In this document: positions 1 through 64,000 of the stretch, piece by piece
How positions within the stretch are numbered: the stretch's first letter is position 1
How the letters are laid out: every line of letters begins with the position of its first letter
Assembly: GCA_965113315.1 (NCBI GenBank)
Contig: OZ220371.1
Source of the DNA: Podarcis vaucheri
Lineage: Eukaryota
DNA length: 64,000 nucleotides
Reading direction: 5' to 3' (one strand)
The notes under the pieces: model-generated
Told to the model about the DNA's origin: nothing
The model's input: only the letters and a program-made list of their open reading frames with translations
The model's database searches: none
Made by a program: the position numbers and the translations under genes

Positions 1-62
1 AGAAGTATGAGAGAGCAAAACCTTTTCGCCTTGCTTTCTACCATAATAATTTGGTAGGGATT

Positions 63-116
63 TTGTTGTTGCTTAGTCGTGTCTGACTCTTCGTGACCCC
101 ATGGATCAGAGCATGC
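63..116 (-). mobile_element. BovB (RTE) LINE 3' tail fragment
   Basis: Reverse complement reads ccatggggtcacgaagagtcagacacgactaagcaacaacaa, typical of the BovB 3' end. Confidence 0.7.
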
Positions 117-240
117 GGTAGGGATTTAGTTGACTACAAAATGATTTCACATATAGTGCTTTCTTAAGTGCTTAGAATAATGCACATTTCTGCTTGCTGA
201 CTTGTAGAAGAACTAGGTTCAGATTATCAAAGACAAGAGT

Positions 241-1030
241 CGTAAAATTGTAGAGTTGGAAGGGATACTGAGGGTCATTCCATTCAATGCAGGGATGTCA
301 GCTACAGTATCCATGACAGATGGCCATCTAACTGCTTAAAAAAACATCCAAAGTAGGAGTCTACCACCTCTTGTGAGAGTCTGTTCGACTGTCAGAAAGT
401 TCTTCCTGATGTTTAGTTGGAATCTCCTTTCTTGTAACTTGAAGCCATTGGTTCATGTCCTGCCCACTTGAGCAGGAGAAAACAAGCTTGCTCCATCTTC
501 CATGTGGCAGCCCTTTAGATATTTGAAGATGGCTATCACATTTCCCCTCAGTCTTCTCTTACCCAGGCTAAACATATCCAACTTTCTCAACCATTCCTCA
601 TAAGGCTTGGTTTCTAGACCCTTGATCATCTTTCTTGCCCTCCTCTGCACATGTTCCAGCTTCTCAATATCCTTCTGAAATTGTGTCAGCCAAAACTGGA
701 TACAGTGGTGCCTCGCAAGACGAAATTAATCCGTTCTGCGAGTCTCTTCGCCTTGCGTTTTTTTCGTCTAGCGAAGCATGGCTATTAGCGGCTATTAACG
801 GCTTAGCGGCTTTAAGAAAAAGGAAACAAACTCGCAAGAACTCGCAAGACGAAACGTCTTGGGAAGCAAGCCCATAGGGAAATTCGTCTTGCGGAACGAC
901 TCAAAAAACGGAAAACTCTTTCGTCTTGCGAGGCATTCGTCTTGCGAGGTACCACTGTACTGTACTCCAGCTGTGGTCTGGCCAAGGCAGAATAGAGTAA
1001 TACTATTACATCTCTTGATCTGGAAGATCA
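241..1030 (-). mobile_element. CR1 LINE 3' fragment, interrupted by a MITE
   Basis: ORF 453-650 is the CR1 ORF2 C-terminus (QRRARKMIKGLETKPYEEWLRKLDMFSL...IFKYLKG). CR1 3' UTR at 241-300. Confidence 0.9.
703..957. mobile_element. Tc1/mariner-pogo(Tigger)-type MITE
   Basis: TIRs CAGTGGTGCCTCGCAAGACGAA / TTCGTCTTGCGAGGTACCACTG with TA target duplication. Confidence 0.9.
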
Positions 1031-1530
1031 AGATGGTTACACTGGTTCTGCCCAAAGAATTGCCCACCTTTTCCCTTTATAATGCAATCCTAAAATAGAG
1101 ATGGCCTTATTTTGTCTGGATTGTTTGATTTCTAAAATGGTTTCTTAGTTACATTTCTGTGTCGTAGTTCAACAGCTGTTCTTCCTAGTGTCTTTCTTCT
1201 TAGAAGCCTGAGATGTTAGTGAAGTTGTCAAGTATTAGTATTTTGTGCAAGTTGCAATTAACTCATCTCATTGCTGAGTTCCACACAGATTTAGTCATTA
1301 TCATCCTTAGCTGTGTTGATGCCATAGTTGATAGTGCTCAGAATTTACTACAAAAAATATACTAGTTCTATATTAGCACCATTCAGGTTTCTTTAAAAAC
1401 ACAGTCTGGAATAGTCACATTGATCAAACTATTTTTCAGAGATTCTGTATGAAATGTATGTGAAGGTTTTTATATGTTGAAACCTTAAATTTTGAACTCT
1501 TGTCATTGATTTCTTGATTAATACTGTTGA

Positions 1531-20403
<18,873 letters not shown>

Positions 20404-21355
20404 ACTTTTTTAAAGGAGTGGAATGATTTTGGACCGTATCTGGTGTATAATATTTTTGTCACGCACCTGCTGAATTGTTCTAACCTACACAGAATGGAAG
20501 GAGTAAAAATGGTTGCCTTCAAAGTTTTACTTTTTTTATCCTGCTGACGAGTATATAATATAAAGTAACGTATTACTGGATATAGGTGGCTCAGTTAAAA
20601 GAAAAACTAAGCACTGCTAAAATTGAAAAGTACCCTTTATCTACATACCCCATTTTAAACTAATTTATATGGAATCTGAAGGCTTAACACCCATTGGAGC
20701 AGGTGTGTGGCAGAAATATTACTTTAAATTTGTCTTGTTGAGATGACTATCTCAGACAGCAAAAATGCTGTTTTAGCACTGGATCCTTTTCACTGAGCAC
20801 AAAGAGTTGTTGGGGCTTTAACATCTGACTGATTTTGATACAGAGATGATTCTACCCTTTGGAAGTATGCAATGTGAATCACTATTTGCAGACAAACCTG
20901 CAATACATATATAATGCTGTTGTAGAGACTGGGATTTAAAATATGAAGCAAAATAACGAAACATAAGGTGTTCAATTAGCTTGTTGTGTCTCCGAAATTC
21001 ACTGCACGTGATCAGTTTGGTGTTCTTGCACCACAGTTTTTAAATGAAGGAACCAGTTAGAACATACTTTGTTTTTATTAAAAATTGAAAAGAAATCAAC
21101 ACTGCTGTTCAGGAGATGAGCATGATGACAGCATTATTTGGCTGTACATGTTAAAACTGTAATGCAAGAACCAAATGAAATTATGCACTGTGATGTGGCA
21201 CCAACTCATTAAAAAGACAGCATGTATTTTTCACGTACAGTGAAAATATAAATGAACATAACTATGGCTTGAAAATTCAAAGAGTGGAACTTCTGACTTC
21301 CAATTTGTGACTGATTGAGAGACTAATTGTTTAAAACCTCAGCAGGCCTTGTTCA

Positions 21356-21495
21356 NNNNNNNNNNNNNNNNNNNNNNNNNNNNNNNNNNNNNNNNNNNNN
21401 NNNNNNNNNNNNNNNNNNNNNNNNNNNNNNNNNNNNNNNNNNNNNNNNNNNNNNNNNNNNNNNNNNNNNNNNNNNNNNNNNNNNNNNNNNNNNNN
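21356..21495. other. Assembly gap (140 N) within the NAA15 3' UTR region
   Basis: Run of N. Confidence 0.99.
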
Positions 21496-21599
21496 CTTTT
21501 AACGGGCCCGAGATTTTTTTTCAATAACAGACAAGCTTCTTATTCCTGCAGTTACAGATGTAATTTCCTTTGTCAAACATAAGGTACCAAATATAATGC

Positions 21600-21605
21600 A
21601 ATAAA
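21600..21605 (+). terminator. Candidate NAA15 polyadenylation signal (AATAAA); a second is at 21787-21792
   Basis: Canonical hexamer about 1.2 kb after the stop, followed by U/GU-rich sequence. Usage cannot be verified from sequence. Confidence 0.45.
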
Positions 21606-23559
21606 ATGTTTTGAAAAAGAGCTGTGTGGCTATAGAATTTGCAAACTGCTGTCGGAAGAGATGTAGTGCAAGACCAGTGTAACATGAATTACTTATAATA
21701 GCTTTTTGTTAGTGTTGGTGAAATCCCACAATGCATAATGCAGCAGTGCTTGGAGACACTATTTCCCCTTCCTGCCCCTCTTCTCCAATAAAGCTAACCC
21801 ACAATGGCTGCTGTTGTGAACAGTAATTTGCAACTTGGCAGTAATGGTTCCGTTCCTGGAGTTAATATTAAATATATCTCCAAAATACAACATCTTTATG
21901 AAGACTACAAATTTAAATGAGAACTTTTATAAGCTATGAAGTTTGGGATAAGAAATCTAAGGCACAGTGTAGAAAATGGTAAAAATAATTTGCAGTATGA
22001 GAAACTTGACAGTTGACACTTCATGGTTTTCACTGCTGTACATCTCTTTAGAGAGATCATTACTCTTTCTGTGATAAGAAAAAATGTTAAAGGAAAGTAT
22101 TGACTTGTCATTCATCTAGAGCCTTCCCCTTTTGGCATATATACATCTCTGAACAAAAGAAGTTTGTCATAACTTTGTGTTAACTGTACTACAATATTTT
22201 ATATTTCCAAGAAAATAATTTTGCTGTCTGCTACTGAGACACTCTGCTACATTACATTCAAACCAAGAGCTATCACACCTAGTCTGCAAATATTCAGTGT
22301 TATCTATCTGGAAACCTTAGTATCCTACGTGCTTGTTTTTCTTCCCCTTAACTTAGCCACTTTATTATCCAGCAACCCTTCAGGAAATACTTGCTGTAGT
22401 CATGGTGTTCCATGGAAACTACTCTAGAATTAGCCCTATTGTCTTTCAGGATGCCACATTATTTCTAGAGTGCTTTGCTAAGAGGAGATGGGCTTGGGTT
22501 AATAATTTACACCTTTCTTTTTCCTCTTCCAGTGATGGTCAAAACTCTCTTAAGTGCTGAGATTCTACAACATAGATCACTCATTTGAGGCTTTTGTTTT
22601 TAGCAAGGATAGTATGTTTCATTATAGTTACAACTATGTGATCTTGCAGTGACATAAATTTGGGAGGAGGTATATAGTGGGCATCAAAAACACAGTAATC
22701 TGGCCATTACTATTTAAGCAGCACACATGCACACCTTTTGTAGTGGGTCATTAAAAAATGATCAGTGTAACCTATAGGAACGCAAAACCAAGGCAGCCCA
22801 GAGGCATAATAATCATGCTGGTTTATTTGGAAACGCATTTCACTGATTTTGGTGGTACTTGCTCCGTTGTAAGTAAGTATAGGGTAGTGTAAAGTTTTTA
22901 AAAATATATTGTCCACTTAAGCAGGCAGAGGAGCTGAGCAAGGGGTGGTGCTCCATTGCACTTTGCACCCCCTGAGAAGCAAAATTAATTATGCAAAACA
23001 AGTGACGATGGACAAAGTTGCTGGGTTTTTAGAAAAAGGAATATGAGAAGTTTGGAGGAGGGCTTCTGCTGAAAAGCACTGGCTCCAGCAGGAAAGTAGA
23101 GAACAATATGTAAATAGAAGCTACTGCTCAAAGGCTCATGTATTGCTCAGGATAGCTGATCTCTGCCATGAGCTGGAACTGCGGGTAAAAAATAAGACGC
23201 TGTTCCTGCATCTTTGCTAACTCTGTAGGAGGGCGTTTCAGCAGGTTGACCTGGAGTTTCCTTTTTGGCAGCTGCCCACCAGTACCGAAATTCACTCTTC
23301 TATCTACCCAGCTGTTTAAAGGCGCAAGAGCGCGGTCTACTTTTTCACCCTTTTCCAGCAATTGTGGGAGCAACAGATCTTGGCTAGGAAGAGCCCTGTT
23401 TGTCCAGTGCCCAGCCGGAAGCTGATGTTCACGGCTTTCCCCACAGCTAAGGCGCTGCAAGTTTTAAAGCTTGGTCTGTGGGGGGGGGGGGATTGGCTTT
23501 TCTGGGAACTTTCTGCCCATCAGTCTCGCCGGGTGACTCCCGCTTGTATAACTGAGGAC

Positions 23560-24400
23560 GAGAGAAAGACAGCCAGGGGTGCGAGACGCTCTTGTACTGA
23601 GGGAGGAGACTAGCATGAGCTTAGCACTGGCGAACAATGACAGCCAGATGGCCGCTGCCGCCCCCAACCCGCCATTTAAAGACTCGTCGATAACACCCCA
23701 CTTCTCGCGAGCTTTCGTGTTCACGTCGTCCCTGTTTCCCCCCGCAGAGGCGAGCGGAAACGCCCCCTTCCACGGCTTCGCCTTCTTCGCCTATCAGGCC
23801 CGGCCTATCCCGCGAAAGGGGCGGAGCTGTTCCTCCTACGTGGCTTAACACGCGTGAAGCGGCAGCGGCTTCCTCAGGTGCGGAAGCGAAGCGGCTTGTC
23901 AGGGAGGGGGGAAATGAGCGCGAGCGACGGGGGCGCGCGGGCCTTTTTCGCCTCTCCGCCGCGACGCGAATCCCTCCGCCAGGTTGGGCCTGAGCGACTA
24001 AGCCGCGAGTGACTCGACGCAGCGGAAGGCGCCTTCGCGGGCCCGGCGGCGATGGCGGCGGCCGAGGTGGAGTCGTCGCTGGAGCTGAGCCTGTCGAGCA
24101 GCTACGCGGCGCCGGGGACGTTGCCCCCCGCGCGCTCCCGCATCTTCAAGATCATCGTCATCGGGGACTCGAACGTGGGGAAAACGTGCCTCACTTTCCG
24201 CTTTTGCGCGGGCCGCTTCCCGGAGCGCACCGAGGCCACCATCGGGGTGGATTTCCGAGAACGCGCCGTCGACATCGACGGGGAGCGCATCAAGGTGCGG
24301 AAAGCCGAGGTCACCTCCTCGGGCTGCTTTTCCCCTGCCAGGCTCAAGGGCTGTTCTGCCGGCTGCCTTGCAGCTGGCACGTAGTAGATGCAAAGTGGCA
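23560..24400 (+). promoter_or_regulatory. CpG island / RAB33B promoter and first exon
   Basis: Sharp rise in GC and CpG density. Contains YY1-like motifs (CAGATGGCCG at about 23645; CCGCCATTT 23669-23677), TCTCGCGAG 23703-23711 and ETS-like CGGAAG sites. Confidence 0.9.
24052..24294 (+). CDS. RAB33B: RAB33B exon 1 coding part (MAAAEVES...GERIK)
   Basis: Kozak gcgATGG; donor gtgcgg at 24295. Confidence 0.96.
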
Positions 24401-26039
24401 GGGAGTCCGGGGCTGCTGCTGCTCCTTTAACAGGTGTGTGCAGAAAAGGCAGGTGCTTTGCCTCGGCAAGCGACGTCTGCTGAGATTTCCTCTGCTGCAA
24501 TACTGTTATAGGTGCAGGTGGCGAAAGATTGCCGCCGGTTGGACTAGATGACCCTCGTGGTCCCTTCCACGAGGGTCATCTTACACCAGGCCACCTGGCA
24601 GGAAAGAAGTGGGCAACTCCAGTCCTGTTGCTCATCCATGCTGCCTGGAGCTGACACACGGCCAAAAATAATGGAGGTCATTTGTTATACTTGTATCTCA
24701 GTTGCTTCCCCTGAATCAAGATTTGTAACAATCTGAGTGCGGTAACTTGAGGAAGGCCCCGTGAGCTTCATCGCTGAGCCCGAGGCTTGATGTTATAGTT
24801 GCACCTGTAAACATGCTGTTAGTTGCACCTCTGAACCCCTTGGTCTAACTAACTGTTGTTCATGTGCTGAGTGCTGAACATGTATTAACATCACACAGTT
24901 TTGAAGATGTGCTCATATTTAGTCAAACCTGTGGCCTATTGCATCTCTTTATCCCAGTGTTTAAATAAGCTCACAGAAGTTTGCAAACACATAATGCTAG
25001 TTTGCTAGGGCCTTGCAGAATTCTTCATCTCACCTCTAGCAACATGTGGTTTCTATGCTGGGTGCAGAGAAGTAGAGCTTCCATGCATCCAGCTGCATGG
25101 AATTCCTGGTTACCTTTGGGTACCAGCTAGTGCTTAAATGGAAAGTTGTGTCATCCTTATACATGTACTGTTATGTTAAGCAATGACACCTCTGCTTTTT
25201 AATTGAAATGTAAGCATGCTGATTTTTAAACCCACATAGATCCTAATTAAACTTAATACTCATGTCACAATGTGAATTTCTTGGCAAGCTCTTAATTCCT
25301 GCAATACCTCCATCTACAGTGAAAGATGCACAATTACTAATATTTAGTATAACTGTTTTTGAAAAGCTGATGCATAAAAAAGTGTTTGCAGGAAGCTTCA
25401 CAGCAAAAGTTTTCATTTATGTTTTGTTGCTGTTGCTGAGATATAAAACCACTGACCTCAAAGACCCTTATGAACAGAAATCATAGCAATATAAAAGTAC
25501 TGTTGAGTTAAAGTTGAAATTATGCCTTTCCACCAGCCTGAGTGAAATCATTTTTTTTCTTGTTTCTCTCCCTTCTTTCCCCTTCTTGGTACATCTAGAT
25601 TCAGCTCTGGGATACAGCAGGGCAGGAGCGATTCAGGAAGAGCATGGTACAGCACTATTACAGGAATGTACACGCAGTCGTTTTTGTATATGATATGACA
25701 AATATTGCCAGCTTCCATAGTTTGCCACTGTGGATCGAGGAATGCAAACAACACTTGCTCACCAATGATATACCCCGGATTTTGGTTGGAAATAAATGCG
25801 ATCTGAGAAGTGCAATTCAGGTCCCTACAGACATGGCTCAGAAATTTGCTGACACTCATAGCATGCCACTGTTTGAAACGTCTGCTAAAAACCCTAATGA
25901 CAATGATCATGTGGAAGCCATATTTATGACCCTGGCTCATAAGCTCAAGAGTCACAAGCCACTCATGCTTAGTCAGCTACCCGATAACACAATTCACCTA
26001 GAACCTGCAGTAAAACCTGCCATGCCATGTTGGTGTTAG
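24052..26039 (+). CDS. RAB33B: Ras-related protein Rab-33B, 227 aa, two coding exons (24052-24294, 25599-26039)
   Basis: Motifs GDSNVGKT (G1), TIGVDF (G2), WDTAGQERF (G3), NKCD (G4), ETSAK (G5) and C-terminal CWC prenylation site. Splice sites AAG|gtgcgg and ctag|ATT. Syntenic with NAA15 and SETD7. Confidence 0.97.
25599..26039 (+). CDS. RAB33B: RAB33B exon 2 coding part (IQLWDTAG...AMPCWC*)
   Basis: Long polypyrimidine tract, ctag acceptor, stop TAG. Confidence 0.96.
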
Positions 26040-28035
26040 CTCACAGTATTTTTGTAGTCATCACTTTGGTCTGTTTGCCAGTGCTTTGAGAGTATGGTGT
26101 TGGTAATGTTCCAGTTTAGTAGAAATTACATTGAATCTGCTGGGCACTTTATTGTATGTTCTCACATCTGGATGTGTGCCACTCTTATCTCTGCACTTTG
26201 TTAACTGTATCATCTAAATTACTGAAGATTTATGGACATTAGATTTGTGAAGCTTGACTCTGGTCCCATTGAAGTAGCTTAGTTCTGAGATCTTTTCTCC
26301 ACTAAAATAGAAATGTGTAGGTTAGGTCAAATCACTGATGCCTTTAGCATTCAATTTGAGCAGATCACGGTTCTATAGAAACCCAAAGAGTAGTATGACT
26401 TGATAATTTTAAGTGAATTACTTTTAGATAATTTGGTAAATTGATTTGTGAATTGTACTTCTATCACATGTCTTAATCATGCAATGGAATGAAGACTCGA
26501 CTTGAGCACAAGTGTTAAGTCACCTCTTGCCTTCATCTCATTACTTTATCTAAACTCTAGGTTAGTTAATTATGAAAGCAAGTGTAGAGCTACGGAGTTT
26601 ACTTTCTGTGTAAAGTTATGTTTGATGGCCCTCATAGTTTTGTATTCTTCTTTATATGTGAGGCAAAAATGACATTGGAAAAATATCCAGGGTTATCTTT
26701 TGCACAATAAAATGAAATCATGTGAATCTCATGGAACATTGGAAATTGCATTGAAAACTGAAGCTGTAGTGGATTGTTTATTTCTGATGTAACCACAGGA
26801 GATCAGAAAGTATCCACTCAATTGTGGTATTGCTCTGGAGGCGAAACCATCAATAGGAACGTCTGATCTTGTAGTTCAGATTCTCCCTAAATATTGTAAC
26901 ACTTTTTAAAAGGCTCTAACGCAATTCTAAAAATGTATCATTTATATTCATAACATTATGATATAACTTAAGGTGTATTGTTTGACTTTCATTATTAACA
27001 GTAGTTATAACCTACACAACATACAAAATGCCAAAACGTGAGACTTGATTGGGGTACTTTTAGTACCCCAATGGAATACTATGAAGCAAATGGCCAAGGT
27101 AAAAGTCTTAGGAATGCATGGTTTCTCTTACTAAAAACAAACAGTGAATTCAAATGTAGACTGCAAATAATATAGGGGAAATCATATGCTATTCTGTGTG
27201 GTTGGCTCACTATGTTTTGCTTTTGAAATAGCATAAAGTAGGAGCAACTGAACTTCAGAATCTACAATTTGTTTTTAAAAAAAAAACTACTTGTGTGCCT
27301 TAGCTATGAACACATGGAAGGGGCAGTCTATATCATCCCATAGTATCAAAAATAAAGACATAAAATATGAATGAAAGTGGCTGTTTTCCATAAGTAATAT
27401 TAGCAGCTTGTTTTTAGTAACAGTTAAGAGGTCTCTTCAAATCTATTTGCAGCACAGAGTGTCTATAAAGTGTTTAGAGCTGAACTTACAAGTTTTCTTG
27501 CTTGATGATTTCTGCTATAATAACTGCCCTCCACCTCTGGGCAGCTCAAGCTAAAGGGTAAGGGATAGGTGGACTTTCCTGTGTTCATTGTGTAACGTGC
27601 ACTACTGGCGCAAGCGCCCGATTCAGCCTTCCAGTACTGAGTAATTGACAAGTGGAGAAATCCTGGTGCCTATCTTCATCTCCTTGCACAAATATAGCTC
27701 CAGCCTTGTATATCTATTGTTGCTAATTAGGACCATCACCCATTAAAGAAAGAAATTTGAGCTTTTATTGACTAATAAAATATTAAAGTTACAAATATTG
27801 AGGAAGGGATAAAACTGTTCTGTAGAAAATGGCATAATTTGTGTGAATGACAGATGATGGGGATTGATTTTAATTATGTTTAATCTTTGTACTCTTGCTC
27901 TTCCCTCCACTTGGAAAGCTCAAGCTGCTAACAGTAACGTGTTGTTAGAATCCTGTTAGCAGTGGCTGCCACCTGGTGTTTCTTAAGTATTAAAAACAAA
28001 TATTTTACAAATCAATCAATGTTAATCAACTAGGA

Positions 28036-28166
28036 CAGCAGGAGACAACATGGTGCCCTCTAGATGTTGTGGACTACAACAGCCCTCAGTCCTAGTCAGC
28101 TTGGCCAGTGAACAGGGATGATGGTACTTGTAGTCCAAAACATCTGGAGGCTACTGCATTGGCTGT
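28036..28166. mobile_element. Degenerate hAT-type MITE
   Basis: ctctagatgttgtggactacaac...ttgtagtccaaaacatctggag inverted arms. Confidence 0.65.
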
Positions 28167-30091
28167 TTCGGAAGTAAGCATTACAAACCTTAGTATAAGT
28201 GAACCTTGTGTAGGAGCTGATCTTAACTCTCTTGTTCAGTACCATATCGTAACCTTTTATTTACATGTGTCCTACATTTCACATTTCGTGTTAGCTTGCA
28301 TATAACTTTTGGTTACATAAAAAGGGAAAGCAATGAAATTCAAGATACCGTTACATATTATTCTAAGAGAATGGAGTATCAGTATTATAGACTAACACTT
28401 AAAGAACAATTTACTTAATATTCCAAATCCAATTTGCTTATATCTACTGTGTGCTACTTATTAAATGTCTTACTAAGTTTTAACCTTTACTGTAATGTTA
28501 TTGAAGGCAGACATATTAGTACAATTTCTGTAATTGCCAAATACTAGGTGCTATTCTGTTGTACATTAGCATAGTGAAGTATAAAAAACTAGCTTTTGTG
28601 TTTAGGAAAATCTGTTGATTGCACCTTAATCAGTAAAATGCAAGGAGCACAATCCACTTGCATTGTGGGCCAAATGTGTGAGAGGATTGTGTCCAAGTTT
28701 ATATAGGATTATTATTATTTTGCTTATAACCAGAAGTGACAGGGTTTTTCTTGTTTAGTTTTTCTACAACACTTGAAAAAGGGAAGTTCTTTTTACTCTG
28801 TTTTGTGTCTTTACTTTTGGTTTACGCACTTTCTAGAAACCATTTATTTAATACGAAGACTCTTCAGTGATTTTTAATGAAAAAATGTTCATAAATGTAT
28901 ATTTCTAAAATATTTCTCAAATATAGTTTACACTCCTCTTTAGAGAACTCACCTGTTTACTTCATTTTCTTAATCCATTTAAGTAAAAGATAGCTTTTAA
29001 TGCAAATGTAATAATAATGTGTGCATTAAATAATATCCTAAAGAAAGTAAAAATAAAAACCAGGGTTCTATAATCAGAAGGAAGAGGGTGTTGAAGAATA
29101 AATCATGTGGCCACAACATATAGGACAACATCCCTGTATTGCTCCCAAGATAGGTCTGATAACTGATGTTGTATTTCACCCATAAATTCTGATGAAATGG
29201 TTATTTTGAAACTGTTTAAACTGCTATAGTATAGTATAGAATTGTTCTATCTTATTATTGCAAAATAACATTGAGCATTGTCATCTTATCAGCACCAGTT
29301 ACGTTGACAGTATCTTAAACAGAGTGTTGTTAATCCAAAATGCTTCCCCATTTAATAATGCTTTACCTACAAAATGTCAATTGTTCTTTCTAAAAGCAAA
29401 AGGAAAGATTTATTTAAATTACCACAAGTACGTGCCACTGTCTTAAACTAATAAATGCTAGCAAGTAAAATTCTGCTTTTGTCTCATTTTCCCCCACTGT
29501 AATTGCCTGTCAGTTAGAAACATTCACATTGTTATGAGTGTTGTGAAGCTTCCATGTCCTGAAAGATTCTTGCTTGCCTCAGGCAGGTATACCTAGGGCT
29601 ATTTTAAAAGTGTTTTATTTCTGGAGTTATATGTGCATTTGTCTTTAAAAAATGAATCTGTGGAAGAGGACCAATGGGCAAGATTGGATATGTTCAAATT
29701 GATTTCTTTAGTTTAGGCCAGATGGAGCATATGATATGAAAGGTGATGCCTCTTTAATGAAATACTAATTCCATACAAAACACAACCCATAAATTCTAAC
29801 AGGGGGCATTGGTGAAATCATTGGAGTAGAGTGCACTGGCTAATATTCACAGTATTTATCGGCCCACTCTTTGCTTTCTGTGCTAGCAGTGAAATCAGTT
29901 ATCACACGGAATCTTACGATTTCTGCACACCATTCCCATTTGAACAAGCAAATTTGCATTTGGAAAACTCATTTGCCCATGACAATTTTTCTGGTTCAAA
30001 GGATGCTTGCTATTATTGAAGATTCTATTACACAGCAGGAGTCAAATAAACACCATGGGGCTAAATTAAAATTTATGAAAATAGAATTAAG

Positions 30092-30097
30092 TTTATT
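30092..30097 (-). terminator. Candidate polyadenylation signal of the MS4A-like gene
   Basis: AATAAA on the - strand about 155 nt after the stop; another at 29619-29614. Confidence 0.45.
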
Positions 30098-30251
30098 AAC
30101 TGTACAGAAAATAGGTCACCAGTCTTGAAATTCTGAGGATCTCTTCAGAGTGGTCAGTCATTTCTTAACTTTTAAGAATTGTACAAACGTCTCATCAACA
30201 TTCTTAAGTTATAAAGAGCTTTAAAAAAACTTATTCTCATAGAATTTATAT

Positions 30252-30355
30252 TTAAGTCATCCTGATATACGGAGGTGGTTTGGGCATATCATCATCAGCT
30301 TCCATATCTAAATCTGAAAGTTTTACAGGAGAATTAAAAATTGTATCCACTTGAC
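30252..30355 (-). CDS. MS4A-like gene last coding exon (QVDTIFNS...DDDMPKPPPYIRMT*)
   Basis: gtcttttctattctag|GT CAA...ACT TAA, 104 nt. Confidence 0.83.
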
Positions 30356-33300
30356 CTAGAATAGAAAAGACACAGAGTGAGCATAAGTAGCTGCAGAAAG
30401 CAAACTTTGCCTTGATTACGTGTGCTGGTTACATGCAGACTAGACTGTTGTAATACACTGGTTATACATGGGGCTGCCTTTGAAAATAGTTTAGAAACTT
30501 CCACTGGTGCAGAAGGTAGCTGCCCAGATTCTTGCAGGGATCAGGCATTGGGAACACATAATACCCATATTTTACCAAATGCATTATCTGCCAATTCATT
30601 TCTGGGCGCCATTTAAAGGACTGTTTTTTACACTTAACCTAGCCCTAGACAATGTAGGGCTTTATTTGAAGGACAGCCTACGCTCTCAGAAATCTGCCCA
30701 GGCTTCAGAGGCCTAGCCTTGGTCCACCATCAATATCTGTTATTGTGGGCACCAATGACACAGATTTTTCTGTCTTCCTCCCTAGAAATATTACCAGGGT
30801 TTCTTTATTGTCTTTTAATTTTTTCTGTTCTAACCCACTATTGATTAAAAGAGCTATGTTGGGTTTTACAGTTCAATATTAATAAGAACAAATTAAACTA
30901 AAACCAGCAGTAAAGTAATGTGCTGGATTTTATTTTTAACCACTCCTGCCTAGTTTTTGTAATTGTAGTTAGATTGCTTTTATGGAAATGGCTTTTAATT
31001 ATTATGATTTTAAATAATATTTATATAGCCCAAATGTCTTCCTTACATATTCATTATTTGACTTACATATTTAGTAAATCTGAAATTAATTTTCAAGTAA
31101 AACAGTGAGAACACCTACATACCAGATGGAATGCAAACTAATTCTGCAATTTGTAGCTGGTCTTCATTAGATTCTAGCCTTTCCTAAGAATGAGAGCATG
31201 AGATTGTTAAATAGGTTCACCTGAGAATAGCACTGATCTTAGAATGTGCAGTTTTCGAGACAAACACAGTTTCATTTTGTAATTTGGTTAACCAAAAGTA
31301 ATTGTAATGGTATAATAATGAACAAGACTAAAAGTAAAAAGTTCTGCAGTTTAAGAAAAAGAAGCTATTCATCATATAATGCCCACCACAGTTTACCGTA
31401 TTTTCCTTTACAAAAGTATTCCTTAAATTTTTGCAGCTACCATTATCATAATTAAGAGATTTATTTCAAACCATTCACATTCAATAACCCTGATAATAAG
31501 CTGAACAAACATATCTATCTAAGAGATGCATACATATGGCAGTTATCAAACAATGAGAGGTCATCCTTAGAAGTGGTAAATGCTACATAATTGGCAAACC
31601 TTAAACACAAGGGGTAGTTTTCACTCAGGGTACACTGACTGAAATTAATGGAACTTATTTAGTCATATTCATTAATTTCAAAGGATCTACTCTGAATTAA
31701 ACTTAGCTGAATACCACCCATAGAACTGTGAACCTAGTAAAAAACATTTTATGCACACACCTGTCAAGAAAAACATGCAGAAGGGGCAGTTATATACAAT
31801 TTATACCCTACTCCTTAGCAAGTGCACAGAAGCTTATATAAGGATGCCAGTTATTTACCATCAAAGCACTGATGAGGTTCATAGCTGTTTAGTGTATACA
31901 GTGTGTCCACAAATCATTTGTTTCCAAATGACAATTCCAAAAATTAGTTTTGTGGGCATTTTGGGCTTAACTAGTTGAAGGGGAGGGGGAGTTAAGGAAA
32001 TATGGCAACTTCATATCAAACTGTCCATAAATGTTTTTACAGAATCCCAAAAGGCATTCCTTCCCAGTACAAAACAAGTAAACCCACCATATTTAATGGC
32101 AATGTTGCTACTTACAAGTCCAGTGACACTGTCATAGCATGAACAACATGGAAGACTTCGGCAACTCAAATAAGCAATAATCAGCACAATAAAAGCACTG
32201 AAAAGCGATGTAATCAGAAGTGTGATGTTGGCTCCTTCTACAAGTTTACCAAGCACAAATGCCTGCAACACAGAAAATGAGCACACACACCCTTTATCCA
32301 AAAAATGCAATTCAACCCTAGGAGTGGTGTGGGTATTGTTTTTAAAGCGCCTGGAAATTCTCTCTCTTTTTTTGTATTTTAATTATTTTACATGAAAAGG
32401 AATGACAAGTGAAAAACAACAATAAATAGTAACTGATAAATAGTTGAGCAACCACATATATGATCTATACATGTATACAAACTGATGGTGTCAATTAATA
32501 TCCTCAAATTGGGTGGATAAAATGAAAGTAATATATAAAAGGCAGACCAAACCCTGATCTGCCCCCAGTGTCTGTGCCAGTAGGAGGCATCCTTTACTAT
32601 GGAACTCCAAACAATACCTGCCATAAAAGGCATTTCAGGACCAAGAAGGGGGTGGTTGAGCCATCCAATGATTTTGCCTCTGCTGTGCTGGCCTGGACCT
32701 TGTTCAGTAAAGAAACACACAGAGTGATTTTCTTGCACCATCTTCTGCCCCAAACTGATGTGAGTGACAGGCCTTTGGGTGTGCTAGTTACTCTGTCACT
32801 CCTAAACTGTGTGCAATGTATTCAAAAGGGCAGAAACTGGATAGTTTGATACTTACAACAGCTGGGTGATGATAAGAGGACACATCGTCAAACTCTTCAT
32901 ATTTTTCACCATACTCTAATGTTATAGACGTATAGATGATTACAAGTAGCGTGACAAAGCAGGAAAATACAGAAGCAATTATCATTGCATTCACCTGTAC
33001 AAAAGGTATGGGGATAGAGAAGACCAGAGTTAAATTTGGGCTTCAGGTCAAAGGATGAAAAATAGTTCCACATATGCCTCTTATGCAATCTTTGTACACT
33101 ACAGTAATTTATTTTCCAGAGTAAATTTGGAGGAACATGCATTCACAATACAATGTCCAAAGTGTGGGTATGAATCAGTGAAAATCAAACCTTTCCTTTC
33201 CTAATTACACCTACCCGCTGCCCCCCGAGCCTGTGGGGCTGGCGGTGGGAGGAAGTGCTGCTTTTCCCCACCGCCAGCCTCAAAACCAGGTCCGGGAGCA

Positions 33301-36300
33301 GCGTGAAGGTGTTGCATGCCTTCCCGCTGCCCCCCGAGCCTGTGGGGCTGGCGGTGGGAGGAAGTGCTGCTTTTCCCCACCGCCAGCCTCAAAGACCAGA
33401 CTCTCCTGACTTCAGCGAAAGCAATGCGAAGCCTCCGGAGTGCAGGCTTCAGAGGCTTCGTGTTGCTGTCGCTGAAGCCAGGGAGCCTGCATTCGCTCCA
33501 TAGGACGCACACACATTTCCCCTTAATTTTTGGAGGGAAAAAGGTGCATCCTATAGAGTGAAAAATACGGTAAATACCGTAAATGGAAATCAACATATTT
33601 AACTGTGTTATATTTCATCCTGTGTTTTTAGGGAGTATGTGAAGGTGTGTTTTAAGCCCATTCCCACACATGCCTTTCTTGGAAGCAAGATCCATTTAAA
33701 TGCATGAGACTTTCTTAGACGCAGTAAAGCTGCCAGAAAGAATACATTTGAACAAAAAGTACTGAGCAAAGATACCTGTGGATTTGGGCAATCAACAGAA
33801 GGGATGTTACCAAGGCAGCCAAGAAACCAGATAGGTAGAAACCGTTCAGATTTTCTAGGAAAGCAGCATAGTGGATCAAAATAAGTGGGGAATGTTGTGC
33901 TGCATTCATTAGAAAGAGATTGGCTGACCCAGCTGCTGGTTTGCTCTGTTCCGCTTCTGAGTGAGCAAAGGACCCCTCCAGGAATCACACAAAATCACAC
34001 AATTTGACATTACCATCTAGTCTAGATTTGAGAAGGTGATGGTGACCAGTTGCAGCAGAAAAAAGATGGTCAGCTGCCGTGTTTTCCCAGCAGGTTTTAG
34101 GCTTAACTAAGACCCATTTCTACTTCAGCCATTGGACTCATCACCCAAGGTCAGTTAATGCTCAAAGTATGGATGGTGTGCATGGATCTTTTAAACATCC
34201 ATGTCTGGGAACTCCAATTATGGGTGTTTAAAAACATGCCCAAAAACAACCATTGTGCTTGCTATGTAAAGGGTATTGAAGGCCAAAGGTGGAAGAGGTG
34301 GTTAGGAATTTTATTCCTTCCCCTTTAACATAAATAATAATATTATATATGTATAGATAAAATTTGTGCCGTTTATTCTAAAACATGTATATTCTTACCT
34401 TTCAACTGTAATGTGTTACTGCAATCCAGCCATTTGGAGCAACACAGAATGACTGATGAATTTAGAGACAGACTGAAAAAATTTTGAACTGCTGTTAAAG
34501 TGTTCGTCCTTGAGACCTTTAATCTGTTGTGGATTTTAAACTCTAAACCCCAAAATCATACATGTATGATCACTTTAATTTTTGCCTATGATGTATATCT
34601 CCAAACACTTCAGGGCAGAGATTAAAGTTTGTTGTTGCTTTTTGTTGGCATCCATCTGTCTTGAGGGACAATGGAGTGTGCCTTTGGGGGGTCAAGTCAA
34701 ACCACTGTGCAGTACCAAAGTGACCTCCCAGGGGTGCAAGCCTGGGCAGTGTGTATGGGGGTCCTGGGCTACCCATATGATAAGAACCTCCATCTCGGCC
34801 TTGTTGATGTGGTCCCAAAGAAAAGTAGAGCAATATGTTTGGTACCAGCTTGGCTGCAGGAGTTGCTGGAAGGAGGCATACAAGGTGCCATCGAACCATC
34901 TTAGGGACTCCACTCCAGATTTTTGTAGGGTTTACTCTTTAGCCTCCCCCTCCCCTCCCAAATATACCCTGCAAGGCAGCAGAGGTTTAGGATCAGAGTT
35001 TTCCTTCTCCTAGATGGGCTACCTTCCCGCGTTGATGAGCCCCATCTGCTCCTCAGACGTGAAGTAAAAGTTATGTAAATAAAAGGTTTATGTATTTATT
35101 ACTTATAGAAAGTCAGCTGTATGATTTGTCCCCATCCACTTTAAACAAAATGCAATAGAAACATACCAAAACAGGATTCTTTCTCAGTGAAGAAAACAAA
35201 GCCATAATTCCAGGAATAGCCATAAACTACAAAAGAAAAGGTAAAGGGGATTAAGCTGGGGGGGGGGGATGCCCAACTTTAGCATATAAAAAGAAGTGGA
35301 AAAAAATTAACTTCAGGAAGATTAAAACAAACTAGAGGTTTTATTTTAGAGTTTTAACTGATTTTTACTTTTTTGTTACATCCTTGTAAACCACTTAGAT
35401 ATGATTGTAGTTAAGCAGTGTACAAATATAAATAAATACACTGGTTGGCAAGTGGTTTCTAAGACACCAGCTCCCGATCAACAACCAGCAGATCTATGAA
35501 GCACAAAGGCTGAACGTGGTTTATTCCATAATAAGTAAACATCTTTCCTTTACGCACGATTTCAGAGAAGGGAATGTAATTGTTCAGCTGGCTGTTAAAC
35601 ATGGGCTCAAGATTCTTGGTCAATTTCACCAGATGCTTTTTCTTATACAGGTGAAAATGTGATTGACACATAAGGATAGTAAAGTAATTGACGGCTATCA
35701 GATCACTAGCCCGCCATGCTAGAAGGGCAAGGAGTTGGGTATGTGAAACACACAAAGGAGGAATATTAAACGTGCACCTTTCAAAGTGTAAATCATACTT
35801 TCACCCATTGCATTTCTAACATTAGCTTGGGATCCAAGAAAATAAAAAGTAAAAAAATTATTACAACAAAGTGATTGTACCATAGTAAAATGATGCCACT
35901 AAATTATTCGAAGTCACTACTAACAGTCCCAGCTGCTTCTTGCTTGTAGCATCACCACCACAGCTCCCATGTGCCACTCCAAAAGAGTGTTTGTAATTAC
36001 TACAGTCAGCTAGTAGAATCAGAACAATTCAACTTCTGCAATGCAATTTTCTCCCAGAAATCATTCACTTTTCTCAGTCCTATTCTCCCCTCCTGAAGTA
36101 AAGCAGAGGTCCTAGAAGTATCATCCACTCTCCTAATTAGCCCCACCCACTCAAAACACCAGCTTCAGCTATGGGTGCCCCCTCCTTTCAACTTCACTAG
36201 CTAAATGAAATCTCCATGTTCTAAGCAATATATTTCTGAATATCAAATGTAGAAAACAAACATGTCCCCCTCGTAAGTTCCTGCAGGCAAAAATGTAAGA

Positions 36301-37547
36301 CAGGGCCTTCTTGTCATCAGCCCCACAATTATGGAATTTCTTCTAACTCACAATTTGAGTTTTCAGCCCCAGGTGAAGAATGACTTATTTGCCCAGGTTT
36401 TTGGAGGCATCTACTACACTGTTGATTTGGATTTCAATTGGTTTTAATGTAACCTGCTTAGGGATTGCCTTGGCATTGAAGAACAGGTGGGAAATAGTTT
36501 GAATACAGAAACAGAAAAAACTTCCCATTGGCATTTGACTGGCCGCAGCTGGAAATGGAGCGCTGGAGAAGATGGAGATAAGCAACTAGCTTAAGACCAC
36601 AAGCCATATGAAGTGCAAACACCATAAATCAATTCCCCCTTCCAGTTAATTTACCTCTAAAAAACATTAAATTCTCCTATGTTTCCCAGGAGAAAGAAAA
36701 GTCCTTATTCCTCTCTCACCCAGACCAGTCCAGAGCATTCCTTCTGTGAGCCTGATCCTCAGCTCCCCCACTTCCAAATTAAGGAGATACAAGTCAGAAA
36801 TCAAAGGCAGCTGCAGTCACACTTGCCCTCTAGGGCCAGGCTTCCTCAACCTCAGCCTTCCAGATGTTTTTGGCCTACAACTCCCATGATCCCTAGCTAG
36901 CAGGACCAGTGGTCAGGGATGATGGGAATTGTAGTCTCAAAACATCTGGAGGGCCGAGGTTGAGGAAGCCTGCTCTAGGCTCTTACCACAAAACAACTAG
37001 GCCAGCACTCAGGGACGGCCCAAGGTGTTTCAGCACCTGAGACGAAATGCCCTGCTGTCACCCCTGCAATGGGGGCGGGACTCTTTAAGGGCTTCTTCTC
37101 AGCAACAGGGGTCTCCCAGCAGCTGGGCAAAGCCCCACCACACTGTCCAGCAGAGTGTGGAGATCTGCTGGCTTGTGGAATATAGAACCACATGTTCTCT
37201 ACAACAGTGAACAAATTCCCTGTATTATACCAAATTGTACAACCCTCCCTGCTGTACTTCCGACATCTACTGAATACTTTTTTTTATTGAAGCAGGCATT
37301 TCAATTGAAGTTTGATTTTATAGCCTTATAGTTTATACATCGTTAATAAAAAGGGGTGGGGGGTAGAATTTATATAGCTTACCACTCCAGCCCAGATGGG
37401 TATCCTAGATTTGCTCAGTGCCGAGTCCCTTCTGAAAGCACCATCGATTAATCCACCGATGATACAAACTGTAGCACAAGCTATCTGGAGGAGGCCCAAG
37501 AGAACCATACTTTTCTGATTGAAGATGAAATATCTGTAGCGATCCAT
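30252..37547 (-). CDS. Uncharacterised CD20/MS4A-like four-transmembrane protein, 224 aa, six coding exons
   Basis: Exons (- strand) 37547-37383, 35226-35167, 32994-32857, 32262-32116, 31183-31123, 30355-30252. All GT-AG with good polypyrimidine tracts, phases 0,0,0,0,1. They join into 675 nt with no internal stop. Four hydrophobic segments, MS4A-like LGLLQI and PIWAG motifs, C-terminal PPPY. Confidence 0.88.
30420..30790 (+). mobile_element. Degenerate L2 ORF2 3' fragment in the last intron of the MS4A-like gene
   Basis: LVTCRLDCCNTL and VQKVAAQILAG...EHIIPIFYQMHYLPI resemble the L2 ORF2 C-terminal region. Confidence 0.7.
31123..31183 (-). CDS. MS4A-like gene coding exon 5 (ERLESNEDQLQIAELVCIPS-G)
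   Basis: ctctcattcttag|GAA...TCTG|gtatgt, 61 nt. Supplies the phase 0 to 1 shift needed by the last exon. Confidence 0.8.
31612..31720. repeat. Old palindromic MITE-like repeat; relative at about 58130-58235
   Basis: Shared tgaaattaatgga...tctactc...ataccaccc sequence and self-complementary arms. Confidence 0.55.
32116..32262 (-). CDS. MS4A-like gene coding exon 4 (AFVLGKLVEG...CCSCYDSVTGL)
   Basis: ttttctgtgttgcag|GCA...CTT|gtaagt, 147 nt. Confidence 0.9.
32857..32994 (-). CDS. MS4A-like gene coding exon 3 (VNAMIIASVF...YHHPAV)
   Basis: tttttgtacag|GTG...GTT|gtaagt, 138 nt. Confidence 0.9.
33201..33570. mobile_element. Left-truncated mariner/pogo-type non-autonomous transposon related to 14511-15506
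   Basis: Right end ...cctatagagtgaaaaatacgg+TA; internal duplication of about 70 bp at 33215-33284 and 33324-33393. Confidence 0.85.
34630..35055 (-). mobile_element. Interspersed repeat, probably an RTE-related non-autonomous retroelement
   Basis: GC-richer block with ggatcagagttttccttctcctagatgggctaccttccc, recalled from squamate repeats; family assignment uncertain. Confidence 0.5.
35167..35226 (-). CDS. MS4A-like gene coding exon 2 (FMAIPGIMALFSSLRKNPVL)
   Basis: ccttttcttttgtag|TTT...TTG|gtatgt, 60 nt, phase 0. Too short to appear in the ORF track. Confidence 0.88.
36837..36972. mobile_element. hAT-type MITE
   Basis: TIR CAGGCTTCCTCAACCTC / GAGGTTGAGGAAGCCTG; near-perfect TSD ctctag(g)gc; internally the reverse complement of 10122-10257. 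Confidence 0.9.
37383..37547 (-). CDS. MS4A-like gene coding exon 1 (MDRYRYFIF...RIPIWAGV)
   Basis: Strong Kozak gaaATGG, in-frame TGA upstream, donor GTG|gtaagc. Upstream acceptor(s) at 37582 and/or 37634 imply a spliced 5' UTR. Confidence 0.9.
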
Positions 37548-39238
37548 TTCAGCTAATCCACCAATTGCCACGTCTATTCAAACTGGGAAGAAGCACGGAG
37601 GTTGTTCCAGAGAAGGCTGCCCTTGTGGCTTTTCCTGAACAGAAGATGCAAGAAAACTCATAAGCACTTCAACAAGCATCATCTGACAAATTGTTCACAT
37701 GCCATTCCATTAATAGTATGGACAATCTTCCAATATCCAGACGCATTAAGCTTTGGATTCTCTGCATATGGAGAGAGCTGGATATCTTTATCCAGTAAAT
37801 ATGTAATTAGAAAACATAAACAAAAACTTAAATGGGCTGGGATGGTGGCATTTTTAAAAAAACAAAGACATCTTTATATCTTTAGGAGATCCCTATATTT
37901 GATATCAATATAGAAAACATGGAACTTTCAGGTTTAAAATATACTGATGCAAAATTCAAATAGTTCATTTGTACCCTGTTTCCAAATAACAAAAGACACA
38001 AGCAAACAAAATTCTAAATAATACAGATTTCTTCCTTATCTTCACACTTCCATTATATGCAATAGATATCACCAGGAAAATACGTACATTAGAGCTTTCA
38101 AAAATGAGAGAATCTGCAAATACAAGACTGTCAAGAAGAAATAGTTCTGTGCTTGCTGTGTGTTTGAGCCTTCTACCACAGTTTTGCTCTAGAGAATGGC
38201 TGGAAACAGATTTGCAGCTGAAAGGTCAGAGAGCACTGTGGGTTGGCTGAAGAATCTTGAAGTACAGACTCTCTTGGGAGATTTGATGTAAGATAATGGA
38301 TAATGCTATGAAAGAGCACCTGTTTGCCTTCATTTCTGCTTTGCTTTTAGCTTTGTAAATAAGCTAAATATTATGAGGGCACCCTCCAGAGCTCTCCTGT
38401 CCCAACAAACCCAGACACTGTAGCCATATCCTTGATACTTTTTTGTGGGATAACCAATCTCATATAACCAACATGCTTAAGTCTAATTAATGCATGGAGG
38501 GCTTAGCTCACCTTGGAAGCGACTAGGTAATCAAACTTTTGTTTCCCTGTAGTATACTTAAGAAGCACACCATGTGAATAGCTTGCGCTGGTCCCGATCA
38601 ACCACATGGCTCTTACAAGACACTTATATTCAAATATCAATAATTTAGGAACTTTCACCACTGCAACTAAGCCAAGTTTTACTGCCTGTGCAACCTTTTC
38701 TGAATGCTGTACGGAAAAGCACATGAATCTGACCTTTGGAGAGTTTGTAAGTAAACCATTTTAACTTACCAAACATGTGGTCGTTTTCTATGCTAGGAGA
38801 AGAGGGGCATTTTAGAACTCCCAAACTCCTATTTTAAAGGTTTAACAGCCTATATTTCCACGTTTTACTTAGCAGCATATTTTGTTATTTTAAATCTGCT
38901 GGGGTTCTCTTACCAAAGAGTATTTGCCCTAAACTTTATCTTGGCATCCAGGAATTCTCCATTCACATACCTATTTTTTCCTTGCACCAACCACTTCTCA
39001 CCATGCAGCAGTGGTGCAGTTAGATAAAGTCTTGTCCTAAGGGCACCATTGCCACTCTGGGAAGTGGGGTGCCATTATCAATTTTGAGGAATAGTCCTTG
39101 ATCTAAGGAAAGCAAAGCAGCTGTACTTCTCTTCCTGCTCCCGCCCCATACAAGTGAGCTACTGGCAATGGAAATATCTGTTAGTCTGTTGCAGGAAACA
39201 CAAGAGCCTTCTGGCACCTTAAGTATTACCTAATTGAC

Positions 39239-39489
39239 GGGACGCGGGTGGCACTGTGGGTAAAGCCTCAGTGCCTAGGACTTGCCGATCGTATGGTCGG
39301 CGGTTCGAATCCCTGCGGCGGGGTGAGCTGCGCTGGTACTGGCTCGCCAGAGCAGCTTTGTCACGCTGGCCACATGACCTGGAAGTGTCTCCGGACAGCG
39401 CTGGCCCCCGGCCTCTTAAGTGAGATGGGCGCACAACCCCAGAGTCGGACACGACTGGCCCGTACGGGCAGGGGTACCTTTACCTTTTT
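39239..39489 (+). mobile_element. Sauria SINE (Squam1), internally shortened copy
   Basis: gggacgcgggtggcactgtgg head, B box ggttcgaatcc, tail cagagtcggacacgactg...(accttt)n, TSD taattgac. Confidence 0.93.
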
Positions 39490-40885
39490 TAATTGACGAA
39501 GAAGACCAATTTCCCCACATGTGGCTTGAATTGAAATAATGGGCTTTTATTCTCCTTCAAGTGTCAATTAAAGCAAACATTATGGCACAACTAACTTGTC
39601 ATAAGGACTGCTTTGTATCTAACCATTTTATGTATGTTTCCAGCATTAATCTTGTCAAGGTGTGTATTTTTTGCCATTTCATTTCCCATTTTAACCTGTC
39701 TTACAGTTTTCCCTCGTCCACCAAGCAAGTATATAAAAATTATACCTATTCTTGCCTATTTAGGAGAACATGCATCTGATGAAGTGGACGCAGGTCTGCA
39801 AAAGCTTGGACCATAATATATCCATCCAAGTTGCCACAAGACTTGTTTTGGCACTGGGATGTGAAACTTGCCACGAGAAAGGGCAGTTCCACACTCAAAG
39901 GATTGTGTGTTGCATAATAGGAAACACTGTTATTGCTGATCTCTTACAGAAAGTCCCCACCACCACCATCAAAAGCTAAGTTTGTGAACAATCCTTCTGT
40001 TTTTTTGTTTTTAAAGTGTTTAGATATTTCAGAGTCTACAGCTGCAGAGTTATTTGTTATGGAACGTGGGAAGTGGAATAATCTAAGAAAGCTGTGTGTG
40101 ATTGCAAAAGGAGGGGGAAAGTCAGTGGACTTTAAACACTTCATGCAGGAGAAGCAGATGAGAAGAGGGAAGGAGCACTTCAATTTCAGGTGCACAGGAA
40201 GGGCAATTTATCAAAGCGGAATTCAACTCGTTTGCTCTCTTTGGAAAGTACCTGGCTGCCTAACCTCAGCTCCCTCCCTCCCTCCCTCTCTCCCTCGGGC
40301 AATGAAGAGGAAGTTGGAGAAAGAGGAGACTTGAGCAGTTTGCACCTCAGGGCAACCACAGAGGAAGGAAAGCAAAACATACGCAATCCCAGAGTAGAAG
40401 AGAAAGCCACTTACTTACCTCAGCCAGCTTTACCTCTTCCTCTTTATGAGAGACCCCTAGACAGGTGCGCTGGGGTGGGGATGAGTCACCCAGGGGCTGG
40501 CTCTCTCTTGAAAGCCCCATGCAGTTCTCACTGCAGCCTGCCCCACCCCTCTGTTGTCTCAACCAGCCCAACCCTCTGCAGGTGACAACCTTCCTTGTTG
40601 CCTCCCCGCGGCATGTTTTAACTCCTCATGTGCCGCCCTGTGGAAGTACTGGCTCCTCAAACAACCTAGGTTGATGGAGGGCACTTGGAAAGTTCCCCAA
40701 AGATTGCTTTTAACCTCTCTCTGCGTGTGTTGTTAAGCACACTACCTTGCTGGATAGTAAATTCTTATAATCTTACAATTTTGTGTCAGTTTATATAGAC
40801 CTGGGTTACCATAGCCACACCCCTTTGCTTCATATTCCAGCCTCATCTCTATCTATAGAAGATAAATGAAAGTGAGATGGGATGG

Positions 40886-41238
40886 ATAATAATAAGAATT
40901 TATTATTTATCCCCCGCCCATCTGGCTGGGTTTCCCCAGCCACTCTGGGTGGCTTCCAACAAAATATTAAAATACTGTAATGCATCAAACATTAAAAGCT
41001 TCCCTAAACAGGGCTGCCTTCCAATGTCTTCTAAAAGTCTGGTAGTTGTTGTTCTCTTTGACATCTGGTGGGAGGACGTTCCACAGGGAGGGCGCCACTA
41101 CCGAGAAGGCCATCTGCCTAGTTCCCTGTAACTTGACTTCTCGCAGTGAAGGAACCGCCAGAAGGCCCTCGGAGCTGGACCTCAGTGTCCGGGTAGAATG
41201 ATGGGGGTGGAGATGTTCCTTCAGATATACTGGATGGG
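40886..41238 (-). mobile_element. Young 5'-truncated L2-type LINE
   Basis: ORF 40985-41242 (RTLRSSSEGLLAVP...AFSVVAPSLWNVLP...ALFREAF) is the L2 ORF2 C-terminus, followed by the 3' UTR and an (ATT)n tail. Confidence 0.9.
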
Positions 41239-41947
41239 CCATATAAATATAATTGGTAAAGAGAGAAGAGCCTGTTTATCTCTGTTACCTGAGAGATTTC
41301 TTCAGTAAACAGTTACGTTACTCATGTGCATGCCTTATGGGTCAAGATGAACCAGGAGAGAGGTTTGCTTAACTGTTTCTGTCTCAGTCAATTTGTCTGT
41401 TCAAAATCAACCAGAAATAGCCAAGTGCTATTTTGCATGGATTTAAATGAAAGGGTGGGCTGGGGGGAGGGAAAGAGAGAGATTATAATGGCCGCTCACC
41501 CTTCTCAGGTGGGTGGCGGTTGCAGACCTTTGCCCCACCCACCATCCCCACTTGTCGGCTGGCTATTAAGGAATTCTCTGGCCACCAGAAAGTCAAGATA
41601 AAATGGGCCAATTAGAGGCCCTGCTAGAGGGGCAAAATAACAGAATTGTGTACTTCTGCCCTTATGGCCAAACAGAGAACAAACCCCTACGAACCCCCCC
41701 CCCCAAAAAAAGAGCAAAAGGCAACCATGCTGGCCCATTAAGAAATCTCCAAAATCCATGAGTCAAAAAGGAGCAGCTGCTTGAACCATACCAAATCTGC
41801 CTTATTTGCAACTAAGTGACTTCACATCAATGGCAATGTTTGTTTTGGTGCATTGAATAAGGATGCTAGTTCAGTATTTAAATATTAAAGACCACTTTTA
41901 AAGGAGAAAAGATGGTTCAGAGGCAAATAGCTTCATTCATGTAATGC

Positions 41948-41953
41948 TTTATT
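41948..41953 (-). terminator. Candidate distal SETD7 polyadenylation signal
   Basis: AATAAA on the - strand at the end of an AU-rich, UTR-like block. More proximal AATAAA sites near 52770, 52315, 46610 and 46575. Confidence 0.3.
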
Positions 41954-44900
41954 TTCATAACGCAGTTTAAAGCAAGTACATTTTTTGCACCAGAAACATT
42001 ATCCCCACTTCCTTGTACATGCATTCATCATATTCATAAAAAACCTCATTCATAACACAGAAAGTGCAACTTTCATTCATGTAAACTTTTCTTTACAGTT
42101 ATCCATAGTTTTAGAAGTCATTTGTAAAATCTATGGATGTCAATAAGGCTCATCGTTCTAGTAACTTATTTTATGTCATCAAGTACTCAGTACGGCATAC
42201 ATGTTAAAATAGTACGGAATTGCCTGTCAATTGTATGCAGGTCTCTTACCACACCACAAAATGTGGTCTCATCTGCGGAGTAAAGTGCTACCACACCAGG
42301 CCACACAGAAACATCTGGATCCATAGTTTCAAATAAACCAGGAGTGTTTCTTTTTGCAAGAAGCTTAAAGTGAATAGCAGCTATTTTGAAAACAACATTT
42401 AGTTATAATACAATACAAAAATTTCACACATCATACAGGAATATAGAGAGAATAATTTTTGAAACACATTTCATAAAGCAAAACAGATCCTAATTGAAAA
42501 CTGTGAGAAGGCAGTCCTCTTTTGCAGGACTGTAGAAATTAATGTTCTATTGCAGGTGTGGATCCATCTTGAAAATGCATATTTCAATATGACAGCTAGG
42601 CCAAAATGGCAGCTCTCTCATTTCTGTATATAAATATCTATATATCATATATGGGAATTTCTGTAGCTGAGGTCAATATATTAGTATGGAAACGTTAAAT
42701 GCACAACAATAAACAGAAGTGGATCTGCATATTGTACTGTAATGAGTACTATTTCAATATAAACAAGCTACACACTAGCAGAGTTTATATGCACCACTAA
42801 GCTGTAATTTGTTTAGCTTAATTGTACTTTGTACCTCTAAACACACCCCAGTCAATAAACCTGAATACGAAATCATGGTTTAGCAAATCTCATCTTGTGC
42901 TGACTGATTTTTCATGACATCAAAACCCACTATCCTGCTTTAATTATGGTTTGTTTTGGCACATCAGCCCACACACTTGCCTTGCCACAAAAGCACAAGG
43001 CAAGGTCAGCACCAGGAGACAACTTCTCATCAGCAAGACACAGCCTGATCTGTTGAACAAACCATGGTTAAAATAGACAATGGCTTAACATTATGCGCAA
43101 GAACAACCTAAGTTGCTGTTGGCTTCAGTTTACTAAAATGGAAATTTAAAAATTGACAGAGGACAGAGTAATCCAAACCCCCAATCTGTCCTTGCACCTA
43201 GCCCTGCCCCACCAGCCTCTACCAGTGGGGGACATTTGCCATAGACAGTAAGGAGTGCTCTGGTGTGCCTGTCCAAGTGGTTGGCAGGCAGTAACTACCT
43301 TGAGTGTTATTGCTGCTGACAGTAGACAGAACTCCCCCAAATGGGATGTCTCTGGCAGGGCTGGGCCAGCATAGGATCTGCTGGCTCTGGTGTGGACCCT
43401 GCTGCCTTCATATGATGCCCAGTCCAGGTATCTTCAGCGCAACAACATGGGAGCAAAAGGGCATTTCTCTCTCTCCTCCCTCCCCACCATATCTTTTGTT
43501 TCAGTCAGTTCAAGTGCTGTTAAAGGCGGCATTTGCTGCACTGCTGTATCAAGCCCTGTCATTGCTGACTAGCGGGGCAGGATCGCACCCTAAATCACTT
43601 AAAGCTGTAACTGGTTGGCAGGTGGGTGTGGTTTTTGAAAATGGCCTCACAGGACAAACCTGGCCTGTTGGCATGAACTTTCCTACCCCTGCTGTAAAAG
43701 AACTAGGCAAGCAAAGGCACTGAAGCACTTAAAATTTCAATTCTAGTTACGACATACTGTACAGAAATACGGCAGGTGCTCTTTTAATATATACATTGAA
43801 GAGTTCAAGAATTCTACATTCTGAAATGTTCGCCAGGTGTTAGGCTTGTGTTTACCAAGAGAGAAAACAGTATCAAATTCAGTCATTTCCTTTGCAGTTT
43901 TCATATTTCAGTCTGGATTGCTTGCAATAGGTTTTCGTTGTGCGTTTCTTTTCCCTGGCAAGCACACTTCAACAGCTTGAGACATGTGTCTAGTTTCTAA
44001 AAATTGTGACTTCAGCCCAATAATAGGTTCCAAAAATCACCCCTATTCACTAGCAGAGGGAACACGCAGACTGCAGCTATGTCCTTGCCTCCCAATAAGG
44101 CCAACTCAGTAGCAGGTCAGCATGCAGCAATTAAAACGTCCTCCCAAATGGAAGAATTTGGGAGTAAACATCTGGATAAATAGTGCTGCCTCATCCACAA
44201 AATGACTTGCAGATTATAAAACAAACTGTACTGCAAACTGAAACCTTGTTGGTACTAAAGTTATGTGAATGCCTTATCAATGTCCATACTTTTTCCATAA
44301 GAATTTTCTTTCTACTGACAACTGTAACACCAATCACATCTTACGAGTGCATGGGATCTTCTTAGAGCATCACACGTATCCCTTCTGATGACTTCAATAA
44401 TAGTGTGTTACAGCTATAGGACAGCTGCATTGGCATTCACTGTACATATTGCAAAATGTTGAAACCATATGCTACTAATGTCCCTCAGCTAAAGAACTGT
44501 TGCTGCTGAATTTGCCTGCTCCATCACCTATGCAAGTCGCTCCACAAGCAAAGGCTGTGCATTCTTGCTACCTGAACACCATCGTCCACAGTAGTTATTA
44601 CCTGAACATGTACAACGCAATCTACATTCCAAGTAGCTGAAATAACTCCTCTTTGTGGAAGTCCTCAAATTCTGCAAGTTCTTTGGCACTACAAACTGGA
44701 AGGACCAAGATGCTAAACTATTGTGGATTTTTTTAGGCGAGTGTGGCGTTGACTCTCATGAGAGTTTGCCAAAATTGAATGCTACTTATTAACTTCCTTT
44801 TGTGTCCAAGTTCCTTTAACTTGTTCCTTCCAGCTTACTGTTTTACTTCAATGCATATTTGTGCTCCAGACTTCTTTGAAAATTTTTCCCCACTCCACCA

Positions 44901-47900
44901 TGATTTTTGCAAGTTTTGCCAATAAATGTCTCAAGATGGCACATCAGCATTTTCAAATTCTGAGCTATAATATAACCCATATTATAAGATGTATTATTAG
45001 CATTATTTGTAAGGAAGCACAAACTGCCATCATTTGGATCCTGACATAGGATATACAATCATAATATATGGGAATCTACTACTGAAGAGTTAGCAAAAAT
45101 ATCTAAATCACCCCATAACTTTGACATTAAAAACTCACTTTTATGGGAAGAATGAACATACATTTTAACAACAACAAGAATCTATAGTCTGGTGTCTGCA
45201 CAGCATTTGAATACCCATAAAACACTGGGAAACTGTCACAAAACTGTCATTCAACATTTAGCCCTATGGCAGCTAACATTGCTAATATTCCAGAGAAATC
45301 TCCTGTTCATATACAGGAAGTACAAAGTCGAAAATCCCTTTAAAACTAAGTTCTGAAACTTACATACTTATGTTTCCTGCAGAAAGATTGCATTGAATTT
45401 GTACAGAAAAATTCCAAGCCATATGACTGACTTCCAGCAAGACATATCTCAAGAGAGCAAACTAAAATCATGTAATACCACCAAGGAAATATACAGTGGC
45501 TCATTACAAGCTTCCCCAAATGTTTTCCACTATAATGGCTGTGCTGGCTGAGGCAGATTAATTTTTTTAACAAAATTTATACACCACTTACCCAAATAAA
45601 ATATCTAAGCGATTTATGAAGAGCAATTAAAAAGTAACTATTAGAAAGAAACATTAGAAAGAAATTGAAATTAATGGAAGTTTTATTCCAAAACAACTAA
45701 AAGGCACCAAGCTGAGAAGGCTGGCTTATTAAAAGGAGCAATTACCTTTTTAATAGTCATAATCATACAAATTACAAACACTGGAAAAGTTAAAGATTTT
45801 ATCTAAGTTACTGTGTATAATAGTGATTATCCCTACCCACATATTCTATACTTGATCCCAGTTTTCCAAATAGCTTCCAAAAGAAATGGGAATCATTTTA
45901 GGTTCTCATAATTATTCAGTAATGACTTTTCATTGGTTCCTGTCTCTGAGGCATAGTAAATCCTCACCTTCTTACTCCTAATGTGGTCTATCTAAGTCTT
46001 CATCACACTTGAGTCCCCAGATATTTTGGTCTACAGCTTCCACATCACTGACCATTGGCTAACCTGCCTGGGTATGATGGGAGCTGCTGCCCAATAGCAT
46101 CCAAGGACTTACAGTTGAAGAACTCTGGTCTGTATAAGTTGTTCCTTATGACAATTTCCAGAATAAACTAATTTGGTGTCTTTTGCATTATTTTCCTTGG
46201 GGGATTATGCAATCAACAAGTATATTAAACACCAGTAATAAAATATGTTAAAATTGCTCACAAATGAACCTCATGAACCTCAAAATCAATAGCCAATATA
46301 CCTTCTCATACGCAACCCTAAAACTTTTGAATCAAAACTGAAGAAAAGACTAGGAGGTTTGCAAGTCTGCCATCTTAGAATCCATGCATTTTCCAAAATG
46401 GCTGCATACCTGAAGCCGGCTGTAACACTATCTACAATCCTGCAGAAGTTTACCTTTTCATTTGCCTTCTCTTTGCCTTCTGGCACCCCAACAAATATTG
46501 TTTCACTTACTGTTGACAATGGATGTTAAATAAGAAGAAACAGAGTTTATAAGAGTCAGGGGTGTCCATATACTTTATTAACATTTGATGATAAAAATGC
46601 AAAAGCTTTATTATCACCTTGATGCCTCCTTTATCGTAAAATAAATTCTGCTTAAATTTAAATGTATTTTAAAATGTTCCATCGGCTTGTTTAAACTTCT
46701 ACACTGTGCTTTTTAAAAAATAAAGTTACTAGTGTAAGTCTTCACTGCCATAAAAATAATGTGCATACAGCTATGATATATATACTTGTACAGTTAAAAA
46801 ACAACACAAAAACACAAAAAACAAACCCAACTTCCTGCACATGATTTTATGGCTTGGATATTTCATTGCTTTTAAACTGATAATATCACAGCCCACCCAC
46901 ACCTCCGCATAGCAGTTTTTAAAATTACTGTATGCTCATTTTGGTTTTTGATTAAAAATTATAATGCTGCAGACATTCTAATGTTCAAAATCTTTAATTT
47001 ATGCAAGCATGCTCTTCAGATAGTAAGTTAGCTTTTCCAAACAACAGTACTATTGCTTTTAACATAGCTAGGGCCAATTTACCATGGATATAAAGATTAA
47101 AATATTATTGCACAATTCTACCTTCCATGTGATAATGACACCCAGTTTTCAATGCTCTACTGCAAGTGGCTTGAGCACATTTTAGTTTTTGGGAGGAGGG
47201 GGAGAAAGTTTGCAAAGAAGCATGTAATACTATAATCAGTAAAAGGGGAAAACCTAGTTATTAACCCATTACCAAAGACTGATTTCACCAGATCAGTGAC
47301 AGGCAATGAAGAATGCACAGACTAAGTTTAGCTTGCCTGGGTATTTCCATTAAAGACTACTTTCCCATCTTATTCAGAATAATCAACACTTTGTACAGTT
47401 GCCATATGGTACTAGCTTGGGACCAGGTGACCAGTGAGGAAGTTGGCAAAACATGGACTTTGTACCTAGCTATACGTACAATAAAAATATAAGAATGTTG
47501 TCGCACTGCAGTTTGATTGGTTACAGCCAGGGGCCACTGCAAACCACAGCACGATAGCCATTGCAGCTGCATCAGAGGGTGAGAGGGAGGGAAGCAGAGG
47601 TGGAAGCAGGCCAACCAGCAGGTGGGCTAGCAGGTGGCAAGGCTAGGGGGGCAGCAAACAGGCTTCTTTTTCATGCTTCCCACCGCAGACTGGAAGAAGC
47701 GGAGGGGACAAAGAAGTGCCTTTCTTTCCCCCCCACTGCCGGCCAAGGGAGGGAGGTTGTTGAGGGAAGTGAGTGAGTGGTCCAGGTGAGTTGGGGAGTT
47801 TTGGAGAGTTGTGATTTAGGGAAGGTCTAGGGGGAAGCTGTGGGTGGCTTTGGTGAGAAGCATAGGAGCCAACTCAATTATTTACTGCACACTGCCATTC

Positions 47901-47945
47901 AAATGGTGTGTGTGCACCATGTCATGTGATTGATTACGTGGGGCA

Positions 47946-48190
47946 GAAGAAGAGGAATTTGGATTTGATATCCCGCTTTATCACTACCGGAAGGAGTCTC
48001 AAAGCAGCTAACATTCTCCTTTCCCTTCCTCCCCCACAACAAACACTCTGTGAGGTGAGTGGGGCTGAGAGACTTCAAAGAAGTGTGACTGGCCCACAGT
48101 CACCCAGCAGCTGCATGTGGAGGGGCGGAGACGCGAACCTGGTTCCCCAGATTACGAGCCTATCACTCTTAACCACTACACCACACTGGC
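47946..48190 (-). mobile_element. Squam3-like tRNA-derived SINE
   Basis: Head gccagtgtggtgtagtggttaagag (A box) ... ggttcgcgtctcc (B box), core-like body, (CTT)n tail. Confidence 0.88.
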
Positions 48191-48311
48191 AGGGCTTATG
48201 TGGGCCTCCCAATATTTTATTCAAGTTGACACCCCTGGCGAGGGGGTTTGATGGGGATGTAGGTGGGTTTGGTGAACAAAGCAAGCTTGGCTGCAGTCCC
48301 TAGCTGTCTAC

Positions 48312-49035
48312 GTAAGAACGTAAACAGAGAGTTGCTGGATCAGACCAAAGGTCTGATCCAACATCCTGTTCTCATAGTAGCCAATCAGATGCCTTTGAGA
48401 TCACATACATGGGAGGAAGCACGTTGCCTCTGACAGGACAGGCAGAACACAGCCATTGTGACTAGCAGCCATTGGTAGCCTTCATGAATTTGTCTAATCC
48501 CCTTTTAATGCCACCTCTACATCTTGTGCGAGGCAATTCCATAGTTTAACTATATGCTCTGTGAAGAAGTCCTGTCTGTATTGAATCTTCAAAGTTCCAG
48601 CTTCATTGGATGGCCCCTGGTTCTAGGATTACAAGAAAGAAAAACTCCCTATCCACTTTCTCTAAGCCATGCATAATCTAATACACCTCTGCTTTGCTCG
48701 TCCCCATTATTGGCCTGTTCTCTAAACTAAAAAAAGCCCCAAAGGGTGTAATCTTTCCTCAGAAGGGAGGTTGCCTTTTTTGAAACCTCTTCCACCTCTA
48801 CAGTGTTCCTTTTGAGGCAACACAGCCAGAAATGTACACAGTATTTCAAGTGTTCACACCATAAATATGCAGAACAGCATTATGATATTAGCAGTTTTAT
48901 TTTAAATCCTTTCTCTTATTATCCCTACCAGGGAACTCACTTTTCCCCCACAGCGCTGTCCACTGGATCACTACTGTTACTGAGCTATCTGCTTTGACCC
49001 CAAAGTCTTGTTCCTGGTTAGTTCACTGCCAGTTC
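48312..49035 (-). mobile_element. Degenerate CR1 LINE 3' fragment
   Basis: gtaagaacgtaa...gctggatcagaccaaagg tail, then ORF2-like antisense (cagaaatgtacacagtatttcaagtg). Confidence 0.8.
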
Positions 49036-51189
49036 AGAATGCTTCTAAACTAGATTAAGTTCAGAAACCTCTGTGTCAGGAGACAAAAGCAGAAGATAAC
49101 CATGGTTATTGGGAAGCAAAGATGATGTTTCCATCTTGTACGTTAATAATATGTTTGGAACAGACAACAGCAGCCGTTAAAAAAATGATTATTGGTGCTT
49201 GCTAAAGGACTTTTTATGGGTATAACAAAATATTCTGTACTCTAAGATCCTAAAATAGACACACACACTATTCCATTAGGAGCAGTAGGAACTATCTAGG
49301 CAAAATCTTCTGAATGCAGTAGATGGTGTGCATAGAAATTTCTTTGTAGAAGTTACAGGAGATACCAAGTCACAGTCTGTAAAGCAAAGGGTAGAGTTCA
49401 CTCAAGTGCTCTCTTCCCCCAATCAATATGTGAAAAATAATAATAAAAAACCTATAGCAGCTGCTACCCTCAAGCACACACAAGGACATAAGTTATCAAG
49501 TGACTGTGAGAAAAATGACCATGTTTAACTTCGTTCATGTGAAGCATCACAACATTTAGATTAATTCTATGCCCACTCACTTTGAACTGACTTTCCTCAA
49601 TATGCAGGTAGCTCCCTGTACATATTACACACACAATTTCTGATCACTTGCAGAAGAAAAGTCTGCAGCAAGAAGAAGATGACTGCGTTCTATATTGAAA
49701 CCCAGTAAATTGCCTTGGACTTGGTTTTCCAAACCTAGTTCTAGAATATTTTCTCAGTTTCGCTTCTGTAGGCTAACTTCCCACCCCCTAATTCATAAGG
49801 TTGATAGAATACGATGCACTTACAAGACAATAGCTGATATTTCTCTCCCTCTCTTTTAAAAAAGTGAAGAACATGATTCATTGCAGGGGTCTAACAGATG
49901 CCCCTCCCAATCCACAACCCTGGACGTTCAGTGCTACCTTTTTGCAATTTGGTGCATTCGCAAAAACAGTCCACCCAGAAACAAACACACACACACACAC
50001 TTTGCTGGGTACATTTTTCTCCTGTGCAGCAGCAGCAGCCTCACCATTGTAATTCGCAAAGGCACAAGGCAGGATTCTTTGAAGGCAGGAGGTCTGAAAA
50101 AATGATAAACTAGCCATCTCCCCCCTGCTCTTTGCTCCATTTACTGCAAAACACAAACAATGAAGATAAAAATGGCTGCTACCATTTTCGTCAACAGTTA
50201 TTGTAAGTACAAGTCAGTATATGTGCAAGAATCTATTTTTTGTGATTGGATATTGACAAATACCATCAAACTTTACATCTCCAACAAACACAACTATAGT
50301 AAAGTTTGGCCACTGTTAAGAGAACACAATGCTGGATGAGACAGCAAAGCAATTCTTATTAGAAAGTCACCACAACTACAGGAAGACCAGCAAAACAAAC
50401 AGCTTCAGTGTGTCCTGTTTTGGAAAAGTCTTGTGCTGATTCCAATACAACAGAGTGAGAATCCAAGCCACATGAAGTACCAAAGAGTAAACACTTGTCT
50501 TGCTCTTCAGATTTAAAAAGGCAAGCATTAATTCAAATAATTATTTTTGTCCTTTCTTTTGTCCTTTCTCTAAGTGCTATTATTGCCAATATTGTCAAAC
50601 CATGTGTTTTGTGGGGTGGGTTTTCTCTAGAAGTAACATTAATAAATTCGTCATTTTTCTGAATGCAAAGTCAGACTGCGCACAAACCACAGAAAGGGCA
50701 AGACCTCTCTGAATAGGATTCTCATATGTATGCATCAATGTATGACTAAGCCTTGCATTTAGACAAAAGGTTAAAGCTAGCGGAGAAGGAAGCTCAACAA
50801 CAGTTGTCAAGTATCCAAAAGGCTGCCATAAAGCAGAAAAATAACAATTTCACACAAATATATGTAGGGTTCAACTTGCCGCAGAGCAGTTTCAGCTTGA
50901 CTTATCAGCCAATATTTCCTATTTCTCAAAACAGGCAATGGAGCTGGCAAGACAGCTGCAGAATTTACTTCCCTATACGGGTTTTTAAATGCAATGATGA
51001 GTATTAGTCAAATGTGGTTTATATCTACAGGGTCACATTGCTTCAACAAGTATCAGCAGAGTTTTCCAAGGTACTGTAACTCTTTTCACAACTTTGTTGC
51101 TGCTTTTTAAAATGAAACGTGAGCCAAATGGAGCTTTCCAGAATTATCCCCATGCCTCACCTTAAGAGACCATGCAGATTCTTTAGCAG

Positions 51190-51325
51190 AGCTTTCAACA
51201 AACGGGTAACCTCAGAAGTTGTTGGACCACAACTCCCTTCAGCCCCAGCCAGTTTGGCTAATGGTCAGAAATGATGGGAGTTGCAATCAAAACCATCTGA
51301 AGAGCACAGGGCTGGGGAAGGCGGT
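51190..51325. mobile_element. Degenerate hAT-type MITE; a similar copy lies at about 45995-46128
   Basis: ggaccacaactcccttcagccccagccag...gatgggagttg...gctggggaaggc. Confidence 0.6.
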
Positions 51326-53770
51326 TCTAGCACAATATTCACATCTCCTAGAAAGGAACTCTTCTCTTTACCAGTAAGAAAGTGCTCGGCTTAAGTGTTA
51401 GCACTTCGCATGAACAGCAAACTGCTTCTGAAGAAGAATTAAAATAAAAATCACAAGCAATATCAAAAATCATGAAGTGAAAATGAGGAAAGATTATTAG
51501 CCGGAACACATCCCTATCTTAATAGACCACAGAGTGCATTGTAGTCATGCAGAGTTCAGCAGCACATAACAGAAAACATTTCTTCACTACTAGAATAGTA
51601 AATCAGTAGGAATATCCAGTAGGAATCTTTCTAGCATTTCTGCATCTTAACAGACAGCATATGCACTGTGCTCCTAAGCATGTTTATTCGGAAGCAAGTG
51701 AGCTCAATGGGGCTCTCTCAAGGGAGTATTTCAAAAGAAACTCCATGCAGGCAAACTCAGGAAGGATATTACAAGTAGACCACGCCTCCCTTCTCTCAGA
51801 TGGAGTAATTTCACTGAAACAATACCCAAATAGTGGTCTATCAACTTGAATAGTATTTCTCTACTAACAGCAATTGGTGTTGTGCTTAAGTGCTTGTGCA
51901 TTTGCAAAACAGACTTTTCCTCTTCTGTTTGCACCAATTTGTAGATGCAGCATTATAACATTTCAGCCTTTTTTCAGTTCACTTCTATAAGTGAGGATCA
52001 GTTCAGCCTCAAAAAGCCCAGCTGAGTCAATCAAACCTCATCTGTTTTAGCTATTTGCTATAATTGAGGGAGCTAAAAAATACATTCTATAGAGTAAAAA
52101 GTTGGGAGTGCCACCAAAGCTTCCATTCACTGCTCTTTTGCTATGAAATCACATAAACTGCCTTTGATTTACTCATTTAGAAAACAAATCTAAAAAACAG
52201 TCAAACTTAGTAAATTGCCCAAAACATTTTGGAGGAAACCATCTTGCTTAGTTTGGTAAGGAAAAACTTACTAGACCCTCTGAGAAAGGTTTCTACCAAT
52301 GTGCAATTTACTATTTTATTTTATACATTTCATTGCAATTTTGAGGCTTGCCTTTTCTTCTCTTGTATTTGGTGCTTCCCGTTCTTTTTCCCTCTCTCTA
52401 TAAGTGGATGTTCAGTGTGCAGGTAACAAACATACACATTTTCCCATAGGAGAAACTAAAAGTGTCATCCAATGTATGTCTACTCAAAAGTAAGCTGCAC
52501 TGAGTACAACAAGGCTTACTCCCAGGTAAATAGTCACAAGACTGCAGCCTGAGAGCCATTTCCCCCCATAGGAGTATGTGCACATTTTTCTAGTACAAGC
52601 ATTTTTAAGCAAGTAATCCATTAACACTGCAGATACTGATAAATCTGTTTTAAAAGGTAAGTGTCAGTATTGCAGCTGACCTGCAGAGCCTTGAAAGCTC
52701 TTTTCTTTCATTATAATATTGTTTCACCGATCACAGTTAAATGCTAGTTAAGAATTATAAAATGTATTTATTTTCTAATTTCCAAAAAGCTATTTGACAT
52801 GACATGTTCTACAGCAGAAATTGGGGCTTTTGCTATTAACTTTTAAATTGCTCATTTTCTTCCAATTGTTTGTTTACGTATGTATCAAAATAAATCTACC
52901 CTGATGGATTCCCACCTAACCATTTAGAGACAGGAAAAGGGGTGAAAAAGAAAAGGAAAAAAGTTTAGCAAGCAAAAAAACCTCATGGTACAACCTTGAT
53001 TCACTTATTTTCATGCTGATTATAATCATCAGCATATCTTTATAAATTACTCTTTCACATTTCAACTTTATATTTAAAAAAGTCATCTAGAAATTACCCA
53101 GGTGTGAACATCATAATTAAAATCATACCAGCTCTGGTTTTCATAGGCACATTTCTTAAAACAGTTTGTCAGCAGAGCCATAAAAACCTACATTGCTGTT
53201 TAAACCTCTGTGCAGTCTCCTAAAAGTGTTTGTCTTTTAGCGAAATGACAGTGTTAAGAGAGAGGGAATCTACAAAGGACAGCCTTCTGTGCACCAAAGA
53301 TAGAAATTGTTCTAAAGCAATATTCTCAAAGGTTTTTTGAGAGCAAAAATTATGCTCCTTCTCTAGAATATTAAAAACAGCACAGTTCTATTACCATCAC
53401 AAAATGGCATGTGTACAAAATGCAGCTGCACAATAACTACTAGGTATTTGGGGGGGGGGAGGGAGGACTCCAAACACCCTATTCCCCCCTTTCCTAGAAT
53501 TTGGCAACTTTGCATATGATACAGAATGGTTGCCAAATAATCACACTGCTTTGTATGGCATACTGAATAGTTCTTTTACAACACTAGCTAAGTTTTTAAA
53601 AATTGCTTGAACTTAAAGGTTAAAACTTGTTATTAGGGAAAATAAACCCTCTCTGGCACGGAGTGAAGGGTTGCAGGACAGCCATAGACAAACCCTGGCT
53701 GTCCTGGTTTTCAGTATCAGTATCAAGGGTAGTGCATAGATCCATTGTGAGGAGGGAAACTGTACGTTTG

Positions 53771-53951
53771 TCACTTCTTCTGAGTAGCCTGGAAGGCTTT
53801 CAGTTCCACCTGATACCAGCCTGGAGCTTCCGGCCCATTTTGTCCAATGGGATTGTGATCGTATCCATAAGCCACTGTTAATTCTTCATCCTTCTCAACA
53901 GCCCTAATAGTGCGGATACATTTAATCAACCCAAAACGAGGATGAACAAAC
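53771..53951 (-). CDS. SETD7: SETD7 exon 8 (FVHPRFGL...QATQKK*)
   Basis: tctag|G TTT...AAG TGA, 181 nt. Confidence 0.96.
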
Positions 53952-56900
53952 CTAGAAAGGAAGGAAGCATACACAGTCAGAAAAAGGAAACTCGGCAAGC
54001 CCAAACGATGTATTCGTTTTCTTGAAAGCTTTACATATATCCTGTGTGTTTTTTAGATATAGGTGACGCAGCACTACCAGAAAACACTATAGGAGTGTCA
54101 CTGACCACTTTTTTTCCTGCAGCAAAATATTCATATCGTAAAACCTTTATTGGCATCACATACAACATCCAAAACAAATCAATACAGAATTGCCACTTCC
54201 CCAGTGGCACAAAACATTTGCTAAAAAGAAAGGAGGCAGAGCAGTCTATCGTCACATCTCTTGGTCTCCAGGGAGATCAGACGTCTGCAGTGTATTTCGA
54301 CGACAAAAAACCAAATAGAGATATTTAGCCAGCAGCAAAATATTGTTAAATAGCAACAACAAACGTTTTGGGAAAAGTTACAGTTAAGCAGTCCATCCAC
54401 TGTAGATAACACAGGAGAGTGGATGGGACTAAGAACAGAGGGCAGCAGAAACAGCTCTCTTGACTCACAGTAGGGCCACCGCTGAACGCAGAGGCAAAAC
54501 CAAGAAGATACACCTCAGCATCTTCTTCAACGAAAGATCCTACCACCCACCTCCCAGCAAAATATTTGTGGCTGGTGCAGGATTTTACACTTACAGTAGA
54601 TATGGGGTGTCTAACTTTTTCTGGACAGAGGGTTGTATTCACCTATTATCAACCCTCGGGAGTCACATGTTAATGTGGGCACGAACAAAGCACACAACTG
54701 GGCGTAGTTAATGAGTCTGCCTTCCAAAAGGGTCTCCCACCAGCAATCCTACACCATTTAAAATTTATTTTCATTCATTAAATTCGGTTAAAAACCATTT
54801 AATTTAAAAAAATGACAAATTTTGTAGGTTTTTTAGGAGGAGGGACCCCAAAAATCTTCAGGAGTAGCCTGACCATGGGTGGTCAGGGCTAGCCACCCCT
54901 GACTCAGAGCATGGTGGATAAGTGCCATTTTCCAGGAATGCTTCCCTTGCTTTCAACTGTATTTTTCATCAGTTTTCCCCACCCACTTGATTTAGTGCTG
55001 TAGTTGCCGTGATCCTTTGATATCATCTGCTATCGCATTGGCAGATACAGTTCTGACACCTGAAAAGCAGCACCTTCATCAAGCATAAGTTTAGTACTTA
55101 CGAGTCATAGACACTATTTGGTGTGAAAGAATGATTTGCCTTGTGCCCCAATGAGGCACAGTATTTGGCTGCGTGGTTGTAGGGTTCCGGTACATCTATG
55201 ACTGTTTCATCATCAAGGGATATTGTGTTACCATTCAGAGCCCAGTCCCTGCCATCCACCTAAAACAGACATTGTTGCAGTGTCAACTTTGTGTTTTTGT
55301 CAGCCTGAAGATACAATGCAGATTTTTCTTGTGTTACATGCTTTAAAGGAGAGAGACCAGTGGTATTCAATCAGGCTTGCAAGTACAGTCATGCCTCAGG
55401 TTAAAGATGCTTCGGGTTAAATCTTTTCAGGTTGCGTCCTGCAGCGACCCGGAAGTACCAGAAAGAGTTACTTCCGGGTTTCGCTGCTTGCGCAGAAGCG
55501 CAAAATGACGTCACGCGCATGCGCAGAGGCTGTGAATTGCGACCCGCGCGTGCGCAGACGCGGGTTGTGTTCCTTTCAGGTTGCGAATGGGCCTCTGGAA
55601 CGGATCCCGTTCGCAATCAGAGGTACCACTGTACTCTATTAGGAAACAAATTTAAGAGAAGGAAAACATGCCACTCCAATAGTCCTGACCATAGTAAGTT
55701 GCCTTAACTTCTTGCCCTTTCTGCTTCATTACCTCTACACAATAAAAATCAGTTTTACAGCAGACTTGTGGCACACTTACTGAAATCTCTAATCGAGTGA
55801 ACAAAATCATCCTTAATTTTCAAAGGCTTGCTGGACTGATATTAAAGAAACTGAGAAGCAAGATACACTTTTAACAAGACAATTCTCTGTAGAGAACCTT
55901 TGGGTCTTCAAATACTTGTGAGATCCCATAATGACTACAGGATCCTTGACCATGCATTATATGAAATCAACACACTTTTTTTACCCAGTCCTGGTGAATA
56001 CTGAAGCATTTTTGAAATAATAGGGTGAACAAGCAACAAAAATGTTTCCAAAAAGGTAGTGTTTCAGAAGTAGCAATGAAAAGTTCTCACTTCACTTTAC
56101 CTCCTGGTGTGTAATTCGTACGCCATTGTAAAAGGACATAACTGTGCCAACCTCAGCAGATACTTTAGTAAATAACCCTTCTCCTGCGCTGGAAATGAGA
56201 GATGCATCTACATATACCCTGATGAAAGGAAAGAGTAAAAAGAAAGTACAGTGTCATTATTACTACTCTGTAATACACTAATATTTTTAGAAAACTATTT
56301 TATTAGTTTGTGTAAATTTGAGATCATTAATTTTGGGCCATGGGAAGAAATACTAGCACAGGTGTCAAATGTGACAAAGCCTCTGTGTTTAGAAAAAAGG
56401 GAAAGTGTATCAATACTTTGCCCAACAAAATGCAGAGTCCCATCAAGTTTCTGTCCCTGCCAAATCCTGATTATGTAAATTGAAGATCATCTTCTGAACA
56501 GCCAAATAAAAGTATTGCAATGTTTTTTTGGGCAAGGAGTGGGTGGAGAAACAGTTATTTGTAGCCACTGAGAGATATATTAAACAAAGAAATACTTTAG
56601 TACAGTACCACAGTTTTTCACTACTGTACTTAAAAATTCATTTAAAAATCACTTTTAGAAGAAATATAAAAGTTTCCTCCTAATAGTTACAGATTTTTCA
56701 TACCAATTCATGTTTTTAGGAAAACATTTCAATTCAATTAAGCTCATGCAAGATAACCATCAAATTAATGAGCTAATATGATGTCATTTGCACACAAGTA
56801 GTTCTGTTTGCAATTCAAAGGAATAAAGTGTTGCTGAATGCTGTCTTAAAATGCGAAGCAGAACAACTAAATTGTTTCTTTGCAAATATTTAAGAAAGGG

Positions 56901-59900
56901 AGCGAAACGATACACATAAATTATTCTACCTCTCCGATTCATAAGGATCAGGAAGAAGTGCATTTGTAGAAATGCAAGATGAAGTAGATTTATCAAAACT
57001 GTATACTGGGCCTAAAAACAAAGCAAAACAAAACAAAAAAAGTACACAAATTAATGGACAATCAAGATGAAGATGCAGGTCTCTCTCTTATTAAAGTGTT
57101 AGGCATTCAACACACCATAAGGAAATTAAGTTTTTAAAACAAGACAGCAAAAATATTGTATTTAGGTCTGTCTACTATATAATAAAACAGTGCTCTGCAT
57201 ACATTTTTTTCACCATTTTCATTTCTCCTCAAAACTGCAAGCAGTATTCAGTCACCTTTGTAACAAATATGAGTTGAGGTTTATACATGCTAGAAATAAT
57301 GTTTCCCAACAGTGCTTTAACATTATATTTCCCCCCTGAATATGTAAAACCAAGTTAAAAATGCATGCACCCCACATCAACTATGTGTGGTCAGTGCATA
57401 TTATCACCATCACTTTTCCTCAACAAAATCAAAAGCAGCAGCAATTGATATAGAACCGGGACCCAATTTCATTACCTTTTACCAAAAGAAGTGGAAAGAA
57501 AAATGTGTCTCAACTGATATATGGTATTTATACTTTGCATACCAGGTCCAAATTCAAAATGTAAAGTGAAGCGACCCTAAACTACCATTCCTTATACTTC
57601 TTCTGGCTCGGAGTGTACAACCCGCTCCAATCCATTTTGTCAACACACCATGGCAGCTCTAATTTTAGTAATTCTATCTTGCAGAGTGGAGGGCATTGGC
57701 ACAGGAACAAAATTGGAGCAATGTGAAAATAGAAAAACTGAAAGCATTGTTTGCTCAAACTTATCTCCAAAAAGGTGTGTGGAAGCCATGCTACACAACA
57801 CCATTTTGCACATCAAGGAGAACCTACTGCCTGGCAGCACTTCAAATTGTGGCTTCCCCTCTTCTACGGATACAAGAGTTGCCAGCTTTGCTTCCAACAT
57901 TTCACCATCTATGAAGTGTCCATAATAGGCCATCTTCCCATCAGGGTACACATAGGCTATCTTCTCGCCAGTCATCTCTCCCTCTTCATTAACTTCTCCA
58001 ACCAGATGTCCACCATCCTGAATGAGAAGCATAATATTGGTACAATAAATGCTGCACCTTTTTAAGAGGGAAATGTTTCTGTGTGCACACACGTTTTTAA
58101 AACCTTTCAATAGCAACACAGATATTGCACTGCATCCAACTAACTTTTTCTCAGAGAAGACCCATTGAAATTAATGGACCTAAGTTAATCATGTCAATGA
58201 GTCTACTCCAGGTATAATTTAGATGGATACCACCCAAAAGTAACAACTGTGCTAATTGAAATACGTTTATAATATTTTTGTTTCATAGGTACCAGCTGAA
58301 GCTTAGGTTATTTAAACCTCACTTCCTGCTGCCTCTGATCTTTTGCTACCCTGTACAGATCTCAGTGACTTGTGTTTATTCCAGCAATCCAGTTCTGCTA
58401 TAACAAAGCCCTGTGTAAATCCAGGGTATTTCTACAAAAAAAAGGGGGGGCACTTCCAAACAAATTGCAGCCAAATTAACCATAAACCAAGTAAAATAAC
58501 TGAACAGTATTCTTTAGCTCTTCAATCCATAAACAGATAGATGGATAAATAAATAACCTGCAGCGGATTTTTTTTTTTGAGGGGTTTTGTGAACCAAAGA
58601 TAAAAACCGTAAGAGCCTTGTTAGAGATCCATTACAGCTTCATCTCCAAGATTGTGACAGCCATTATGGGCCTGTTCACTATTTTATTGAGAAGCATAGA
58701 ACAGACACTTCTCTGAACAGGTTCTTTGCGTCTCTAGTCATGCCTAGTAAGTTATATATATATATTTAACTTCCCAAGATTATCCAGTTAAATGCTGATA
58801 TTTATAAACACAGTTTTTACACAGAAGTCACATTGACCTTTGGGGGGGTGGGGCTGGGGAGGACAGCAAAAATATAGATGTTTAAAAGCACACTGAATCC
58901 TTTTTTCTAGCTTCCAAGTTCAGAACATTTTGTTACAGCGGACTGATGTCTAAAGCATGTGCATAGTTACTATTCAGTATTTATTTAGGCAAAGTGTCAC
59001 TAGCTTGAGTGGCCTGAATAGAGCTATTCATTTGTGAAAGCCAGAGGCAACCCTGCTATAATGGTTCTAAATTAAAGACAGTAGAGAACTATGTTCAGCA
59101 AAGTATTTATGAAGAAAAGCACCTCTCTTAGAATGAAAAGTAAAACCCACAAAGGTTTGACAAATCTTTAAAAAGATGCACATGGCTGAGAAAGGCACAT
59201 GGTGCGTTTTACTCTCATGTACACAGTTTGCACACAGCAGCAACTTGTGGAAGGCAAATGTACCCTATCACGCATAATCTGCATCCAAATTCTGAGAAGC
59301 CACAACCACCACAAGTGTGAAAAGGATTGCTAGGATTCTGGTAGGCTGCCAAATCACAACCCTTTGCTCTCCTTTGCAGGTGGCAGTTATGCAGCCCAGC
59401 TGTCTCTCTCAACAGCGCAACGGGATTTGTCTTCCCCATGTGTAAGATATCACTTCATCCCCTACTTTGCTGCCACACCTCCCCATTTAGGTTTATAACT
59501 CATTTCCCACCTTGCATATTTGAAAAAGTCCAACGTACTTACAGGGTAGTATATCCAACAAATCCCACATCGAATATTATCTTTGTATTGCCCTTTGAAT
59601 ATCAGTCGCCCATCAGCATCATATTCCTGGGCTGGCCCATTTAGTTCTCCATCTACGTAAGTGCCATGAAGAGCTCCTCCATCTTCATATGTATATACAC
59701 CCTGGCCTTGCAGAGCATCATCCACATAATAGCCTTCTAATGTGCTGGTAACGAGAAAAGGGTAGGGCACAGGGATCAATAGTATCTAGTTTATTATATG
59801 AAATGTTCTCAAAGTAAAAATGTCTCATTACCTTAAGGACACTCTCCCCACAATGCAGAACTGCTAGGGCTTCAATATCAGCCTCAGCCACTTTGCTCTC

Positions 59901-61341
59901 TGTACCATCATCTCAGGTAAGTGAGCAACAGGACCTTCTTGGTAGTGGCCCAGTAACTCTACCATTCTGACTTGCGGAGATCTGTCAGGCTCCCTCTCTG
60001 GTTCATTTTCATCACAAGTTGGAAACATTTCTTTTCTGGGCAGCCTTTAACATCTCAGTTTTTACTATCACTGGCTTTCTATACTTGTAGATCATTGCTC
60101 TTAATCTGTTTATGGAAGTGTTTAAAATGTGTGTTGCTTTTTAATTTGGTTTTTAAACCAAATTACTGGAGGCTAAACCCCTGCTTGCTCTGCTTACCAA
60201 TCCACCTGCCATTCCCTCCACATTAACACTTTAGCACTTCCCCTTCCCACCCCATGCAACTACCGGTATTAAGCTTGATTTTCCCCCTCCCAAACCCCAT
60301 TTTCTGATACCACTTCTCTCTTCTATAATGCAATCGCACTTTGTCTCCCTGTTTTCACCTTCACCCCCATGCCTTTGCCTCCTCCTCTTGTGCAACCTCC
60401 CTTGCACACAACCCCCCCCCCAATAACCTCATATTATACATCTCCCATACACTGTATTGCTAAGCACCCTTTTTACCTTCTGCCCAATTATGAAGACACT
60501 ATCCCCTGCTATTCTTCAGACTCTTTCATGCCAGTTTTCATATTCAACCCCATTCCGATGCCACCTGCTTCCTCCTTTCTTGCACCCTGATTTTCACCAT
60601 CACTTCCTTTCTACCTCCACCGCCTCCTTACTTTTCTGAACTGTCCCTGGCACACGGATTAAACCCATTTCCAGACTTCATCCTCTCTCCTGTTCTGCAG
60701 TCTCCCTTGTGTGCACACCCCATGCTATTACTGTATGTTTAAGGTGACTAGAACCTTAAGAGCAAGCCTGTCAGTTATCTTGCTCAGTTAGAGAAGGTTA
60801 CATCCGTTGATGGATGCTGTACATATAATTACTATACTGGACATGGAGCTTTGTGTTGAAGACAACACATGGTACCAGGAGTGAAATACATTGTGGGAAG
60901 GTACTATGGAATGTTTCAGGGCTCTAATGAGGCAGCTGAGGAATGGAATAGGGAGAAGTTTAGAACAGCTTTTTTTCCCTCCCTTTCAGTGTCTCTCCCT
61001 TCTTGCTCTACTCAAACAGCATTAGCAGAGTGAACTGCAAGGGTAAGGTGTGGGAGGAGATTTATTAACTTTGTCTTATTTTCACAGCCATAGTCTAGAA
61101 AAAACCCCCACAAAGTTATAAAAATATTTGAAGTATTAAGCAAGCAAGCAAGCAAACAAACAAACAAACAAACAAACAAACAAACAAAGCCATACCCAAA
61201 AGAATGCCTACCTTCCATCAAAGAAAAAGAACTTTCCACGGCCATTCTTCTCTCCGTGCACAAAGTTTCCCTCAAATCTGTCTGTGGAGGAGTATGTGAC
61301 CGTACAGAACCCGTGCGGCATCCCATCATCATCGAGTGCAC
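53771..61341 (-). CDS. SETD7: Lysine N-methyltransferase SETD7 (SET7/9), exons 2-8; exon 1 not found in the window
   Basis: Exons (- strand) 61341-61212, 59744-59543, 58017-57828, 57011-56930, 56218-56101, 55259-55102, 53951-53771. MORN repeats, SET motifs [14 protein letters not shown] and ELTVAYGY, ending [19 protein letters not shown]. Confidence 0.98.
55102..55259 (-). CDS. SETD7: SETD7 exon 7 (VDGRDWAL...[13 protein letters not shown])
   Basis: tttag|GTG...GACTC|gtaagt, 158 nt. Confidence 0.96.
55386..55631. mobile_element. Tc1/mariner-pogo-type MITE
   Basis: TA+CAGTCATGCCTCAGGTT...CAGAGGTACCACTG+TA; paralogue of 8130-8367. Confidence 0.9.
56101..56218 (-). CDS. SETD7: SETD7 exon 6 (RVYVDASL...RITHQE)
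   Basis: atcag|G GTA...CAGGAG|gtaaag, 118 nt. Confidence 0.96.
56930..57011 (-). CDS. SETD7: SETD7 exon 5 (SPVYSFDK...DPYESE)
   Basis: tttag|GC CCA...GAGAG|gtagaa, 82 nt. Confidence 0.95.
57828..58017 (-). CDS. SETD7: SETD7 exon 4 (DGGHLVGE...FEVLPG)
   Basis: ttcag|GAT...GGCA|gtaggt, 190 nt. Confidence 0.93.
59543..59744 (-). CDS. SETD7: SETD7 exon 3 (STLEGYYV...CWIYYP)
   Basis: accag|C ACA...CCT|gtaagt, 202 nt. Confidence 0.96.
61138..61187. repeat. Compound microsatellite (AAGC)n(AAAC)n
   Basis: Directly visible. Confidence 0.95.
61212..61341 (-). CDS. SETD7: SETD7 exon 2 ([11 protein letters not shown]...FFFFDG)
   Basis: ttag|GT...GGAAG|gtaggc, 130 nt. Confidence 0.96.
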
Positions 61342-61401
61342 CTAATAAAAATTGAAAAGAGGCCAGTGAGACCAAGACAATGATACTGCAAGAGTTCATG
61401 C

Positions 61402-61548
61402 CAGTGGCGTAGCGTGGGTTGTCAGCACCCGGGGCAAGGCAAGTAATTTGCGTCCCCTAACCCGTGGATTTGCTCCCCCTAACCCTAACCCCCAGATGTT
61501 GCACCCAGTGCGGCCGGCCCCCCCTGCACCCCCCATGCTACGCCACTG
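61402..61548. mobile_element. hAT-type MITE with perfect 8-bp TSD
   Basis: TIR CAGTGGCGTAGCGTGGG / CCCATGCTACGCCACTG; TSD gttcatgc at 61394-61401 and 61549-61556. Confidence 0.93.
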
Positions 61549-62527
61549 GTTCATGCAGATGTACCTTCATGTGGATTGGACGTGGGGTTTTCTGCTTTAG
61601 CACAAGCTCCGACTCCTAACACAGCCTCTGTTCCTCTACTGCTGCACAATCCTGGCTCAGACATCAGCATGGATTACTGCCCTTAGCCTCCATGCTTTGG
61701 CCAAACTACTCACTTTTAAGAAACCTTGTTTTCAGATAGCCAGCATATTGATTAACTTAATTGTTTCTTTGTCCTTCCCCTTCTGAACTTAAAACACTAT
61801 TCTGGATGTGGGGACTGAAGAACAGTTGTGCAATTGCCCTAAGAACTAGCCAGCATAGCTGGGAAGCTTCAAGAACCTATTCACACACTGACACACCAAG
61901 TACAGTGGAACAGAACCATGCCAAATTCACAAAATACATGAAGAATGTACATATACAAAAACATAATGCAGTATAAAAATAAATAAAATCAGAGGGCTAC
62001 AAAGCAGTATAATGTAAAATTCCAAACACCATAATGCATATACAATCATTTGTCCAAGTTCACTTACCATCCATTTCACACAAAATTCACTTCCTCAAGC
62101 ATTACCACGTATACAAAAACCACTCATACCCAACAATATCACAACTCACATACAAAGGGTCACTGCCAAGCATATATATAAAATACACTCCTAATGTCTG
62201 ACGCACTCATGAACTCATGCCCCACTCCCATGGGACTATCTAATTCTCTTATCCCATCTCTCACCTGAGAAGGGTCCAGATCTATACTAGAGCAGGTTTT
62301 CACCTTGAAGGGTATAGAACTACTTCCATCCACTCACTCCCAATTGCAGAATCATAACACATGTCTTCTGTTTTGATTTTATATTTGTTGTATCATTGAA
62401 AACAAACAAACAAACATTTAAAGAATAGCATGTGTGGTACTGCACAACCTCAACACCTGATAAAGAACCATCAGCACTGGTAGCATCACCCTCACACTAA
62501 AGGTGCCCCTAAACGTCACCATCACCT

Positions 62528-62669
62528 CATAGAACCATAGAATTCTAGAGTTGGAAGGGACCCTGAGGATCATCTAGTCCAACCCTCTGCAATGCAACTG
62601 TCCCATATGGGGATCAAACCTGCAATCTTGGCATTATCAGCATCATGCTCTAACCCACTAAACTAAGCC
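62528..62669 (-). mobile_element. tRNA-Ile-derived SINE with CR1-type 3' tail
   Basis: Head ggcttagtttagtgggttagagcatgatgctgataatgccaagattgcaggtttgatccccatatggg resembles tRNA-Ile; same tail as 4171-4240. Confidence 0.8.
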
Positions 62670-64000
62670 ACTAGTCCCCAAATTGTTGCAGCCAACCAGA
62701 TGCTAGGCTCTCTCCCTCTGCACCAGCAACTTGGCCTGGTTATATGTGATGAGTCAACTCCCATCATTATTTAGCGTCAGCTATAACTCAAAGTCATGCC
62801 TGACATAGTTTCCTTGACTACAGGAAATTCCATAGCCTGTATGGGCCATGCCATCAGTCTGCAGCAGAAGGAAGGGATGTAGGGCTACTCTGTCGCCCTG
62901 GTGAGGGGCCAAATCCATCACATCTCCCTTCTCTCATCTGGCAACATGAAGCTGCAGCAGGAGACTCCATCAGTTCTGCTTAGAGACCAGCTGTCATCCT
63001 TTGCACTAGCAAATGCACTACAGTGAGGAGAACTACAGCTAGTTTTGCTAAGGAGCTGCTGCAGCGTTTATCAGTTGTCCTTCCTCAGTGCACAGCCTGT
63101 TCATACAAAACCAGAAACCCCAACCTGCAGCATCATAAAACTTGGGATACGTGTGAGGAATGTGTTTTGATCCACATGTATCCTATATGCTTCTCATACT
63201 TGAGACAACTGTTTGCTCATGAAATGGTTAATGTTCTTGAGGAGAAGAAAGAGGAACCAATCAAGCTTTGAGCAATTTTTACATGCGTTCAAATATCTGT
63301 CTTCACAGTTTGTGACAGACAGCAAAAGCACAGGCTGTTTTAGAAGACTCTTACGGGGACTCTAGTACTGGTACTTGGCTGATCTATAGGAATGGGTCGC
63401 ACAAGCCATCCAAGAAAGCATAAATTGTGTAACTGTCAGTCCTCAGGCAAAGCTCACTTGTAACTTTATATCAGTCTGCAGTGGCTGAACCGAACTTGAC
63501 ATTTGTTCCACACAGTCTCGTTCAGACCACTGAATTATTTTTCCATTTTGCTTTTTAGAAGGCTTGGAGCCAGTCTCTTAGGCTGGTGTACACATTATCG
63601 TTTACTCTGGAACCGCTGTGATCTCACCACTGGTGTCTGAACCCATGTGCAGATGGGCACAATCTATCTCCATACTATAGTTTATTGAGAAATACTGCTG
63701 TATGCTTTATTAATGTTGCAGCTAAGCTGGTGTGCACATCAGAGAAGGAAGATTGCACAGCAAAAGTGGCCATGGCATGGGAGCAAGAAGGGAGAGAGAT
63801 TGAGAGGGAGGAAATGAGTGATTCAAAACTTTTAAGTTAATGGGTATATAGCCTTAGTTAAGGAGCAAATTCGAAACCTTGATCAAATTTTGCTTAAAGC
63901 CTCTGGAACTCAAGATCATAACAGATACAAGATAGTAACAAGCTGGGTGGATGAGAACAAAGGGGCCTGCAGGCAATCAAATGACACTTCCATGTCAAGG

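What the first reader, a model, noticed from the sequence alone, without database searches (positions are those of the whole stretch)
30252..30355. C-terminal trafficking/ubiquitin-ligase module: acidic cluster plus overlapping PPPY and YxxM
Seen: the tail ends DLDMEADDDMPKPPPYIRMT*. Established knowledge: PPxY binds WW domains of NEDD4-family HECT ligases, as in the multi-pass adaptors LAPTM4/5, NDFIP1/2 and ENTREP1. Yxx-hydrophobic motifs bind AP mu subunits for endolysosomal sorting, and phosphorylated YxxM binds PI3K p85 SH2 domains. Inference: one tyrosine could switch between ligase binding, sorting and signalling. The protein would then be an endolysosomal NEDD4 adaptor rather than a classical immune MS4A. 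The N-terminus carries a second Yxx-hydrophobic motif (YRYF).
Basis: partly seen in the sequence, partly recalled or inferred. Interest (0 to 1): 0.72.

Follow-up and report, generated by a model that had tools for sequence, protein, structure and literature searches.

The report
Conserved sorting tail of CD20-like protein
This is the real, spliced last exon of an unstudied four-pass membrane protein found from hagfish to birds, and its conserved end likely acts as a familiar kind of tag for pulling the protein off the cell surface and marking it for breakdown, while the proposed PI3K signalling site is not conserved.

Summary
The tail is real. It is the last exon (30355-30252, minus strand) of a six-exon, 224-aa CD20-like four-pass protein, the orthologue of zebrafish zgc:113425, lying between a Rab and a SET7 gene. 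All five junctions are seen in RNA of a close relative. Across 132 anchored orthologue tails, Yxx[LMFIV] is kept in 129, Arg at Y+2 in 118, PPxY in 96 (107 with LPxY), but YxxM in only 32 (27 birds); Met swaps freely with Leu and Phe. The PI3K arm is therefore not supported. All 10 shark entries and hagfish lack the second proline yet keep YxxL; lampreys lack the motif. The best reading is an ENaC-type extended PY motif (PPxYxxΦ) overlapping a clathrin-adaptor Yxx Φ signal that likely governs the protein's own uptake and ubiquitination. A role as NEDD4 adaptor is possible but unsupported: there is one PY motif, known adaptors carry several. The overlap and the tyrosine switch have precedents (ENaC, beta-dystroglycan), and CD20-like proteins with PY tails are known (FAM189/ENTREP). 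No binding is shown here. No mammalian orthologue was seen. New member of a known kind; modest interest.

The parts
30252..30355 (-). Exon 6 coding part: end of the disordered cytoplasmic tail and stop
   Evidence: joint to exon 5 in RNA; pLDDT under 50 for residues 161-224
30255..30281 (-). Terminal motif K216-PPPY-I-R-M-T224: PY motif overlapping Y-x-R-hydrophobic
30288..30314 (-). Acidic run D205-D213, ending 7 residues before Tyr220
   Evidence: mean 3-5 acidic residues in the 10 positions Y-14 to Y-5 in every anchored group
30282..30284 (-). Position Y-5: Pro here, Ser or Thr in 122 of 132 orthologue tails (candidate phospho-site absent in this lizard)
30092..30097 (-). AATAAA, likely poly(A) signal; the spliced contig of X1 ends near 30071, those of X2, X3 and X5 somewhat earlier
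31123..31183 (-). Exon 5 (61 nt), mid-tail
32116..32262 (-). Exon 4: TM4 and juxtamembrane R-S-L-P-x-C-x-C-Y-D (32160-32131); Cys161 and Cys163 are likely palmitoylation sites (inference)
32857..32994 (-). Exon 3: TM3 and the acidic, His-bearing, cysteine-free second outer loop
35167..35226 (-). Exon 2 (60 nt): second half of TM2 and inner loop with Lys71 (0.98 conserved; candidate ubiquitin acceptor, inference)
37383..37547 (-). Exon 1 coding part: near-invariant short N-terminus with YRYF (37538-37527), TM1, first half of TM2
24052..26039 (+).
53771..61456 (-). Neighbour: SET7/SETD7 exons, upstream on the same strand (extent approximate)
   Evidence: PF22648

Best explanation
The stretch is the transcribed last exon of a conserved CD20-like four-pass membrane protein (zgc:113425 family), and its terminal motif, acidic run-[ST]-K-P-P-P-Y-x-R-[LFM]-x-end, likely works as an ENaC-type composite signal that controls the protein's own removal from the surface and turnover. 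Inferred steps: the Y-x-R-hydrophobic core, the oldest part, would dock on a clathrin-adaptor mu subunit; the prolines would let NEDD4-family WW domains bind the same tyrosine and ubiquitinate nearby lysines (Lys216, Lys71); the two uses exclude each other, and phosphorylation of the tyrosine or of the Y-5 Ser/Thr could tune them. Shown: gene, splicing, fold class, conservation pattern. Not shown: any binding, location or ubiquitination.
For: Gene model and RNA joints. Pfam CD20, 79 bits against a cut-off of 27.9, for the near-identical P0001; four helices and a disordered tail; best fold matches Fc-epsilon-RI beta (E 6.9e-5) and CD20. Of 132 anchored tails: Tyr 130, Yxx[LMFIV] 129, YxR 118, PPxY 96, LPxY 11. 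PPxYxxL is the extended PY motif of ENaC that binds Nedd4-family ligases (PMC2582799, passages; PMC2217480, passages). The mu2 pocket takes Leu, Phe, Met or Ile at Y+3, the set that varies here, and Arg at Y+2 packs on Trp421 (PMC5694535, passages). Negative charge or phosphate upstream of a PY motif raised Nedd4 WW affinity three- to eightfold in U24, though extra Glu in Nogo-A did not (PMC5209733, passages). The lizard genome holds NEDD4L-type WW exons.
Against: No experiment. The second proline is lost in 10 of 10 shark entries and hagfish, and 9 of 25 teleost entries have neither PPxY nor LPxY, so WW binding cannot be universal. Three lamprey entries lack the motif; one bird has Phe and one Cys at the tyrosine. 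A hydrophobic Y+3 serves both WW and mu binding, so sequence cannot tell them apart. The tyrosine lies about 63 residues after TM4, unlike membrane-near lysosomal signals (recalled), so 'endolysosomal' residence is not established. Few conserved lysines face the cytoplasm.
Confidence: 0.58

Rival explanations
1. It is a NEDD4-family adaptor or activator acting in trans, like NDFIP, LAPTM or ENTREP: the four-pass body binds a cargo, and oligomers cluster single PY motifs enough to switch the ligase on.
For: CD20-like ENTREP/FAM189A2 activates ITCH through PPxY motifs (PMC8811627, passages). Membrane tethering or polymerisation lets PY proteins activate these ligases, and Dvl2 does so with one motif when polymerised (PMC5892558, abstract and introduction). 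4 of 14 distant CD20-like hits other than this family carry [PL]PxY (a 15th distant hit, P0185, is not a membrane protein and was left out).
Against: One PY motif only; adaptors are described as carrying multiple, LAPTM5 three (abstract start), ENTREP two. PPxY is dispensable in sharks and many teleosts. No cargo is known; oligomer state untested.
Confidence: 0.15
2. The tyrosine is a phospho-signalling site: YxxM recruits PI3K p85, or more loosely a phospho-YxxL recruits another SH2 protein.
For: This lizard, Pogona, 27 of 33 anchored bird entries and one medaka species read YxxM. A C-terminal PPxY whose phosphorylation recruits SH2 proteins is known in beta-dystroglycan (PMC10752950, passages and a cited title). 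Six shark entries and hagfish have V or L at Y-2, which fits the ITIM pattern (pattern recalled).
Against: Met in 32 of 132; none in 22 amphibian, 11 cartilaginous-fish, 6 non-teleost ray-fin, 5 turtle/crocodile entries; 5 suboscine bird entries have Leu. A single site, no ITAM pair. No phosphorylation data.
Confidence: 0.08
3. The motif anchors the protein to a non-ligase WW scaffold (dystrophin/utrophin, MAGI, YAP, WWOX) or to an unidentified binder of P-x-P-Y-x-R-L-end.
For: An extreme C-terminal PPxY binds dystrophin and utrophin in beta-dystroglycan; chains of the dystrophin-glycoprotein complex are weak fold matches (E 0.016 and 0.10). The tyrosine lies 4 residues from the end in most tails, and Pro at Y-1 (123 of 132) and Y-3 (111) persists where Y-2 is lost, which neither the WW nor the mu model fully explains.
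Against: No second PY motif for tandem-WW scaffolds; the Y-x-R-hydrophobic preference matches the mu pocket; a sarcospan-like exon (name recalled) scores no better against the family profile than an MS4A-like exon.
Confidence: 0.14

Closest known systems
zgc:113425 family (zebrafish gene name; 'uncharacterized' in the records seen)
   Same: This gene is its lizard member: exon 1 is 98% identical to the Podarcis raffonei protein P0001, with the same tail; one locus in the genome.
   Different: This lizard lineage has Met at Y+3 and Pro in place of the Y-5 Ser/Thr. No functional study was found.
ENaC extended PY motif (PPxYxxL)
   Same: PPxY with hydrophobic Y+3 in the C-terminal tail of a multi-pass membrane protein.
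   Different: Different host fold; the motif sits at the extreme end; Arg at Y+2 is conserved; the prolines are optional in some lineages.
ENTREP/FAM189 proteins
   Same: CD20-like domain plus cytoplasmic PPxY.
   Different: Two or more PY motifs and a 343-residue tail in ENTREP, described as single-pass; here four helices, a tail of about 65 residues and one motif. Orthology was not tested directly.
MS4A family (CD20, Fc-epsilon-RI beta)
   Same: PF04103, four-helix fold, phase-0 intron in mid-TM2.
   Different: 13-20% identity to the solved chains; own clade with support 100/99 including hagfish and lamprey; intron one codon earlier than in two lizard MS4A-like genes; single gene; no cysteines in the second outer loop; no ITAM.
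NDFIP1/2, LAPTM5 (NEDD4 adaptors)
   Same: Small multi-pass proteins with cytoplasmic PY motifs.
   Different: Unrelated folds; multiple PY motifs.
beta-dystroglycan C-terminal PPxY
   Same: [quoted passage not shown]
   Different: Single-pass protein; its partner is dystrophin or utrophin.

Membership tests
CD20-like (PF04103) | Profile score over the curated cut-off | tested here: met
   P0001 79.2 bits vs 27.9; four further orthologues 76-100 bits; hagfish and lamprey 45 bits
CD20-like (PF04103) | Four membrane helices, CD20/MS4A fold | tested here: met
   helices 11-38, 49-69, 73-106, 119-157; Foldseek top hits 8y81_B, 8yvu_B, 8k7t_B, then CD20
zgc:113425 orthologue group | Full-length similarity and nesting in one clade | tested here: met
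   44-83% identity to jawed-vertebrate members; clade 100/99; atlas first hit 0.97
zgc:113425 orthologue group | Conserved neighbourhood | tested here: inconclusive
   only hints: a frog record named SET domain containing 7 and a model fused to a MamL-1 domain; other genomes could not be read
MS4A proper | Groups with vertebrate MS4A proteins | tested here: not met
   separate from six MS4A-like proteins in a 23-row tree with long branches and a midpoint root; no human MS4A sequence was in the tree
MS4A proper | Member of a tandem gene cluster | tested here: not met
   single locus between a Rab and SET7
NEDD4-family PY ligand | [PL]PxY in a cytoplasmic disordered tail, conserved | tested here: met
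   PPPY here; 107 of 132 tails; cytoplasmic side inferred from MS4A topology
NEDD4-family PY ligand | Binds WW domains and is ubiquitinated | not testable with these tools
   needs pull-down and cell assays
NEDD4 adaptor (NDFIP/LAPTM/ENTREP type) | Multiple PY motifs | tested here: not met
   at most one [PL]PxY in each of the 88 proteins
NEDD4 adaptor (NDFIP/LAPTM/ENTREP type) | Promotes ubiquitination of another protein | not testable with these tools
   no cargo known
AP-mu tyrosine signal | Yxx-hydrophobic, conserved, Arg favoured at Y+2 | tested here: met
   129 of 132 and 118 of 132; pocket described in PMC5694535
AP-mu tyrosine signal | Binds a mu subunit and drives sorting | not testable with these tools
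   no mu protein was folded or assayed
PI3K p85 docking site | Conserved Met at Y+3 | tested here: not met
   32 of 132; weighted frequency 0.13
PI3K p85 docking site | Tyrosine phosphorylated in cells | not testable with these tools
   no phosphoproteome at hand

The most novel reading that the evidence does not exclude
An ancient vertebrate CD20-like lineage, older than jawed fishes and apparently lost in mammals, is an unrecognised NEDD4-family activator that clusters single PY motifs by oligomerising and is gated by a Ser/Thr next to an acidic run. Its natural variants (sharks and hagfish keep YxxL but drop the WW proline; lampreys drop the motif; lacertid lizards drop the Ser/Thr) would separate clathrin-adaptor sorting from ligase recruitment on one tyrosine.
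Probability: 0.13. Interest if true: 0.55.

Novelty: new member of a known kind. Interest (0 to 1): 0.3.

Why it matters
It gives a first testable handle on a single-copy CD20-like gene kept from hagfish to birds for which no functional study was found, and it places a CD20-like lineage in jawless fishes and elephant shark, where a 2010 survey reported no MS4A or TMEM176 genes (PMC2826416). The motif type is familiar, and no mammalian orthologue was seen, so the reach is comparative cell biology rather than medicine. The lineage variants are a ready series for asking whether WW or AP binding is the primary use of a PPxYxx-hydrophobic motif.

Tried and rejected
Complex prediction of the tail (residues 192-224) with a NEDD4L-type WW domain from the lizard genome: no answer, score 0.08 against a mark of 0.34, controls not folded; counted neither for nor against. 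No listed holder was on record as RNA in the run search; evidence comes only from the lays. Single-cell runs X21 and X22 gave 5 and 6 reads on the stretch and no exon 5-6 joint; too thin to weigh. A candidate exon 2 near 33990 was dropped for 35226-35167, which RNA confirms. No exon-skipping joints were listed for exons 3-6; 38 joints were not shown. Literature: '113425'+'zgc' gave 4 papers, one opened (a PubMed-number false match), three unrelated by title; RAB33B/SETD7/MS4A search gave 1 unrelated paper; two searches showed no title on this gene; supplements, where such gene names often stand, were not searched. The 1996 paper on AP-2 motif preferences is not held. No earlier scan findings. 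Kinship to sarcospan or to copepod CD20-like proteins: weak; hhalign 92% for the copepod protein against 96% for an axolotl MS4A4A-like protein. Rejected: PDZ ligand (no hydrophobic last residue in most tails), ITAM (one YxxL), Tyr164 as a second sorting signal (many teleosts have Arg at its +3), functional link to the Rab neighbour (adjacency only).

Full report
Observation. The coordinates hold the coding part of a terminal exon on the minus strand. It reads GQVDTIFNSPVKLSDLDMEADDDMPKPPPYIRMT* behind a polypyrimidine tract and AG. Five upstream exons (37547-37383, 35226-35167, 32994-32857, 32262-32116, 31183-31123) give with it one 224-codon frame, all GT-AG, four phase-0 introns and one phase-1. 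All five joints appear in RNA data of a close relative whose sequence differs by a few percent. The exon 5-6 joint is in 6 of 8 runs laid, from 3 of 4 studies: 8 reads from 5 starts in X23, 8 from 7 starts in X24, all with the first mate on the plus strand as expected for a minus-strand RNA, and contigs in X1, X2, X3, X5, which are RNA by guess. An AATAAA at 30097-30092 lies just inside the end of the longest spliced contig.

What the gene is. Exon 1 found 88 proteins among 113 candidates, best the Podarcis raffonei protein P0001 (224 aa, 98%); fish hits are named zgc:113425. P0001 scores 79 bits on Pfam CD20. AlphaFold2 gives four helices and a tail with pLDDT under 50 from residue 161; the best solved folds are Fc-epsilon-RI beta and CD20 at 14-20% identity, and the sequence profile finds Fc-epsilon-RI beta at E 3e-4. 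The genome holds one locus. A profile search and look-ups added sharks, birds, hagfish and lampreys; a second search listed 120 of 207 hits, from elephant shark and coelacanth to birds. No mammal appears among the named records; 87 hits were not listed and most representatives are unnamed, so loss in mammals is likely, not proven. In a 23-row tree the family, with hagfish and lamprey, forms a clade at 100/99, apart from six vertebrate MS4A-like proteins; several branches are long and the root is a midpoint. The mid-TM2 intron is phase 0 as in two lizard MS4A-like genes and one sarcospan-like gene (name recalled) but one codon earlier. A 2010 survey reported no MS4A or TMEM176 genes in jawless fishes or elephant shark (PMC2826416, parts 1-2 of 5 read), so this lineage seems to have lain outside it. 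Neighbours are a Rab-family GTPase and SET7.

Conservation of the tail. I grouped 137 of the 292 proteins fetched; left out were unnamed Logan records, fragments, most duplicate isoforms, most models lacking the last exon and non-orthologues. 132 could be anchored on the terminal aromatic residue; the 5 others are three lamprey entries without the motif, one truncated bird isoform and one bird with Cys at that place. Of the 132: Tyr 130; Yxx[LMFIV] 129; YxR 118; PPxY 96; LPxY 11; YxxM 32. Entries are not independent. By group, PPxY is in 25 of 26 squamates, 32 of 33 birds, 19 of 22 amphibians, all 14 turtle, crocodile, tuatara, lobe-fin and non-teleost ray-fin entries, 5 of 25 teleosts (11 more LPxY), elephant shark, but 0 of 10 shark entries (PAPY, PVPY, PATY) and not hagfish (PLPY). 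YxxM is confined to this lizard lineage, Pogona, 27 birds and three entries of one medaka. Weighted by lineage over 52 jawed-vertebrate sequences, the columns read Ser 0.80 at Y-5, Lys 0.79, Pro 0.89, 0.88, 0.95, Tyr 1.00, Arg 0.88 at Y+2, and Leu 0.65, Phe 0.22, Met 0.13 at Y+3. The acidic run persists as composition (3-5 of 10 residues) rather than as sequence. The tyrosine lies 4 residues from the end in most tails. PPxYxx[LMFIV] arises in 0.4% of shuffles of the lizard tail.

How it likely works. PPxYxxL is the extended PY motif of ENaC, the Nedd4-family binding site (PMC2582799 and PMC2217480, passages). The AP-2 mu2 pocket accepts Leu, Phe, Met or Ile at Y+3, and Arg at Y+2 packs on Trp421 (PMC5694535, passages); this is the variation seen here. 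The simplest model is a composite signal acting on its own protein: mu binding for uptake or sorting, WW binding for ubiquitination on Lys216 or Lys71 (0.79 and 0.98 conserved). The retention of YxxL where the second proline is lost suggests that the tyrosine-hydrophobic core is the older and less dispensable part (inference). The conserved Ser/Thr behind the acidic run resembles a casein kinase 1 site (pattern recalled); charge upstream of a PY motif can raise WW affinity, but not always (PMC5209733, passages). This lizard lineage is the one entry of 132 with Pro there. All binding steps are inferred; none was shown.

Rivals. Adaptor in trans: ENTREP, a CD20-like protein, activates ITCH through two PPxY motifs and is described as single-pass (PMC8811627, passages); adaptors usually carry multiple PY motifs, but membrane clustering can make few motifs effective (PMC5892558, abstract and introduction); LAPTM5 has three (PMC2064599, start of abstract). 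With at most one motif per protein this stays open at low odds. PI3K site: fails conservation. A general tyrosine switch has a precedent in beta-dystroglycan (PMC10752950, passages). A non-ligase WW scaffold or an unknown binder of the free C-terminus is possible, since Pro at Y-1 and Y-3 and the fixed distance to the end are not fully explained.

The N-terminal YRYF. Residues 1-14 are the most conserved segment (0.91). Phe9 falls in register with the Phe or Leu of the MS4A pre-TM1 stretch in five of six MS4A-like proteins, and in hagfish and lamprey only Tyr6 of the two tyrosines is kept. The first helix starts at residue 11. A membrane-interface or packing role is more likely than sorting (inference).

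Comparison and novelty. Overlap of PY and Yxx-hydrophobic motifs, a tyrosine switch, and PY tails on CD20-like proteins are all known; 4 of 14 distant CD20-like hits here carry [PL]PxY, and FAM189 members are listed as CD20-domain WW binders (PMC4815072, passages). Comm and PRRG proteins show another extended PY motif (PMC5578492, passages). What is new is the assignment of such a motif to this unstudied family and its pattern of loss. No paper on the gene was found; supplements and subscription journals were not covered.

Verdict. Observation confirmed; interpretation partly supported; new member of a known kind; interest 0.30.

Noticed in passing
window 37547-37506 (-): The 14-residue N-terminus is more conserved (0.91) than any membrane helix or the tail among jawed vertebrates; its role is unexplained.
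   Followed up: partly
window 32160-32131 (-): Juxtamembrane R-S-L-P-x-C-x-C-Y-D; the two cysteines are invariant in the 21-row alignment with hagfish and lamprey, and a copepod CD20-like protein has C-x-C-Y-D and a PPPY at a similar distance.
   Followed up: partly
window 32910-32857 (-): The second outer loop is acidic and His-rich in fishes, amphibians and archosaurs and has no cysteines; it could bind metal or sense lumenal pH (speculation).
   Followed up: no
window 31183-31123 and 30355-30327 (-): Two further conserved tail patches, E-L-V-C (184-187) and R-[IL]-F-N-x-P (195-200), match no motif I could name.
   Followed up: no
proteins P0008, P0012, P0095, P0096, P0002: Database isoforms of 173-203 aa lack about one phase-0 exon each; loss of a whole TM3 or TM4 exon would flip the tail out of the cytoplasm. 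No such joint was listed in the runs laid.
   Followed up: partly
proteins P0013, P0058, P0073, P0102: Several orthologue records carry wrong names (ribosomal protein L23, SET domain containing 7, ubiquitin hydrolase 38), and one model is fused to a MamL-1 domain.
   Followed up: partly
window 33121-33754, 34389-35340, 36608-37241: Intronic high-copy repeats draw thousands of reads on both strands.
   Followed up: no
window 26039-30071: The Rab gene and this gene converge; a roughly 4-kb contig overlapping 29000-29470 in X1 and X5 may be a long Rab 3' UTR ending some 600 bases from this gene's 3' end.
   Followed up: no

What the first reader, a model, noticed from the sequence alone, without database searches (positions are those of the whole stretch)
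30252..37547. Intact, unnamed CD20/MS4A-like tetraspan gene between RAB33B and SETD7
Seen in sequence: six minus-strand exons with consensus splice sites join in frame into MDRYRYFIFNQKSMVLLGLLQIACATVCIIGGLIDGAFRRDSALSKSRIPIWAGVFMAIPGIMALFSSLRKNPVLVNAMIIASVFSCFVTLLVIIYTSITLEYGEKYEEFDDVSSYHHPAVAFVLGKLVEGANITLLITSLFSAFIVLIIAYLSCRSLPCCSCYDSVTGLERLESNEDQLQIAELVCIPSGQVDTIFNSPVKLSDLDMEADDDMPKPPPYIRMT (224 aa). It has four hydrophobic helices, and three of its exons are absent from the ORF track. Established knowledge: LGxxQI at TM1 and PxWxG at the start of TM2 mark the CD20/MS4A-like superfamily (MS4A, TMEM176, sarcospan, ENTREP/FAM189). From memory, human 4q31 has no protein-coding gene between RAB33B and SETD7, and the MS4A cluster is elsewhere (11q12). 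Inference: this is a stand-alone family member kept in reptiles and probably lost in the human lineage, with no function I know of.
Basis: partly seen in the sequence, partly recalled or inferred. Interest (0 to 1): 0.9.

Follow-up and report, generated by a model that had tools for sequence, protein, structure and literature searches.

The report
Annotated uncharacterised CD20-like lizard gene
The six exons are a real, intact gene for a small four-helix membrane protein of the CD20 family, but it is already in public databases as an unstudied "uncharacterized protein" found from sharks to birds, so it is an ordinary annotated gene whose function is still unknown.

Summary
Six minus-strand exons with GT-AG introns join in frame to 224 aa. 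The coding parts are 37547-37383, 35226-35167, 32994-32857, 32262-32116, 31183-31123 and 30355-30252.

The gene is not new. All six exon translations match exactly and contiguously RefSeq XP_028600168.2, "uncharacterized protein LOC114604310 [Podarcis muralis]". It belongs to the orthologue group of zebrafish zgc:113425. That group is annotated in sharks, ray-finned fish, coelacanth, amphibians, turtles, crocodiles, birds, tuatara and about 25 squamates.

- **Family:** Pfam CD20 (PF04103) covers residues 17-155 at 76 bits against a cut-off of 27.9. An AlphaFold model matches FcεRIβ, sarcospan and CD20 best.
- **Mammals:** No mammal appears in either best-120 hit list. This fits loss in mammals but does not prove it.
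- **Literature:** I found no paper on this gene.
- **Likely function (inferred, about 0.4):** The cytosolic tail ends in a nearly invariant PPPY-x-R-Φ-x motif. This is an extended PY / YxxΦ signal like those of ENaC and ENTREP. I therefore read the protein as a tetraspan adaptor for NEDD4-type ligases and endocytic sorting.

The parts
37383..37547 (-). Coding exon 1 (55 aa). It holds the start codon, the conserved N-terminal MDRYRYFIFNQ, TM1 with LGxxQ, loop 1, and the PxWxG start of TM2.
   Evidence: Pfam CD20 scores 26.7 bits on this exon alone. It matches P0228 residues 1-55 exactly.
35167..35226 (-). Coding exon 2 (20 aa): the rest of TM2 and the short cytosolic loop. It is a phase 0/0 exon that is skipped in predicted isoforms of other species.
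   Evidence: It matches P0228 residues 56-75 exactly. The 203-aa isoforms lack exactly residues 56-75.
32857..32994 (-). Coding exon 3 (46 aa): TM3 and the acidic first half of the large outer loop (TLEYGE...).
   Evidence: Pfam CD20 scores 15.6 bits at profile positions 61-98. It matches P0228 residues 76-121 exactly.
32116..32262 (-). Coding exon 4 (49 aa): the second half of the outer loop, TM4, and the Cys-rich juxtamembrane motif.
   Evidence: It matches P0228 residues 122-170 exactly.
31123..31183 (-). Coding exon 5 (61 nt): cytosolic tail with the conserved ELVC element. It ends in phase 1.
   Evidence: It matches P0228 from residue 171 exactly.
30252..30355 (-). Coding exon 6 (104 nt including the TAA stop): tail with IFNSP, an acidic cluster, and the terminal PPPYIRMT.
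   Evidence: It matches P0228 from residue 192 exactly.
30258..30278 (-). Codons for PPPYIRM (residues 217-223): an extended PY motif that overlaps a YxxΦ signal, four residues from the C-terminus.
   Evidence: In 132 orthologues: Y220 in 131, R222 in 125, Φ223 in 132, P218 in 120 and P219 in 120. [PL]PxY is present in 113 of 138 full-length orthologues.
32131..32163 (-). Codons for CRSLPCCSCYD (residues 155-165): a nearly invariant Cys-rich motif just after TM4.
   Evidence: P159 is invariant. R156, S157, L158, C161, C163, Y164 and D165 are each kept in at least 90% of 132 orthologues.
37515..37547 (-). Codons for MDRYRYFIFNQ (residues 1-11): a nearly invariant cytosolic N-terminus that contains R-x-R.
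   Evidence: M1, Y6 and F7 are invariant, and R3 to Q11 are kept in at least 90% of orthologues.

Best explanation
This is the Podarcis muralis gene LOC114604310, the lizard orthologue of zebrafish zgc:113425. It is an intact six-exon gene that encodes a 224-aa four-helix membrane protein of the CD20-like superfamily (MS4A, FcεRIβ, sarcospan, ENTREP).

Shown:
- The gene model and its exact identity to a RefSeq protein.
- Membership of the CD20-like family by sequence and by predicted fold.
- Strong conservation from sharks to birds, with the same intron positions.

Inferred (about 0.4):
- The protein works as a small membrane adaptor.
- Its roughly 69-residue acidic cytosolic tail ends in a nearly invariant PPPY-x-R-Φ-x-COOH.
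- This is an extended PY motif of the ENaC type (PPxYxxL). Such a motif would bind WW domains of NEDD4-family HECT ligases, and it overlaps a YxxΦ signal for the AP-2 adaptor.
- The protein, and any partner held by its four-helix core, would then be ubiquitinated and sorted through endosomes, as shown for the CD20-like protein ENTREP/FAM189A2 with ITCH.
For: - **Exon model:**
- **Identity:** All exons match XP_028600168.2 exactly.
- **Orthologues:** They carry precomputed PF04103 and span sharks to birds at 44-99% identity. Identity falls with phylogenetic distance.
- **Intron positions:** The predicted isoforms of sharks and lizards skip the same exon blocks, 56-75 and 121-169.
- **Family:** Pfam CD20 scores 76.4 bits, E 3.3e-21, over profile positions 2-156 of 156.
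- **Fold:** In the AlphaFold model the four helices have pLDDT of 80-94. Foldseek ranks FcεRIβ first (TM 0.72), then CD20 and sarcospan chains. VIA-align gives Z 15.8 for FcεRIβ, 15.4 for sarcospan and 13.8 for CD20.
- **Sequence link to a solved member:** The family profile hits FcεRIβ at E 9e-4, with LGxxQ and PxWG aligned.
- **Transcription in relatives:** Full-length orthologues lie on Logan contigs of only 1.1-1.9 kb. One snake transcriptome protein (Hypsiglena) also matches. These can only be spliced mRNAs.
- **Tail motif:** Its conservation is shown.
- **ENTREP precedent:** PPxY motifs of a CD20-homology protein bind ITCH and drive endocytosis (PMC8811627).
Against:
- The adaptor mechanism rests on a short linear motif only. 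No binding was tested.
- The tail is modelled at pLDDT below 50.
- About 18% of orthologues, mostly cartilaginous fish with PAPY, SAPY or TAxY, lack a canonical [PL]PxY, although they keep Y-x-x-Φ.
- ENTREP differs from this protein. It has a roughly 340-residue tail with two PPxY motifs, and its authors describe it as single-pass.
Confidence: 0.88

Rival explanations
1. The protein is a non-catalytic subunit of a larger membrane complex. On this reading the four-helix core stabilises or chaperones partner receptors, as FcεRIβ (MS4A2) does in the IgE receptor and as sarcospan does in the dystrophin-glycoprotein complex. The tail motif would only tune its own turnover. This overlaps with the adaptor reading rather than excluding it.
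For: The closest solved structures are exactly these two subunits: FcεRIβ at Z 15.8 and sarcospan at Z 15.4 (Foldseek). The only significant PDB sequence hit is FcεRIβ. The membrane-proximal faces are conserved, and the N-terminal R-x-R (R3, R5 in at least 125 of 132 orthologues) resembles ER-retention signals that are masked when a complex assembles (established knowledge).
Against: No partner is known. The protein has no ITAM as in FcεRIβ. Identity to these proteins is only 13-18%. Z values near 13-14 are also reached by unrelated four-helix bundles.
Confidence: 0.25
2. The protein is an ion-conducting or ligand-sensing tetraspan, as has been proposed for some MS4A and TMEM176 proteins. The conserved acidic outer loop (YGEE[DE]) would bind a cation or a small ligand.
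For: It belongs to the CD20-like family. Y103, G104 and E105 at the outer end of TM3 are invariant or nearly so, and the following acidic run is conserved.
Against: The solved CD20 and FcεRIβ structures show no pore (established knowledge from the entries hit). There are no polar or charged residues inside the four helices apart from Q21. Nothing here tests conductance.
Confidence: 0.08
3. The exons are a chance assembly or a decaying pseudogene.
For: Nothing found supports this. The only gap is that transcription in this species was not shown here.
Against: The frame is intact across six exons with canonical splice sites. The translation is identical to a RefSeq model. Identity to other lacertids is 97-99%, and to sharks and teleosts 44-55%, with invariant motifs.
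Confidence: 0.01

Closest known systems
zgc:113425 orthologue group (zebrafish placeholder name; 'uncharacterized protein LOC...' in RefSeq, e.g. LOC114604310 Podarcis muralis, LOC100555997 Anolis carolinensis)
   Same: The protein is identical in this species, and orthologues are 44-99% identical over the full length. Length (about 222-227 aa), exon boundaries and terminal motifs are the same.
   Different: Nothing differs: this gene is a member. The group has no symbol, and I found no paper on it.
FcεRI β chain (MS4A2) and CD20 (MS4A1)
   Same: Both share the four-helix CD20 fold. FcεRIβ gives TM 0.72 and Z 15.8; CD20 gives Z 13.8. The LGxxQ motif in TM1 and PxWG before TM2 align. Both match Pfam PF04103.
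   Different: Identity is only 14-20%. The outer loop has no cysteine pair as CD20 has, and there is no ITAM as in FcεRIβ. The tail motifs differ. The 2010 MS4A/TMEM176 survey does not mention this group, and it found no MS4A gene in elephant shark, which does carry this gene.
Sarcospan (SSPN)
   Same: It shares the CD20-like four-helix fold, with Z 15.4 and 14.5 to the sarcospan chains of two dystrophin-glycoprotein complex structures.
   Different: Identity is 13%. The profile search of PDB sequences gave no sarcospan hit at E up to 10. The sarcospan-type large loop is absent. This protein has a C-terminal PY motif.
ENTREP/FAM189A2 (and FAM189A1, FAM189B)
   Same: Both combine a CD20-homology region with cytoplasmic PPxY motif(s). 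In ENTREP those motifs bind the WW domains of ITCH and drive endocytosis (PMC8811627).
   Different: ENTREP is 450 aa with a tail of about 340 residues and two PPxY motifs 42 residues apart. This protein has a 69-residue tail with a single PPPY at the extreme C-terminus. The direct sequence relationship was not tested, because ENTREP is outside the length range of the searches.
ENaC β/γ PY motif (PPxYxxL) and NDFIP1/2
   Same: It is a linear motif of the same form, PPxY followed by Φ at +3, in the cytosolic tail of a membrane protein. In those proteins the motif recruits NEDD4-family ligases (established knowledge; NDFIP is cited).
   Different: The folds are unrelated. The resemblance is in the motif only.

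Membership tests
CD20-like family (Pfam PF04103) | Full-length match to the family profile above the curated cut-off | tested here: met
   P0228 scores 76.4 bits against a cut-off of 27.9, E 3.3e-21, over residues 17-155 and profile positions 2-156 of 156. Exons 1 and 3 alone hit colinearly.
CD20-like family (Pfam PF04103) | Four transmembrane helices | tested here: met
   Hydropathy peaks lie at 16-34, 49-67, 78-96 and 134-152. AlphaFold helices lie at 11-38, 49-69, 73-111 and 119-157, with pLDDT of 80-94.
CD20-like family (Pfam PF04103) | Both termini cytosolic | not testable with these tools
   This is inferred from the family topology only. Loop 1 carries 4 K/R, which fits the positive-inside rule poorly.
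CD20-like family (Pfam PF04103) | Fold like solved members | tested here: met
   The top Foldseek and VIA-align hits are FcεRIβ, sarcospan and CD20. The margin over generic helical bundles is small.
zgc:113425 orthologue group | Full-length similarity to members, highest to the nearest species | tested here: met
   Identity is 100% to P. muralis XP_028600168.2, 97-99% to other lacertids, 70-84% to other squamates, 61-63% to crocodile and turtle, 54-59% to birds and 44-55% to fish.
zgc:113425 orthologue group | Shared intron positions | tested here: met
   Exon-skipping isoforms in sharks, lizards and snakes remove residues 56-75, 76-119/120 or 121-169. These blocks equal exons 2, 3 and 4 here.
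zgc:113425 orthologue group | Conserved position next to SETD7 and RAB33B in other species | not testable with these tools
The only hint is a frog orthologue mislabelled 'SET domain containing 7' in UniRef.
MS4A subfamily proper | Clear sequence grouping with MS4A genes | tested here: inconclusive
   The profile hits FcεRIβ only at E 9e-4 and finds no CD20 at E up to 10. Neither the text nor the supplements of the MS4A/TMEM176 phylogeny mention the group. No joint tree was built.
ENTREP/FAM189 family | Long cytoplasmic tail with two conserved PPxY motifs | tested here: not met
   The tail is 69 residues with one PPPY. ENTREP has about 343 residues and two motifs 42 aa apart.
NEDD4-ligase adaptors (functional class) | Cytosolic [PL]PxY motif | tested here: met
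   PPPY lies at residues 217-220. [PL]PxY is present in 113 of 138 orthologues.
NEDD4-ligase adaptors (functional class) | Physical binding to a WW-domain ligase | not testable with these tools
   No vertebrate ligase sequence was available for complex prediction. This needs a bench test.

The most novel reading that the evidence does not exclude
An ancestral jawed-vertebrate CD20-like tetraspan was kept as a single gene beside SETD7 for more than 400 million years and was lost only in mammals. It acts as a minimal membrane adaptor for NEDD4-family ligases through a C-terminal ENaC-type PY motif. This would be an unstudied regulator of membrane-protein turnover, testable in zebrafish, Xenopus or chicken.
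Probability: 0.3. Interest if true: 0.45.

Novelty: already known. Interest (0 to 1): 0.22.

Why it matters
As a sequence feature it adds nothing new, because the exact protein and its orthologues are already in RefSeq and UniProt. Its value is as a pointer. This is a deeply conserved, single-copy CD20-like gene with three nearly invariant motifs: the N-terminal MDRYRYFIFNQ, the juxtamembrane CRSLPxCxCYD and the terminal PPPYxRΦ. I found no literature on it, and it has apparently no mammalian copy, which may be why nobody has studied it. If the PY-motif reading is right, non-mammalian vertebrates have a small NEDD4-ligase adaptor that mammals lack.

Tried and rejected
- The exons were searched one by one by reference. 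Full-length work then used the public protein P0228, which a tool returned and which equals the model.
- **Literature:** Searches for 'zgc 113425', '113425' plus zebrafish, and six LOC/XB gene ids gave nothing relevant. The MS4A/TMEM176 phylogeny paper and its supplements do not mention the gene or its N-terminal motif.
- **Atlas lead:** The exon-1 search pointed to FAM70/TMEM255 at 0.87. I rejected this because the full-length query lands on the zgc:113425 cluster at 0.97, and all of the best hits are CD20-like.
- **Pfam noise:** PET117 on exon 4 (E 0.56) and several DUF hits are noise.
- **Possible mammalian relic:** The GC-rich Logan cluster P0036 has changes at otherwise invariant N-terminal positions. 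It proved to be closest to duck and swan proteins. P0021 and P0008 are closest to galliforms.
- **Other scans:** Rfam and tandem-repeat scans of the region found nothing relevant. Poly(A) signal counts in the AT-rich 3' flank are uninformative.
- **Unused tools:** Complex prediction was not used, since I claim no specific pair and no ligase sequence was available. The third homologous-protein search was not spent.
- **Earlier findings:** A word search of this scan's findings for CD20, MS4A and PPxY returned nothing.


Full report
**1. The observation**

I fixed the boundaries by reading the splice sites. The coding parts are:

| Exon | Window coordinates | Length |
|---|---|---|
| 1 | 37547-37383 | 165 nt |
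| 2 | 35226-35167 | 60 nt |
| 3 | 32994-32857 | 138 nt |
| 4 | 32262-32116 | 147 nt |
| 5 | 31183-31123 | 61 nt |
| 6 | 30355-30252 | 104 nt, TAA at 30254-30252 |

- All five introns are GT...AG with pyrimidine-rich acceptors.
- The intron phases are 0,0,0,0,1, and the total is 224 codons.
- Exons 2, 5 and 6 lie in ORFs of 36 aa or less. This explains why three exons were absent from the ORF track.
- On the + strand, the window carries a NAA15 exon (3424-3729) and the two RAB33B coding exons (24052-c.24290 and 25644-26039).
- On the - strand, it carries SETD7, with MORN exons at 59462-59779 and 57640-58119 and a last coding exon ending near 53771.
- The gene therefore lies between RAB33B and SETD7. 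It converges with RAB33B and lies downstream of SETD7 on the same strand.

**2. What it is**

- Pfam CD20 (PF04103) hits exon 1 at 26.7 bits (profile 2-39) and exon 3 at 15.6 bits (profile 61-98), in colinear order.
- A HMMER search of exon 1 against 1.8 billion cluster representatives gave 41 hits, several of them full-length proteins of 213-235 aa.
- I used one of these, a shark protein, and then a lizard protein as queries. Each returned more than 200 clusters.
- All of those clusters carry PF04103. They are named 'uncharacterized protein zgc:113425' or 'uncharacterized protein LOC...'.
- They come from chimaera, sharks, rays, bichir, sturgeon, gar, bowfin, many teleosts, coelacanth, caecilians, frogs, salamanders, turtles, crocodile, tuatara, many birds and about 25 squamates.
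- An exon-wise comparison put a Podarcis raffonei protein at 98.7% identity.
- Its 90% cluster contains five lacertid species.
- One member, P0228 = XP_028600168.2 'uncharacterized protein LOC114604310 [Podarcis muralis]', matches all six exon translations exactly and contiguously.

**3. Reality and constraint**

- Identity to the window protein falls with phylogenetic distance: 97-99% in lacertids, 70-84% in other squamates, 61-63% in crocodile and turtle, 54-59% in birds, 50-57% in amphibians and coelacanth, and 44-55% in cartilaginous and ray-finned fish.
- Twelve columns are invariant and about 55 more are kept in at least 90% of 132 sequences.
- Predicted short isoforms in sharks, lizards and snakes lack exactly residues 56-75, 76-119/120 or 121-169. 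These blocks are exons 2, 3 and 4 here, so the intron positions are shared across jawed vertebrates.
- Many full-length orthologues sit on Logan contigs of 1.1-1.9 kb. One comes from a snake transcriptome (Hypsiglena, A0A098LZ25). Because the gene spans more than 7 kb, these must be spliced mRNAs.

**4. Family and fold**

- The full protein (P0228) matches Pfam CD20 at 76.4 bits against a cut-off of 27.9, over the whole profile.
- Hydropathy shows four hydrophobic segments.
- An AlphaFold model built from the 132-sequence alignment has four long helices at pLDDT 80-94 and a disordered tail at pLDDT below 50.
- Foldseek against the PDB ranks the FcεRI β chains first (TM 0.72, E 1e-4), then CD20 and the sarcospan chains of the dystrophin-glycoprotein complex.
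- VIA-align gives Z 15.8 for FcεRIβ, 15.4 for sarcospan and 13.8 for CD20. Generic four-helix bundles reach 12-14, so the margin is small.
- The family profile hits FcεRIβ at E 9e-4.
- The ESM Atlas puts the protein in the 'zgc:113425' cluster at 0.97, with other CD20-like clusters next.

**5. Relation to the named subfamilies**

- It is not a typical MS4A. Identity to the solved MS4A members, sarcospan chains and other top fold hits is 12-20%. The profile does not reach CD20 at E up to 10. The outer loop has no cysteine.
- The 2010 MS4A/TMEM176 survey found no MS4A gene in elephant shark, which does carry this gene. Neither its text nor its supplements mention the gene.
- It is not an ENTREP. 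Its tail has 69 residues and one PPPY, whereas ENTREP has about 343 residues and two PPxY motifs.
- It is best described as a separate, single-copy branch of the CD20-like superfamily.

**6. Mammals**

- No mammal appears in either best-120 list, although both lists reach down to about 48-49% identity and include taxa as distant as sharks and teleosts.
- GC-rich unnamed clusters that might have been something else turned out to be ducks and galliforms.
- This fits loss in mammals, which I put at about 0.8. However, the lists are truncated and no mammalian DNA was searched. No human sequence was used.

**7. How it probably works**

The conserved parts outside the helices are:

- the N-terminus MDRYRYFIFNQ, which contains R-x-R;
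- the acidic start of the outer loop (Y103, G104, E105, then E/D);
- the juxtamembrane CRSLPxCxCYD;
- ELVC and IFNSP in the tail;
- the extreme C-terminus.

In 132 orthologues the last eight positions read [PL]-P-P-Y-x-R-[LMF]-[TAS]. Y220 is kept in 131, R222 in 125 and Φ223 in all. A canonical [PL]PxY is present in 113 of 138 full-length sequences.

- PPxY followed by Φ at +3 is the extended PY motif known from ENaC subunits. It binds NEDD4-family WW domains and overlaps a YxxΦ endocytic signal (established knowledge).
- In ENTREP, a CD20-homology protein, PPxY motifs bind ITCH and drive endocytosis and ubiquitination of a partner receptor (PMC8811627).
- I therefore commit, at about 0.4, to a small tetraspan adaptor that links NEDD4-type ligases and endocytic sorting to itself and to partners held by its helical core.
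- The main rival, which partly overlaps, is a structural subunit of a receptor complex, as FcεRIβ and sarcospan are (0.25).
- A channel or sensor role is less likely (0.08).
- None of these was tested.
I tested only its conservation.

**8. Verdict**

- The gene is already annotated, exactly, in this species and across non-mammalian jawed vertebrates. The novelty claim therefore fails except in one sense: nobody has studied its function.
- Interest is low to modest.

Noticed in passing
window 35167-35226, 32857-32994, 32116-32262: Exons 2, 3 and 4 are all phase 0/0. RefSeq predicts in-frame isoforms in other species that skip one of them, giving forms of 203/207 aa and 178 aa. Each loses one transmembrane helix and so would have a changed topology. 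Whether these isoforms are real is unknown.
   Followed up: partly
window 33207-33399 and 15414-15511: Intron 2 holds an 81-bp segment duplicated directly (33210-33289 and 33319-33399, 97.5% identical) with inverted partial copies. A nearby part of the same intron-2 stretch (about 33478-33575) is 79% identical to 15414-15511, between the NAA15 exon and RAB33B. This is probably an interspersed repeat. It produces the 131-aa ORF at 33201-33596.
   Followed up: partly
window 21356-21495: A run of 140 N (an assembly gap or masked stretch) lies upstream of RAB33B.
   Followed up: no
window 3424-3729 (+), 24052-26039 (+), 53771-61255 (-): The neighbouring genes could be read from ORFs. They are a NAA15 exon, both RAB33B coding exons, and SETD7 exons on the minus strand. 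The SETD7 pieces include the SET-domain end ...AYGYDH...QATQKK* near 53771-53872 and the MORN repeats.
   Followed up: partly
public proteins P0168, P0227, P0059, P0163: Some orthologues carry wrong transferred names in public databases. The Varanus komodoensis and Podarcis lilfordi proteins are called '50S ribosomal protein L23, chloroplastic'. The Leptobrachium protein is called 'SET domain containing 7'. The Phrynosoma protein is called 'MS4A12'.
   Followed up: no
proteins P0036 and P0233-P0239 (Logan), P0121 (Anas): Duck-like copies differ at otherwise invariant N-terminal positions (M1 to A, F7 to L, N10 to W) and read on from an upstream start, like the 308-aa Anas isoform X1. This may be a lineage-specific change of the N-terminus in waterfowl.
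   Followed up: partly
window 37533-37541 (-), residues 3-5: The conserved N-terminus contains R-Y-R, an R-x-R pattern like the ER-retention signals of multi-subunit membrane proteins. This is speculative.
   Followed up: no
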